Under the pieces are notes generated by a model. It did not search any database and was not told the DNA's origin. It saw only the letters and a program-made list of their open reading frames with translations. Both the position numbers and the translations under genes were made by a program. A stretch of 64,000 bases of DNA, taken from NCBI GenBank assembly GCA_963700225.1, contig CAVOWU010000011.1, positions 758 through 64,757 of the forward strand, written 5' to 3'. This document shows positions 1 to 64,000 of the stretch, piece by piece; position 1 is the stretch's first letter; every line of letters starts with the position of its first letter. This DNA is from an uncultured Acidobacteriota bacterium (lineage in GTDB: Bacteria > Acidobacteriota > Terriglobia > Terriglobales > Acidobacteriaceae).

Positions 1-878
1 ACCAGCAAGTAGTGGTAATTCACTTCGTTGCTTTGGAAGGGATCATCCGGCATCCTCTGAATGGGATAGGCATGGGCGCCACCGCCACCTGAAACCAAGT
101 AAGTGACGCCACCATGCTCGTGCCGTTCGTAATTGTGAACATGCCCTGAGAAAACGATGATGCGGTATGGCGCGCGGGCTTGGCGGGCTTCAAGCATCTT
201 GGCTAACGCTTGCTCCGGCGTCCGAGCCGAGTGTCCGCCTCCGTGCAACTTTTCATCCGACGAACTGGTAAAGGGTGGATGGTGGAGCATCAGAAAAACA
301 AAATTAACGTCCGAGGAAACGTGATCCAGCTTGTTCGTCAGCCACTCCCCTTGCGGTCCGCTGGCCTCTTCCAGTGAACTGTCGAGCACCAGCAGCAACG
401 CGTTCGCTGCGCGCACGGAGTAATAGCGGCTCTCCTTCAGCTCCGGAAATCGCTGAAAGTAGTTGTCCAGCGCGGTCTTAAGCTCTCCGTGAAATTCGTG
501 ATTGCCCAGCCCTGGATAGACCGGGATCTTCTTCTCACGCCAGATGCTCGTTTCGCTGTCCCAAACCTTCCAGTCATTCTTGTCGAAGCCGTTGTAGACA
601 AGATCGCCCGTGAAGCCAATGAATGCCGGATTGACCGCCGCGACTGCTTGCACGAGGGCGAAGCGTACCGCAGGGTTTGCGGGCTCGGTATCTTTGGGAT
701 CATGGAAGCGTGCGTCGCCGTATGCTACGAAGCGGAATGGCGTAGCTACATCGAGACGAAGATCGACAGCCGACGTCTGCGCACTCGATTTCCTGGTGCA
801 GTACGTGAGACCAAGAATCGTGGCGATCGCGATCAGTGCAACTGAGGTTTTCGCAAAGGATGTGCGTCCCGTGGTCAT
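1..878 (-). CDS. Metallophosphoesterase (calcineurin-like), partial; C-terminus lies beyond the window edge
   Basis: Absent from the ORF track because it runs off the edge. Minus-strand translation from ATG at 878 gives MTTGRTSFAKTSVALIAIATILG (signal/anchor). It is followed by GDARF, GDLVYNG, GLGNHEF, LMLHHPP and SGHVHNYERH motifs, with no stop down to base 1. Confidence 0.85.
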   Translation of the reverse strand, partial: MTTGRTSFAKTSVALIAIATILGLTYCTRKSSAQTSAVDLRLDVATPFRFVAYGDARFHDPKDTEPANPAVRFALVQAVAAVNPAFIGFTGDLVYNGFDKNDWKVWDSETSIWREKKIPVYPGLGNHEFHGELKTALDNYFQRFPELKESRYYSVRAANALLLVLDSSLEEASGPQGEWLTNKLDHVSSDVNFVFLMLHHPPFTSSSDEKLHGGGHSARTPEQALAKMLEARQARAPYRIIVFSGHVHNYERHEHGGVTYLVSGGGGAHAYPIQRMPDDPFQSNEVNYHYLL

Positions 879-902
879 AAACGTCCGATTTTCAAGTTGG
901 AG

Positions 903-1904
903 CTATTTTCCCACGACCAGCACTTCGAACTGACCGTTTTCGACAGTTGAAAGGAAGAGGCGATGCGTCTTCGGATCGAGCGCCATCGTTTTGGCTCGCG
1001 GAACGGTTTTCACGGTATCGACCACGGAGTATTTATCAGGACTGTCCTGATGAATGATGGTAATCGTTCCTTCACCGTTCGAATTGAAGATCAGTTTTGT
1101 CTCCGGATCGAACGCGGTGGCGTCAACATGATCTCCGATAGGCAGCGTAGTGATCACGCGCCCGCTATCCGAACTGACGACCGCCATGACTTTGCTGCGG
1201 CACCCAATGAATAAACGATGGTTCGCCCGGTCCATTGCCATACTGCTCGGAGAAGCGCAGGGAGCGGTCGGCCAGCGCTGTTCGACTTTGAGTTCATGCG
1301 AGTTGATCTTTAGAACCTGGCTTTCATCTTCGAGGTTATTAAAGACGTATCCGGTGCCGTCCGCCACAGCGTACTCGGGGCCACCTTCCAAATTCACTGT
1401 GCCGGCGACTTTGTTCGCCGCAACATCAATTGCTGTGGCGCTCTTGCTTTCTCCATTGAACGCGAAGACCCGCGAAGTGGCTGGATCATAGATGATGGCA
1501 TCAGGCTTCCGTCCTGTGGGGACATCCCCGATCCGGTTCAATGTCTTCAAATCGAAAATGGTCACAGTCGACGCTTGGCCATTGCTGACGAATCCTCGAC
1601 CGTATTGCGGGGCGATCGCGATTCCGTGTACGCCGGGCGTATTCGGAATCTTGCCGGCAATGCTCAAAGAATCGATGTCGACTACTTCCACTTGTGTCCC
1701 ATGCGAAACGTACAAGCGTCGGGCAACTTCATCGACAGTGAGGTAGTCGAAGCTCCCCTGGCCGGGTATGGGAATCTTGTGGATGACGGAATATCCGCCG
1801 GCGGACTGAGCTCCAGCGGAAACGGAGATAACGGCAAAGATCAACCAGAGAAATGTTGCGAGGATTGATGCCTTCTTGGCAGCAGTACGACGACCTTTGA
1901 ACAT
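903..1904 (-). CDS. Secreted YVTN/YncE-like beta-propeller protein
   Basis: ORF 903..1958. I prefer the internal ATG at 1904, which follows GAAGGAAGG. Hydrophobic signal FLWLIFAVISVSAGAQS, then repeated propeller-blade-like segments (GVHGIAIAP.., GRKPDAIIYDP.., GPEYAVADG..). Confidence 0.75.
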   Translation of the reverse strand: MFKGRRTAAKKASILATFLWLIFAVISVSAGAQSAGGYSVIHKIPIPGQGSFDYLTVDEVARRLYVSHGTQVEVVDIDSLSIAGKIPNTPGVHGIAIAPQYGRGFVSNGQASTVTIFDLKTLNRIGDVPTGRKPDAIIYDPATSRVFAFNGESKSATAIDVAANKVAGTVNLEGGPEYAVADGTGYVFNNLEDESQVLKINSHELKVEQRWPTAPCASPSSMAMDRANHRLFIGCRSKVMAVVSSDSGRVITTLPIGDHVDATAFDPETKLIFNSNGEGTITIIHQDSPDKYSVVDTVKTVPRAKTMALDPKTHRLFLSTVENGQFEVLVVGK

Positions 1905-2022
1905 AGTCCTTCCTTCATTCGCTTTGGTAGCGCTCGGTTCCGATAATCGGAAACGCAAGCATAGGTGGGGAACCTGAAGGTCTCCTGAACCCTCAAAGAA
2001 GAACTTTCAGGTTCGGGCCCGT

Positions 2023-4953
2023 CTATTCTCTGCGAGGTTCCCAGCGCAAGCCGAAGGAATAGGTGGGTCTGTAGTATTCGCGCTGGGTGACGTACCACGG
2101 GCTGCCGTTGTAGAAGCCGAAGACCTGGTCAGTAAGGTTTAAACCCTGCCACAGAACGGTCAGAGTCCGCTGCACGCGGAAGCTGGCCTGTGCATCGACC
2201 TGCAGGTGGGCGTAGAGGTAATTGTCGCCGACCGGTCCCTTTGGGCCGAGATAGCCGGGATCTTCGCAGCCGCCGCCGTTGGATTGCGCAGTCGTGCATT
2301 GCGTCCACTGATATTGGTAGATGCTCGCACTGTTGTAGGTGGCACCCAAGCGGGCAGAGAACCGGCCATGGTCGTAGCTCGGACTGAGATTCCACATCGT
2401 TGGGGTCTGCCGTTGCAGCGCTGGATTGTCGCTTCGAAGCGGCAGAGTGCCGGCGCTAGAACCGGTCTTGCTGAAGTTTGCCATGATGCCGAACCCGCTC
2501 CATGCGCCCGGAAGGAATCCGAGGTGCTGGACGTACGCAAACTCAACCCCGTATAGCTTCGCGTTCACTCCGTTCGCGATGTACGAAAATATGTCTCCCA
2601 CATACTGTGGATATTGAGCACCCTGATAGTTGGGATCGGCGAGATAATAAATGGGCTGGCTTAACTGTTTGTAGAAGAACCCCGCTTGCAGCAGGCCATA
2701 CGGTTTCAGGTAATGCTCGTAGAGCACATCATAGTCGTTGGCGTGCTCTGGCTTGAGGCTCGGATTTCCCACCGACACGGTAAGCGGCTGCGTGCTGTTA
2801 TCCAGAGTTATATAGGGCACCATGTCGTAGGGGTTTGGGCGCGAGATGGCGCGTGCGTAAACAGCGCGAATATCAGAATCATCCGTAATCCGATAACGGA
2901 GTTGGACGCTGGGCAGAGGATCCCAGTACCAGGAATTCGCCTGCTGCGGGGTGACAGTTGCCTGAGTACTGGTGGCATTATTCGTCACCAAGAATCCAAG
3001 GATATCTAACTGCGTGGCCTCAACGCGCAAGCCGGTCTGCAGCCGGAAACGCCCGAACTCGATGGTGTTCATGGCGTAGGCGGCCGAAATGCGTTCCGTG
3101 AGGTCGTAGTTGCTGGCATCCGAACCGAATGCCGTCGCGGGCTGATCGAGTGAAAGGACTCCTTGGCTAATAAGGTTGCTTAGATCGCCCGAAATCTTGT
3201 TGTAGTTTGTAACCGGTCCGAGCGGATAAGCGTTGAAGTAGTAGTGAGGATTGGTGAATCCGCTCAGGTATTGGGACATCAACGCCGTGCTTGGGTTCGG
3301 CAGGAATTGTTGGTCGTAGGTCGGAGAATATGCGTCCTGTCCTTTGTGCGCGTTCCGCTCCTTGAATCCAAACTCAAAAGTGGAGAAGTGAGAGCCCAGA
3401 TGGTAGTTCCTGGCGTAGGACACGGCTCCTTGGAGATTCACTTGCGAGGTTTCCCCAGACGTGCCGTCAAACTCGGTGATGTTGTATTGGGTTGGATCGT
3501 AAGTCGGAGATCCGAAGCAAGACGGGTCCCACTGCGGCAAGTGGAAATTGGGACCCTGTACGTTGACGCAAGTGCTGAGATTGCTCAGGGGGCTGCCTGA
3601 TACCGGCTTGAAAGTCGCCCCCGGGTTTCCAGCCGCGCCCAACTCGCGCGAACGTGCCGCTGAGAGATCCCAGCTCAGCCAGGAAGTGCTGAAGATATGC
3701 TTGCCGCCGATCGCGATGCTGGCAGCCCCATAGTCCGGTACGCGTTGAGAAGTGGTGAACTTAGGAATATCGCCAGCGATGATCGGAGGCGCCGTCGGCC
3801 CCGCCGGATTTTGCGTGACATCGTCGTTCAAAGTGTAGACCCACTTGTTGCCGTAATCTTTGAAGTCGGAATCGAAGTAGTGCAGGTAGAGGCCGGAGGC
3901 CGGATCTTTCAATTTGTAATCGAGCGAACCGCCAAAGCCATAACGCTTGCGCTGGTACCGGTACTCGCGGATGTCGATGCTGTCGTAAACAGGAATGCTG
4001 TAGTAGGGATCGGGTTGAGGTTCAATGTCGTCGATCCCCCGGCCGTTATAGTCGTAGCTGCCGGAGAACAATGCTCCGAAACGCTTGTCATGTCCAAAGC
4101 GCTGCCCCACAGTACCGGTCACTAAGCCGATATAACGGGTGTTTACAATGGGAGTGAACCCGCCGATTCCCTCCAGTTTCAAAGTCGGGAGATCACCGGC
4201 TTTCTTGGTGACCAGGTTCACGGTTCCGCCGATGGCGTCAGCATCCTGATTGGCGGCCAGGGTCTTGTTCACCTCAACCGATTCGACGATGTCGGATGGA
4301 ATCGTGTCTAATTTGAACTGGCGCACGTTGTCTTCCGGCGCGGGAAGTTCGACTCCGTCTACTGTCGTGTTGTTCAGGCGTGGCTCGGTGCCGCGAATCT
4401 GTACGTATTTGCCTTCGCCCTCGTCGCGCTCCAAACTTACCCCCGGCATCCGGCCCACGACATCCGCGATGTTTTCATTTGGGAGACTTTGAATTACGCC
4501 CTGCGGCATCACATCCAGGATGTTGTCAGACGTGCGCTGCTCGTTAATTGCCTGAGCTACGCCTTGGGCATCTGCGACGACAGTTACTTCTTCACTCGCG
4601 CTTGAAACCTTCATTTGAGCTTCGACCCGTGTTGCTTGGCCGCCGATCACCTTAACCTGTTGCGTGAAGACCGCGAATCCTACGTATGAAATGGTAAGCG
4701 TATAGTCGCCGGGCGCGATCGCGATGAAATTGAATTCACCTTGTCCGTCAGTCGCACCGGTGACGTCCCCCGGTTGCAACTTCACGCGTGCGCCTGGGAG
4801 AACGGCGCCTTCCCGGTCGACAGCTCGGCCGCTGACGGTGCCGCTTTTTTGCTGTGCCGGTGCGGCGACTGTCAGAACCAAGGCCGTAAGAACGAGCGTG
4901 CCTAGGAAACGGCAAGAGAACGGAGCCATAAGAAAGGGACGATTGCATTTCAC
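2023..4953 (-). CDS. TonB-dependent receptor with N-terminal carboxypeptidase-regulatory-like domain
   Basis: 976-aa ORF with a GTG start 7 nt after AAGGAGG and a signal peptide. GTVSGRAVD..GDYTLTISYVGF is CarboxypepD_reg-like. Plug motifs (DVVGRMPGVS, IRGTEPR) are followed by a long beta-barrel region. Confidence 0.9.
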   Translation of the reverse strand: MKCNRPFLMAPFSCRFLGTLVLTALVLTVAAPAQQKSGTVSGRAVDREGAVLPGARVKLQPGDVTGATDGQGEFNFIAIAPGDYTLTISYVGFAVFTQQVKVIGGQATRVEAQMKVSSASEEVTVVADAQGVAQAINEQRTSDNILDVMPQGVIQSLPNENIADVVGRMPGVSLERDEGEGKYVQIRGTEPRLNNTTVDGVELPAPEDNVRQFKLDTIPSDIVESVEVNKTLAANQDADAIGGTVNLVTKKAGDLPTLKLEGIGGFTPIVNTRYIGLVTGTVGQRFGHDKRFGALFSGSYDYNGRGIDDIEPQPDPYYSIPVYDSIDIREYRYQRKRYGFGGSLDYKLKDPASGLYLHYFDSDFKDYGNKWVYTLNDDVTQNPAGPTAPPIIAGDIPKFTTSQRVPDYGAASIAIGGKHIFSTSWLSWDLSAARSRELGAAGNPGATFKPVSGSPLSNLSTCVNVQGPNFHLPQWDPSCFGSPTYDPTQYNITEFDGTSGETSQVNLQGAVSYARNYHLGSHFSTFEFGFKERNAHKGQDAYSPTYDQQFLPNPSTALMSQYLSGFTNPHYYFNAYPLGPVTNYNKISGDLSNLISQGVLSLDQPATAFGSDASNYDLTERISAAYAMNTIEFGRFRLQTGLRVEATQLDILGFLVTNNATSTQATVTPQQANSWYWDPLPSVQLRYRITDDSDIRAVYARAISRPNPYDMVPYITLDNSTQPLTVSVGNPSLKPEHANDYDVLYEHYLKPYGLLQAGFFYKQLSQPIYYLADPNYQGAQYPQYVGDIFSYIANGVNAKLYGVEFAYVQHLGFLPGAWSGFGIMANFSKTGSSAGTLPLRSDNPALQRQTPTMWNLSPSYDHGRFSARLGATYNSASIYQYQWTQCTTAQSNGGGCEDPGYLGPKGPVGDNYLYAHLQVDAQASFRVQRTLTVLWQGLNLTDQVFGFYNGSPWYVTQREYYRPTYSFGLRWEPRRE

Positions 4954-5228
4954 GAACTGACCTCCTTAAAGCTAGTGTCATTAGCTGGAGAGCCGCGCCC
5001 TTTTGCAGAGGGACCAGACTCTCGCGGGGGCAAAATGCCTCCATAAAGACAACTTTGTCGACCGGGATGACTCGCAATGCTAGGTGGCTCTTGTAAAGGA
5101 GTGATGAAAGGCCCATTAATATTTTTTCAGGTTGGCTGTTTTTGCAGGAAAATCTGGTTCGTTCTACACTCGCCGTTGGATGAAAACAACGCTATAAACA
5201 TGCCGCCGTCCGAGCACAAAAGCTACTG

Positions 5229-5909
5229 ATGAATCTGCTGATCATAGAAGATGAAATCCGGATGGCCGACCTCCTGCGGAAGGGATTAACCGAGGAAGGC
5301 CACAATGCGACCTGCGCCTCGGACGGTGTGGAAGGGCTGGCGCTCGCAAAATCCTACGAGTTCGACGTCATTATTCTCGACATCATGATGCCCAAGCTGA
5401 GTGGATACGAACTCGCAAAACGTTTGCGCCAGGAAAAAATTCGAACGCCAATTCTGATGCTGACCGCGCGAGATTCCGTGCCCGACATCGTCCGTGGTCT
5501 CGACCTCGGCGCCGACGACTACATGACCAAGCCGTTTTCTTTTGACGAGCTGGTTGCGCGGCTGCGCGCGGTCAAGCGGCGGGCTCTCACTGCAGAAGAC
5601 ACTCACCTGCAAATCGCGGACCTGGTCTTGGACCCGGCAAGCCGAGAAGTAGCACGCGCAGGAGAACGCGTCTCACTAACTCGTACGGAATACAATCTTC
5701 TGGAACGCCTGATGTACCGCGCGGGGAAAGTCGTATCGCGCCGGTCGCTCATCGAGTCGGTGTGGGGATTCGAGCGCGACATCGAAGAAAATACCCTGGA
5801 TGCTTTCATGCGCCTGCTGCGAAATAAAATCGATCCGCCGGGAAGGCAGAAATTGATTCACACTGTTCGCGGTATCGGCTACATGATTCGTACGGATGGA
5901 AAGGCATGA
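5229..5909 (+). CDS. OmpR/PhoB-family response regulator
   Basis: REC domain (LLIIEDE, DVIILDIMMP, LMLTA, KPF) plus a winged-helix output (LTRTEYNLLERL, TVRGIGYMI). Confidence 0.93.
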   Translation: MNLLIIEDEIRMADLLRKGLTEEGHNATCASDGVEGLALAKSYEFDVIILDIMMPKLSGYELAKRLRQEKIRTPILMLTARDSVPDIVRGLDLGADDYMTKPFSFDELVARLRAVKRRALTAEDTHLQIADLVLDPASREVARAGERVSLTRTEYNLLERLMYRAGKVVSRRSLIESVWGFERDIEENTLDAFMRLLRNKIDPPGRQKLIHTVRGIGYMIRTDGKA

Positions 5910-7324
5910 AGAGGCTCTCGATCGGAGTGCGCCTGATGCTGTGGTACGTGGCGATTTTTGCTCTTGGAGAGCTCGCCTTCGGCGCCGGCATGTGGTTCAT
6001 CCTTCGCCAAAATCTTTATGACCTGGTGGACGATGGCATTGAGAGCCAGGTCGACGACTTGAAAAGTTTCCTCGAAGCGCAGAAAAAAGATGCCACAGTC
6101 GCGAAGCTGCGGGAAGAGGTGGACGAGAGCTACTCAATCGAGCATACGGGCGACTACCTGGCGATTTACAACGAGAGCGGCGAATCGATTTATCAGTCGG
6201 CTATTTTGCAGGCACACCCTTCCGTCCTTATTCCACCGGATCAGGTGAAGCGGCCTCTCACCAAGAGTCGCCGGATCGACGGCAAGCCCTTCCGCTTTCG
6301 CTTCCAAAGGCTCAGTGTCAATGGCCACGTGTTCACTGCGGAGATGGGAGCCCCCGCGGACGATGCGGTGGACACTTTACATCTGTTTCGCTCTTACCTG
6401 CTGATGTTTGCCCCGTTGCTGCTAGCCGTGGCCGCCGGGGTTGGCTACTGGATGAGTCGACGAGCACTCGCTCCCGTGGACGAGCTCGTTCGCACTGCGC
6501 GAGAAGTCGGCGGCGCGAACCTCAGCAGCCGGCTCCAGAAACTGGAAACTGGCGACGAGCTGCAGCGTCTGTCCGATACGTTGAATGAAATGCTAGACCG
6601 CATCGAGACTGCTTTTCTCCGGGTCACGCAATTCACAGCGGACGCATCGCATGAGCTTCGAACACCAGTCTCTCTCATCCGTACCGAGGCAGAACTGGCC
6701 CTGCGCCGTTCGCGCGGAGAAGCCGAATACCAGGAGGCACTGCGCCACATCCTGCTTGAGTCGGAACGCACGACAATGTTGCTGGAACAACTATTGTCGC
6801 TGGCCCGGGCTGATTCCGGGCGCGAGACGCTGCAGATGCAACCGGTAGACTTACGATCGCTGCTTCGCAAAGTTGTCGACAACTGGCAGCGAGTCGCAGC
6901 CGTCCGCGGGCTGAAGTTTGCCGCGACCGTCGACGATCAAGACGGATTCGTGATGGGCGACGAAACGCTGCTCCATCGGCTGGTGGACATCCTTCTCGAC
7001 AATGCCTTCAAGTTCACTCCGGCCTCGGGCTCGGTGCGATTGTCGCTCGAGTCCGGCGGAGATAGTCTGCGTATATCCGTTCAGGATTCGGGTGTCGGCA
7101 TCTCCCAGGAGGAGCAACAAAAGATCTTCGAACGCTTTTACCGCGTCGACAAAGCTCACAGTCGCACTCAAGGCGGCGCCGGCCTTGGTCTCGCCATCGC
7201 GCAGTGGATCGCTTCTCAGCACCGCAGTTCAATCACGGTAGAGAGCAATCCGGGTGAGGGAGCTTTGTTCTGTGTGGAATTGCCCAAGATCGCGGCGCCG
7301 GTCGCCAGCCCGCTGCCGGCATAA
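5906..7324 (+). CDS. Sensor histidine kinase (TM-HAMP-HisKA-HATPase)
   Basis: ATGA overlap with the regulator gene. H-box SHELRTPV, N-box DNAFKFT, G-boxes DSGVGI and GGAGLGLAI, and two predicted TM segments. Confidence 0.93.
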   Translation: MKRLSIGVRLMLWYVAIFALGELAFGAGMWFILRQNLYDLVDDGIESQVDDLKSFLEAQKKDATVAKLREEVDESYSIEHTGDYLAIYNESGESIYQSAILQAHPSVLIPPDQVKRPLTKSRRIDGKPFRFRFQRLSVNGHVFTAEMGAPADDAVDTLHLFRSYLLMFAPLLLAVAAGVGYWMSRRALAPVDELVRTAREVGGANLSSRLQKLETGDELQRLSDTLNEMLDRIETAFLRVTQFTADASHELRTPVSLIRTEAELALRRSRGEAEYQEALRHILLESERTTMLLEQLLSLARADSGRETLQMQPVDLRSLLRKVVDNWQRVAAVRGLKFAATVDDQDGFVMGDETLLHRLVDILLDNAFKFTPASGSVRLSLESGGDSLRISVQDSGVGISQEEQQKIFERFYRVDKAHSRTQGGAGLGLAIAQWIASQHRSSITVESNPGEGALFCVELPKIAAPVASPLPA

Positions 7325-7376
7325 CCCAGTTTCATAATCGAGAACAGCTGCCGTACAATAGAGAAGCCTTCCGAAC

Positions 7377-7463
7377 GCCGGGATGGCGGAACTGGCAGAC
7401 GCAGCGGACTCAAAATCCGCCGACCTTCGGGTCTTGGGGGTTCGACTCCCCCTCCCGGCACCA
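7377..7463 (+). tRNA. tRNA-Leu (anticodon CAA), class II with long variable arm and encoded CCA
   Basis: Folded by hand. Acceptor GCCGGGA/TCCCGGC, anticodon stem GCGGA/TCCGC, loop CTCAAAA (anticodon 7411-7413, A37). Variable arm CGACCTTCGGGTCTT, T arm GGGGG-TTCGACT-CCCCC, then A-CCA. Confidence 0.93.
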
Positions 7464-7466
7464 ACC
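7383..7466 (+). repeat. Copy 1 of an 84/85-nt direct repeat (body and 3' end of tRNA-Leu)
   Basis: Matches 17873..17957 apart from two substitutions (tRNA positions 36 and 37) and one extra T in the variable arm of copy 2. Confidence 0.85.
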
Positions 7467-7693
7467 CCCAAAGCCCACAGAATACGCGGCTAGCTGGTGA
7501 TAGCTCCCGCATGAGATGCACCTCTGGAGCAGACGCTGCGGATTTCGCGCCGATATATAACCAACGCGCGTTGAGTCTATCCAACTGAAAATAGTAAATT
7601 TACCTACAAAGCGCTGTAGTAAGCATGGTTTGCACACCTCTTCCACACTCTCAGGGTCCCTCGTCCTCCGAACTGCGACTCGAGCCTGGTGAA

Positions 7694-10589
<2,896 letters not shown>

Positions 10590-10592
10590 AAT

Positions 10593-12131
10593 TCAACGGC
10601 ACTCGAAGTTGGCTGCGTCTTCCGTGTCTCCTTGCCCCTTGTATTGTGCGTGCTTCGGATAAGGACACAGCGGCCGGCTGCGCCCAGGAAAGGCCTTGCC
10701 AGTCGCGATCACTGATGTAGGCGTTATTCCTTTCTCGACCCAGCTGACCATTGCGCCCAAGAGATCAAACTGATCCAGCGCCTGACCTCCGCCACAATGG
10801 CTCATGCCTGGAACGAAATAGAACTGACTCCACTTCGACACGGCGTCGAGGCTCCCGTTTGCAGCCGCCATATTCTTGTAGTATTCGAACGTGTCGAGAG
10901 GCGAGAACCACGGATCGCTATCGCCGTGGTAGAAGATCAACTTCCCTCCGTGCGCGGAGAAGGTTGTCAAATTTGTGGACATCGAATCCACGAGCGGTTG
11001 GCTGGCCGCCAGAGCTTCCTTATCAACGTCCAATGTCATGTCCGTCGTCGCGGGCCCGAAAATGCCAGGTCCCGGTGAGAGCAATCCTCGGAACGGCGGA
11101 CCGTTTGTGATGCCCGTGTCGTAAAGGAATCCAGCATAGACTTGGGTTCCACTCGACGTCTTCGGCCCTCCCACGGCCTTCTTGATCGCGGCCGCTTTTT
11201 CCGGAGCCAAGCAGGAGTTATTCGTTTCGCCTTTACACGCCAACATCTCGGGGTCGAAGTCACACCCGAGCGGATCGGAGATCAAGCCGTCGGCGACACC
11301 ATCCTTGGCATCGCACTTTTTGATGAGAGCATCCCTGATCAGCTTGCGGTCATTGTCTGTAATCGATTGCTCGATGATTGGTTTCCCGTTTGCGTCTTTC
11401 GGAGCAGCTTGATTGAAGGCGATCGGAATCCATCGGCCGATCGCTAGATTGGAAAACCCAGTGCGCATCGCGGGGTCGCCGGAGATGATGCCATTGAAAA
11501 CCGTTGGATAACGCTGCGAAAGAATCATGCCTTCGCGCCCGCCAGTGGAGCATCCGGAAAAGTACGAAAAGGCAGCCGGTTTGCCGTAGTGCTCGGCGAT
11601 GAGTTGTTTGGCCAATGCGGCGACCTCGGCGTTCGCGAGGTAAGCAAAATCCAGATACGCCTGCTGATCGCGCATGAAACCGAAATCAAATCCTGGGTGG
11701 CGGCTCTTATGACCTGTATCCGTGCTTACAACCGCGAATCCGCGTATGAGTCCAGGCGTGTCTCCAGCAGCGTTCAATCCAACGGGCGGAAGTACAATGC
11801 CGTTGCTACCTCCGCCACCTTGCATCAGCAAGTCGCCGTTCCATTGGTCGGGCATCGCCAAGGCGAACGTGATTCCAAACTCTTCTCCGTCAACTCCAGT
11901 GCGCCGGTTCATTACACCTTCGACTCGGCAATATGCAGGCAAAGGTGCCGTGCGAGTCTGGTTCCATGGAATGGCCTCGGTGGTTCCGGCAGCAATGGCC
12001 GCCGCTTTCGTGATTTCAACATTCTCGGCTTTGAAGTTGGTCAGCTTCGCGCAGGAGTTCGGTTCCTGCGCCCACGCACAACTAGCGGAGACAAACACCA
12101 AAAGCATGTTTCTTAGGAATTTCGTATGCAT
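10593..12131 (-). CDS. Tannase / feruloyl esterase family protein
   Basis: 512 aa with a signal peptide. Family-typical GCSTGGREG nucleophile motif and multiple conserved Cys. The stop lies 3 nt before the GH51 ORF. Confidence 0.85.
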   Translation of the reverse strand: MHTKFLRNMLLVFVSASCAWAQEPNSCAKLTNFKAENVEITKAAAIAAGTTEAIPWNQTRTAPLPAYCRVEGVMNRRTGVDGEEFGITFALAMPDQWNGDLLMQGGGGSNGIVLPPVGLNAAGDTPGLIRGFAVVSTDTGHKSRHPGFDFGFMRDQQAYLDFAYLANAEVAALAKQLIAEHYGKPAAFSYFSGCSTGGREGMILSQRYPTVFNGIISGDPAMRTGFSNLAIGRWIPIAFNQAAPKDANGKPIIEQSITDNDRKLIRDALIKKCDAKDGVADGLISDPLGCDFDPEMLACKGETNNSCLAPEKAAAIKKAVGGPKTSSGTQVYAGFLYDTGITNGPPFRGLLSPGPGIFGPATTDMTLDVDKEALAASQPLVDSMSTNLTTFSAHGGKLIFYHGDSDPWFSPLDTFEYYKNMAAANGSLDAVSKWSQFYFVPGMSHCGGGQALDQFDLLGAMVSWVEKGITPTSVIATGKAFPGRSRPLCPYPKHAQYKGQGDTEDAANFECR

Positions 12132-12212
12132 ATCGCCTCAATCTCTGAACTGCTCGTCAAAGCCCGCGTGAAACATTTGCGCATCCCTACGCGATCAGGG
12201 CGAGCGCGACAA

Positions 12213-14846
12213 CTATTCCGGCAGAATGATTTGTCCTTTGACTTCAAAATTCCCGTTCACTGAAGGAACTCCGGTTCCGGGTTGACCGCTCCCGATAGAG
12301 ACCGTGTACTTGCCTTGCGCCACAATGATGTCCCCCAGATCGGTGACCATGCTGAGATCGCGCGGGTTCAACTGAAACTCGACCTTCTGGCTCGCCCCGG
12401 GCTCCAGACGGACCCGTTGAAATCCGCGGAGTGCGCGCCGCGGCGCACCGGACACGTCGGGAAACTGCAGGTACAGCTCGACGACTTCGTCTCCGGCAAA
12501 CTTTCCAGTGTTAGAAACCGTGACGGACGCGTGCAGTGGATCACCGGCGCTGACTGGGGCGTCCGGTAGCATCAGATTGCTGTAAGTGAATGTTGTGTAG
12601 CTGAGGCCGAATCCAAACGGCCAGAGTGGTTCATCCTCGAAGTAACGATAGGTGCGTCCCTTCATTGAGTAATCTTCGAAATGCGGAAGTTGACGAACAT
12701 CCTTGTAGAAGGTGACAGGAAGGCGTCCGGCGGGGTTGTTCTTGCCGCTGAGAGTTTCAGCGATAGCGGCTCCGCCTTCTTCGCCGGAGTACCAGGACTC
12801 GAGGATGGCGTTGGCGTGCTCCTTCGCCCAGTTCACGCTGAGTGCGCTGCCGTTCATCAGCACGACTACGAGTGGCTTGCCACTTGCGGCGAGTGCCTCA
12901 ATCAGATCTTCTTCAGGCGTTGGTAAATCGAGGCTGGTGCGGTCCCCCCCGGAAAAGCCGGGCTGACTCACAGGCATCTCTTCGCCCTCGAGGCGACTGG
13001 TAATGCCGACGACGGCGACGACGACATCGGCGTTCTTCGCAGCCGCTACTGCCGCAGGATCGGGCACGTTGTTCACCCGAGCCCACAGAAGCTGCGCTTC
13101 TGGCTTGCCCTCTCCGGTGCGGCCATAGCGGACCTCAAGCTTTACGGGATGACCTTTTTCGAGGTGAACCGGGCTCAGATTAATGTTCTTTCCCCAGAGC
13201 GTCGTAATCTCCCTGCCATCGACTGATAGGCGACCGAAGCCGTCGACGCTTAGTCCTAGGAGATAGTCGCCGGTTGCTGTGGGGTTGAGAGATCCTGTCC
13301 ACTGCACCGACAAGCCGGAAATTCCTTTGGCCTGTTCGGGGACATTGCTCTGGTTCAGATTTACGGAGGACTCGACTCGCGACGTGAGAGGCGTCGGCTT
13401 CGCGTCGAAGGTGGGACGCGAACTGTATTCGGCTTCGAGGCCAGGCTTGCCATCCGGCGTGGTGAGAACAGATGAGGGCACGGGGTCTGCCTTGTTCGAA
13501 AGAAATTGAGTGCCTGGCACGTAAGTGATCTTTGCCTCCGGAAACTCGGCTTTCATTCCTTCCAGCACCGTGACTGTGTGTGAGGTACTGCCGTTGTAAT
13601 TACCGAGCAGGACGGCGGTTTGATCGGCGAGGGGGCCGATGATCGCGATGCGCTTGGCAGATTTCAGCGGGAGGACGCCATCGTTCTTGAGCAGAACCAT
13701 CGATTCGTTTGCGATGCGACGCGCAAGCTCGCGGTGTGCTGGACTGTCAAGTTGCTTCTCGTCGATGTTCATGTAAGGCACCGTCGCGGGCGGATCGAAC
13801 ATTCCGAGACGGACGCGAGCCGTAAAGAGACGAATGAGAGCAGTGTCGACCGAGCTTTCCGGAAGATATCCCTGCTGCACGGCCTCGATGTAGGGCTTGT
13901 AATCGTGATCATCACTTACTTTAGCGAAATCGATACATTCGTTATCCATGCCGCGGATCACTGAAATTGCCGAGGCCTGTGGCTGCGTTGGGCGGTAGTG
14001 GTGGCCGTTGAAGATATTACGCACAGCGTCGCAGTCAGAGACTACATAGCCGTCGAAATGCCATGCGCCGCGAAGAGTCTGTTGCAGGAGAAATTGGCTC
14101 GCGCACGCTGGCTCGCCATTGATCGCGTTGTAAGCACACATGACGGAACCCGCCTTGCCCTCAACGACGGCCGCGCGAAATGCCGGCAAGTAGGTGTCTT
14201 CCTCGTCGTGCTTGCTGACGTCCACGTCGGTAAAGTGCCGCGTGGGTTCGGGACCACTGTGAACGGCATAGTGCTTGGGCGTGGAGATGACGCGGTAATA
14301 ATGGGGATCATCGCCTTGCATGCCGGTTACAAACGCGACGGCTAAGCGAGCGCTCAGGAACGGATCTTCGCCGTAGGTTTCCTGGCCGCGTCCCCAGCGC
14401 GGATCGCGAAAGATGTTGACGTTCGGCGCCCAGAAATCGAGGCCCTCGAAAATGTTGGAGTGCCCGGCGCGTTCGTGTTGAGTGTGTTTGATTCGCCCTT
14501 CAATGCCGATGGCCGTTGCCATCTCATGAATGCGTGGGACATCGAAGGTCGCGGCCAGACCAATGGGTTCCGGGAATTCGGTCACGCCATCGGAAATGAC
14601 GCCGTGCAAGGCTTCGCTCCACCAATCGTAAGAAGCAATATTCAAGCGCGGGACGGCTCGTGCCTGATTCACAAGCTGCGAGGCTTTTTCTTCGAGCGTC
14701 ATGCGGTGGACGAGATCGGCCGCGCGCTCTTCAGGAGTGAGCTTGGGATTCATGTATGGCAGGCTAGACGCGTCTTGAGCCATTGAGGTGGAGGCTAGGA
14801 GAGCAATGATGACTGCGGCCAGCGCTAAAAGTTTGTAGTGGGTCAT
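12213..14846 (-). CDS. GH3 beta-glucosidase/beta-xylosidase with inserted PA14 domain
   Basis: ORF 12213..14939. I prefer ATG 14846, which follows AGGAG and begins MTHYKLLALAAVIIALLA. It has KHYAVHSGPE, a GYVVSDCDAV nucleophile region, a PA14-like insert (LEAEYSS..GDYLLGLSVDGFGRLSVDG) and an Fn3-like C-terminus. Confidence 0.9.
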   Translation of the reverse strand: MTHYKLLALAAVIIALLASTSMAQDASSLPYMNPKLTPEERAADLVHRMTLEEKASQLVNQARAVPRLNIASYDWWSEALHGVISDGVTEFPEPIGLAATFDVPRIHEMATAIGIEGRIKHTQHERAGHSNIFEGLDFWAPNVNIFRDPRWGRGQETYGEDPFLSARLAVAFVTGMQGDDPHYYRVISTPKHYAVHSGPEPTRHFTDVDVSKHDEEDTYLPAFRAAVVEGKAGSVMCAYNAINGEPACASQFLLQQTLRGAWHFDGYVVSDCDAVRNIFNGHHYRPTQPQASAISVIRGMDNECIDFAKVSDDHDYKPYIEAVQQGYLPESSVDTALIRLFTARVRLGMFDPPATVPYMNIDEKQLDSPAHRELARRIANESMVLLKNDGVLPLKSAKRIAIIGPLADQTAVLLGNYNGSTSHTVTVLEGMKAEFPEAKITYVPGTQFLSNKADPVPSSVLTTPDGKPGLEAEYSSRPTFDAKPTPLTSRVESSVNLNQSNVPEQAKGISGLSVQWTGSLNPTATGDYLLGLSVDGFGRLSVDGREITTLWGKNINLSPVHLEKGHPVKLEVRYGRTGEGKPEAQLLWARVNNVPDPAAVAAAKNADVVVAVVGITSRLEGEEMPVSQPGFSGGDRTSLDLPTPEEDLIEALAASGKPLVVVLMNGSALSVNWAKEHANAILESWYSGEEGGAAIAETLSGKNNPAGRLPVTFYKDVRQLPHFEDYSMKGRTYRYFEDEPLWPFGFGLSYTTFTYSNLMLPDAPVSAGDPLHASVTVSNTGKFAGDEVVELYLQFPDVSGAPRRALRGFQRVRLEPGASQKVEFQLNPRDLSMVTDLGDIIVAQGKYTVSIGSGQPGTGVPSVNGNFEVKGQIILPE

Positions 14847-15002
14847 TTGTGCTCCTGTAGTCGTCGTCCGCGAACATCGAAAAAAAACGAACTGGTCCTG
14901 AGTACCAGGCTGAAGCTTGCCGAGACGACCAGGAATCATCGAACCTTCACCCTTTGAACCGCATCGAGCAAAGCTATTTGTTCCAGCGCCCTGAATACTG
15001 GT

Positions 15003-17696
15003 CTACTTCGATTCCTTAATGATTGCGTCTGCGGCGTTGCCGGCCACGACCCAACTTGCCGACCCGGCCACGACGGCTTCATCCTCAAACCACAGAAATC
15101 CGAAGTCGTCGATGCACTCCGGAAAATCCGGTTTGATGATGATGTATCCGGGAATCACGGCACCCGGGATGTAAGCATTGTCGGCGCGATTGTTGCTGTA
15201 CGTCTTCGTCTTCGAGACCGTGCCGACTCCGGCCACATACGAAGTGCTGGATACCGGGTGCGTGCCGAGAATGTAGTTGACGGCGCGAAGTGTGTACTCG
15301 GGGCTGACGAGATCCGGAAACGTCTTGTGCAGGAAATACATTCGGATGGCCATGTCCACCACGGCGCCCGATCCGCCCCAGGTGCCCAGGCTCGGGGGCA
15401 CTCCGAACGGAGTCTCGTCCAGCCGCTTGGCCAAACCCGCCATGTATGTCTTCACCGCTTCGCGCATCTGATCTTTTGCGCTCGGATCCAGATAAGGCAA
15501 TGCCCGGACTGCTTTCCAACCATTGAAGTCCATCTGCTCGGGAGTGATCATCTGAGGGAACAATTCCTTCAGACGGGACTTGTAGGGCTCGGCACCATTT
15601 GTGGCGATGGTCAGTTCCAGGGCCGCGGACCAGTCCATGCCGACGAAAGATCGGCTCCGGCCGGAGCCAGCGGGCGGAGCTGCCGGAGCGCCTGGCGCGC
15701 CAGAGTTTGTTGTCGCACTCGAACTGCTCTTTGGCTTACGACCTTGCGCGCTAGAGACCATACCCTGCGACGCAGCGAGCACACCACCCGCGGGAGCCTC
15801 TCGGTCTGGCCCGGCGCTTGTCGGATAAAGCGTTGGATTTGCCGTCGTATCTTTCCATGCTTTGATTGCGGTCTCTAGACAGTCTCTCGCTAATGCGTCG
15901 TCCCAGCCTTTCAGCGTATCCGCCGCTGCAGCCAGCGCCGCGATGGCATTCCACTGGAAGTACGAGTTGTTCGTGGTGAAGATCCAGCGATCGTCCGGCT
16001 TGCCCGAGTAGTCGCCCTTCGTCTCGTTCGGGCCGAGCTTCGGGTCGTAGATGCGGCCGTCAGTTTTCGACGCCCCGTCGCCCACCTGTGTGTACTGGCG
16101 CAGGTCTGGCTCGTGAGTGCCACGGATGGCGTGGCCGATGTTGTGGAACTGCGCCAGGATGAGCAGTGCACCGTGCTTCACTTGCTGCACCGTATCCGGC
16201 ACGCCATCGGGACGGTGCATCTCCACCTCACGGGCGGTTTCATCCACCGTAAGCTCGTCGTACTTGAGATTAAATTCGCGATACGCCAGGGCCAGGCTCT
16301 GAATCACGTTCAGTTGCGCAGGCTCCTCTAGGTCGTAGTCGCCGGCATCATACCAGCCGCCCACGTTCATCCCAGGAATGTGATCGCCGCCTTTCCACTT
16401 CCCGTCCGTTGCCGTGGCCTGGTTCCAGCCGTCGAATTGCTCGCCGACTACGGGCGCCATACGGCCATCGTCCAGGTGCGAAGCGCCATGCCACATGCGG
16501 TAGCCTTCGCGAACGGAAACGTGATCCATCTGCGCCGCGAGGTGATGGTCGAGGCTGTCCTGCCAGATGTTGGCGTAAGCGTCCTTTGAGATGGGGAAGG
16601 GTGCCGTTCGCTGGCCTGCGTACTCGATGACATAAAGTCCGGGGTCGCTCACGGGGGTGAAGTCGAATTTTGAGTAGACGTAGCGCAGCCATGGTGTTGA
16701 AGACGTGATCGGCCCCTCGAATACCTGCTTGTAAGATCCGTCTTCCATCAGGCGAAGCACTCTGGCCGTCTTCGGGGCGTTGTACTTCGGGTCGAGTTCG
16801 AGCACCGCCACCTTGGAGAAGCCCGGCGCATAACCGACCTGGCTGTGCGCGATCACCGGCGGCCGCGTCCAGTTCGGAATCACGTCCGGCCTGATGTGCC
16901 AGACGATGGCCCCGGTGGTTTTGTCCGAAGGGATCAGCGAACGCAACACGAACCAACCATTCGGTGCGCGGTCGCGCCCATCGAACAACATGAGGCTAGC
17001 CGTATCCGATACTACGTTCACCCGAGCCAGCGCGTCGTCGACGCCCAGGGTGATGCTCTTTCCCTCGGCGAATGGCAACGGCTGAGTGTACCCTTTAGCT
17101 TTATCCCAATCCTCCAGGTAGTACGCCTTTTTCGGTTCATCCGGCAGGGGCAAAACCTTCGTCATCGGATCGTTCGGCGTTCGCGGGAAGATGCCGGCGG
17201 TGGTTCCGTCCACTAGATAAGCCTTGCCCATGTAGATCGAAGGCAGAAATTCGAGATTGAAGCCGGCCCGCCCCGTGAGTTTCGCCGGTAAAGGTTTGTC
17301 GAGATTGATGCTGACCTTCACGCCGCCTGGTTCCGCTGCCACCTCCAGTGTGTAATTGAAGTCGAACGTCGGGAACGCCAGGTCGGCGCTGAGCCGATTG
17401 TTCGCCTTGTCGGGATGGCGATCTTTGAGAGTTGCCACCAAGTCCCACTGCTCGGGCGTTGGCATCAGGCGCACGTCGCCGTTGGTCGCGATGCGCTGGC
17501 CGTGGAGAATCATCTCCATAGCCGTATTCTTTTGGTCCACAAAAACCGGATGGTACGTGCTGTCGTAAAGAAAAACGCTGAAACCTTGAGTATCGAGGTA
17601 ATTCTTGTCGCTCACCTTCATGGCAAAATCGGCGCCAGACAAGCCTTGGGCCGAGATCAGGGTCAAGAGAAGACAAACTATCATTCGCGTGAACAT
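15003..17696 (-). CDS. GH9-family glycoside hydrolase with N-terminal Ig-like (CelD_N-type) domain
   Basis: ORF 15003..17825. I prefer ATG 17696 (MFTRMIVCLLLTLISAQG signal). The GH9 signature GGWYDAGDYDLE is present. The catalytic region carries a low-complexity S/P/A/G insert. Confidence 0.75.
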   Translation of the reverse strand: MFTRMIVCLLLTLISAQGLSGADFAMKVSDKNYLDTQGFSVFLYDSTYHPVFVDQKNTAMEMILHGQRIATNGDVRLMPTPEQWDLVATLKDRHPDKANNRLSADLAFPTFDFNYTLEVAAEPGGVKVSINLDKPLPAKLTGRAGFNLEFLPSIYMGKAYLVDGTTAGIFPRTPNDPMTKVLPLPDEPKKAYYLEDWDKAKGYTQPLPFAEGKSITLGVDDALARVNVVSDTASLMLFDGRDRAPNGWFVLRSLIPSDKTTGAIVWHIRPDVIPNWTRPPVIAHSQVGYAPGFSKVAVLELDPKYNAPKTARVLRLMEDGSYKQVFEGPITSSTPWLRYVYSKFDFTPVSDPGLYVIEYAGQRTAPFPISKDAYANIWQDSLDHHLAAQMDHVSVREGYRMWHGASHLDDGRMAPVVGEQFDGWNQATATDGKWKGGDHIPGMNVGGWYDAGDYDLEEPAQLNVIQSLALAYREFNLKYDELTVDETAREVEMHRPDGVPDTVQQVKHGALLILAQFHNIGHAIRGTHEPDLRQYTQVGDGASKTDGRIYDPKLGPNETKGDYSGKPDDRWIFTTNNSYFQWNAIAALAAAADTLKGWDDALARDCLETAIKAWKDTTANPTLYPTSAGPDREAPAGGVLAASQGMVSSAQGRKPKSSSSATTNSGAPGAPAAPPAGSGRSRSFVGMDWSAALELTIATNGAEPYKSRLKELFPQMITPEQMDFNGWKAVRALPYLDPSAKDQMREAVKTYMAGLAKRLDETPFGVPPSLGTWGGSGAVVDMAIRMYFLHKTFPDLVSPEYTLRAVNYILGTHPVSSTSYVAGVGTVSKTKTYSNNRADNAYIPGAVIPGYIIIKPDFPECIDDFGFLWFEDEAVVAGSASWVVAGNAADAIIKESK

Positions 17697-17872
17697 AAAT
17701 TTGGATGAATGCTGCTCCTTTGCCGCAACATGATATGACATGCACACGGCACGGCGCCGCGTGTTCTCCAGTCGCGGGAATTCCGAGCGGGATAAGGTGC
17801 AGAAAATACCCAAATACTGACACATCTACTTACACAGTTTTACATGAATTCTTAGTTAAGTTGTTTGTTATC

Positions 17873-17957
17873 ATGGCGGAACTGGCAGACGCAGCGGACT
17901 CAGGATCCGCCGACCTTCGGGTTCTTGGGGGTTCGACTCCCCCTCCCGGCACCAACC
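17873..17957 (+). repeat. Copy 2 of the 84/85-nt tRNA-Leu direct repeat
   Basis: See 7383..7466. Homology starts at ATGGCGG and ends at CCAACC in both copies. Confidence 0.85.
17874..17954 (+). pseudogene. 5'-truncated tRNA-Leu (anticodon CAG, G37); the 5' acceptor strand is missing
   Basis: Positions 8-76 plus CCA match the tRNA at 7377 except at 36/37 and for one extra T. The 7 nt upstream (GTTATCA) cannot pair with the 3' acceptor strand TCCCGGC: three central mismatches and two G-U pairs. Confidence 0.7.
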
Positions 17958-18161
17958 TCTCCGCGTGTTTCCAATGATCTAAGTCTTCGGTAGTGGGTCA
18001 CTGACTCACTACCAAACCTTCAGATGCATCGAACGCTCGACGGTCTCACGTCGAAAACGCCTCACTGCAGTAAAACGTAGTTTTCTTATGAACACCAAGA
18101 GCCGAACGTGGCCTTTACTGGTTGTGATTGACAGCCGCACATCGGGCAAGCGGCAATCGTC

Positions 18162-19025
18162 TCAGTAAGCCGGATGGATCGAACGGGTTTCCTCGACAGT
18201 CAGTCGAGAAGGATCGCAGTAGCCGTACCCCTTCAGACAGGCTGTGTAATTGCGCTTGTGCTCGGCGTCGGCCAAGGTCTTGGTTTCCGAGGCAGTCAGT
18301 TTGGTGTAGTCGCAATTTTCCCGGCCATCGGTGCAGGCTGCGAGATTGCGCTGGTGCTCTGAGTAGGCTGTCTGCTTCGCTTGCGGCGGAGTGAGTTTGG
18401 AGTGATCGCACTCATCCCACCCATTTTCACAATTTTGAGCGTTGCGTTGGTTTTCTGCGGAGGTCGTGTCCCTGGTTTGGGAAGGACTCAATTTGGCGTG
18501 ATCGCATCGTCCGGATCCATTCTCACAATCCGAGGCGTTCAGCTGGCGCGTGGCGACGCCGACTTGCTCGGCTTCCGCCGAAGTCAACTTGGAGCGATCG
18601 CAAGCTCCCGTTCCATCTTTGCAGGCGGCGAGGTTACGCTGTTGGTCCGCCTTATTCGTGGCGCGGGCTTCAGCAGGAGTGAGCTTGGAAGGGTCGCAGG
18701 ACAGCATTCCATCGTTGCAGTCGGTCACATTCCGCTGGTGATCGGCGATCGCTAATGCGATTTTTTCGGGCTCCGATAGTTTTGAGCGATCGCAGGAGTC
18801 GTATCCGTTCCTGCAGTTCGCGACGTCGCGTCCATGCGCGGCTAGGGCGACGTCCGCCGATTGCGCGGTGGTCAACTTGGTCTGGTCACAGGCTTGGCGG
18901 CCAGACTTGCAGGCGTCCAGATTATCGGCAAGATCCGATGACTGCGCCAACCCAACGACCGGCACGAGACACACAGTAAGAACGGCGACTAGTTCCCAAA
19001 CAAGTTTTCGAAGATTAGCCTTCAT
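18162..19025 (-). CDS. Secreted cysteine-rich tandem-repeat protein (8 x ~32 aa, C-x6-C-D-x-[ST]-[KR]-L), function unknown
   Basis: 287-aa ORF preceded by a GGAGAAGGA RBS, with a signal peptide ending GLAQS. The eight repeats are aligned by eye. Confidence 0.8.
   Translation of the reverse strand: MKANLRKLVWELVAVLTVCLVPVVGLAQSSDLADNLDACKSGRQACDQTKLTTAQSADVALAAHGRDVANCRNGYDSCDRSKLSEPEKIALAIADHQRNVTDCNDGMLSCDPSKLTPAEARATNKADQQRNLAACKDGTGACDRSKLTSAEAEQVGVATRQLNASDCENGSGRCDHAKLSPSQTRDTTSAENQRNAQNCENGWDECDHSKLTPPQAKQTAYSEHQRNLAACTDGRENCDYTKLTASETKTLADAEHKRNYTACLKGYGYCDPSRLTVEETRSIHPAY
18165..18926 (-). repeat. Eight tandem ~96-nt coding repeats inside the Cys-repeat gene
   Basis: Repeat units are 33, 32, 32, 32, 32, 32, 32 and 29 aa. 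Consensus: N-x3-C-x2-G-x3-C-D-x-S-K-L-[TS]-x2-[EQ]-x8-[HQ]-[QK]-R. Confidence 0.8.
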
Positions 19026-19138
19026 ATTGTCCTTCTCCTGTTCTGAACGACCTGTCCCACACCGGGGTTTTTGGGTCTGGCCGAAACCAATGGGCGGTTT
19101 CGGCCATCCAAAGACCTTCCTCGATGACGGTTTCTTAG

Positions 19139-19855
19139 CTACTTCGTGTCTTCCTTCGCTTCTGCAACTTTAGCTTGTTGGCCCGCTTCGGACACGGCCT
19201 TCAGGAACGCATCCGCACTTCGCGGAGCCGTTACTTTTCCCGAAAGGATGTTGCGGAACATCATGTGCTTGCCATAAATGGCGCGAGTCGAGTCATTGTC
19301 TTGCTCGACGACTGCACCTTCCAGGGTCAAGCCGGCGAACACGCCTTTGGAGCGCGAGTAGGTCAGCATTTCAGTGTTCATCTTCCAGTCCGTTCCAGCG
19401 GATGCATGACGTCCAACTGGGCCCGCTGCAACCGAGCCTTCACCGGTGAGTTCGAATTTGCTCGAAAGCAGATGCTGGAAGCCCTGGTCATTCATGACGA
19501 GCATCACCAGATCCACGCCTTCGACACCGATCTGCAATCCCCAGCTCCCGCCGCCGATGGAGACGAATGCAGGTGCGCTCCAGCCTTCCGCCGTGCGGCA
19601 CGTGGCCACACCGCGTCCGTGCTTGGCGCCAAAGACGAAGCCACCTTTAATCAGGTCCGGTACAACCAGAATGCACTTGGCATTGCTCAGTACTTCTTCC
19701 GGGATGCCTTTGTCGGGTGTTGCCATGATTGCATGCAGAACATCGACGGACTTTTGCAGACGGTCGACGGTGTCTTCGCGTCCTGAACCGGCAAAGGCGT
19801 ATGTTCCGACCATGCCAACGACGCTCATCAAAAGCAGTGAGATTGTTTTCTTCAT
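19139..19855 (-). CDS. SYLF (Ysc84/DUF500) domain lipid-binding protein, secreted
   Basis: 238 aa with a signal peptide. VPDLIKGGFVFGAKHGRGVATCR and GGSWGLQIGVEGVDLVMLVMN are typical of the SYLF fold. Confidence 0.8.
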   Translation of the reverse strand: MKKTISLLLMSVVGMVGTYAFAGSGREDTVDRLQKSVDVLHAIMATPDKGIPEEVLSNAKCILVVPDLIKGGFVFGAKHGRGVATCRTAEGWSAPAFVSIGGGSWGLQIGVEGVDLVMLVMNDQGFQHLLSSKFELTGEGSVAAGPVGRHASAGTDWKMNTEMLTYSRSKGVFAGLTLEGAVVEQDNDSTRAIYGKHMMFRNILSGKVTAPRSADAFLKAVSEAGQQAKVAEAKEDTK

Positions 19856-20226
19856 GAAAGTTTTTCCTTTAGGAACTGCAAGATCAGTAAGAGGAGAGAG
19901 CTTCAGATAGCTGACTTAGTTCAGAGGACCTGAAAGAGAGAGAAAGAGTGCTCGTCTCTGCAACCATGATCGCTGAATTGGGTAGCGATAGATGGTCTGA
20001 ATTGCTCACTTGAGGCTGAAGACTCCATTAGCAGGGAATTCCGTGGTTGGCGAGGTTTCCGAAAATGCGAGCAATCTTGCACAGAATCGGCGGGATGCAA
20101 AGTGTCAACATGGGAGTCGCACACGTACGAGTGATCCTGATTATGACCTCCAGCTCGCATTCGTTTCTTGCCCAGATTCGTAGGCTGGGGGCCTTCCTTG
20201 CCGCGTCTCTGCGGAAGTCCCTCAAG

Positions 20227-20343
20227 ATGGAGCCACATGATGGCGATTTTGCGTCACAGCGTATGTGTCCGTTTTGTGGACTCATCACGCCTCGGCACGA
20301 ATCATGCTGCCTGGAATGTGGCAAGGCTTTCAAGGCAGCCTAG
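20227..20343 (+). CDS. Possible 38-aa zinc-ribbon micro-protein
   Basis: Internal ATG of ORF 20047..20343: MEPHDGDFASQRMCPFCGLITPRHESCCLECGKAFKAA (CxxC...CxxC). Weak RBS, so coding status is uncertain. Confidence 0.3.
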   Translation: MEPHDGDFASQRMCPFCGLITPRHESCCLECGKAFKAA

Positions 20344-20380
20344 ATGTTTGAAGGGCGCTGCGAAGGTCGAGCCGAAGGCC

Positions 20381-21379
20381 TCAGGGCCTGCTCGACATGG
20401 ATGGCTGGATGAAGTAACGGTTCATGCTGAGACAAAAACGGCAGGGCACTTCAATGACGCTGCTCTTGCTTTCTTCCAAGAGGTTCATCGGAAAAGCCCG
20501 TAGGCACTCCGCGCAGGTCAGCACAACGTAGGGCATTCCTTGAGAGTCAGTGCCATTGCGAGAGACCCAGGTTGGGGCGCGCTCTCGGGAATGATCACCA
20601 CGGCGGGACGAAGCAGTGCTAATTAACCCCTGGATGGCCGTAACCAGATTCGTCGGTGGCCCCCCTTTTGCGACAAATTCGTCCGCGACTACGCCGGCCG
20701 GAACATCGCTACCTAAGTAAGCGCCACTCATTGCAATGGTCGAGACTTGGGGGAAACGACGGCGAATCACCGAGAGCAGTTCAAAACCCGACATCTCTGG
20801 CATATTGAGGTCGGAAACCACAACGTCGGGTAACGCCTTTCGCAACTTCGCGAGTGCGCTGAAGCCATTGTGGGCAACGTCGACATCGTACCCTGCCGCA
20901 GTCAGCGACATTGAAACGCTCTCACGAACACTCGAGTCATCGTCGACCACGAGGATCTGACACCTCGAAGGGGGAGGCATGGCACTTTCAACGGGAGTCA
21001 CATCTTTTACTGAGCGGGCCTCCAGTTGAGGCCTTGATTGCAGCATCGATTGGAGAGTGGCTAGTAGGAAGTGAGGCCCATCGGCTTTAGTCACGACTGC
21101 ATCTACAGATTTCATAACACCGCGAGGCAAATCCAGACTGTCAGCGAGCATGACGACGGGAAGTTGCGGCTTGACGTGCTTAATCTCATCCGCAACGACG
21201 GCACCATCCAAAAGTCCCAGGTGGTACTCGAGAACTACGGCGTCCACGGGCTTCGACATCAAGAGCCGCAAACCTTCGCTGCCATTTCGTGCAGTAACGA
21301 GTCCGTATCCCCCCTCTTCCAGGAGCGCCAATTGATTGGGGTCGCGATGTATGCACAGCACTGTATTGGTCGTCGCCAT
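20381..21379 (-). CDS. Atypical response regulator: degenerate receiver + canonical receiver + C-terminal CxxC..CxxC zinc-ribbon-like tail
   Basis: REC1 has DAVVLEYHL, with Glu where the phospho-Asp is expected, and lacks the DD pair. REC2 has ILVVDDD, DVVVSDLNMPEMSG. The tail is VLTCAECLRAF..VPCRFCLSMN. Confidence 0.85.
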   Translation of the reverse strand: MATTNTVLCIHRDPNQLALLEEGGYGLVTARNGSEGLRLLMSKPVDAVVLEYHLGLLDGAVVADEIKHVKPQLPVVMLADSLDLPRGVMKSVDAVVTKADGPHFLLATLQSMLQSRPQLEARSVKDVTPVESAMPPPSRCQILVVDDDSSVRESVSMSLTAAGYDVDVAHNGFSALAKLRKALPDVVVSDLNMPEMSGFELLSVIRRRFPQVSTIAMSGAYLGSDVPAGVVADEFVAKGGPPTNLVTAIQGLISTASSRRGDHSRERAPTWVSRNGTDSQGMPYVVLTCAECLRAFPMNLLEESKSSVIEVPCRFCLSMNRYFIQPSMSSRP

Positions 21380-21521
21380 ATAAAAGGTATAAGTGAAAAT
21401 CCTCTGCTGGTCTGTTCAAGATTGCTCATGAGCGAGAGATGCGTGGAGGTGAGCAATTGTGATCGGACAAGAAACCATCTGATCGCCTAGGCTGTTGTTC
21501 AGGGCGACTTCTTCAAGCAGA

Positions 21522-21812
21522 ATGAAAATGAAAAAACATTATCTCCATCTCTCGGTCTATCGTTGTGACAAGTGTGAAGGGCCGGTAGTGGCCGGATCGG
21601 TTGCTACGCGCGAAACCGAAATATCAAGAGAGACAGAGAAACGAGCGGTCGGAGCAATCTGTATCTCGTGTGGCTATCGACAAAGTGCGGCGGCCGAGGG
21701 AATGCCGGTGCGTCATTTGTTGCCGATGGACTGGCCACCTGCAGGTGGAACCAACGCTAGCAAGTTGGTTGCAGATTTCGCGGAAGCCCTCAATCGCTCA
21801 GAACTTCATTAG
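21522..21812 (+). CDS. Hypothetical small zinc-ribbon protein (96 aa)
   Basis: ATG 21522 within ORF 21495..21812. MKMKKHYLHLSVYRCDKCEGPV...AICISCGYRQ has two CxxC pairs. Confidence 0.45.
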   Translation: MKMKKHYLHLSVYRCDKCEGPVVAGSVATRETEISRETEKRAVGAICISCGYRQSAAAEGMPVRHLLPMDWPPAGGTNASKLVADFAEALNRSELH

Positions 21813-21948
21813 CAGCCCTGAACGCGCGGCTGCGTCGGAACCATGGGCACAACAACGCCACGGTCAACAACGAACGAGCCGAGAAGTCTCCGGAAGAAAA
21901 AACGGAAGCGGCCAGCGGCATCTAAGCTCAAGGCTTCAGAGGACCAGG

Positions 21949-22182
21949 ATGATTCAAAACCCGAGCACCACCCTAGTTGGGACTGTTGAAAAGATCATCA
22001 AACCGCTTGTTCCGAGCGAACCTGAAAGAGCTCAGATTGTCGTCGAAGGAGCCGACCACCTTTATAAGGAACTCCGTATCGAAAATACGCTCACTGATGC
22101 AGGTGGCAACAAGGTTCATTTGATACCGGGGGCAAGGGTACAAGTCACACTGGAAGCGGAATCTCGAGGAGTTACTACGTGA
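21949..22182 (+). CDS. Hypothetical small protein (77 aa)
   Basis: ATG 21949 follows GAGGA, inside ORF 21601..22182. MIQNPSTTLVGTVEKIIKPLVPSEPERAQIVVEGADHLYKELRIEN... has a natural-looking composition, whereas the upstream part of the ORF is Arg/Ser-rich junk. Confidence 0.5.
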   Translation: MIQNPSTTLVGTVEKIIKPLVPSEPERAQIVVEGADHLYKELRIENTLTDAGGNKVHLIPGARVQVTLEAESRGVTT

Positions 22183-22258
22183 CGAAGTCCAAGGATTGAC
22201 GACCGAACATGGGCGCTCAAGTCTAATGTTTCGGAGACGGCCTTCTTCTTTGTCGACT

Positions 22259-22936
22259 CTAGTCGTGCAGAACCACGTTGAGCAGCGAGCTGTGAACCTG
22301 AAGCGCGCCTTCCGAGCCGCCAGCGTAGTGAATGAATCCCAGCTTCCTGAACCGGTTCATAAAGAAGCTGACTCGCGAACGGGTGGTCCCAACCATCTCA
22401 GCCAACGTTTCCTGACTAATCTTCGGAACCACGGTTTCGGGGATGCCTTCCTTGCCAAAGCGAGCGAGCAATAGCAGGACGCGAGCCAGGCGTTTCTCGC
22501 TGGAGTTAAACAGCTGATCAACAAGATCCTCTTCGTATCGGATATTCCGAGCGAGCAAATAGGCTACGAACATTTCCGAAAGCGCGGGTTCCCGATGAAG
22601 AGCATCCATCATTGTCTTTTTCTCGACCCGCAAGATCTCGCAATCCGACATGGCGGCGGCGGAACCCATTCTTAGCAATTGTCCCGCAAGCGCGCCTTCT
22701 CCAAAAAAATTCCCCTGGTTGACGATGGCGATCGTTGCTTCCTTGCCGATCTTGGATACCACGGAGAGCCGGACTCTGCCCTTTTGCACATAGAAGATGG
22801 CGTCCGCGTCGTCCCCTTGCGCAAAGATGATTTGCTTCTTCGGAATTGCAAGGATCTTCCTACCCTCGCCAATCGTCGCGAGAAAAGTGTCGGGGTCGAA
22901 AGCGCCGTTCTTCCTGGCTGCCACGGTAGGAGGCAT
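22259..22936 (-). CDS. Crp/Fnr-family transcriptional regulator
   Basis: cNMP-binding beta-roll (IFAQGDDADAIFYVQKGRVRLS, FFGEGAL) plus a C-terminal HTH (SQETLAEMVGTTRSRVSFFMNRF). Confidence 0.9.
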   Translation of the reverse strand: MPPTVAARKNGAFDPDTFLATIGEGRKILAIPKKQIIFAQGDDADAIFYVQKGRVRLSVVSKIGKEATIAIVNQGNFFGEGALAGQLLRMGSAAAMSDCEILRVEKKTMMDALHREPALSEMFVAYLLARNIRYEEDLVDQLFNSSEKRLARVLLLLARFGKEGIPETVVPKISQETLAEMVGTTRSRVSFFMNRFRKLGFIHYAGGSEGALQVHSSLLNVVLHD

Positions 22937-23103
22937 CTGGTTTGAGTATAGTCCCCGGAGGGCAGAATCTTACGGAATTGCAGTTTGGCGGGGGATGTCA
23001 GGGAGTGCATAACCAGTGCTTCGCCGCTACGGTGGTCACTTTTGAACAGTTTTCGTTCCCCCGGAAGTCCATTCTCGGTGCAGCGCTACGGACAGACAAC
23101 CTT

Positions 23104-23535
23104 ATGGCAACCGCAGTCCATGTCGGCACGATTCTGATGAAAGAGTGGGCAGGAATGCCAGAGAACCTTGGTCTTGAAATCGAACCCTGCTCCGGAGATT
23201 GGAGCGCGATCAAGGTCCTGGATGGCTTCGCACTCGATCGCAAGATTCATGCGGCCGGATGGAACTTCTTTTTCATGGCGACCGAGGTCAAGGTCATGTT
23301 CTTTGGAGCGCTTGGAGCCGGGAAGATGCAGAGTGCCTTGGGACGGATTCTAGCCAAGGTGAAATCGCAAAACTTCAACAGCCTCGAAGTCACGGCCATC
23401 GTCGCACGGCGTTTCTTCGGCGTGCCCTACGTGACCGTTTCCGCGCACTCCCGGCATATGCAACAGAGCTGTAATCTCGACAGCCATGAGGCCCGCCGAA
23501 CCTCTCAAAGCAACGCTGCCTGGGCAAAAGGCTGA
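23104..23535 (+). CDS. Hypothetical protein (143 aa)
   Basis: ATG 23104 within ORF 22942..23535, divergent from crp/fnr. I recognise no family. Confidence 0.5.
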   Translation: MATAVHVGTILMKEWAGMPENLGLEIEPCSGDWSAIKVLDGFALDRKIHAAGWNFFFMATEVKVMFFGALGAGKMQSALGRILAKVKSQNFNSLEVTAIVARRFFGVPYVTVSAHSRHMQQSCNLDSHEARRTSQSNAAWAKG

Positions 23536-23562
23536 GGCTGACAGGTCTCAGAGGAGTGATTT

Positions 23563-24009
23563 ATGAATTCTGACGCGAACCCGAACCTCGAGCGAACCCT
23601 CGAGTCCGCAGTTGTGATGTGCTGGAAAGACTTGATGCGCGGCGCACAAGCCGGCTTGATCCACATTGAATACAGCTTTCTTCCAAGCGGCTCATTGGAT
23701 TATCTGAAGATCTGGTCTTCTATTACGCGAGGCCACTGGCTCCTGGCATGTGAGTACTGGGGGTCGGCCAATACGTTTCACGAAACCGGCGTCCGATTCG
23801 ACAATGGCTACGAGTCCGAAGAACTGGCGCACATTCTGGAATCCGTGATGCAACATCAAAACTCGTTCGTGCTCCCCGAGAACCTCGGCCGGCAGGGATT
23901 ACTCCAGATTTCAGCTCCTACCGCGGAGGAAAGCACAGCCGCCGAGGGGATGATCAATGATGCCTTCCTCCATCTCTCCCTGCCGCTCTTAAAGCCTGCG
24001 GCTGCGTAG
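23563..24009 (+). CDS. Hypothetical protein (148 aa)
   Basis: ATG preceded by GAGGAG, 27 nt after the previous stop. I recognise no family. Confidence 0.6.
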   Translation: MNSDANPNLERTLESAVVMCWKDLMRGAQAGLIHIEYSFLPSGSLDYLKIWSSITRGHWLLACEYWGSANTFHETGVRFDNGYESEELAHILESVMQHQNSFVLPENLGRQGLLQISAPTAEESTAAEGMINDAFLHLSLPLLKPAAA

Positions 24010-24025
24010 GGTTCTCGGCTATAAA

Positions 24026-24175
24026 TTAGGTCTCCTTCGACGCTATGCGGCGGTCCCGATGTGGTTCAGTGCGGGGCAGTCCCGTGCTGAGCTCGCACTT
24101 TTCGCCCCGTTTGGCTCCGCATGTCGGACAACTTACGCTCAGGGCCTGCTCCGCTTTGTTTTTCTTGGCTTTCAT
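24026..24175 (-). CDS. Possible 49-aa basic zinc-ribbon-like micro-protein
   Basis: Below the ORF-track cutoff, translated by eye: MKAKKNKAEQALSVSCPTCGAKRGEKCELSTGLPRTEPHRDRRIASKET. AAGGTG lies 6 nt upstream. Convergent with the 148-aa gene. Confidence 0.35.
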   Translation of the reverse strand: MKAKKNKAEQALSVSCPTCGAKRGEKCELSTGLPRTEPHRDRRIASKET

Positions 24176-24349
24176 GGCTACACCTTGCATGGAAGCTCGC
24201 CAATAAGATGGTCAATTTTGACCATCGCGAAAACCCGTGCAGGGCGCATCATCGACAGAGGTGGAATGCTGGGGGCGCCATAGGTTGTGGTTCTGCATTT
24301 GCGTGAGCTGGATTCTGAGTTTCGAGACGAGTTTTGTTGGGGGCAATGA

Positions 24350-24517
24350 ATGTTTAATCAAGTGGCTGCCGACGCAGACAAATCTCTCGAACTACTACTG
24401 CCCGAAACGCCATATAAGCCATACTCCGAGAATCCTGGGCTATCTGAGCCTCCGTACAAGCCTTACGCCGAAAAGCCTGAGCCCGGATCTCCCTACGAGC
24501 CCTACAAAGGCATGTAG
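24350..24517 (+). CDS. Possible 55-aa Pro/Tyr-repeat micro-protein (P-Y-x-P-Y x3)
   Basis: Below the ORF-track cutoff, translated by eye: MFNQVAADADKSLELLLPETPYKPYSENPGLSEPPYKPYAEKPEPGSPYEPYKGM. A G-rich stretch precedes the ATG. Confidence 0.3.
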   Translation: MFNQVAADADKSLELLLPETPYKPYSENPGLSEPPYKPYAEKPEPGSPYEPYKGM

Positions 24518-24564
24518 TCGCGGATCTGCAATTGTTCTTATCCTTTGAGTGAACAGGAAAAATC

Positions 24565-24774
24565 ATGAACAACATCAAGTTCGTTGTAAAAGTAAACCAT
24601 CGTGGAACCCGTGCCCCTGCTTACGTACAGAGCATTGCCCGGATGCCTTTCCAGATGACAACCAATCTCAAGTTGGCGCTCATGATGGGCAAATTCGCGG
24701 CCGAAGACGCGGCGAAGGCCGTCCAGAATTCTCAGCGCACTCCGGAGTTGGTGCCGGTACGAGTGCATGGCTAG
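24565..24774 (+). CDS. Hypothetical small protein (69 aa)
   Basis: ATG preceded by AGGAAAAA. Its composition looks natural, unlike the overlapping 158-aa ORF 24549..25025. Confidence 0.5.
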   Translation: MNNIKFVVKVNHRGTRAPAYVQSIARMPFQMTTNLKLALMMGKFAAEDAAKAVQNSQRTPELVPVRVHG

Positions 24775-25032
24775 TCGCAGCAGGGGCTGCGCATTCTGCG
24801 GAATCGATCGCCCAACATTTGCGATCGCAGGCGCGACTGGTCAATTTTGATCAGTACTCAAGTCCACTGCCGTTGAATACTGGCAACAGAAGAAATCCAC
24901 CGGTGGATGCAATACCAGATCAGGAACAAACGCACCGAGGCCGGGCATCTGGTCTCAAAGGTGAGCGCTCGCTTGCCATGATCGGGAGAGCGGCCTTTCG
25001 TCGCGGTTTCCCAAACAGTTCTTAGAGGGGCG

Positions 25033-27420
25033 ATGTCTCTACCAAGCACAGTGCACCCAAAGGCTCTCCTACAAGTTGTCGGCCGTCCGCTGGTTCGCGA
25101 GGAAGCCGTACCGCTCAGGATTCGACCGCCATCGAAGGTATCCCTGCCCAGCCGAATCGCAGTGATCGGCAACTATCTTCCGCGCCATTGTGGAATCGCC
25201 ACGTTCACCACAGATTTATGCACTGCAATTTCAGCAGAATACGGCACGGCGCGCTTGCTGGCGCTTCCGGTCAATGACACCGAAGAAGGGTACGACTATC
25301 CCGCCAGGGTACGATGGTCTCTCTCCCAGGACGACATCGCGTCGTACCAACAAGCAGCCGAATTTCTGAATTTCAACAACATCGACATGGTGTGCCTGCA
25401 GCATGAGTATGGAATCTTCGGTGGTCCGGCAGGAAGCCACATTCTGCATTTGCTGCGCGGACTGAAGATGCCCGTCGTGACGACCCTGCATACGGTTCTG
25501 CGCGAGCCAGACCCCAACCAACTGATGGTCATGGAGGAAATCGCAACGCTTTCCGACCGGCTTATCGTGATGAGCCAGTTGTCGTCTCAATTCCTGCAGG
25601 AAATCTTCAAGGTTCCTGGTGACAAGATCGACATAGTTCCGCATGGAGTTCCGGACCTGCCATTTCTGGATCCGAATTTTTACAAGGACCGATTTGCGGT
25701 CGAAGGGAAAGCAGTTCTGCTGACGTTCGGTCTGCTCTCGCCGAATAAAGGCATCGAGAACGTAATCCAAGCTTTGCCGCAGATTCTCTCCAAACATAAG
25801 AATGTTGCCTATGTCGTCGCAGGCGCGACTCATCCTCACATTTTGCGCCGCGAAGGTGAGAAGTATCGGGCCAGTTTGCAGGCATTAGCAAAGGAAATCG
25901 GGGTGGAATCGCAAGTGATCTTCCACGACCGTTTCGTGAGCCCGGAGGAGATGGTCGAGTTCATCGGCGCTGCCGACATTTACATCACTCCGTATCGCCA
26001 CGAAGCTCAGGTGGTTTCTGGAACCCTCGCCTATGCCCTGGGTGCGGGTAAGGCGATCATCTCGACTCCATATTGGCATGCGATCGAACTGCTGGACGAC
26101 CGCAGAGGAGCGCTCGTCCCATTCCAGAATCCCGAGGCAATCGCACTAAAAACAATTGAACTGCTTGACACCCCGGCGACTCGTCATGCCATGCGCAAAC
26201 GCGCCTACCTGTTTGGACGCGAAATGGTGTGGAAACAAGTAGCGCAAGGCTATATGGCGAGTTTTGCCCAGGCCCGCAGCAACCGCATGGCAGCTCCAAG
26301 AGTTCAGTTCGCAGCTCGAATGATTTCCAAGTCGTTAGATCAGTTGCCGGAATTGAACTTGAATCACCTGAATCGTCTAACCGACGACACCGGGATGTTG
26401 CAGCATTCGATCTTCACGATCCCGAACCGGCGGGAGGGATACACCACCGACGACAACGCCCGGGCTCTCATTTTTTCGGTTCTGTTAGGGCAGGTCGAAA
26501 AGCATCAGAGCGGCAGCGTGAGTCCATCCACGGAAACGTCGGCTCTGCGGTATGCGGCATTCCTGGAACACGCCTTTAACCCCTCGAAGGGGAGATTCAA
26601 GAATTTCCTCCGCTACGATCGGCGATGGAACGAACCTGTCGGTTCCGAAGACTCCCATGGGCGTGCATTGTGGGCTCTGGGAACCGTTCTAGGCCGATCC
26701 CAAGATCAGGGATTGAGGGGCGCTGCCGGCCGCTTGTTCGAGTTTTCGTTACCTGCGGTGTTGGAGTTCCACAGTCCCCGGGCGTGGGCGTATGGCCTGC
26801 TTGGGATTCAGGGATACCTGGACTCGTATCCTGGCGATCGAGACGCGCAAAAGATGCGATCTGCTCTCAGTCGACGGCTTGTCGACATGTATGACTCTGT
26901 CCAGCGGTCGGATTGGAAATGGTTCGAGAATGTGGTTGCTTACGGAAATGCGAGATTGCCGCAAGCCCTGCTGCTCGTCGGCGCAGCATGTTCGGACGAC
27001 CGTATGGTTTCCCACGGCCTGGAATCCCTGGGTTGGCTGCTTGAAGTGCAGCGCTGCGAGACGAATGGCCATTTTGTCCCGATCGGTTCACAGGGATTCT
27101 GTCATCAAGGCGGCGAGAAAGCTCGCTTCGATCAGCAGCCGATTGAAGCCGCGGGTGCGGTGTCTGCTTGTTTGCAGGCATACCGAGTGACGAATGACAG
27201 GCGCTGGCGCAACGAAGCGTGGTCGGCGTTTAACTGGTTCCTCGGCGACAACGATCTTCAACTTCCTCTCTATGACTCGGTGACCGGGGGCTGCCGGGAC
27301 GGCCTGCACCCCGACCGCGCCAATGAAAACCAGGGAGCGGAATCAACGCTGTCGTTCCTGATGGCACTCCTCGAAATGCGATCTCTCCAAGAGCCCGAAC
27401 AAAAGGAAATCCTTTCATGA
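25033..27420 (+). CDS. GT4-family glycosyltransferase fused to a ~370-aa uncharacterised C-terminal domain
   Basis: The N-terminal half is GT-B/GT4-like (IAVIGNYLPRHCGIATFT, HEYGIFGG, ...EAQVVSGTLAYALGAGKAIIST resembling the EX7E region). I do not recognise the C-terminal half (GYTTDDNARALIFSVLL, GRALWALGTVLG). Confidence 0.85.
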   Translation: MSLPSTVHPKALLQVVGRPLVREEAVPLRIRPPSKVSLPSRIAVIGNYLPRHCGIATFTTDLCTAISAEYGTARLLALPVNDTEEGYDYPARVRWSLSQDDIASYQQAAEFLNFNNIDMVCLQHEYGIFGGPAGSHILHLLRGLKMPVVTTLHTVLREPDPNQLMVMEEIATLSDRLIVMSQLSSQFLQEIFKVPGDKIDIVPHGVPDLPFLDPNFYKDRFAVEGKAVLLTFGLLSPNKGIENVIQALPQILSKHKNVAYVVAGATHPHILRREGEKYRASLQALAKEIGVESQVIFHDRFVSPEEMVEFIGAADIYITPYRHEAQVVSGTLAYALGAGKAIISTPYWHAIELLDDRRGALVPFQNPEAIALKTIELLDTPATRHAMRKRAYLFGREMVWKQVAQGYMASFAQARSNRMAAPRVQFAARMISKSLDQLPELNLNHLNRLTDDTGMLQHSIFTIPNRREGYTTDDNARALIFSVLLGQVEKHQSGSVSPSTETSALRYAAFLEHAFNPSKGRFKNFLRYDRRWNEPVGSEDSHGRALWALGTVLGRSQDQGLRGAAGRLFEFSLPAVLEFHSPRAWAYGLLGIQGYLDSYPGDRDAQKMRSALSRRLVDMYDSVQRSDWKWFENVVAYGNARLPQALLLVGAACSDDRMVSHGLESLGWLLEVQRCETNGHFVPIGSQGFCHQGGEKARFDQQPIEAAGAVSACLQAYRVTNDRRWRNEAWSAFNWFLGDNDLQLPLYDSVTGGCRDGLHPDRANENQGAESTLSFLMALLEMRSLQEPEQKEILS

Positions 27421-28424
27421 CTGTACCCGTCGAAAAGCAGGTCGGCCTGCTGAACACTCGCTTCGAACCGCTGCTTCATCGTCATCCCGCAAACCCGATC
27501 CTCTCGAGTAAAGATTGGCCATATCCCATTAACAGTGTCTTCAATGCGGGTGCAACGCTACTCGCAGACGGCACCACCCTGCTTCTCTGCCGAGTTGAGG
27601 ATCGCCGCGGCTTGTCGCACTTGTGCGCCGCGCGCTCTCGCAACGGCGTTGACGGATGGCAAATCGATGCCGAACCGACGTTAATGCCTGACCCGAAGCA
27701 CCATCCAGAAGAAATCTGGGGCATCGAAGATCCTCGCATCACATTCGTCCCGGAGCTACAGCAGTACGTCATCACCTATACCTCCTATTCGCGTGGTGGA
27801 CCCGGCGTATCACTAGCTCTAACAAAGGATTTCCGCGCGTTCGAGCGGTACGGCGTCATTATGCCGCCGGATGACAAAGATTCCGCGCTGCTGCCCCGGA
27901 GAATCGATGGTTGCTGGGCGCTGATTCATCGTCCGATGACGACGCTTGGGTCTCACATGTGGATTTCCTACTCTCCGGACCTGCGCTACTGGGGAAGGCA
28001 CAGACTCATGCTGGAAGCGCGTCGCGGCGCCTGGTGGGATGCCAACAAAATCGGTCTATCGCCGCCACCGATCGAGACTTCCCGGGGATGGCTCGTGTTC
28101 TATCACGGAGTACGGCATACGCCGTCAGGCTGTCTATATCGATTAGGCTTGGCGCTTTTCGATCTCGAGAATCCGGAGAAGTGCCTGCTCCGCGGAGACT
28201 CCTGGATTTTTGGGCCTGAAGCGTCGTACGAGCGCCACGGGGACGTGGATGACGTAGTTTTCCCGTGCGGATACACGATGGACGCCGACGGCGATACGCT
28301 CAACATCTATTACGGAGCTGCGGATTGTGCGATTGCGCTGGCGCGAGCCAGTGTGCGCTCACTACTGGAGTGGCTGGATGCCAACGGAAGCTGCGAACGC
28401 CGACAACGCGCGCAGGATTTATGA
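27417..28424 (+). CDS. GH130-family (DUF377) glycoside phosphorylase/hydrolase-like protein
   Basis: ATGA overlap with the GT4 gene. WGIEDPRITFV, LLPRRIDGCWALIHRP, SRGWLVFYHGV, YRLGLALFDLENP and NIYYGAADCAIALA are typical of the GH130 five-bladed propeller. Confidence 0.85.
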   Translation: MTVPVEKQVGLLNTRFEPLLHRHPANPILSSKDWPYPINSVFNAGATLLADGTTLLLCRVEDRRGLSHLCAARSRNGVDGWQIDAEPTLMPDPKHHPEEIWGIEDPRITFVPELQQYVITYTSYSRGGPGVSLALTKDFRAFERYGVIMPPDDKDSALLPRRIDGCWALIHRPMTTLGSHMWISYSPDLRYWGRHRLMLEARRGAWWDANKIGLSPPPIETSRGWLVFYHGVRHTPSGCLYRLGLALFDLENPEKCLLRGDSWIFGPEASYERHGDVDDVVFPCGYTMDADGDTLNIYYGAADCAIALARASVRSLLEWLDANGSCERRQRAQDL

Positions 28425-28624
28425 AACTTTTCTGGGGTATGTTCCAGTTCTTTTTTGGCTGCAGGCATCATCACCTCAGCCGTGTCTTCACGATCAAGCA
28501 CCGCACATATAAGGTCTGTTTCGATTGTGGCCGCGAATTCGATTTGCCTTCGGCGCACACACCCGTTCGGCGAGACCGCTCCCAGCGCACTCGCGTGGGA
28601 GCGAATCCTCATCGTGCAGCCTGA
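28421..28624 (+). CDS. Hypothetical 67-aa Cys/His zinc-ribbon-like protein, translationally coupled to GH130
   Basis: ATG 28421 overlaps the GH130 stop (ATGA). MKLFWGMFQFFFGCRHHHLSRVFTIKHRTYKVCFDCGREFDL... Confidence 0.5.
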   Translation: MKLFWGMFQFFFGCRHHHLSRVFTIKHRTYKVCFDCGREFDLPSAHTPVRRDRSQRTRVGANPHRAA

Positions 28625-28940
28625 AGGTTGCATTTCCTGGCCAATCGCTGCTCGAAACGTCGATTGATCCGATGTGAGCTATCTTGCTCAGACGGGTGGT
28701 TCCAGACCTGTCATTGTTGTTGTACTGAGTGTGAGTACGAGCTGCGACATCTGATTCGCTGCTCTCATTCTTAAGCCAGAGTCGAGGCCAATCAGCATTC
28801 TTCATCCGTGCATGCCGCCAAACCTTGCGGCGGAACACGATTCGACCCTAAAAGTTCAAATCGAAATCAAGGCTACACCTCAGCAGATGAGGGCGTTAGT
28901 CCGCGCAGCTTAGCTCGCGAAAAAAGGAAGGTCAACGATC

Positions 28941-29144
28941 ATGCCTTTAATTCAAATTCTGGAAGTTCTCATTGTGGTAGGTGTCCTGCTTTGGCTGGTG
29001 AACCGATTTATCCCCATGCAGGGTTCCATCAAGTCAATTCTCAACGGCGTTGTGGTCATTGCAGTGGTGTTGTGGCTTCTGAACGTATTCGGGCTCTTTC
29101 ATTCGCTGTCCCGGATCCACGTTGGAACGTTGTTGATCCCGTAG
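28941..29144 (+). CDS. Small two-TM membrane protein (resembles the 'Thivi_2564'-type family, from memory)
   Basis: 67 aa preceded by an AAGGAAGG RBS. MPLIQILEVLIVVGVLLWLVNRFIPMQGSIKSILNGVVVIAVVLWLLNVFG. Confidence 0.7.
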   Translation: MPLIQILEVLIVVGVLLWLVNRFIPMQGSIKSILNGVVVIAVVLWLLNVFGLFHSLSRIHVGTLLIP

Positions 29145-29224
29145 CAAGAAATCAGAACATGGCGCTGAATGACACAAGTCCGTCAACCAATGCATGGGGT
29201 GGGTATCCGCCTCAAGGAGTCATT

Positions 29225-30889
29225 TTGAAATCGAAACTCATATTAGCAGCAGGCATCACCCTCAGTTTGAGCGCATTTGCTCAAACCAATTCCCAAAGCC
29301 AGAACGTCGAACCGATGAGTACGACGCCCACATTTCGGGTTACTGTGATTAGCCGCAGCGTACAGGCCGTCAATTATCAACACCGCAGTGGAAGCTCGAA
29401 GCTGGATTTTGCCGGAACCGACCTGATGCCGTCAGCAAACGGTGTCGCGCAGATCAACAGCAAGCGCGGATCCATCGCGATCGAAGCGGAGTTCGGCGAC
29501 CTGCAAAAGCCCACGGCATTTGGCAATGAGTATCTGACTTATGTTTTGTGGGCGATTTCGCCCGAGGGCCGCGCCGTGAACCTGGGTGAAGTCCTGATCG
29601 GTGGCAATCATCGCAGCAAACTGAATGTGACCACGGATCTGCAGGCCTTCGCATTGATCGTTACCGCCGAGCCTTACTATGCGGTTCGCCAGCCGAGCAA
29701 CGTGGTCGTGCTCGAGAATGTGATCCGTGAAGACACGAAAGGAACCAGCGAGGCGGTCAACGCGAAGTACGAACTGATGGAGCGTGGCGGATACATCCCC
29801 ACCGGCTATAAATTCGACCCCGTCGTTCTGAACGCAAAGCTGCCGCTGGAATTCTTTGAGGCGCGCAATGCGTTGCGCATCGCTCAATCCGAGGGAGCCG
29901 AGCAGTATGCACCGGATAGTTATCAGCACGCCGTTAAGCTGATGGATAGTGCGGATGCCAGCGCCACCAATAAGCACATCGACAAAAAGCCGCTGATCGC
30001 TACCTCGCGTGAGGCAGTGCAGACGGCGGAAGATGCTCGCGCAATCGCAGTCAAGAAAATGGACGAAGTGCGCCTAGCCAATGAACGTCTGGATTCGGCC
30101 GACAAGCAGGCAAGACTGCAAGGGCGAGCCGACGAAGCGTTACTTCGAAAACAGCAAGCTGAGTCGGATACAGCAAGAGCTCAAGCCGCTAAAGTTCAGG
30201 CCGAATCTGACGCAACGAACGCTCAAGCTGCCAATGCTCAGGCTCAGTCCGATGCAGCCAATGCACGCAATGACACCGCGACTGCCCAAGCTGCGACCGC
30301 GAAAGCCCAGTCCGACATGGCAAACAACCAGGCGTCCTCGGCCACTGCACTCTTGGCGGCGCAGGCGGATGCGGACCAATCTCGTGCGGCCGCACAGCAG
30401 GCGAACTTGAATGCGCAACAGGCAGAAACCGATAAAGCGGCCATGCGCGCGAAATTGTCCGAGCAATTGAACTCGATTCTTCAGACTCGCGACAGTGCAC
30501 GTGGATTAATCGTCAGCATGTCGGACGTGCTTTTTGATACCGGCAAATACACGTTGAAGTCGGGTGCTCGCGAGAAGCTGGCAAAGGTCGCCGGTATTCT
30601 CCTTGCTTACCCAGGACTCAACATCGAAGTCGGCGGCTATACGGACAACGTCGGTGGCGATGCCATGAACCAAACGCTGTCGGAGAATCGTGCCGGCTCG
30701 GTCCGCGATTACCTGGTCCAGCAGGGCGTGGCAACGAATTCGGTTTCGGCCAGAGGTTTCGGCAACACACTGCCGGTAACTTCTAACGACACCTCTGCCG
30801 GACGTCAACAGAACCGGAGAGTCGAACTTCTCGTATCCGGCGACGCGATCGGCAGTCCAGTCAACGCGACAACAGGAAGCTTGCGGTAG
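29225..30889 (+). CDS. OmpA-family envelope protein with N-terminal beta-rich domain, DUF4398-like segment and Gln/Ala-rich coiled coil
   Basis: TTG 29225 lies 5 nt after AAGGAG and gives the signal peptide MKSKLILAAGITLSLSAFAQ. An in-frame ATG at 29159 is an alternative start. C-terminal OmpA_C motifs: FDTGKYTL, GYTDNVG, LSENRA, NRRVELLV. Confidence 0.85.
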   Translation: MKSKLILAAGITLSLSAFAQTNSQSQNVEPMSTTPTFRVTVISRSVQAVNYQHRSGSSKLDFAGTDLMPSANGVAQINSKRGSIAIEAEFGDLQKPTAFGNEYLTYVLWAISPEGRAVNLGEVLIGGNHRSKLNVTTDLQAFALIVTAEPYYAVRQPSNVVVLENVIREDTKGTSEAVNAKYELMERGGYIPTGYKFDPVVLNAKLPLEFFEARNALRIAQSEGAEQYAPDSYQHAVKLMDSADASATNKHIDKKPLIATSREAVQTAEDARAIAVKKMDEVRLANERLDSADKQARLQGRADEALLRKQQAESDTARAQAAKVQAESDATNAQAANAQAQSDAANARNDTATAQAATAKAQSDMANNQASSATALLAAQADADQSRAAAQQANLNAQQAETDKAAMRAKLSEQLNSILQTRDSARGLIVSMSDVLFDTGKYTLKSGAREKLAKVAGILLAYPGLNIEVGGYTDNVGGDAMNQTLSENRAGSVRDYLVQQGVATNSVSARGFGNTLPVTSNDTSAGRQQNRRVELLVSGDAIGSPVNATTGSLR

Positions 30890-30931
30890 GGCTCACGTAC
30901 GAAAGCGATTCGATAGATGGAGGCAAACCTT

Positions 30932-31540
30932 ATGAAACTAGTTGGAGCTATCAGTACAGCAGTTCTCACTTTGACCCTCGGAGTTGGCATTCCGGCATAC
31001 GCACAGCAGGAACAACACGAACAACAGGAAGAAAACAAAGAGAAGCCCGCACAGGAAAAAGAAAAGAAGGCGCAACCGGAGAAATCCGCACAGCCAGAGC
31101 AAAAGAACGCCCGCCAGGAAGACAAGAACACCAAGCCGGAAGAGAACAAAGCCCGGCAGGAAGAGAACAAGGCTAAGCCCGAAGAGAACAATGCGCGGCA
31201 AGAGAAAAACAGTAAAGAAGAGAGAAATGCGCAGGAGCAGCATAGCCAGGAAGCGAAGCCTGTAAAACAGGATGTACATACCCAGGGTAACGGCAATGGC
31301 CGCATTCCCGAGGACCGTTACAGGGCTCACTTCGGAGAGCAACACCACTTTCGCGTCACTCAGGCCGACTACAGCAGTCGCCGCTTCCAGTACGGTGGCT
31401 ACTGGTTCGGATTCGAGGGCGTGTGGCCAAGCAACTGGCTTTATACGCAGGATGTTTATGTCATCGAAATTGACGGCATGTACTACCTCTGCAATGCGAA
31501 CTATCCGGGCGTGAACATTATGCTCAGTGTCACGCTTTAG
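30932..31540 (+). CDS. Secreted Lys/Glu/Gln-rich low-complexity protein with conserved-looking aromatic C-terminal domain
   Basis: ATG 30932 follows GGAGG, with signal peptide MKLVGAISTAVLTLTLGVGIPAYAQ. Imperfect (K/N)ARQE(E/D)(N)K..KPEEN repeats are followed by a C-terminal FQYGGYWFGFEGVWPSNWLYTQDVYV. Confidence 0.7.
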   Translation: MKLVGAISTAVLTLTLGVGIPAYAQQEQHEQQEENKEKPAQEKEKKAQPEKSAQPEQKNARQEDKNTKPEENKARQEENKAKPEENNARQEKNSKEERNAQEQHSQEAKPVKQDVHTQGNGNGRIPEDRYRAHFGEQHHFRVTQADYSSRRFQYGGYWFGFEGVWPSNWLYTQDVYVIEIDGMYYLCNANYPGVNIMLSVTL

Positions 31541-31563
31541 TTTCGCATCCACCGTTCATGGTC

Positions 31564-31595
31564 AGCGCGGGCCATTTCAGGCCCGCGCTTTTTCT
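31564..31595 (+). terminator. Rho-independent terminator
   Basis: 10-bp GC-rich stem AGCGCGGGCC / GGCCCGCGCT with loop ATTTCA, followed by TTTTT. Lies 24 nt after the stop at 31540. Confidence 0.7.
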
Positions 31596-31620
31596 GTTAG
31601 AGATTGCTAATGGGGAAAAC

Positions 31621-31794
31621 ATGGCAGACAAGACTTGGACCGTTAAGGACCTGACAGACGCTTTGAAACGCTTTCCATCGGACGCCACGGTTTACTACGA
31701 GATGGGCCCAAACGGCCCCGGAGCGATAAGCAAAGCCCAATATGTGAAGCCTTGGGGCGAATCTCAGGAAATGGCAGTGTTATTGGACCGATAG
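31621..31794 (+). CDS. Hypothetical small protein (57 aa)
   Basis: ATG 31621 within ORF 31558..31794: MADKTWTVKDLTDALKRFPSDATVYYEMGPNGPG... Confidence 0.45.
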   Translation: MADKTWTVKDLTDALKRFPSDATVYYEMGPNGPGAISKAQYVKPWGESQEMAVLLDR

Positions 31795-32018
31795 GGTTCA
31801 GGATTATCGACTGCGTTCACCTAAGAAACTGTTTGTCACTGCGTGCCGGGAATCCACTTTCTGAGCACAGGCAGCTAGTTGGCGCCCAGTTCAGTGCGCA
31901 GGATGCGCCTGAGGGGCTCAAAATATGGTCATTGTGCCCGTTTGTACCTTCAATTCTGCATATGTTGTTCCGTTTTGTGAACTCTTCGCCTTGAATGACT
32001 CGTTTCGACAAGGGAGGC

Positions 32019-35000
32019 TTAATAGATCAGCTTGATCGCTGCCTGCAGCAGGCGAGGAGACGCGGCGCCGACTACCTGGCCAAACGTCGAACTATTCATA
32101 TTGCCGTTCACAGAGGTGGGTCCAAAGAACTGGGCGTGGTTGAACACGTTGAACGCCTCCAGGCGAAATTGCAGAGACGTGGATTCGCTAAACGGTACGG
32201 ACTTCATCAACGCCATATCGTAATTGTCCAGCCCAGGGCCATAGAAGAAGCGGCGACGGGCATTCCCCGGTGTGCCCAACGGCTGGAGGCTGAAAAGCGA
32301 AGTGTTGAAGTAGGACTTTCCGTTGCGCGGATTGGAATTCAGCTCCAAAGGCCCAGCTGTATATTGTGGCTCGTCGACGCCGTAATTGTTGATGCCGTTC
32401 GGCTCGGCTCCCAGCAGGGAATTGTCCCCGTAATTCAGTAGCGTGACCGGAAAACCAGTGCTGAAATGAGTAATTCCGGAGACCGTCCAGCCCTTGCTCC
32501 AGCGTTTGGACGCCCGAACCAGGCGCTCAATCGGAAGTTCGTAGGCGTAGCTCACCACGAAATTGTGGGTCACATCGAATGAGGACAAAGCTCGGCTGAG
32601 AGCGGGATCGATGGGGTTGACCTCCTCGCCTACGTTCGAAGACTGATCGATGGACTTGCTGAAGGTATAGCTGGCGAACAGTTGCAAGCGCTTGCTGGTG
32701 TGGCGGAGGCTGAGTTCGAGTGCGTTGTAGTTGGAGTTGCCGATCGTACTTTGATTGGTATTGCTGCCGAAACTTGGCCCCAGCGGTCCCCGGGTTCCGT
32801 TGACGATTTGGCCGGAAGCTGTCGTGAAGACGTTGCTCTCACCGAAGGGTCCACAAGTTGCCGATCCGGGCGCCACTTCACTCGGCTGGCTCAGACTGAG
32901 GCACAGCGCGGGATCGCCGGGATTGGACTCCACGAGAACCAGTAATCGATGCGACTGATTGCCCACATAGCTTCCGCTCAAGAGAGTATTGTCCCCGATC
33001 TGACGCTCGATGGAGATCATGTATTGCTCGGTGTAAGGGATGCGGTTGGTGACCGGATATCCGGGAATGCCGCTGATGGGAACGTATTGCGACCAGTCGA
33101 TATTGCCATCGGGATGGCTGGCAGACGAGTTCAGTGGCGCAAACGTCACGGGGAAATACTGTCCGAGATTTTCTCCGTTAGATGCGGTGATGAATGGATT
33201 CGAAAACAGCGGCGGTGCAGGGCTACTGTAGGTTGTGCCGTAAGGAGCATTGGCCGCCAGAACTCCCAAAGTGAGGGCTTCGATCGACGTGTAATACATT
33301 CCGAAGCCGGCTCGAAGGCTGGTTTTTCCCGGCCCCCCTAATATCTTCCCGATGAATCCATCGCTGGCTGAATCCGGCGAGTAGACCAGACCAATGCGCG
33401 GCGAAAATTCGTCTCCCGGAGGTGCAAGCGTGCGCCGCACTCCCGGGTCAGTGGGATACAAAATTCCCTCCGGCGCGCCGGGAAAAACTACGGATTGCTT
33501 GCCCGGTTCGGTGGTTGAAATCTGGTTGTACTTTTCATACCAGGGCTCGATGCGGTCCCAGCGCAAACCGTAGTTGAGTGTGACATTGGATCTTACATGC
33601 CAGCTATCCTGGGCAAAGATGCCGGCATATTTATTGCGGCCATAAAAGGGATTCAACTGGCTCTGGTTGAACTGGCTGGGAATTCCGAGCAGGAAGTCGA
33701 CGAAATCAACCCCGGTTTCGCTTCCTGTAAACAGGAAGCTGCCATTGAATTGCGCGATCGGATTTACGTTGACCTGGTCGTAGTGAAATTCTCCGCCAGC
33801 TTTCAGGGTGTGGCGTCCCATCACTTTCGAAAAACTGTCGAACCACTGGAACGTATTGTTCGCTTGCTTCAGTTCGTTCGTGTTTGTTCCAGTCGAAAAA
33901 TTATTAAAGACAAGACTTTCCACGCCCTGGCCTGCCGGATCAAGCGCCACGATGCTCGGCGCTCCGGAGGAAGTGACGAAACCTTGTGACACCAGGCTGA
34001 CGCCCAGTCCGCCTTGCGGTTTGCCGAGGTCGTTGGAGGCGCGCATATAGCTTAAGTGGAGTTCGTTGACCGCGGTCGCGCTCAGAGTCTTCGTAACTCC
34101 CAGGCTCAATAGTTGCGCTCGCCCCTGATACAGCGCGTTGAAGCCCGGCACGCTGGCTCCGCCCTGCGCGACTGGATAAGGATTGTTCAGCGAATAGTCG
34201 TCGAGAAAGTAGTAGCCGGAGACCAATCCCCAACCTGTATTGGCATCGATCCGAAGGGATCCTTTGTCGTCCCGGAGCGCTTGATTGTAGGCGGAAGTCG
34301 CGAACTGATCTCCAGAAGAGTTCGGCGCTGGAATGTACTGCAGCAGGTTTCGGGCAGGCCCGGACCAAGAACTGCTGGGGATTTGCAGCGTAGGTAGAAC
34401 ACAAGCGGTCGTGCTCGACGCAGAATAGTTTGTATTGGTGCAGCCCGAAAAATAGTAAGGCTCGCCGGCGATAACTTGGTAGCCGAGATTCTGCGAGAGC
34501 GTGCTGGCCCACGCAGGGCCGCTGACGGCCGTTCCGGAGAGAGAACCAGCCAGGTCAGAAAGATTCCCATCGCGATCCTGCGCCGAAGGCACGGGGATCA
34601 AACCGGTATCCACTCCCTGGCGCTGGCGCGTGCCCTGGTAGTCGGAGAAGAAAAAGATTTTGTTTCTCTTGATGGGGCCGCCTACCGTTCCACCAAACTG
34701 GTTCTGAATGAATGTGCCGCGCGTCGGAGAGAAGTAATTGCGCGCGTCGAGGTCGGTGTTGCGCAGAAATTCGAAAAGATCACCGTGAAACGCATTGCTG
34801 CCGGACTTGGTGATTACGTTGATCTGGCCGCCACTGAATTCTCCGTACTCGGCGTCGAAGTTGCTGGTGAGAATGCGAAACTCAGCGATGGAGTCGAGGT
34901 TGGGGATAATTGCCGTCCCCATGTTCACATCTTCTTCGGAGTCGCTTCCGTTGACGATGAAGGCATTGGCGAATTCCCGCTGGCCATGGATGGAGATCGT

Positions 35001-35556
35001 GCCGGGATTCAGATCGCCGGAAGGCGAGAGCGCGCTCGCGCCCACATCTTGCACGGTATCGGAGTTGATGGAGGTTGAAGGTGCAACTCCGGGTTGCAGC
35101 GACAGCAAGTCGGTATAGCTTCGGCCGTTCAGGGGCACGGCATTCATCTGCTCGCCGTTAATGACTTCGCCCACCTGGCTGCTGTAGGTTTCCAGATGGA
35201 CGGCGCTTTCGCTCACCGTGACTGCGTCGCTCCGATCTCCCACTTGGAGCACGACATCGAGTAGAAGAGCGCTATTGGTGTCGAGGACGATTCCAGTGCG
35301 GCGGTATGGCCGGAAGCCGGGATGGTTTACTTCCAGAACATAGCCACCGACCGGGATTACCGGAAAGGTGTATGCGCCTCGGACGATCGGCGGTCGTGGA
35401 TTGCCGGACGCCGGTGGTGCTGTTGACCAATGCGATGTAAGCGCCGGTGATCGCGGCCCCGGAGGGGTCTTTCACCGTTCCAGAGATGCTGCCGCCAACG
35501 CCAGCGAAAGCGGCCCCCAACAGGACTAGTGGCAGGCATAGAGCCCGCAATGTCAT
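32019..35556 (-). pseudogene. TonB-dependent receptor (CarboxypepD_reg type) interrupted by one frameshift near 35378-35390
   Basis: ORF 35272..35676 (from M41, ATG 35556) encodes the signal peptide plus ISGTVKDPSGAAITGAYIALVNSTTGVRQSTTAD. The domain continues in another frame as GAYTFPVIPVGGYVLEVNHPGFRPYRRTGIVLDTNSALLLDVVLQVGDRS, which runs into ORF 32019..35252. Confidence 0.85.
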
Positions 35557-35888
35557 CGCGAGAGGTCTTCGCCTGCTCACTGCAGATCGTAACGGCAAGG
35601 CGTATTCGCTTTCCAGATGCGATTCGGTCGCATCTGGAGATTGCTTGATTTCTCGGTCTTGAATGCCTGTCTTCATACAATAAATGGAGTGAGATTAAGG
35701 CTAGTTGCAAACGGGTCGCATCTAGGGTCCGCTTTTGATACTGACGGACGCTGCACCCTGCCGTCAAGTTTCATGCAGAAATTTCGTCGCAGAACTGTTG
35801 CGACAACTTGCAACAATCGAGAACCGGCGAGCGAAAGGTAATTTGAAGGCGAACGGTGTTGCAGCATAATAGGGCTGAGGCAAATGCC

Positions 35889-36785
35889 ATGAAGGGCTCC
35901 AGGACTTCTGCTGCATCCATTTCCATACTGTGGTCTCTCGTTTTCGGTTTGCTTACGCACCCTTCGTTCGCGGAAGTGGCTCCATCCTTGGTGCACGGTT
36001 TGTGGGTCTGGAAGAGCCCGACTGTTTTGGCAGCTCCGCGCGGTGCAGAGACACTGTGGAACTTCTGCAAATCCGAGGGCATCAACGAAGTCTATGTGTC
36101 AATTTCGGCGCGAAGTGAAGCGGCCGAGGAGAACCAATTGGTTCATCTCATTACCCTGCTTCATCGTTCCAACATTCGCGTCGAAGCACTATTGTCAAGC
36201 ACAGACGCCGATGAGCCGGGAAAGCACCGAGAAACCTTGCTGAATCACGTGCGGGAAATCGTGCGATTCAACCAAAGGCATTCCAAGGAGCGATTCGATG
36301 GGGTCCATCTTGATGTCGAGCCTCAGCAGCGGGCGGAGAACAAAGGCCCGGGCAACCTTCGGTTCCTGCCAGGACTCACAGATGCTTTTCGCGAGGTGAG
36401 ATCGCTGGCAGAACCGGCCGGGATGACGGTGAACGCGGACATCCAGAACAAACTTCTCAAGGGCAGTCCCAACGAACGAAAGATGCTTCTTTCTGCGGTA
36501 CCGCGCGTCACATTGATGATGTACGAGCTCAGCAGCCCCTCAGACGGAGAGGGCGTCGAGCAAAAGGCCGAAAAAGTGGGGAAGGCGAGTCAGAGATTTC
36601 TCGATCTCGCCTATGACGGATTGGCCGACCAGAGGTTGGCGAAAATGGCAATCGCGCTGCGGACGCCGGACTATGATGAACTGCTCCCAACTATGCTGAA
36701 GAAACTCGACGATGCGAATCGTTCGAATTCGCATTACCTGGGCTGGGCACGGCACTCTTACAATGACTACCTGAAATCGAAATAG
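35889..36785 (+). CDS. Hypothetical secreted protein, possibly a glycoside-hydrolase-like TIM barrel
   Basis: ATG 35889 with a signal peptide. LWVWKS..., EGINEVYVSI and DGVHLDVEPQ are reminiscent of GHL-type barrels. Weak assignment. Confidence 0.55.
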   Translation: MKGSRTSAASISILWSLVFGLLTHPSFAEVAPSLVHGLWVWKSPTVLAAPRGAETLWNFCKSEGINEVYVSISARSEAAEENQLVHLITLLHRSNIRVEALLSSTDADEPGKHRETLLNHVREIVRFNQRHSKERFDGVHLDVEPQQRAENKGPGNLRFLPGLTDAFREVRSLAEPAGMTVNADIQNKLLKGSPNERKMLLSAVPRVTLMMYELSSPSDGEGVEQKAEKVGKASQRFLDLAYDGLADQRLAKMAIALRTPDYDELLPTMLKKLDDANRSNSHYLGWARHSYNDYLKSK

Positions 36786-36819
36786 AGTCCACGCCTGTTC
36801 CTTTCTTCTACCAACCTCG

Positions 36820-37815
36820 TCATCGGAATTGGTATCCCGGCTTCAGTTCACATCGGAACACTCGCGTGCGATCGGCGTTTTCGCTTGCGTTGCAGTTGGC
36901 CCAGCTGAGGAGAAGCGCGGGTCCGAGAGGGAAGAAGACTCGCTGCTGATCGACATCGGCCTCGATCGTTACGCCCTCGACAGCCGCCGGCAGCGTGAAA
37001 CTCAACTCCCTGCCGAAAATTACAGGAAAAAATTCGTGAGCGGCCGACGTCGGCATGTTGTGCAACACTTCGGCTTCCACCAGGAATGTCGCTGTACTCG
37101 ACCAGTCGCGAGCGGTGACCTCGATGATTTGTCCGCCGCGGGAAGACTGCGTCGATTCGATCCTTGTAAAAGGGCAGGGTCCAGCGATGCAAGAGACGCG
37201 GGCATCCCGAAACTCGTTACCGGCTCCGGCATCCAGGGTGGTCGAACCGATGGTCGCCTTCCACTTTCCATCCGGAGAGCACGGATGCTGATTCCGGCAG
37301 GGGATGTTTCCCTGATTTTCGACCTGGAATGTCTTCACTGCGCTTCCGATGTTCACGTCGGTAGTGGTCTTGACGGAATATCGCACGGTCACGTTGCCCA
37401 CATTGGTTGGCGGCCGGCCATCTGACGCCGCATTCGTGGAACGTGGCACCATGTGGACGACATAAAGCTTGTCCCCGACGAACTCCGGCAGGTCCAAGAG
37501 GAAGTAATCAGGATGCCGGAATTCTAGCGTGATGGGCTGGCCACGCTTCGTTCCTACATGGAGAGGAATCAGGAATAGCCCTGAAGAATCCGACTTGACC
37601 GTTTCTATCTGTAAACTGTCGATGGCGGTAACCTGGACACCGGCGATCGGCCTCTGCTTGCGAACGTCAGAGTCCTTCACCGTGATCGCGCCCTGTAGGA
37701 CAATAATCCTGTGGCTGCGCCAGCGGAAATAGGCCACAGCGCCGACTACTAGCGCGAGGATGACGATTACGGTCAACGCGAATCCGAGTATCCGTTTGAG
37801 GGTCACACTTGTCAC
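36820..37815 (-). CDS. Hypothetical single-pass membrane-anchored protein with Ig/CarboxypepD_reg-like N-terminal module
   Basis: 331 aa with an N-terminal TM (ILGFALTVIVILALVVGAVAYF), then LQGAITVKDSDVRKQRPIAGVQVTAI. Several Cys pairs. No family recognised. Confidence 0.6.
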   Translation of the reverse strand: MTSVTLKRILGFALTVIVILALVVGAVAYFRWRSHRIIVLQGAITVKDSDVRKQRPIAGVQVTAIDSLQIETVKSDSSGLFLIPLHVGTKRGQPITLEFRHPDYFLLDLPEFVGDKLYVVHMVPRSTNAASDGRPPTNVGNVTVRYSVKTTTDVNIGSAVKTFQVENQGNIPCRNQHPCSPDGKWKATIGSTTLDAGAGNEFRDARVSCIAGPCPFTRIESTQSSRGGQIIEVTARDWSSTATFLVEAEVLHNMPTSAAHEFFPVIFGRELSFTLPAAVEGVTIEADVDQQRVFFPLGPALLLSWANCNASENADRTRVFRCELKPGYQFR

Positions 37816-37974
37816 GCGGTTATGTCCGCTGATTTAAATTAATGAATGATGGTAATTTAAGCAACGATTGTTGCAGCGCAGGACGCGGGGCAACGGCATC
37901 CATCATGCCCGAACCCAGCATCTGTTTTGGTTGCTGTCTCGCGCTGGGAGTTTGTCTAGAATCATACGACGCGG

Positions 37975-39327
37975 ATGACAGACGTTTACGCCAATCAATT
38001 GTCGCGCCGGCAACTGATGCGGCAGGCGCTCGGCGCGGGCTTATGCCTGCCGTTCGCCCGGTCGCTATTTTGCCAGACCGGCGCCGCACCCTCGGCCCAG
38101 GATCAAAAAAAAGACGAGAAAGATTTGCCTCCCGGGCAATTCTCCCTCTCTGCCGAGGACGATCAGTTCCTCCACGAATTAGAGGCTGCCAGCTTCCTTT
38201 ATTTCTTGGATCAGCAAAATCCCAAGACCGGGATGGTACAGGATCGCTGTGACTTGCAAGGCGCGGCCCCAGGACTTGTCGCCAGCATTGCCGCCACCGG
38301 TTTTGGCCTGACGGCGCTCTGCATCGGCGAGAAGCGAGGATTCGTTACGCGCACGGCCGCTCTGGAACGTCTATTTACCGCCTTCAATTTCCTTTGGAAG
38401 AAGCTGCCCCAGCATCGGGGATTCTTCTATCACTGGGCGAATGTAAATACGGGCGAGAGAGTTTGGGAATCGGAGATTTCATCGGTCGACACTGCCATTC
38501 TCTTGTGCGGCGTGCTGACCTGCCGTGAACACTTCCGGCATCCCGCTATTACCCAACTGGCCGACTTGATTTTCCAACGTGTGGAATGGACATGGCTCTC
38601 CGAAGACACTTCTCTGCTTTCCCACGGCTGGACTCCCGAGATCGGTTTTCTCCCCTCCCGCTGGGACTACTACAGCGAGTTGATGATGATGTATCTGCTG
38701 GGAATGGGCTCGTCTTCTCATCCTCTTAAGCCGGAAGCGTGGAATGCGTGGAAGCGCCTCACTTTCGAATACGACGGCTTGCGCTACATCGGGTCGTTCG
38801 CCCCGTTGTTCGTACATCAATATTCCCAGGCTTGGTTTGATTTCCGGGGCAAGCGCGATAAATTCGCTGACTATTTTCAGAACTCGGTCGTCGCCACTGA
38901 GGTTCATCGACGGTTTTGCCTCGAACTGGGCAAACAATTTCCGGATTACAGCGACGACCTTTGGGGCATTACCGCCTCGGACGGTCCCAATGGCTACGTA
39001 GTTTGGGGCGGTCCTCCCGCTGTCGGTCCCATCGACGGAACGATCACTCCCAGCGCGACCGGTGGCTCGCTGACGTTCGCTCCTCAGGCGACTCTGCGGG
39101 TTCTGAAGAACATTCGTAAGCGTTACAGTTCCGCCTGGTGCAAGTACGGGTTCGTGAACGCTTTCAACCCCCTCAACGGCTGGTATGACCATGACGTGAT
39201 CGGAATCGACACCGGAATCACCATGCTCATGGCCGAAAATCTGAGGACTGGATTCGTCTGGAACACCTTCATGAAGACTCCTGAAGCCCAGCGCGGCATG
39301 GAGCGCGCCGGTTTCGTCAAATACTGA
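37975..39327 (+). CDS. Tat-exported glucoamylase-family (PF10091 / GH144-like) protein, putative periplasmic beta-1,2-glucanase
   Basis: Twin-arginine signal SRRQLMRQALGAGL. FLYFLDQQNPKTGMVQDR, ASIAATGFGLTALCIG, GFFYHWANVNTGER, SSVDTAILLCGVL and LMMMYLLGMGS are typical of this (alpha/alpha)6 family. Confidence 0.75.
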   Translation: MTDVYANQLSRRQLMRQALGAGLCLPFARSLFCQTGAAPSAQDQKKDEKDLPPGQFSLSAEDDQFLHELEAASFLYFLDQQNPKTGMVQDRCDLQGAAPGLVASIAATGFGLTALCIGEKRGFVTRTAALERLFTAFNFLWKKLPQHRGFFYHWANVNTGERVWESEISSVDTAILLCGVLTCREHFRHPAITQLADLIFQRVEWTWLSEDTSLLSHGWTPEIGFLPSRWDYYSELMMMYLLGMGSSSHPLKPEAWNAWKRLTFEYDGLRYIGSFAPLFVHQYSQAWFDFRGKRDKFADYFQNSVVATEVHRRFCLELGKQFPDYSDDLWGITASDGPNGYVVWGGPPAVGPIDGTITPSATGGSLTFAPQATLRVLKNIRKRYSSAWCKYGFVNAFNPLNGWYDHDVIGIDTGITMLMAENLRTGFVWNTFMKTPEAQRGMERAGFVKY

Positions 39328-39519
39328 CCCGCCCGCGCTCAACGATCGGGATTCTGCCCAACCGTAAGTATCGGTTTTTCATCAAAGAACGCGTTTCAAG
39401 AAGGCGATTTCCGGTGTATATTCGGTGAACTCCAGTCGCTGGAGCTCGACTGCGACCTGCGTCCCCCGTGGAGGAAATCTCGGCAGGATCCAAGAGCTTG
39501 AAACCAAAGGCTTTAACCG

Positions 39520-41337
39520 ATGTCTGATCGGCAAACCTTCCTGAGCAGTTGGCGCGAGCGCCTTTCCGCTCTGCGCAATGTTCCGCCTGTCCTGAAGATT
39601 GTCTGGCAATCCGGGCGGGGAGTCGTCCTGTTCGGCATCTTGGCGCGTGTTCTTGCCGCCGTCTTACCGCTTGGCCTTACCTACGTCGCCAAGTTGATTA
39701 TCGACATTGTCGCGAACGCATTAAAGACTCAGGCCGTTCCAACGCGGCTCTGGTGGCTGGTGGGGATCGAGTTCAGCCTGGCGGTACTGGGGAGCATCCT
39801 CAGCCGCATGATCGATTACTCTGATTCGCTTCTCGCGAACAAGTACACGCGGCACGTCAGTATTCAGGTTATGAAGCACGCCTCGGAACTGGATCTGACC
39901 GCCTATGAAGACCCGGTCTTTTACGACCGGCTGGAGCGCGCCCGCGTGCAGGCCACCGACAGGCTGGTGATGATTCAGTCCATCGGGCGCCTGGAGTTGC
40001 AGGTGATCACTGCAATTGCGTACTCCGCGGCGGTAATGTTCTATTCGCCTTGGCTGATGCTGTTGTTGGTTCTGGCCGTGGTTCCGGCGTTTCTTGGGGA
40101 GACCCATTTTGCCTTTCTGGGGTATGCCAAGAATTTCCGTCAAACGCCGATCAAGCGTCAGCTCGATTACCTGCGGCAGGCCGGTGCTACGAAGGAAGCA
40201 GCGAAAGAACTCAAGCTTTTCAGCCTGGCAGGATTTTTCACTCAACGCTTCGCGAAGCTTTCCGACATCATTTACGAGCAGGACGTCGAACTGGCTCGAA
40301 AACGCCTTGGCATTGGCTCGATCCTGTCGTTCATCAGTACGGGCGGCTACTACGGCGGCTATGCCTACGTGATCTGGCGGACAGTTGCCGGCAGACTGAC
40401 CATCGGCACCTTTTATTTCCTGATCACCGCCATCATGCAGGCGAGCAGTAATATCCAGCAGGTGTTCTCGACCCTGTCAGGGATCGCCGACCAGGCTCTG
40501 TTCCTGACCGACCTGCTCGCTTTTTTCGAGATGAAGCCGAGCATTCAGTCGAAACCGAACGCGCTGCCGGCTCCGCGGCCGATTCGGCAGGGATTCGAGT
40601 TCCGTGACGTATGCTTTCGCTATCCCGGAAATGGCCGTCTGGTTATCGATCATCTGAATTTCCATCTGCATCCGGGGGAGCGGGTGGCATTGATCGGCGA
40701 GAACGGTCAGGGAAAGACCACGATCGTCAAGCTGATTACGCGATTGTACGATCCGACTGAGGGGCAGATCCTTCTCGACGGAGTGGACCTTCGCCAGTAC
40801 GACCTCGAAGACCTTTATCGCGAGATCGGCGTGATTTTTCAGGATTTCATGCGATACGAAATGACCGCGCGCGAAAATATTGCGGTCGGAAAAATCGAAG
40901 AAGTCGAGGACCTTGCCCGGTTGCAGAACGCCGCGCAAAAGAGCCTGGCCGATGAAGTGATCGCGAGATTGCCGGGAAAGTACGACCAGATGCTAGGCCG
41001 TCGCTTCGAAGGAGGCGTTGATCTTTCAGGAGGCGAGTGGCAGAAGCTCGCTCTGGCCCGCGCCTATCTCCGTAATTCACAACTGCTGATCCTGGACGAG
41101 CCAACAGCTGCGCTCGACGCCCGCAGCGAATCTGAAGTTTTCCAGCGCTTCGCCGAACTTACCAAGGGCAAAATGGCGTTGTTTATTTCACATCGATTCT
41201 CCACCGTTCGCATGGCGGATCGCATCGTAGTGCTCGAAGATGGACGCATCGCCGAAGAGGGAAAGCACGAGGAGTTAACTCATCTTGGTGGCCGATACGC
41301 CGAGATGTTTGAATTGCAAGCTGCCAGTTATCGATAA
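39520..41337 (+). CDS. ABC exporter, fused TMD-NBD (MsbA/NdvA-ChvA architecture)
   Basis: 605 aa with six N-terminal TM helices. Walker A GENGQGKTT, signature LSGGEWQ, Walker B LLILDEPT. The stop lies 9 nt before the glucan-synthase-like gene. Confidence 0.9.
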   Translation: MSDRQTFLSSWRERLSALRNVPPVLKIVWQSGRGVVLFGILARVLAAVLPLGLTYVAKLIIDIVANALKTQAVPTRLWWLVGIEFSLAVLGSILSRMIDYSDSLLANKYTRHVSIQVMKHASELDLTAYEDPVFYDRLERARVQATDRLVMIQSIGRLELQVITAIAYSAAVMFYSPWLMLLLVLAVVPAFLGETHFAFLGYAKNFRQTPIKRQLDYLRQAGATKEAAKELKLFSLAGFFTQRFAKLSDIIYEQDVELARKRLGIGSILSFISTGGYYGGYAYVIWRTVAGRLTIGTFYFLITAIMQASSNIQQVFSTLSGIADQALFLTDLLAFFEMKPSIQSKPNALPAPRPIRQGFEFRDVCFRYPGNGRLVIDHLNFHLHPGERVALIGENGQGKTTIVKLITRLYDPTEGQILLDGVDLRQYDLEDLYREIGVIFQDFMRYEMTARENIAVGKIEEVEDLARLQNAAQKSLADEVIARLPGKYDQMLGRRFEGGVDLSGGEWQKLALARAYLRNSQLLILDEPTAALDARSESEVFQRFAELTKGKMALFISHRFSTVRMADRIVVLEDGRIAEEGKHEELTHLGGRYAEMFELQAASYR

Positions 41338-41346
41338 AGGGACCCC

Positions 41347-44300
41347 ATGCCGCTCAACACTCACGATAAACCCGTCATCGCCGAAGTCATACGAACCCAG
41401 GCTTCGGCGGGCGAACCGACGGAATTCGACGCTCTTCAATCCAACGCCGAGCGCCTTGCCTCGCAGTTGGCTTGGCTGCCGCGCGTTCCCTCGTCCAATA
41501 TTTTTGCCCGGCGATCTCGGGAGGTAAGAAGCAAGCTTTTTCCCGTTCTCGCCGCTGTGGACGCCTCTTTTGCCAAGGGTTCCCTGACCGACGACGCGCG
41601 CTGGCTTCGCGACAATTCTTCGCTCCTCTACTCCGAACTGGGCACGGTCCAAGGCGATCTCAAGCTGCTCCGCAATCTCCCGCACGTCCGTAGCTGCAAC
41701 AGCTGAGGTTCTACCCAGAATTCTTGCCTTCGCTCAGGGATACTTCCGCGAAACTTCCTATCATTTTCAAGATCAGACTTTTATTTCGTTCTGCCGAGGC
41801 TATCAGCGAGCGACGCCTCTGGAACTGCGGGAATTCACGGTCTTGAGTGCTGGACTGAAGTTGGTTCTACTCGAAGAAATTGCGGCGCGCGGGGGCAACG
41901 CGGTTGATAATCCTGAGGCGCCATCGCCCGAAGTCGGCGTCTGCATTCAGAGCCTGCGCGAAGTCAGCCAGACTTCCTGGAACGAATTCCTCGAACCAGT
42001 GATTCTCTTTGGCGATGTTCTGCGCCGCGATCCAGTGGACGCGTACGCTTCAATGGATCCAGACAGCCGTCACATGTATCGCAAAAAAGTAGCGGCCCTG
42101 GCGGCGCAGTCGGACTTCACGGAAATCCAGGTGGCGCAAGAAGCGCTGCTCCTCGCTCAGCAGGCTCATGCCCGCATCTACCGCGATCCACGCGTTGCCC
42201 GGCGTGAATCGCACATTGGCTATTACCTCGTCGGCGAGGGCCGTGAAGTGCTCTCACAACGCATCGGTCGCCGGCTGAATCCACTGCAGCAACTTCGCGC
42301 CTGGATGTGGCGCCATCCCGATGAATTCTTCCTCCCCGGGATAGCAATTCTCACGCTCTCCATCATTACCGCGACTCTCTTGTACGTGACCACGCGCGAC
42401 AGCTCGCCGCTGCTCGTTCTGTTCGCGATGCTGCTATTTCTGTTCCCCGGCTCCCAGTGCGCCATTCAGGTCATCGACACCATCATCACCGAGTTGCTTC
42501 CGGCTGAAATCCTTCCGAAACTGGACTACTCGAAAGGCCTTCCCGCCGACTGTTTAACTTTGGTCGCTGTTCCCACGCTTTTGCTGAATGAAAAGCAGGT
42601 CCACGGATTGATCGAGGACCTCGAAGTCCGCTTCCTGGGGAATCACGATTCGAATATTCACTTTGCGTTGCTGTCCGACCTGGCGGATTCAGACCACCGT
42701 GCCAGCGAAGAAAATCCGCTGATCGAGCTGTGTTCGTCGCTCATCCAGGAACTGAACCAGAAATACGCGGCTGAAAAGAAGGGGTCGTTCCTCTTGCTGC
42801 ACCGCCATCGAATCTACAACCCGCGCGAGAAAGGCTGGATGGGTTGGGAGCGTAAACGGGGCAAGCTGCTTGACCTCAACAAATATCTTCGTGGGGAATA
42901 CGACAGTTTTCCGATCAAAGTTGGCGATCTCTCGATTCTTCCGAAGGTGCGTTTCGTCATCACCCTCGATTCCGACACGGAACTTCCACGGGGATCGGCG
43001 CACCGCATGGTCGGAGCGCTGGCGCACCCGCTGAATCAGGCGATCATCGATCCGCAAAAGAACATCGTCGTGGCCGGATACGGCATCCTGCAGCCGCGGG
43101 TCGGAGTGAGCGTGCTGAGCACCGTCCGATCGCGCCTGGCGGCAATCTATGCGGGTCAAACAGGACTCGACATCTACACCCGGGCCGTCTCCGACGCTTA
43201 TCAGGATTTGTATGGCGAAGGCAGCTTCACAGGCAAGGGAATTTACGAGGTCGATACGGTCCACCGCGTTCTCGACCAGCGCTTCCCCCGCAATGCGCTG
43301 CTCAGCCACGATCTGATCGAGGGAGCTTACGCGCGCGCCGGTTTGGCCAGCGACATTGAAGTCATCGAGGACTACCCGTCCCACTACAGCGCCTACAACC
43401 GGCGCAAGCACCGTTGGTTGCGCGGCGACTGGCAGATTGCCGGATGGCTTCTTTCCGACGTGCCGGATGAAGCCGGTGCCCGGGTTGCCAATCCCATCTC
43501 GCTGATTTCGCGCTGGAAGATCTTCGACAACCTGCGCCGCAGCTTGGTCGAGCCGGGTACTTTCCTGCTTCTCGTTTTCGGCTGGCTCGCCCCAGGCGTC
43601 CGTCCGGTTCGCTGGACTCTCGCCACGGTCTTCCTGTTGTTCCTCCCTGCCGTGTTTCAGGTGATTTTCGGCGTCGTGAAGGCGATCTTCGAGGACAAAC
43701 TTACCGTCGCACGTGATGCCGTGCATGCATTCCTCACCACCATCATCACCTCGACGCTCACCTTAATTTTCCTTGCGCACCAGACGCTGTTGTCGCTCGA
43801 CGCAGTTGTCCGCGCGATCGTTCGAAAGTCCTTTACCCGCGAGCGCCTGCTGGAATGGGAAACTGCTGCCGAAGCCGAACTCGCCACGCGCCTGGGGCCT
43901 GCGGATCGTTACCTGAACTGGATTCCCGTTCTGTCCCTCGTTGTCGGTGCTCTGGTGTGGTGGATACACCCGAGTTCGCTGGAAGTCGCGCTGCCCATTC
44001 TGCTGTTGTGGGCCTCGAGTAAGCTTGTTTCTATTTGGCTGAATCGCCCCACCGGCGTTCCGCGCAAGGAATTGCCGCGCAAGGAATTGCTCTTCCTTCG
44101 TAGTTCGGCACTGCACACTTGGCGCTACTACGCTGAATTCTGCACCGAAGAGCATCACTGGCTGATTCCGGACAATGTGCAGGAAGAGCCGCCCGCAGTC
44201 GCAGCCCGTGTCTCGCCAACCAATCTCGGACTCCTCCTGAACGCGCAGCAGGTGGCTTGCGAGTTCGGCTATCTGACCGTTCCAGAAATGGCGGTGCAAA

Positions 44301-45827
44301 CGCAGCGGACTTTGGCCACGCTCTCCCGTATTCCCAAACATCATGGCCACATTCTGAACTGGTACGACACCCGTACCCTTGAACCCCTTACGCCGCGCTT
44401 CATTTCTTCCGTCGACAGCGGCAATCTCGTGGCTTCTTTATGGACGCTGCAGCAAGGGTTGCTGGCTCGGATCAAGCAGCCTCTCTTGCAAACCAGCTTG
44501 GCCGAGGGACTCCTCGATTGTCTTCGTGCGCTGGTTGATCTGAAAGCTTTTCCCGCGCAAGCATCTCGCTCGCTGTGAACAAGAGCTCAAGACCGACAAG
44601 TGGTTCACAGCGCTTCTCACTTTGTTCGAAGCTGGAGACGATGAAAAGCCCTCCTCAGTCAAACCGCGCGAAGCTGCTGAGATTGAGTGGTTCGAGCGCC
44701 AGACCCGCGCCCGCATTCAAAGCATTCAGGACGTGGTGCGCTCCTACGTGCCGTGGGAATTGCCAGAGTTCGCTTCGGTACGCAACGACATCAATGTCGG
44801 ACCCGAGCTCGAAGAAAATCCATCGCTCCGCCAGTTACCGATCTTCATTGACGACCTGCACGCCCGCTTGGATCGCTCGCTGCCCTCCATTGCGAGAGGA
44901 GACCGGGGTCTTTACGAGAATCTGCAGGCCATGCTGCCGCAGGCTCGCGCCAACGCGCTCCGGCTTATCGAGACGCTTCGCAGCATCGCTTCTGAAGCGG
45001 GAGATCTCGCCGAGGCAATGGACTTTGCTTTCCTGTTGAATCCGCGCCGCAAACTGATGTCGGTGGGCTTCAACGTCGAAACCCAGAAGCTCGAGCCAGC
45101 CTGTTACGACTTGCTCGCAACCGAATCCCGCACCGCTGTTTTCGCTGCGGTTGCCAAGGAAGATATTTTGCAGGAATCCTGGTTCCGGATGGGCCGCACG
45201 CACACCTTGGCCAACGGCAACCCAGTTCTACGCTCCTGGACCGGCACAATGTTTGAGTACCTGATGCCCATGTTGTGGATGCGCTCCTACGCCAACACGC
45301 TGCTCGATCGCAGCCGCATCGCCGTGGTGGATTTCCAGCAAACCTACGGCAACCGCAAGGGCGTGCCCTGGGGAATTTCAGAGTCGGCGTACTACAAGTT
45401 GGATGAAGCCGGGAACTACCAGTACCACGCGTTCGGAGTTCCCCAACTCGCCATGATGAAAGGCGAACTCAATCTGCTGGTGATCTCGCCCTATTCCACT
45501 TTCCTCGGCCTGACCGTCAACGCGACGGAGGCCCTGCGCAATCTCCATCGCATGGAACGCCTCGGATGGTTCGGTCCTTACGGATTTTACGAAGCCGTGG
45601 ACTTTGGCCCTGCCGACAAAGTGCTGCGTTCTGGCCAGATCGTCCGATCCTGGATGGCTCATCATCAGGGCATGAGCATCCTCGCACTGGCCAATTTCCT
45701 TTGCGACAACGTCGTGCAGCGCTGGTTCCACAGCAATCGCCGCGTGCAGGCAACGGAATTGCTGCTGCATGAAAAGCCGATCTCTCACGTTCCCAAAACC
45801 CGGCTGCCACGCGCCAATGCCGCGTGA
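41347..45827 (+). pseudogene. Cyclic beta-1,2-glucan synthase (Cgs/NdvB)-like gene with GT84 and cyclization domains but no GH94 domain; interrupted by two frameshifts
   Basis: Three consecutive ORFs in frames 1, 2 and 0 (41347..41706, 41843..44578, 44622..45827). N-terminal WLRDN..LPHV / LPRILAFAQGY. GT84 motifs LDSDTELP, QPRVGVS, LLSHDLIEGAYAR, HRWLRGDWQI. Cyclization-domain motifs SPTNLGLLL, GHILNWYDT, SVDSGNL, YDLLATESR, SWTGTMFEYLMP, PWGISESAYY, MAHHQGMS, LLLHEKP. Confidence 0.8.
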
Positions 45828-45974
45828 CGCAAGGGGAAAGCCGTCGTAAGTTGGTTCTAGTGTGTCCCTCGGCGCCCCTGTGGCGAGAGCTCTTCGATTC
45901 TGCCCGCGATGTATACTCTGACTTTTCATTTTGTAAGATTTTGACTTCATTGATTTCAATTCAGGAGACCCTCC

Positions 45975-46733
45975 ATGCAGAGCCGCATTACCGGCACGAC
46001 CATGCCCGTTCTGGAATTCGTTCTCGATCCCAACGACTCCATCATCTCTGAAGCCGGAGAGCTCTCCTGGATGGGCAGCTCGATCCAGATGACGACTCAT
46101 ACCCAGTTCGCAGGCGGGGGTGGCTTGTTCGGCGTGCTCAAGCGCGTGGCGGGCGGCGGATCGATCTTCATGACGGAATATCGCGCCTTCGGAGCCGCCG
46201 GAGAACTCGCCTTCGCTACCAAGCTCCCGGGGCACATCGTTCCCGTCGAGGTTTCGCCCGGCCACGAGTACATGATTCATCGCCACGGCTTCCTTTGCGC
46301 CACTCCACAGATTCAGATCAGCGTTGCCTTTCAGCAATCGCTGGGCGCTGGAATCTTCGGCGGCGACGGCTTCCTTCTGCAAAAGCTCAGCGGACAGGGT
46401 ACGGCATGGCTCGAACTTTCCGGTGAACTTGTTGTCCGCGATCTTCAGCCCGGAGAAACATTGCGCGTACATCCCGGCCACGTCGGTGCGTTTCAAGCCA
46501 GCGTCGCTTTCCAGATCACGACCGTCCCTGGCATCAAGAACATGATCTTCGGCGGCGATGGAATCTTCCTTGCCTCTCTCACCGGCCCGGGGAGAGTCTG
46601 GCTGCAGACTCTCCCCATCGCCAAGCTCGCCCACGCCATCGAGCGCTACATTCCCCGTGAAGCCACGCGACGCACAGTAGAAGGCGGCGTAGTCGGCGGA
46701 ATCGTAGGGTCGATCCTCGACAACATGAAGTGA
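45975..46733 (+). CDS. TIGR00266 / AIM24 (DUF124) family protein
   Basis: 252 aa preceded by an AGGAGA RBS. GELSWM..., GGGSIFMTEY, GDGFLLQKLSG.G.AWLELSGE and GGDGIFLASLTGPGRVWLQTLP are typical of the family. Confidence 0.8.
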   Translation: MQSRITGTTMPVLEFVLDPNDSIISEAGELSWMGSSIQMTTHTQFAGGGGLFGVLKRVAGGGSIFMTEYRAFGAAGELAFATKLPGHIVPVEVSPGHEYMIHRHGFLCATPQIQISVAFQQSLGAGIFGGDGFLLQKLSGQGTAWLELSGELVVRDLQPGETLRVHPGHVGAFQASVAFQITTVPGIKNMIFGGDGIFLASLTGPGRVWLQTLPIAKLAHAIERYIPREATRRTVEGGVVGGIVGSILDNMK

Positions 46734-46874
46734 GGAGGAAGCGGGTCCTTCTGGGAAACCTCTGTGTCCCTTGTGGTGAGGGTTTTGAAGTGGTCTGCAC
46801 CAAAGTAATGCGTCGGTGATCCTGCGACCCTCAATCCGTCCCTGCCCTTCGGTTAAACTAAGACCAGTCTCCCA

Positions 46875-47681
46875 ATGATTAACGGCAAACGCATCGCGGT
46901 CGTCATGCCCGCCTACAACGCGGCCAAGACTTTGGAAGCCACCGTCGCTGAAGTCCCCGAGCTCGTCGACGTCTGCATCCTCGTCGATGACAACAGCAGC
47001 GACCAGACGGTCGAAGTAGCCCGCCGTCTGGGCTTGCACGTCTTCCAGCACGACCGCAACTACGGCTATGGCCGCAACCAGCAGACTTGCTACCGCGAAG
47101 CTTTGGCGGCCGGCGCTGACGTCGTCATCATGCTTCACCCCGACTACCAGTACACGCCGCTGCTCATCACGGCGATGGCGAGCATGGTCGCCTATGATGT
47201 CTACGATGTCGTCCTCGGCTCGCGCATCATCGGCGGCCGCGCCTTGCTCGGCGGCATGCCTTTGTACAAATACGTCTCCAACCGCGCTCTGACTGCATTT
47301 GAGAATCTGTTCCTCGGCGTCAAGCTCTCCGAATATCACACCGGATACCGCGCCTTCAGCCGCAAGGTGCTGACCGAGCTGCCGCTGCTCGAAGATTCCG
47401 ACGACTTTGTTTTCGATAACCAGATGCTGGCGCAGTGCGTTCATTTCGGGTTTCGTATCGGCGAAGTCTCGTGCCCGACGAAATATTTCAAGGAAGCTTC
47501 GTCAATCAATTTTCGCCGCAGCGTGAAATATGGCTTCGGCGTGCTGGCGACGACCCTGCAATTTGCGCTTCAGAAGACGGGGTTCATCCACCTGGCCCGC
47601 TTCAGCGACATCGGACGCAAACTTGAAGCCGGGCGCGAAACCTACTACGCTCCTCGCACGGAATCCGGACACACCGCTTAG
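46875..47681 (+). CDS. GT2-family glycosyltransferase (polyprenyl-phosphate sugar synthase-like)
   Basis: [23 protein letters not shown], and [16 protein letters not shown] with a DxD-like motif. Soluble GT-A fold. Confidence 0.88.
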
Positions 47682-47704
47682 CGTCTCCGGCGTTCCCGAC
47701 TGGA

Positions 47705-49242
47705 ATGCAAGTAAGCCCAAACTCTTCCGCACAACCAAACGGCCGTGGGGACTTTTCTGCCCGCAATCTGTTTGCTCTCGCCTGTCTGACCGCGTTCGCG
47801 TTCCTGGTGATGGGCTACCATCCTGGCCTCGAGGATGATTCTTTCTACCTCGCCGCTATCAAGCGCGATCTGAACCCAGCTCTCTTCCCGCACGATTCCG
47901 ATTTCTTCCGCCTGCAATTTCAGGCGACCATCTTCGATAAACTCATCGCTTTTTCAGCGCGCCTGACTCATTTGCCAGTCACGTGGATCGTGCTCTTATG
48001 GCAGGTTGCCGCGATCTTTTTTCTTCTTCACGGGTGCTGGCGGATTGCCCGCCGCTGCTTCGCGGCTCCCGAGGCGCATTGGGCGACAACCACTTTGATT
48101 GCCGCGATCCTGACTCTTCCGCTGCCCGGGATCGCCATCAATCTTGCCGATCAGTACCTTCACCCGCGAACTCTGGCGACGGCGTTAGTCCTGGCGTGCG
48201 ATCGTTGCGATCGTCGATCGGCGGCCGTGGCTCGCCGGACTCCTGCTGGCAATCGCCTTTTCGATTCACGCCATCATGGCCAGCTTCGGGATTTCTTTCT
48301 GCGTGTTCTTGTGGTGGTCGTTGGGAGAGAACAGGCGGAAATCAACAGTGCCCATTACCGCCGCTCTCGTTCCGTTGGGTTGGCTCTTCGAGCCCGCCTC
48401 CGATGCCTGGCGCCAAGCCGCAGCAACCCGCGGATTTTATTTCCTCACGCGCTGGCACTGGTATGAATGGTTGGGAGTCTTTGCTCCTCTAGCGCTGCTG
48501 TTTGCGGTTCGCCGATTCCTGCAAGCCCGCCGGGACGCGAGCGACAACTCTGCGCTGCTCCCGCTGACATCGAGCTTGATCTATTACGGCGTATTCCAGA
48601 TGATCGTCGGCCTCGCGATCATGCTTCCGCCAGGTCTCGAACGCCTTCGGCCCTTCGAGCCCATGCGCTACCTGCATCTGCTCTATCTTTTATTTTTCCT
48701 GATCGTCGGTGGACTGCTCGGCCGCTACGTACTTCATAGAAGTTTCTATCGCTGGCTCCTGCTTTTCGTTCCGCTCGCCGCCGGCATGCTTTATGCGCAG
48801 CGCCAAATGTATCCTGCGTCGACGCACCTCGAGATGCCTTGGGTGGCGCCCAGCAATCCCTGGCTGCAAGCCTTCACTTGGATCCGCGCCAACACTCCGA
48901 CAGACGCGCTCTTCGCGCTCGATCCGCACTACGAGTCGCTTCCTGCCGAGGACGCTCACGGATTCCGCGCTCTCGCCGAGCGCAGCGCCCTCGCCGACTA
49001 CGAGAAAGACGGAGGCATGGCCGCCCGCGTCCCGCGCCTTGCGCCGCGCTGGCTCAACGAAGTCACGGCGGTCAATGGTTGGAAAAATTTCCGGCCCGCA
49101 GATTTTGCTCGCTTGAAGAAAGATCTCGGCTGTGACGTGGGTCGTCTTGTCGCGTGCAGACGCCCAATTCTCAGTTGCGCAGCCAGAAGGCATGACTTGT
49201 CCCTACGCCAACGGTCAAGTGCGAGTCTGCCGGTTATACTGA
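47705..49242 (+). pseudogene. Polytopic membrane protein (GT-C-like), interrupted by two frameshifts
   Basis: Frame 2 (47705..) reads ...TLATALVLA. Frame 0, open only from 48189, continues AIVAIVDRRPWLAGLLLAIAFSIHAIMASFG.... Frame 1, open from 49117, supplies a natural C-terminus VTWVVLSRADAQFSVAQPEGMTCPYANGQVRVCRLY* ending at 49242. Confidence 0.65.
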
Positions 49243-49270
49243 AGTTCCAGCGAGCCATTTTCAACCACGA

Positions 49271-50530
49271 ATGCCGACTCCTCCATCCCCCTCAACCCGC
49301 ACCCAGCCTTATGTCTGGATGGTGCTAGTCGCCCTCGCGATCCGTCTCGCCGTCATTCCCTTCGTCTATCGCGACTGGTTGGATCCGTTCGTCCTGGAGC
49401 ACTGGGCCTTCGGTTTGATTGCGCGCTCGATTGCTTCGGGTCATGGCTTCGGCGGTCCGTTCGCGCCCACCGGCGCATCGGCATTGCTGCCGCCCGTGTA
49501 CTCGTATCTCCTCGCCGGAATCTTCAGGATCTTCGGGATCGAAACCAAAGCTTCCATCCTCGCGGCCTTGTCGTTGAACAGCGTCTTCTCAGCGCTTACC
49601 TGCATTCCAGTGTTTCTTCTGGCGAAGCAGGCCTTCGGAGATCGCGTCGCAAAATGGGCTGGCTGGGGATGGGCCTTCTCGCCCTATGGCATCTATTACG
49701 GAGCAGACTGGGCGTGGTCAACGTGCCTCGTCACGCTCGAACTCGCTTGCCTGTTTCTCTGGGCTTGGCGTCTCGAGAATTCAACGCGCACGCGCGACTG
49801 GATCCTCTTCGGCCTTTTCGGCGGCGTCGCCGCGCTGACCGAACCAGTCATCTTGTCGGTAGTGCCGCTGCTGGGCCTATGGACTCTCTATCGCCGGTAT
49901 CGCATGAACCGCCCGTGGAAGGCGCCAATGGCCGCGGCCGCGTTCGCCGCTCTGGCGGTGATGTCTCCGTGGTTCGTCCGCAACTACGAACTCTTCCACA
50001 AATTTATTCCCGTTCGCAGCGGCTTCGGCCTCGAACTGTATATCGGCAACAATGGTTATTCCCAGCGCTGGGTCAACAGCAGCCTGCATCCCAACCATAG
50101 CGAAGCCGAGCTTTCGGAATACGAGCGCGTGGGCGAGATCGCCTACATGGATCACAAGTTGCAGCAGGGCAAGGTCTACATTCGTGCGCACCCGGTGTGG
50201 TTTCTGTGGATGACCGGCCGGCGCATCCTCTACATGTGGACTGGTTACTGGAGCTTCGATCGAGCCTACTTGAAAGATGAGCCGCTCGATCCCCCAAACA
50301 TATTTCTCGACACGACCATGACTTTACTCGGTCTGTTCGGACTATGGCGTCTCTTCAACCGCGATTCCGCGTTGGCAGTTCGCTTCGCCATCATCCTTCT
50401 CGTTTTTCCTTTGCCATATTACATTTCGCATCCGGAGACGTATTACTTCCGCCCCGTCGATCCGTTGATCGTGATTCTTGCGGCACTCGCGCTCGCAGGC
50501 GGAATAAGGCGGCAAGAAGTGCCAGCCTAG
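49271..50530 (+). CDS. GT-C fold membrane glycosyltransferase (ArnT/PMT, GT39/GT83-like)
   Basis: 419 aa with about 10 TM helices. The N-terminal loop DWLDPFVLEHWAFG..GHGF, LPPVYSYLLAG and the overall pattern are typical of the PMT_2 family. Confidence 0.8.
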   Translation: MPTPPSPSTRTQPYVWMVLVALAIRLAVIPFVYRDWLDPFVLEHWAFGLIARSIASGHGFGGPFAPTGASALLPPVYSYLLAGIFRIFGIETKASILAALSLNSVFSALTCIPVFLLAKQAFGDRVAKWAGWGWAFSPYGIYYGADWAWSTCLVTLELACLFLWAWRLENSTRTRDWILFGLFGGVAALTEPVILSVVPLLGLWTLYRRYRMNRPWKAPMAAAAFAALAVMSPWFVRNYELFHKFIPVRSGFGLELYIGNNGYSQRWVNSSLHPNHSEAELSEYERVGEIAYMDHKLQQGKVYIRAHPVWFLWMTGRRILYMWTGYWSFDRAYLKDEPLDPPNIFLDTTMTLLGLFGLWRLFNRDSALAVRFAIILLVFPLPYYISHPETYYFRPVDPLIVILAALALAGGIRRQEVPA

Positions 50531-50588
50531 CTTTACTTGAATCGTTCGGTATAAACAGCAGGTTTAATTTTCAGGTTTATATAAAAAG

Positions 50589-51629
50589 ATGAGTACGGTT
50601 CTGGTCACGGGCGGCTCGGGTTTCATCGGCGGCCACACTATTCTGCAACTCTTAGCCGCAGGACATCAGGTCCGCACGACAGTGCGCAACCTGCAGCGCG
50701 AGCCCGACGTTCGAGCGATGCTGAAGGTTGGTGGCGCGGAACCCGGCGGCCGCTTGTCTTTCTTCGCTGCCGACCTCGAAAGTGATGCTGGCTGGTCGCA
50801 AGCCGTCGTAGGTTGCGACTACGTGCTGCACGTGGCCTCTCCGTTTCCGGCAACTCTTCCAAAACATGAAGACGAACTGATTATTCCCGCACGCGAAGGT
50901 ACGTTGCGGGTGCTGCGAGCTTCGCGCGCTGCCGGGGTCAAGCGCGTAGTGCTGACATCTTCATTCGCCGCAATTGGCTACGGCCAACCACCGCAAGCGG
51001 CGCCTTTCGACGAGGGGAACTGGACCAACCCCGCGGGCGAAGGCGTGACTCCATACGTGAAGTCAAAAACGCTAGCGGAACGCGCTGCCTGGGATTTCAT
51101 CGATAGCGAAGGTGCCGGCATGCAACTTTCCGTGGTCAATCCCGTTGGAGTGTTCGGCCCGGTTCTCGGGCCGGATTATTCAACCTCAATTCTGTTTGTG
51201 CAGCGCTTGATGGACGGCGACGTTCCTGGCCTGCCCCGCCTCTATTTCGGTGCAGTCGACGTGCGCGACGTGGCCGACCTGCACATGCGTGCCATGACCC
51301 ATCCCGCCGCGAACGGCGAACGATTCCTGGCCCTCGCCGGCGATTTCATGTCGATACTAGAGATTGCCAAGGTGCTGAAAGGCCACTTTGGAGCGGCTGC
51401 CAAGAAGGTTCCCACCCGCCAGTTGCCCGATTGGATGGTACGTCTCGCTTCGTTGTGGGATCCTGCCATAAAGCAGATCGTGCCGGAGCTTGGCACGAAG
51501 AAGAACGCTACCAGTTACAAAGCCATACGAGTGCTCGGGTGGAAGCCACGATCCAACGAGGAGTCCATCATAGCGACAGCCGAGAGCCTGATCTGCCTGG
51601 GACTTTTGAAGAATAGCCCCAAGAATTGA
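50589..51629 (+). CDS. NAD(P)-dependent SDR (aldehyde reductase / epimerase-dehydratase-like)
   Basis: VLVTGGSGFIGGH Rossmann motif, YVKSK catalytic Y-x3-K, 346 aa. Confidence 0.88.
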   Translation: MSTVLVTGGSGFIGGHTILQLLAAGHQVRTTVRNLQREPDVRAMLKVGGAEPGGRLSFFAADLESDAGWSQAVVGCDYVLHVASPFPATLPKHEDELIIPAREGTLRVLRASRAAGVKRVVLTSSFAAIGYGQPPQAAPFDEGNWTNPAGEGVTPYVKSKTLAERAAWDFIDSEGAGMQLSVVNPVGVFGPVLGPDYSTSILFVQRLMDGDVPGLPRLYFGAVDVRDVADLHMRAMTHPAANGERFLALAGDFMSILEIAKVLKGHFGAAAKKVPTRQLPDWMVRLASLWDPAIKQIVPELGTKKNATSYKAIRVLGWKPRSNEESIIATAESLICLGLLKNSPKN

Positions 51630-51716
51630 GTGCTTGCGGCGCCCCGGCGCCGGACCCGGCACACCGTCCCGCATTGCAGCGTCCCCAGAGCGGGGTTTAA
51701 CATCTAACTACTCACG

Positions 51717-52967
51717 ATGGCAATTGCCACATCTTCAGCAGTCACAACTCAACGACGCTTCACGATTGGCCTCAGCGAGATCCTCAATTTCGCTTACGAC
51801 GCTTTTTCCAGCAACAAACTGCAATTCACGTTGACGTCGCTGGCGATGGCGGTGGGCACCGCGTCGGTGATCCTGGTGGTGACGATTGGCATGACAGGGA
51901 AGCAATACATCCTGCGGCAGATTCAATCCATCGGCGCGAATATGATCTATGCCGACTACCAGGGCGGACTGCAGCGCATCGACTCCACGCCCGATCCCAT
52001 GACAGTTGACGACGTGAAGGCGGTTCGTGAACAGGTACCCAGCGTGGTGGCCGCGTCTCCCACGATCGCTCTGAATGACCGCATCAGCGTAGGCGGCGGC
52101 AAACAGCGCGACATTCTCGTGCTTGGCGCAGACTACGAGTACCGGAGGGTGCGCAATCTGGTTGTTCTGGCTGGCCGTTTTTTCGATTCCGAGGATACAT
52201 CCGGCCGCAACAAAGTGGGCGTCATCACTGATGAGCTGGCGAAAAAATTATTCGGTACTCCTTCCGCATCGATCGGCCAGATCATCAAGCTGAGCGGAGG
52301 ACTGCCGTTTACCGTAATCGGAGTGTTCAAGGAGAGCGTCGATACCTTCGGGCAGTCCGAAATTCAAGAAGACACGATGCTGATTCCGTACACGGTCAGC
52401 CGGTTTTTCACTTCCAGCGCCGCTGTGTATCAGATCTACTTTTCCGCCGCCAGCCCGCAGGATGTCATCCCCGCCACGGCCGCGATCAAACGCGTACTAC
52501 AGTCGCGCCACCGCGCGGAGTCGGTCTATAGCGTGCAGAATTTGACTCAACTGCTCTCCGTCGCTGGACGAATCGCCGACGCCCTGACCGTTATTCTTAT
52601 GCTAGTGGCTTTCGTGACTTTATTGGTCAGCGGCATCGGCATCATGAACATCATGTTGGCCACCGTGACTTCGCGCATCCGCGAGATTGGCATCCGCAAG
52701 GCCATCGGCGCTACGACCCGCGAGATTCGCTTTCAATTTCTCGCCGAAGCCATCTTGATCTCGCTCACGGGAGGTATCGCCGGCATCATTGCCGGTCTGG
52801 CTCTGCCATACTCGGTACGTTTCTTCACCGACTATCACTTCCCGATTTCGGGCCTGTCGGCGATCATCGCCATCATCGTATCGTCGATCGTCGGGATCAT
52901 CTTCGGCACCGTCCCGGCCACCCGCGCCTCCCAACTCGACCCGGTCGAGAGCCTGCGTTATGAATAA
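51717..52967 (+). CDS. MacB-type ABC transporter permease (MacB_PCD + FtsX domain), no adjacent ATPase
   Basis: 416 aa: N-terminal TM, periplasmic domain, three C-terminal TM helices, and IGIRKAIGAT in the FtsX loop. Confidence 0.88.
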   Translation: MAIATSSAVTTQRRFTIGLSEILNFAYDAFSSNKLQFTLTSLAMAVGTASVILVVTIGMTGKQYILRQIQSIGANMIYADYQGGLQRIDSTPDPMTVDDVKAVREQVPSVVAASPTIALNDRISVGGGKQRDILVLGADYEYRRVRNLVVLAGRFFDSEDTSGRNKVGVITDELAKKLFGTPSASIGQIIKLSGGLPFTVIGVFKESVDTFGQSEIQEDTMLIPYTVSRFFTSSAAVYQIYFSAASPQDVIPATAAIKRVLQSRHRAESVYSVQNLTQLLSVAGRIADALTVILMLVAFVTLLVSGIGIMNIMLATVTSRIREIGIRKAIGATTREIRFQFLAEAILISLTGGIAGIIAGLALPYSVRFFTDYHFPISGLSAIIAIIVSSIVGIIFGTVPATRASQLDPVESLRYE

Positions 52968-53002
52968 GTTAGAAGGGCAGCTGTTTGCCTGAGATCTCAA
53001 AG

Positions 53003-53018
53003 TGTTCCTATAGGAACA
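53003..53018. promoter_or_regulatory. Perfect 16-bp palindrome TGTTCCTATAGGAACA (candidate operator)
   Basis: Read directly. Lies in the AT-rich gap between the permease stop (52967) and the CruF-like start (53177). Confidence 0.4.
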
Positions 53019-53021
53019 TTT

Positions 53022-53047
53022 TTATGTACAAAGATGTATGTACATAA
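53022..53047. promoter_or_regulatory. Perfect 9-bp inverted repeat TTATGTACA-N8-TGTACATAA (candidate operator)
   Basis: Read directly. Each arm contains the self-complementary hexamer TGTACA. Starts 3 bp after the first palindrome. Confidence 0.4.
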
Positions 53048-53176
53048 TATGACGACTGCGATAAATCGGTTCCAGGCTCGCAGGTTCAACGAAGAGCGCA
53101 TTTCACAAGCTTTAGTGTGTTCGTCACGAATTCTCCTCTCTGAATCCGGTAAACTCCATTCTCACGGAGCGGATCG

Positions 53177-54055
53177 ATGACTACGAAAGCTGAGGCACTA
53201 CGATGGCAGACAGTCGTTCTCTGGATGTGTCTTGTCCTTTACGCGATCGGTCGTATCTGCCAGCTCTACCCGGATAAGGTGCCCGTGTTTCTAATTGTCT
53301 TGTTGCAGGTCGCTCCGCCCGCGATCTTTGCCCTGGTTCACGGAAGCATCCTTTATCGCGTCAAAGGCATGGCGGTCTTCACCGCGTTCTGTCTTGGAGT
53401 GGGCGCGGTTTGCGAGAGTCTCAGCATCCGGACTGGCTTTCCATTCGGGCATTATTACTTCACCAGCCTGATGGGGCCGAAACTTCTTCAAGTGCCGATC
53501 ATGCTGGTCCTGGCTTATCTGGGAATCGGCTATTGCTCCTGGATACTCGGTCTTCTCATCCTTGGATATCGCGGCAAGCCTCTGACGGGAGGTCGCGTGA
53601 TCGCTCTTCCGCTGCTTGCCAGCCTGATTCTGGTCGCGTGGGATCTTTCGATGGATTCGATCTGGTCAACGCTCGACCGGGCGTGGGTATGGCGCGATGG
53701 CGGGATCTTCTACGGCGTTCCCGTCAGCAACTTCTTTGGTTGGTATTTAACTGCGTACCTTTTCTATCAGGCGTTTGCACTGTATTGCAGGGCCAATCCC
53801 GATCAGCCAGCCCTCACTTCTCGCGGTTACTGGCGCTCTCCGATTGTTTGCTATGGGATCTGCGCCTTTGGGAATCTATTGATCTTCAGGGCAGGGTTGT
53901 TTCCACCTGCGGCACCAGACGGCTCGGGGAGACTATGGCTCACGAAGAACCTTCTCGTTGCCTGTACCGTGATCTCGCTGTTCGTGATGGGACCAATGGT
54001 CATGTTGGCGTGGCGCAGGTTGGGATCTCAAGGCATGAGACCGGATGGAGCTTGA
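53177..54055 (+). CDS. Carotenoid biosynthesis membrane protein (DUF422 / CruF-like hydratase family)
   Basis: 292 aa with about 7 TM helices. TGFPFGHYYFT, VAWDLSMDSIWS, WVWRDGGIFYGVPVSNFFGWYL match the family pattern as I remember it. Confidence 0.75.
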   Translation: MTTKAEALRWQTVVLWMCLVLYAIGRICQLYPDKVPVFLIVLLQVAPPAIFALVHGSILYRVKGMAVFTAFCLGVGAVCESLSIRTGFPFGHYYFTSLMGPKLLQVPIMLVLAYLGIGYCSWILGLLILGYRGKPLTGGRVIALPLLASLILVAWDLSMDSIWSTLDRAWVWRDGGIFYGVPVSNFFGWYLTAYLFYQAFALYCRANPDQPALTSRGYWRSPIVCYGICAFGNLLIFRAGLFPPAAPDGSGRLWLTKNLLVACTVISLFVMGPMVMLAWRRLGSQGMRPDGA

Positions 54056-54266
54056 GCAACCCCATAAAACCACAAAGCCGGGCTGGTTTGCCCGGCTATC
54101 CTTTTGTGGAGCTGGTTCGTTCGGTCTTGTTTCGATCGTCGACCCAGAATGTCGTTAGCTGAACTTCCACCCGCGTTTCGGAGAAGTCAAACCCAGCCGC
54201 TCTGCAGTCTTACCCGGTCAGCTAGTTCGACAATTCTCCATGCACAGGGGTCACCGTCCCTGCTCT

Positions 54267-54530
54267 TTACATCACCATCGCCAGGTTCTCCAATTCGTAC
54301 TGGAGGACTGGCAAGGCGCATCCGGCCATTTCAACCCGGCCAGCGGCGTCCAGCGCGTCCTTCGGCGAGACTCCGTAGCCACGGCCCATCAGAAACACCT
54401 GAAGCAATTCGGCCGCTTCATAGGAATCGATCATGCCCCCCTGGAGCAAGTCGTTCCGCAGAGCTGCCAGTTCGGTCATCGTGAATCTGTCTTTGTCGTT
54501 CATCGCTTTGTCGATCATGGCCGTCATCAC
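54267..54530 (-). CDS. Hypothetical small protein (87 aa)
   Basis: GGAGG lies immediately upstream of tandem ATGs. Natural-looking composition. No family recognised. Confidence 0.45.
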   Translation of the reverse strand: MMTAMIDKAMNDKDRFTMTELAALRNDLLQGGMIDSYEAAELLQVFLMGRGYGVSPKDALDAAGRVEMAGCALPVLQYELENLAMVM

Positions 54531-54842
54531 CTCCGACTCCGACCTGTTACCGCGTTACCGTATTAGACTCATCGGCAGTTGTTGAAGTTGCATGCAATTC
54601 GGCTGCCGAATTTGCTCCGAGCCTCTGAGTACGATCCCCAGCCCCATCTGGATGTATTAACCCTTCTGAATATCGGAAGTTGCAGTGCAGCCGGTAGGGG
54701 GAGTGCAGGTGCTGAAGTGCCCTTGGTACCCAGGAGTAATCCCAAACCTGACACAATGTGTCGTTTTCGGACAAACGAAGTCCAAACTACGGCGGTCAGA
54801 CAGCCCTCGGCCTGGCACGAAGGTGGGGTACGGCGCGAAGGC

Positions 54843-55190
54843 TTATTTGTGGGCCAACTCGGCGGCTGCGGGCGATTCAAAGAACTGGAAGAATTGTTCG
54901 ACTCGAGTAACCTTCAAGGCGTCACGCACCCGCTCGGTGACTCCCACCAGGGCCAGGCTGCGGCCGTCTTTCTGGTGGTTCACATAGGCGCCAACCAGCG
55001 CCCCGATCCCGGCGGAATCGATGTAAGGAACCTGGGTGAGATCCAGAATCAAATGACGCGATGTGTTGGCACGGGCTAACGACTGAAACTCAAAGAAGTT
55101 CGTGAGGGTGACGGGTCCAATCAGTCGAAGGATTCGGCAGCCTTCTGCCGTTCCAGCGGCATCTTCGATGTGCAAGGGCTCCAGCGGCAT
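54843..55190 (-). CDS. STAS-domain anti-sigma-factor antagonist (SpoIIAA-like)
   Basis: 115 aa. ILDLTQVPYIDSAGIGALVGA carries the conserved phosphorylatable Ser in the DSAG motif. Confidence 0.85.
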   Translation of the reverse strand: MPLEPLHIEDAAGTAEGCRILRLIGPVTLTNFFEFQSLARANTSRHLILDLTQVPYIDSAGIGALVGAYVNHQKDGRSLALVGVTERVRDALKVTRVEQFFQFFESPAAAELAHK

Positions 55191-55324
55191 CCGCAGATCG
55201 TATTACAGGAATGTGAACGGAATGTTAAAGCGGACCCCGAACTTCGCGCCGATATGCCTGAGGCCGAGGCCGACTGGTCCCGAATCCGGAACCTGCGTCG
55301 CCGAGTCTTGGCGGTCAAGGTTGC

Positions 55325-55492
55325 CTAGGTTTCGATCGTGGCTTCATCGATCAGCATGATGGGGATGTCGTCCTTGACGGCGTACACCCGATGGCACTGC
55401 GTACATTTCAAGCTTTCCGGGTTTTGGCGATATTCGAGCGCCTGCTTGCACGCCGGACACACCAGGATTTCCAGAAGGTCTTTGGCAATCAT
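55325..55492 (-). CDS. Trm112/YcaR-family small zinc-ribbon protein (UPF0434)
   Basis: Internal ATG 55492 of ORF 55325..55804: MIAKDLLEILVCPACKQALEYRQNPESLKCTQCHRVYAVKDDIPIMLIDEA. Confidence 0.8.
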   Translation of the reverse strand: MIAKDLLEILVCPACKQALEYRQNPESLKCTQCHRVYAVKDDIPIMLIDEATIET

Positions 55493-55676
55493 GACCTGTG
55501 CATTGTACGACACCGCTCCTGCGAGTGCAGCGCTACCGGCGACAGCGGGAATCTCCAAAGGATCAGTCCCACCGCCGAGATCGCCGATTGCGCCGAAAAA
55601 AAAACAAAAACATTTAGGCTTCGATCCTTTGGGCGCTCGGCGTCCCCGGCGGTGTAAGATTTTACTGGCGCAAATC

Positions 55677-56618
55677 ATGTCAGCTCTCATTCTCGATGGA
55701 ACCAGGATCGCGCAAGAAATCCGCAGCGAAGTTGCTGCGGCAGTGAAGGCCATGGCGGCGTCCGGGATTCGTCCCGGACTGGCTGTCGTCCTCGCCGGAC
55801 ACAACCCCGCGTCTGAGATCTACGTGCGCGGCAAAGTCAAGGCCTGTGAAGAGGTTGGCGTCTACAGCGAGAAGCTGACTCCTCCAGATTCCGTCACGAC
55901 TTCGGAACTGCTCGCGCTGATTGAGGACCTCAACCGGCGCGATGAGATCGACGGCATCCTGGTGCAACTTCCTCTGCCTCCGCAGGTGGACTCTAAGAAA
56001 GTGCTGCTGGCGGTCGATCCAGCCAAGGACGTCGACGGATTCCATCCCATGAATGTCGGCTTCCTTTCAACCCAGCGGCCTGGGCTCGTCCCATGCACAC
56101 CGGCCGGATGTCTCGAGATACTAAAGCGCAGCAATATTCCGATCGCCGGGCGCGAAGCCGTGGTCGTCGGACGCAGCGATATTGTCGGAAAGCCCGCCGC
56201 CATGCTGCTCCTCAACGCAAACGCCACGGTGACCGTTTGCCACTCGAAGACCCATGATCTGCCTGGCGTCTGCCGCCGCGCCGACATCCTGGTTGCGGCC
56301 ATCGGACGCGCCGGCATGATCACGCGAGATTTTGTGAAATCGGGCGCAACTGTCATTGATGTGGGGATGAATAGCGTCACCGAGACGGCGGAGTTTCAGC
56401 GATTCTTCGCCGGAAATGCCAAGCGGGAAGAGAGCTTCCGTAAGAAGGGATCGACCCTGATCGGCGACGTGCATCCCGAAGTGTCCGAAGTTGCCGGAGC
56501 CCTAACACCCGTTCCAGGAGGAGTTGGCCCGCTGACCATCGCGATGCTGATGTTCAACACGGTCAAGGCGGCGAAAATGCGGCGGGGAAGCCGCGTACCG
56601 GAACTCTCCCGCGCCTGA
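55677..56618 (+). CDS. folD: Bifunctional methylenetetrahydrofolate dehydrogenase/cyclohydrolase
   Basis: ATG 55677 within ORF 55338..56618. GLAVVLAGHNPASEIYVRGK, DGILVQLPLP, DGFHPMNVG, PCTPAGC, VVVGRSDIVGKP, VTVCHSKT. Carries a ~20-aa insert before LIGDV. Confidence 0.93.
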   Translation: MSALILDGTRIAQEIRSEVAAAVKAMAASGIRPGLAVVLAGHNPASEIYVRGKVKACEEVGVYSEKLTPPDSVTTSELLALIEDLNRRDEIDGILVQLPLPPQVDSKKVLLAVDPAKDVDGFHPMNVGFLSTQRPGLVPCTPAGCLEILKRSNIPIAGREAVVVGRSDIVGKPAAMLLLNANATVTVCHSKTHDLPGVCRRADILVAAIGRAGMITRDFVKSGATVIDVGMNSVTETAEFQRFFAGNAKREESFRKKGSTLIGDVHPEVSEVAGALTPVPGGVGPLTIAMLMFNTVKAAKMRRGSRVPELSRA

Positions 56619-56735
56619 TTCCACAATGACAACTCACCACAGAGTCTCAGAGTCAGACAGAAAACCTGTATTTTTCCAGTCTTGTTTTTCTCCGAGCCGC
56701 GGTCTCTCCTTGGTGAAATCGCGTTTGGGGATGCC

Positions 56736-57374
56736 ATGCTGAAAGTCGGCCTCACGGGAGGCATTGCCGCCGGCAAATCGATTGTCGGAGACATGTTCGT
56801 CGCGCTGGGCGCGCGCTTGGTCCAGGCAGACCGGATCGCCCATGCGCTCATGCAACCCGGGGAGGCAGTCTATAACGAAGTTGTCCGCCACTTCGGCCGG
56901 GAGATCCTCAATCCCGACGGCAGCGTTAACCGCGCCAAGCTAGCCGAAGTCGCCTTTGGTCCTGTCTCCCAGGACGAGGGCAAACGCGCCTCGCGAATCG
57001 AAGAGCTCAACCGTATCGTGCATCCCGTAGTCATTCGCAGCCAGGATGAGTGGATGCAAGAGATGGGCCGGCAGAACCCGCATGCCATTGCCATCGTTGA
57101 GGCTGCCCTCATTCTTGAAGCCGGCGCAGCCAAGCGCTTCGATCGTCTGATCGTAGTGACCTGCACCGAGGATCAGCGTGTTGTACGCTTTGCAGCCCGG
57201 CAGAAGATTGACCTGGAGTCGGCGCGGAAGGAAGTCGTGCGGCGCATGGCCGCGCAGCTTCCGGATGAAGAAAAAATCAAAGCGGCCGATTTCGTCATCG
57301 ACAACTCCGGCTCGCTCGAAACGACGCGCTCACAAGTGCAGAGCGTCTGGGAGAAGCTGCTCCAACAGTCCTGA
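56736..57374 (+). CDS. coaE: Dephospho-CoA kinase
   Basis: ATG 56736 within ORF 56682..57374. The P-loop GLTGGIAAGKS and the length (212 aa) fit CoaE. Confidence 0.9.
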   Translation: MLKVGLTGGIAAGKSIVGDMFVALGARLVQADRIAHALMQPGEAVYNEVVRHFGREILNPDGSVNRAKLAEVAFGPVSQDEGKRASRIEELNRIVHPVVIRSQDEWMQEMGRQNPHAIAIVEAALILEAGAAKRFDRLIVVTCTEDQRVVRFAARQKIDLESARKEVVRRMAAQLPDEEKIKAADFVIDNSGSLETTRSQVQSVWEKLLQQS

Positions 57375-57443
57375 AGCGCTATTCGCCGCCTGCGCGATGA
57401 AATGATCTTTCGGCGGATCACAGATTCAACTAGAATTTCCGCC

Positions 57444-57779
57444 ATGAAACCCAAGACAATCTTCCTGATCCTCTGTCTGCTGGGTGTATTGGTCCCGTAC
57501 TGGCAGTTCGTGCCCTGGGTCCTCCAACATGGACTCAACCTACAGCTATTCGTGCGCGAACTCTTTGCCAACCGGATCGGCGCATTCTTCAGTATGGATG
57601 TGATCGTCTCGGCGGTAGTCGTGCTGGTGTTCAGCCGCATCGAGAGCAAGCGGCTCGGGATTGGCAAGCGATGGCTGGTCCTGGTCGCGGTGCTGACCGT
57701 AGGAGTATCACTCGCGCTGCCTCTCTTCCTATATATGCGGGAACTGGAGCTGGAACGCCGGCCTGCGACAGCTGCCTGA
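57444..57779 (+). CDS. DUF2834-family small membrane protein
   Basis: ATG 57444: MKPKTIFLILCLLGVLVPYWQFVPWVLQHGLNLQLFVRELFAN..., with 4 TM helices. Confidence 0.7.
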   Translation: MKPKTIFLILCLLGVLVPYWQFVPWVLQHGLNLQLFVRELFANRIGAFFSMDVIVSAVVVLVFSRIESKRLGIGKRWLVLVAVLTVGVSLALPLFLYMRELELERRPATAA

Positions 57780-57903
57780 ACCCATATTTTGCTACTCAAC
57801 CGGAGTGCTCAAGCCCGCGTCATTGTTTAGAATCATTCCAGGGACCTTTCCACCCCCCGACATCGTACTAATCTTCAGCTGACAGGAATCGGATGGTCGA
57901 ATT

Positions 57904-59052
57904 ATGAAACTCGTACGTCCTTTAATCTTTGCCGTGGCTCTTGCCGGGGCATTCTTTTACTTCACGACCTGGCGGTCCAACGGCCGGGAAGAAGTGCACT
58001 CATCGAGCTGGTTCAGCCAGCCCGATCATGTGGAAATCACCGAAGCTGCCCCCGGCGAATCCCTCGACGGAGAAGAACAGAACAATATTTCCGTCTACAA
58101 AAAGAACATCCCGTCGGTGGTGAACATCACCTCCCGCGCCATGACCTTCGACTTTTTCTATGGACTGGTGCCGCAGGAAGGGCAGGGCTCGGGATTCGTG
58201 ATCGACAAAGAAGGACACATCCTGACCAACTATCACGTCATCGCCGATGCGCGGCAGGTCGAAGTCACGCTCCACAACCGGAAGAAATTCAAGGCGACGG
58301 TGATCGGAACCGATCCGCCGCACGACCTGGCTGTCATCCAGATTAAGGCGCCGGAACTGGTTCCGGCGGTACTCGGCGATTCAAGGAACCTGCAGGTCGG
58401 CCAGAAGGTGTACGCCATCGGGAATCCCTTCGGCTTGGCCGGGACCATGACGCGCGGCATCGTCAGTTCCATTCGCCCGGTTCGCGAGCCGAACGGAGCG
58501 ATGATCGACGAGGCCATTCAGACCGACGCAGCGATCAATCCCGGCAACTCCGGCGGTCCGCTCATGAACTGGCATGGAGAGGTCATCGGCATCAACACCA
58601 TGATTCTGTCGAATTCGAACCAGAGCGCCGGCATCGGCTTTGCCATCCCAATCAATACCGCCAAGGCCGTGCTGAACGATCTGATGACGCTGGGCCGCGT
58701 GCGCAGGCCTGCATTGGGCGTGCGCACGATTCCGATCAGCCCCGAACTGGCCGATGAAATGGGATTGCCAGTCGATTACGGATTGCTGATCGTGCAAGTA
58801 GTCCCGGGAGGATCGGCGGACCAGGCAGGCCTTCGCGCTGGCACCGAGAGGGCGTACCTGGGAAATATTCCCATCATGCTCGGCGGTGACCTGATCGTGG
58901 CCATCGACGACCAGAAAGTCGAATCCGAGGAAGACCTATCGCAGATGATGAACGACCACCGTGCCGGCGACACGGTGAAAATCACCGTCTACCGCAACAA
59001 AAAGAAGCAGGATGTCACGGTGTCGTTGGGCGAGTCGCGACAGCAGGTGTGA
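57904..59052 (+). CDS. HtrA/DegP-family serine protease with one PDZ domain
   Basis: Catalytic His (LTNYHVI), Asp (HDLAVIQI) and Ser (GNSGGPL), followed by a PDZ domain (GLLIVQVVPGGSADQAGLR). Confidence 0.92.
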   Translation: MKLVRPLIFAVALAGAFFYFTTWRSNGREEVHSSSWFSQPDHVEITEAAPGESLDGEEQNNISVYKKNIPSVVNITSRAMTFDFFYGLVPQEGQGSGFVIDKEGHILTNYHVIADARQVEVTLHNRKKFKATVIGTDPPHDLAVIQIKAPELVPAVLGDSRNLQVGQKVYAIGNPFGLAGTMTRGIVSSIRPVREPNGAMIDEAIQTDAAINPGNSGGPLMNWHGEVIGINTMILSNSNQSAGIGFAIPINTAKAVLNDLMTLGRVRRPALGVRTIPISPELADEMGLPVDYGLLIVQVVPGGSADQAGLRAGTERAYLGNIPIMLGGDLIVAIDDQKVESEEDLSQMMNDHRAGDTVKITVYRNKKKQDVTVSLGESRQQV

Positions 59053-59062
59053 GAAGAGCAGT

Positions 59063-59090
59063 GGTCAGCTGTCAGCCTTCAGCCGTCAGC
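59063..59090 (+). repeat. Four tandem heptamers NNTCAGC (GGTCAGC TGTCAGC CTTCAGC CGTCAGC)
   Basis: Read directly, 11 nt after the HtrA stop. Confidence 0.6.
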
Positions 59091-59352
59091 GAAATCCCTA
59101 CCTTTCCAGGGCGTCATCCTGAGCGTAGCCGCTTTTCAGGCGGAACGAAGGATCTCAGTCTGATGACCTCCTGCGTTGTAGGCAGACTGCGCCAAGCAGA
59201 CGACTTGTAAACCGCGGACTTCCGCGATACTCTGTCCGCCTGCCTATGACTGCCGTCCTTTAACCCGGCTCCCGCGTCCCTGAGCGACACGCGCACAAGT
59301 GTGCGCAAGACGCTCGTGCCTTGTTTTGTCTAACACAGAAAGGACTTTTCCC

Positions 59353-60172
59353 ATGCAATTCGTGGATAAGGCACTCGCTCGCCGTTTGGAATCGTGCGAG
59401 GAGATGCCGCAGGTGTTCTACGCGCGAGCATTTCAGAAGACGCGGCCCGAGATCGGGGCCGCCGAAGAAGAAATTTGCGGTGGTCACATGGTGTTTGCCG
59501 GTATCGGTTCACCGATCGGCCGGGCGACTGGAGCGGGGCTGGATCGGCCGCTCACTTCAGATGACCTCAATCGCATCGAGCAGTTCTACCGCGAGCACAA
59601 GGCGCCGTCGCAGGTCGACGTTTGTCCCTTGCATCCGCCAGAGCTGTTTGAAATGTTTAAAGATCGAGGCTATGCGTTTGCTGAGCTGAATAACGTTCTC
59701 TACAGGAAACTCGATCCGGCGGAGAAGTTCCCGCCGCCTCCCGATCACTGTCAGATTCGTCGCAGTTACCCGGAGGAAGCCGAGCGTCACTGGCGCAATC
59801 GTGGAGAGCGCCTTCTTTCCCGATGGTGCGCCCGAGCCCTTTCAGGGACTGATCGCGCCGCTTTATCAGATGGAAGGCGCTTTAGCTTTCGTCGCCACGG
59901 TAGACGGCAAGCCGGTAGCCTGCGGCGCGGGACTAGTCATTCCGGATCACAAAGTGTTCGCTTTGTGCGGTGCGGGCACGTTGACCGCATATCGCGGGCG
60001 AGGTTTCCAGACTGCTCTTTTCCGGTCTCGCATGGCGGCTGCAGCCGAGGCCGGATGCGAATACGCGGTCGTGGTCACGCAAGGCGGTTCGGCTTCCCAA
60101 CGCAATGCCGAGCGCCTCGGCTTCCGCGTGGCCTACAGCAAAGTGACGGTGATTAAACAAATGCAGGCATAA
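59353..60172 (+). pseudogene. GNAT-family N-acetyltransferase interrupted by one frameshift near 59791-59797
   Basis: The N-terminal part comes from ATG 59353 (ORF 59299..60156, which turns into Arg-rich junk after ..PEEAERHW). The C-terminal part comes from ORF 59801..60172 (IVESAFFPDGAP...GAGTLTAYRGRGFQTALF...QRNAERLGF, the acetyl-CoA binding motif). Confidence 0.75.
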
Positions 60173-60242
60173 GGGCCGCGCCATCCCGGCCGAACGATCG
60201 CGGGATTGCTTTCTGTTGCTTTCCGATTGCATATTGGAAGGA

Positions 60243-60866
60243 ATGTCTGCGAAAGGGTTCACGCTGCAAGGTAAGCATATTCGCCTGGAACCGCTGGAAC
60301 TTCATCATGTCGATGGATTGGCTGCAGCCTCCGCGGCCGATCCGTCACTCTACCGCTGGAGTCCCATTCCGCAGGGTCCAGCCGAGGCGACGAAGTATGT
60401 CGAGACCGCGCTCGCCTGGCAAGAGGCAGGCACCGCGGTTCCGTTCGCGATCGTCCGCGTGCAGGACAGCGCCGTCATCGGCTCGACACGCTTTTGGAAT
60501 CTTGAACGATGGGCGTGGCCGCAGCGGCACCCGGCTCATGGACGCGAAGTCCCAGATGCCTGTGAGATTGGCTATACATGGTTCGCGAAGTCAGCAATCC
60601 GCACCGGAGCGAATACTGAGGCTAAGCTCCTCATGCTGAGGCACGCCTTCGAAGTCTGGCAGGTTCTCCGTGTGTGCTTCCATACGGACTCCCGGAATCA
60701 GCGCTCCCGGGCCGCGCTCGAGCGCATCGGAGGCCGGTTCGAAGGGATCCTCCGAGCGCACAGGATGGCGGCTGATTTCATCCCCCGCGATTCGGTTCGC
60801 TATTCGATCGTCGCCTCGGAATGGCCGGCGGTGAAGCAACACCTGATTCAACTTGCGGCCCGATAG
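60243..60866 (+). CDS. GNAT-family N-acetyltransferase (RimJ/RimL-like)
   Basis: ATG 60243: LQGKHIRLEPLELHHVDGL..., WFAKSAIRTGANTEAKLLMLRHAFE, ALERIGGRFEG. Confidence 0.85.
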   Translation: MSAKGFTLQGKHIRLEPLELHHVDGLAAASAADPSLYRWSPIPQGPAEATKYVETALAWQEAGTAVPFAIVRVQDSAVIGSTRFWNLERWAWPQRHPAHGREVPDACEIGYTWFAKSAIRTGANTEAKLLMLRHAFEVWQVLRVCFHTDSRNQRSRAALERIGGRFEGILRAHRMAADFIPRDSVRYSIVASEWPAVKQHLIQLAAR

Positions 60867-61201
60867 CAGCTTCGCTTTCCGACTACGTGATCGTCTTGGG
60901 CTCGAGACCGTAAGCCTTGACTCGGCGCTGCGGGTTTCGTCGTCCGGGCGTTTTGCTTCGCCAGCAACTTGTCTGCGATCACGGCGGCATCGAAAAGCTT
61001 CGGGAACGATTTCACCGCCGCTTCTTTTCAAGTAAAAGCTAACCACCCTGACCTCCCTCATCAAGCAAGGGCTCTAAGGGCTGCTCTTCCGATTCTTTTC
61101 CGCACCGCACCGGCGCGAATTTAGCCCGGGCTTGAGGCCCTTAGGCTGCCCCTGTGGGGATTTGACTCTTTCCCCATTGCTCGGTAGCCTCAAGAGTTCT
61201 C

Positions 61202-62995
61202 GTGCGTTTCCGAACCTCTTCACAAGCGATGCGATCTCCACATAAATCATTGATTTTTCTACTGATCGTAACCGCTGGGGTCAGCCTGGACGCCCCTTCT
61301 CGTGCTGCCGGAGCAACCTATCCGGTACACGCACAGCACGCCATGGTCGTTACCGTCCATGCGCTGGCATCCCAGGTGGGAGTAGATATCATGCAGGCCG
61401 GCGGCAATGCCGTCGACGCCGCTGTCGCGACCGGATTCGCCCTCGCAGTCGTTCATCCACCGGCGGGAAACATAGGCGGCGGCGGGTTCATGCTGATCCG
61501 CATGGCGGATGGCAAGACCCATTTCCTCGATTACCGCGAAAAGGCGCCGGCTGCCGCGACTCGAGACATGTACCTGGATGCCCAGGGCAACGTCATTCCC
61601 AGAGCGAGCGAGATCGGTTACAAGTCCATCGGAGTGCCGGGCTCCGTCGCCGGACTCGTCTACGCCGAGCAAAAGTATGGAAAGCTGACCCTCAAGCAAG
61701 TCATGGCTCCGGCCATCAAGCTGGCCCGCGACGGCTATGTCCTCACGTGGGGCGAGGCCGCCGATATGCATGACGAAGGGCTCGCAAAGTTCGCAGAGTC
61801 TCGCCGAATCTTCCAGCGCAACGGCGACTACTACAAGCCAGGGGATATCTTCCGCCAACCGGATCTGGCTCGCACGCTTGAACGAATTGCCGACCATCCT
61901 GACGACTTTTATCATGGCGTCCTCGCCCGCGAATTAGCCGCTGCCCTGCAAAAGGGTGGAGGCCTCATCACCGCTGATGATCTGGCTCACTACGAAGTCA
62001 AAGAGCGCGAGCCCGTCCGCGGCAGCTACCGCGGATACGAGGTGATCAGCGCTCCTCCGCCATCGTCCGGCGGGACAGTGCTGATCGAGACACTGAACAT
62101 TCTGGAAGGCTACGACCTTGAGAAGATGCAAGACAGGTCTGCGCAATCGATCCACTACACCGTGGAAGCCTTCAGGCGCGCATTCTTCGATCGGGCTGAA
62201 TTTATGGGCGATCCTGATTTCGCCAAGATTCCGGTAGCCCAGCTTCTGGACAAGAAATATGCGGCCGCGTGGCGCGACAGCATCGAGCCGGCGCACGCCA
62301 GTGCAAGCAAGGAGTTGAAGCGGCCGTCCGTGTTCAACGAATTGGAACAGTACGCGGCCTCTCATCCGCGGGCAACTCAGCCGCACGAATCCAATCACAC
62401 AACTCACTACTCGGTAATCGACGCCGAGGGCAACGCGGTCTCCGTTACGACCACAATTAATGACTGGTTCGGGTCGCGAGTGACCGCCGACGGCCTGGGA
62501 TTTCTGCTCAACGACGAAATGGACGATTTTTCCGCGAAGCCGGGAGTTCCGAACTCAGACGGCCTGATTCAAGGTGCGGCCAACGCCGTTGGCCCAGGGA
62601 AGCGTCCGCTGTCCTCGATGACTCCTACCATTGTCGTGCGTGACGGCAAGACGGTTCTGGTGCTGGGATCGCCCGGAAGCTCGAAAATCATCACGACCGT
62701 GGCCAATGTCCTGATGGGCGCTGTCGACTACGGAATGAACATTCAGGAAGCGGTCAACGCTCCCCGATTCCACAATCAGTGGCTTCCGGACGTCGTCAAC
62801 GTCGAAAAATGGTTTTCGCCTGACACGCTGAACGCCTTGCACGCCATGGGCTACAGAATTCAGGTGGGTTTGGATGCCGAAGGCGATTCGCCCTACTGGA
62901 GCGACGCCGAGTGCATCGCCGTTGATCCCAAGACGGGTGACCGACTGGGTGCGACCGATGGCCGGAATAGCAACGGCAAGGCTGTAGGATACTAG
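61202..62995 (+). CDS. ggt: Gamma-glutamyltransferase
   Basis: Signal peptide, GGNAVDAAVA, GNIGGGGFMLI, catalytic-Thr context NHTTHYSVID, and PGKRPLSSMTP. The start is GTG 61202 or ATG 61229. Confidence 0.93.
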   Translation: MRFRTSSQAMRSPHKSLIFLLIVTAGVSLDAPSRAAGATYPVHAQHAMVVTVHALASQVGVDIMQAGGNAVDAAVATGFALAVVHPPAGNIGGGGFMLIRMADGKTHFLDYREKAPAAATRDMYLDAQGNVIPRASEIGYKSIGVPGSVAGLVYAEQKYGKLTLKQVMAPAIKLARDGYVLTWGEAADMHDEGLAKFAESRRIFQRNGDYYKPGDIFRQPDLARTLERIADHPDDFYHGVLARELAAALQKGGGLITADDLAHYEVKEREPVRGSYRGYEVISAPPPSSGGTVLIETLNILEGYDLEKMQDRSAQSIHYTVEAFRRAFFDRAEFMGDPDFAKIPVAQLLDKKYAAAWRDSIEPAHASASKELKRPSVFNELEQYAASHPRATQPHESNHTTHYSVIDAEGNAVSVTTTINDWFGSRVTADGLGFLLNDEMDDFSAKPGVPNSDGLIQGAANAVGPGKRPLSSMTPTIVVRDGKTVLVLGSPGSSKIITTVANVLMGAVDYGMNIQEAVNAPRFHNQWLPDVVNVEKWFSPDTLNALHAMGYRIQVGLDAEGDSPYWSDAECIAVDPKTGDRLGATDGRNSNGKAVGY

Positions 62996-63097
62996 TACGG
63001 CGATTGTTGAATTTCTGATTGTTGAACGAGACCGAGCAAGGGTTGGCCTGATTCAACAGTCAGCAATCATCGGTTAACAATTTCCCGAGGGGTTTGC

Positions 63098-63919
63098 ATG
63101 CAGAAAGCAGTCTCAACCTATCTCTTCGTGAAAGAGCGGCTGCACCCCGGCATTCTCGACGGGCTCGCGCGCAGCGGTGTGCAGGCCGTCGAGATCTTCG
63201 CTGCCCGCCAGCATCTCGACTATGCCAACCGCAAGGCTCACGTAAAGGAAATTGCTGACTGGTTCCGGGGCAGCGGGATTCCGCTGAACTCTGTTCACTC
63301 GCCGCTCTACGCCGACTATGAGTGGGGACGCGCCGGAGCACCTCCCATTAACATTGCTTCTACGGACCGCGCCGCTCGCGTCGAAGCGATGGATGAGATT
63401 AAGCGGGCCCTGGAGATCGCCGAGCAGATTCCGTTTCGCTTCCTGGTGCAGCACCTGGGCGCGCCCAACGAGAGTTTCAGCGAGAAGAAATTCGAGGCGG
63501 CCATGACCTCGATTGAACACCTTCGGGCCTTTGCCAAGCCGCTCGGCGTGCGGATTCTGCTGGAGAACATTCCCAACGATCTCTCTACGCCCGACAAGCT
63601 GGTAGAGATGATCCATGGCGCGCATTTTGATGACGTGGGTGTCTGCTTCGACTTTGGGCACGCACACATGATGGGCTCGGTGGCGGAGGGATTCGAGATT
63701 CTGCGGAGTCACATCTGCTCCACTCACGTCCACGACAACGACAAGCTGAAAGACACGCACCTGTGGCCGGGGCAGGGAACCATCAACTGGAAGGAAGCGA
63801 TGGAGTTGTTTCGCTCAGCCCCGCAAACGCCGCCTCTGCTGCTGGAATTGGCGGAAGACGAAAAGGTGAACGCGCTGGAAAAGCTGCCGGAATTATTCGA
63901 CAAGCTGGAAAGTGCATAA
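63098..63919 (+). CDS. Sugar phosphate isomerase/epimerase (xylose-isomerase-like TIM barrel)
   Basis: 273 aa. FRFLVQHLG, ILLENIPN, VCFDFGHAHM and THVHDN are the metal-ligand-type motifs of the AP_endonuc_2 fold. Confidence 0.88.
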   Translation: MQKAVSTYLFVKERLHPGILDGLARSGVQAVEIFAARQHLDYANRKAHVKEIADWFRGSGIPLNSVHSPLYADYEWGRAGAPPINIASTDRAARVEAMDEIKRALEIAEQIPFRFLVQHLGAPNESFSEKKFEAAMTSIEHLRAFAKPLGVRILLENIPNDLSTPDKLVEMIHGAHFDDVGVCFDFGHAHMMGSVAEGFEILRSHICSTHVHDNDKLKDTHLWPGQGTINWKEAMELFRSAPQTPPLLLELAEDEKVNALEKLPELFDKLESA

Positions 63920-64000
63920 ATTCAGAGGTTTCAGAATTTCAACCCTGAGCTCATTGAAAACTTGAAACTCTAGAAGTCTTGCTATCTGACAACCTATTTC

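Follow-up and report, generated by a model that had tools for sequence, protein, structure and literature searches.

Cyclic beta-1,2-glucans have been described mostly in Alphaproteobacteria, in which they are important for infection, symbiosis and osmotic adaptation. The cyclic glucan synthase (Cgs) is presented in current reviews as a three-region enzyme, and in the textbook Cgs, ring size is set by a domain that is absent from the short form considered here. To our knowledge, periplasmic beta-1,2-glucans have not been reported in soil Acidobacteriota. The structural study of Cgs described the phosphorylase active site as conserved in the known homologs and the Agrobacterium enzyme as crippled without its C-terminal half; in A. 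tumefaciens Cgs, the CY/GP boundary lies at residues 1535/1536, and the glycosyltransferase relies on the active-site aspartates D624/D626 (DxD) and D739, an RW motif and the priming tyrosine Y694 (PMC10901819). The founding member of GH189, TiCGS-Cy (the T. italicus cyclization domain, 8WY1), employs E1442 as the nucleophile and E1356 as the acid/base, with E1400 and H1536/H1537 in supporting roles (PMC10834661). Among enzymes acting on the same polymer, XcSGL and CpSGL belong to GH144, and the clan-defining residues are CpSGL E211, F268 and Y330 together with an acidic residue at the position of E142 (PMC12102758).

The window, that is, the entire 64-kb stretch of DNA analyzed here, contains three coding regions in a row on the plus strand (Table 1) that, taken together, are probably a cassette for making and exporting beta-1,2-glucan, with a cyclic glucan synthase naturally lacking GH94 at its core. 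A preliminary description of this DNA had proposed these three consecutive genes as a glucanase, an exporter and a synthase; all three are real and homologous to the proposed types, with the exporter being NdvA-like in role and architecture only. The 9-nt gap given for the exporter and the synthase is exact (exporter stop at 41335-41337, synthase ATG at 41347). An Rfam search of positions 35200-47000 yielded no match, promoter and terminator scans gave signals at or below the shuffle expectation, and an alignment of 66 exporter-upstream regions contained no conserved element. Exact-protein look-ups for the exporter and for the GH3 and DUF2834 proteins found no record.

Table 1. Features of the predicted glucan locus (positions in the window)
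Feature	Position	Strand	Remarks
331-aa membrane-anchored beta-sandwich protein	36820..37815	-	Divergent pair with the GH144 gene; no Pfam match above threshold
GH144-family endo-beta-1,2-glucanase homologue	37975..39327	+	450 aa; predicted periplasmic
Candidate twin-arginine (Tat-type) signal region of the GH144 protein, MTDVYANQLSRRQLMRQALGAGLCLPFARSLFCQ	37975..38079	+	Sequence motif
ABC exporter half-transporter	39520..41337	+	605 aa; N-terminal membrane domain and C-terminal ATPase
Short Cgs-type beta-1,2-glucan synthase gene, without GH94	41347..45827	+	1492 aa after removal of two inserted bases
First window-private 1-nt insertion	41693..41695	+	Frame 1 to 2; base ambiguous within 3 nt
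GT84 glycosyltransferase domain of the synthase	42488..43552	+	aa ~381-735; aligns to A. tumefaciens Cgs
GH189 cyclization (transglycosylase) domain of the synthase	44048..45779	+	aa ~901-1477; 8WY1 matches
Second window-private 1-nt insertion	44548..44555	+	Frame 2 to 3; base ambiguous within 8 nt

The assignment of the synthase to the GT84/Cgs family, made earlier from motifs, is borne out by comparison with solved structures: the protein aligns with A. tumefaciens Cgs (8RF9/8RF0) over 841 aa (E 1e-150) and with TiCGS-Cy in two parts (N-terminal, E 1.8e-37; C-terminal, E 1.7e-74), and all catalytic residues are kept. Pfam, which has no GT84-specific model, gave only a PF13632 score of 17.2 bits, against a cut-off of 27. 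In the corrected 1492-aa numbering, every motif named previously is present: the N-terminal WLxDN/LPxV region (RWLRDN at aa 85, LPHV at aa 111), the GT84 motifs (DSDT 541, QPRV 582, HDLIEG 654, RWLRGDWQ 689) and the downstream series (SPTNLG 956, NWYDT 1004, SVDSGNL 1021, SWTGTMFEYLMP 1296, PWGISESAY 1340, MAHHQGMS 1436). The membrane segments noted there correspond to six hydrophobic stretches, two before and four after the glycosyltransferase domain, as in Cgs, and the name given there to the cyclization family, GH189, is right (PMC10834661). The residues corresponding to D624/D626 (TLDSDTE), Y694 (GLDIYTR), D739 (SHDLIEG) and the RW motif (HRWLRGDWQ) do not vary among 56 short and 5 long forms, and neither do, in 61 of 61 sequences, those corresponding to TiCGS E1442 (GISES), E1356 (LLATES), E1400 (TMFEY) and H1536/H1537 (MAHHQG). 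The domains align collinearly with those of the long forms, and identity to the sampled long-form relatives is ~50% in the GT84 and cyclization cores; a segment of ~170 aa (aa 1071-1240), which may correspond to the helical insertion of GH189 between helices alpha4 and alpha5, is also collinear with the long forms but only 20% identical.

The long-form relatives carry PF06165 and PF17167. The protein encoded here was said to end at LLLHEKP, and this motif is indeed found at aa 1471, with the stop 15 aa later. The alignment puts this C-terminus at the equivalent of A. tumefaciens Cgs residue ~1534 and, thus, right at the boundary where GH94 starts in that enzyme. A stop codon terminates the window copy of the gene as well as its 56 intact orthologs, which are ~1490-1500 aa long as called proteins (stop-to-stop, the short-form ORFs span ~1470-1660 aa). 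These 56 intact copies, with unrelated genes downstream, rule out contig ends or gene splitting as the origin of the short length. A GH94 gene just downstream of the synthase is likewise ruled out because the next genes are an unrelated one of the AIM24 family, immediately 3' of the synthase, and a GT2 gene. The absence of GH94 claimed before extends well beyond this locus: in tblastn searches with five GH94 regions, only chance matches were obtained in the 64-kb window and none were found within 10 kb of 71 short-form loci. Of 80 genome loci, 71 have the short architecture; these are mostly from Terriglobia, with the cultured Terriglobus albidus (DSM 26559) among the carriers. To judge from these sequences, the short synthase is a large, widespread natural family under purifying selection, and the cassette would be a natural variant of the known beta-1,2-glucan system with a predicted glucan product.

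The exporter is the most constant companion of the short synthase. In 65 of 66 short-form loci, its gene immediately precedes that of the synthase on the same strand (median gap, 18 nt), and the two genes often overlap or are only a few nucleotides apart; when the search is begun with the exporter instead, this gene arrangement is found again. The exporter is also better conserved than the synthase (57-89% identity among loci). This linkage and the half-transporter architecture agree with the NdvA-like role proposed in the preliminary description, but orthology does not hold. The protein matches PF00005 (6e-35), with PF00664 below threshold, and falls under every NCBIfam cut-off; against the NdvA/ChvA models NF010178 and TIGR01192, it scores 235.6 bits versus 733 and 184 versus 585, respectively, over the ATPase half only (residues ~290-599). 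In a PDB search with residues 1-330, which comprise the membrane domain, no match at E <= 0.01 was obtained, Cgt included, and the AlphaFold model, built from a shallow alignment (83-94% identity), has a pLDDT of 54. By these comparisons, the exporter is not an ortholog of NdvA, ChvA or Cgt, and it is from the gene linkage that we infer the glucan to be its substrate.

The GH144 protein matches PF10091 over its full length (2.9e-68), with XcSGL (8XUL, 1.5e-67) and CpSGL (5GZH, 4.4e-49) as the best solved relatives. Its YSELMM, PLFVHQ, NGYVVW and SSVDTA segments align to the key positions of CpSGL, such that the equivalents of E142 (here D), E211, F268 and Y330 are kept, in full accord with the GH144-like glucanase proposed at the outset. 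The Tat export suggested along with it finds support, on a motif reading only, in the twin-arginine motif SRRQLMRQALGAGLCLPFA followed through by a hydrophobic stretch; an S/T-R-R-x-[FLVM] motif is present in 31 of 36 GH144 orthologs located beside short-Cgs loci, and two more have the RR pair. The protein is therefore predicted to be Tat-exported and periplasmic. Next to it, the 331-aa protein, whose gene adjoins that of GH144 in each of the 25 loci that have it, might be an accessory component; its AlphaFold model (pLDDT 80, pTM 0.39) matched only generic Ig-like or beta-sandwich folds.

Co-conservation of all three genes, as originally envisaged, applies to the exporter but to the glucanase only in part: a linked GH144 gene occurs at 34 of 57 short-form loci (~60%), versus none of the 5 eligible long-form loci. 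GH144 is, then, a frequent but not universal partner of the synthase, and one has to consider that it stands outside the biosynthetic system altogether, as a foraging enzyme that catabolizes foreign beta-1,2-glucan and is no more than a neighbor. Such an arrangement would fit the lack of GH144 in the flanks of the other 23 loci (~40%), its variable placement (upstream in either the same or the divergent orientation, or downstream and convergent), the presence of a TonB-dependent receptor gene close by, both here and at 9 related loci, and the degradative nature of the characterized GH144 enzymes (PMC12102758). However, GH144 is the third most frequent neighbor among 1096 flanking ORFs, joins the synthase-exporter pair in several independent arrangements, is missing beside the sampled long-form genes and is accompanied by no conserved sugar importer or beta-glucosidase. 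On balance, we regard a purely catabolic neighbor as rather unlikely, though as the likeliest of the rival readings considered here.

One point left unstated in the preliminary description, which treated the synthase gene as a single reading and merely alluded to a corrected sequence, is that the gene as read consists of three ORFs in three frames (41347-41706, 41843-44578 and 44622-45827), so that its motifs are also spread over three frames. The 1492-aa reading is obtained only when a single base is deleted at each of two sites, near 41693 and near 44555; uncorrected, the window copy codes only for a 119-aa N-terminal fragment. The inserted bases are missing in L001, L082 and L083, and all four near-identical public sister contigs (98.7-99.7% identity to the window) are intact at both sites, which rules out a programmed frameshift. 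It could still be that the synthase is a true pseudogene in this strain, with two real frameshifts, so that glucan synthesis was lost here and kept in relatives. The given sequence does have stops 4 and 7 codons past the shifts (41704-41706 and 44576-44578), and two adjoining genes are broken as well. However, the three frame segments are otherwise free of stops, the corrected protein differs from its ortholog P0001 by 2 of 1492 residues, and the codon changes relative to L001 are 51 synonymous and 2 non-synonymous. Moreover, in ~37 kb compared with the four contigs, window-private 1-nt changes comprise ten insertions versus two deletions, and the insertions at 8883, 8900, 10574, 28641 and 37917 fall in intergenic DNA and distant parts of the window. 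Ten private insertions scattered in this manner favor assembly error over gene decay, and similar frame breaks occur in loci from other long-read MAGs. Hence we hold it to be highly probable that both frameshifts are assembly errors, and a pseudogene to be improbable.

Read in this corrected form, the cassette allows us to infer the glucan product, its ring size, the exporter substrate and the role of the glucanase along the following lines. The inner-membrane synthase would prime itself on the conserved tyrosine, its GT84 domain would extend a beta-1,2 chain from UDP-glucose, and the GH189 domain would free the chain by intramolecular transglycosylation, yielding a ring without phosphorolytic trimming. 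The ABC half-transporter encoded 9 nt upstream of the synthase would then carry the glucan to the periplasm, where the Tat-exported GH144 endo-beta-1,2-glucanase could cut or remodel it. Truncated Brucella Cgs offers an analogy, which leads us to expect larger or less uniform rings: B. abortus Cgs without the phosphorylase domain still makes cyclic glucans, with a higher degree of polymerization (PMC11071196). The A. tumefaciens truncation equivalent to the natural short form, Cgs1-1540, did not rescue hypo-osmotic growth, and the authors assign scaffolding and chain measuring to the region it lacks (PMC10901819); therefore, the loss of GH94 is not obviously neutral.

The same failure of Cgs1-1540 in vivo, together with the proposal that the lost region positions the chain for ring closure (PMC10901819), could mean that the short enzyme makes no rings. 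Deprived of chain positioning by GH94, GH189 would only release or disproportionate linear beta-1,2-glucan, and linear chains would be exported, similarly to the osmoregulated periplasmic glucans of E. coli; TiCGS-Cy also performs intermolecular transglycosylation (PMC11842490), and a periplasmic endo-glucanase partner resembles the OpgH/OpgG pair. Nevertheless, a linear product seems about as improbable as a pseudogene, given the cyclic glucan formed by the truncated B. abortus enzyme (PMC11071196), the rings that the isolated TiCGS cyclization domain produces from linear glucan (PMC10834661) and the invariance of all cyclization-mechanism residues in the short forms. Least probable of all is that length control was split off to a stand-alone GH94 beta-1,2-oligoglucan phosphorylase acting in trans from elsewhere in the genome: such phosphorylases are known in other bacteria (PMC3960220) and our view of this genome covers 64 kb only, but none is encoded in the window or within 10 kb of any of the 71 short-form loci, and Cgs trims an enzyme-bound chain held on the GH94 surface (PMC10901819), which a soluble GH94 would not reproduce.

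A broader scheme can be put forward tentatively. In Terriglobia, cytoplasmic phosphorolytic length control might have been replaced by control after export, with the GH94-less synthase passing large or variable rings to a dedicated ABC exporter whose membrane domain would be of a new type, and secreted hydrolases (GH144 and, in some lineages, GH39) sizing or opening the rings in the periplasm. If true, a major soil phylum would have its own periplasmic glucan system, as well as a natural counter-example to the notion that Cgs requires its C-terminal half for scaffolding. Whatever the fate of this scheme, the short family offers a natural experiment in the control of ring size and in the purpose of the C-terminal half. 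Many soil Acidobacteriota are predicted to make periplasmic beta-1,2-glucans, a prediction that is directly testable because cultured carriers exist, and the compact synthase-exporter pair might find use in the production of large-ring glucans.

Compared with the canonical Cgs, the short form has the same order of an N-terminal domain, GT84, six membrane helices and GH189 and shares all known catalytic and priming residues, but its N-terminal domain is ~90 aa shorter and it lacks the C-terminal half of ~1300 aa (the GH94 phosphorylase and a Rossmann-like subdomain), which in Cgs is responsible for length control, binds the glucan on its surface and forms part of the dimer interface. The engineered truncations Cgstr of B. 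abortus and Cgs1-1540 of A. tumefaciens end at the same point. These, however, are laboratory constructs, of which the former makes larger rings that are poorly exported by Cgt and the latter fails in vivo, whereas the natural short form is a conserved family maintained by purifying selection and equipped with an exporter of its own. Like Cgt, NdvA and ChvA, this exporter is an ABCB-like half-transporter with a fused membrane domain and ATPase that is genetically tied to a Cgs-type synthase; it differs in having a membrane domain unmatched among solved structures and a gene immediately upstream of the synthase. The GH144 protein resembles CpSGL and XcSGL in full-length match, key residues and predicted secretion but carries a putative twin-arginine signal and adjoins a synthase rather than being encoded together with importers and glucosidases in a degradation cluster. 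The E. coli OpgH/OpgG system follows the same logic, a membrane beta-1,2-glucan synthase coupled to a periplasmic enzyme of the beta-1,2-glucanase type, but is built from unrelated families (GT2 for OpgH, GH186 for OpgG), and OpgH handles the translocation of its product itself, with no ABC exporter involved.

In the ORF listing, the plus strand from 37975 to 45827 holds three coding regions (see the table of features), and the 9-nt spacing noted in the preliminary description lies between the exporter stop codon and the first synthase ATG. All the synthase motifs quoted there were found, but they are split over three frames rather than lying in one continuous gene. Compared with the public MAG contig L001 (GCA_964496655.1; 98.66% identity over 20 kb), where the synthase is one unbroken 1492-aa gene encoding P0001, the window contains one surplus base near 41693 and another near 44555. 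Both bases are also missing from two related contigs, L082 (98.8% identical) and L083 (99.4%), and their removal yields a 1492-aa protein with two residues different from P0001.

The synthase is not the only gene affected. A private insertion at 35386 breaks a TonB-dependent-receptor-like gene (32019-35252 and 35272-35676; 1178 aa in L001), and two more, at 48195 and ~49130, break a DUF6798 membrane-protein gene (47705-48466 and 48276-49328; 511 aa in L001 and L083). Private 1-base insertions also occur at non-coding or gene-start sites (8883, 8900, ~10574, 28641 and 37917). Over the ~37 kb compared with public contigs 98.7-99.7% identical to the window, private insertions number ten and private deletions two, none in homopolymers, a pattern that suggests errors across the whole window; comparable gene breaks are present in several long-read MAG loci of the short-Cgs family. 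The frameshifts are probably an insertion-biased consensus error. The broken frames may also reflect a true, very recent inactivation of the synthase in the source organism; between the repaired synthase and P0001, however, codon differences are 51 synonymous and 2 non-synonymous, so that strong purifying selection must have acted on the gene until now.

Features of the glucan cassette and its neighbours (L004 and L013 are related public loci; other positions are in the window)
Feature	Position	Strand	Description
GH144 glucanase gene	37975-39327	+	450 aa; full-length PF10091 at 2.9e-68
ABC transporter gene	39520-41337	+	605 aa; C-terminal ATPase PF00005 6e-35; N-terminal membrane domain weakly matching
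Synthase region as read	41347-41706, 41843-44578, 44622-45827	+	three ORFs, three different frames
331-aa membrane-anchored beta-sandwich protein	36820-37815	-	N-terminal membrane helix, all-beta domains, several invariant cysteines
GH39-family protein, examples	L004:6192-7856, L013:14479-15987, 17 other loci		~508 aa; PF01229 2.7e-107

The middle synthase ORF matches Agrobacterium tumefaciens Cgs (8RF9/8RF0) with E 1e-150 over 841 residues, and the last one matches the cyclization domain of T. italicus Cgs (8WY1; 1.7e-74) as well as A. tumefaciens Cgs (7.7e-65). The family number GH189 given in the preliminary description is right because 8WY1 is the founding member (PMC10834661). The glycosyltransferase active-site aspartates of A. 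tumefaciens Cgs, D624, D626 and D739, and its priming tyrosine Y694 (PMC10901819) have counterparts in TLDSDTE (D624/D626), SHDLIEG (D739) and GLDIYTR (Y694) (8RF9 chain numbering is 19 off the published numbering, an offset checked on D624/D626). Likewise, the GH189 nucleophile E1442, the acid/base E1356, E1400 and H1536/H1537 (PMC10834661) correspond to GISES, LLATES, TMFEY and MAHHQG. All eleven positions are invariant when 56 intact short forms, which end before GH94, are aligned with 5 long forms, which combine GT84, GH189 and GH94. Hydropathy indicates six membrane segments, two before the GT domain and four after it, the same arrangement as in Cgs, and the layout is collinear with the long forms, also through the ~170 aa (aa 1071-1240) of the putative GH189 insert, which align with long forms at only 20% identity. 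The last residue of the protein corresponds to A. tumefaciens position ~1534; the CY/GP boundary of that enzyme is 1535/1536 (PMC10901819).

The proposed lack of GH94 was borne out: the synthase is followed by an AIM24-family gene and then a GT2 gene, and when the C-terminal ~1300 aa of five long-form relatives, which are GH94 by Pfam (PF06165, 1.8e-163; PF17167, 2.5e-127), served as tblastn queries, the 64-kb window yielded only chance matches (best E 0.29) and the flanking DNA of the short-form loci none. A separate, stand-alone GH94 may be encoded elsewhere in the genome, outside the regions searched.

Short synthases form a large family. A word-indexed search retrieved >100 clusters of ~1490-1500 aa, at 67-100% identity, with PF10091 as their only Pfam content, labeled "cyclic beta-1,2-glucan synthetase" (JGI) or "glucoamylase family protein" (NCBI, Candidatus Sulfotelmatobacter). 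Scanning a single genome for each species gave 80 loci; 71 of the sampled loci are short forms, with a stop codon at most 72 aa past the alignment end, nearly all from Terriglobia (Acidobacteriaceae, Sulfotelmatobacter, Korobacteraceae, Bryobacterales, Acidoferrales), including the cultured Terriglobus albidus DSM 26559. Ten loci, from Pyrinomonadaceae, Blastocatellia and other phyla, are long forms (36-40% identity) with the GH94 region fused or directly 3' (~1310-1324 aa in the five intact ones). One bipartition of a neighbour-joining tree, unrooted and with a small long-form sample, parts short from long forms, and in an exhaustive search with 50% clustering, complete short forms fill at least 20 distinct clusters ahead of the first long form.

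Linkage of the exporter to the short synthase is nearly absolute: of the 66 loci with enough upstream sequence, 65 have the exporter gene directly 5' and on the same strand, and the exporter copy of the lone exception is frame-broken. The gap has a median of 18 nt, with frequent overlap, and look-ups from two exporter homologs led to 1488- and 1498-aa synthases 9-12 nt 3'. The exporter is more conserved across loci (57-89% identity vs 42-69% for the synthase), and was found beside none of the long-form synthases. Its assignment as NdvA-like held only for architecture and predicted role. No curated NCBIfam model reached its cut-off (MsbA, the best, 291.6 bits vs 602; the NdvA/ChvA models NF010178, 235.6 vs 733, and TIGR01192, 184 vs 585), solved-structure matches are generic ABCB-type exporters, and the membrane domain alone had no solved-structure match at E 0.01 or better. 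By sequence, we place the exporter outside the NdvA/ChvA/Cgt family because its scores are below the cut-offs, the NdvA/ChvA models match the ATPase half alone, and the membrane domain is unmatched.

The glucanase is, as described, GH144-like and predicted to be Tat-exported: its closest solved relatives are the GH144 enzymes (PMC12102758) XcSGL (8XUL, 1.5e-67) and CpSGL (5GZH, 4.4e-49), it retains the clan-defining CpSGL residues E211, F268 and Y330 and an acidic residue at the E142 position, and its N-terminus contains SRRQLM and then a hydrophobic stretch, with a twin-arginine motif in 31-33 of 36 orthologs. Co-conservation extends less far to this gene: among loci with 4 kb or more to either side, GH144 flanks 34 of 57 short forms and none of five eligible long forms (Fisher p 0.015), an association that is only suggestive given the lack of phylogenetic independence between loci. 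GH144 placement differs between loci. The closer subtype is always accompanied by a divergent gene for the 331-aa protein, a member of a large family of "hypothetical" proteins with no Pfam family and a structure model matching only generic Ig-like folds. A more distant subtype (47-55% identical; L005, L009, L024, L072, L089-L091) lies divergently just 5' of the exporter gene, without this partner. Another frequent neighbour, in 19 loci but not in the window, is a secreted GH39, encoded just 3' of the synthase or where GH144 would otherwise lie, which may serve the glucan system as a second periplasmic glycosidase.

The plus-strand run 3' of the synthase at 45975-51629 (AIM24, a GT2 resembling polyprenyl-phosphate sugar synthases, DUF6798, a PMT_2 (GT-C) glycosyltransferase and an NAD-dependent epimerase), common only to the closest relatives L001, L058, L082 and L083, resembles a module for lipid-carrier-dependent glycosylation in the periplasm. 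A 688-aa minus-strand frame (45378-47444), antisense to the synthase 3' end, AIM24 and GT2 and with no family match, is most likely spurious and due to GC-rich DNA. The minus-strand plant-polymer degradation cluster at 7694-17825 (esterase, arabinofuranosidase, tannase/feruloyl esterase, GH3 with PA14 domain, GH9), adjoined by a two-component system and a TonB-dependent receptor, appears unrelated to the cassette. At 25033-28424 (+), a 795-aa GT4-type glycosyltransferase gene overlaps a GH130-family phosphorylase gene by 4 nt.

Like the preliminary description, which knew of no characterised system of this kind in Acidobacteriota, full-text literature searches found no paper on a natural GH94-less Cgs or on beta-1,2-glucan synthesis in this phylum; a 2025 review presents cyclic glucan synthase as a three-region enzyme (PMC11842490). 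Short-form genes are already visible in databases, uncharacterised. Evidence from the sequence supports a route in which the synthase would prime itself on tyrosine, GT84 would elongate the chain, and GH189 would free the product by retaining transglycosylase chemistry; the periplasmic GH144 is a candidate for glucan sizing after export. The isolated cyclization domain turns linear glucan into rings (PMC10834661). Against a simple ring-making reading of the short enzyme, A. tumefaciens Cgs1-1540, a truncated Cgs, did not rescue osmotic sensitivity, and in Cgs the C-terminal half has been proposed as a chain-measuring surface (PMC10901819). When the phosphorylase domain is removed from Brucella abortus Cgs, rings still form, which are larger and poorly exported by Cgt (PMC11071196). 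Because the end of the natural short form coincides with that of this truncated enzyme, we predict cyclic beta-1,2-glucans of looser or larger size that would leave via the dedicated transporter.
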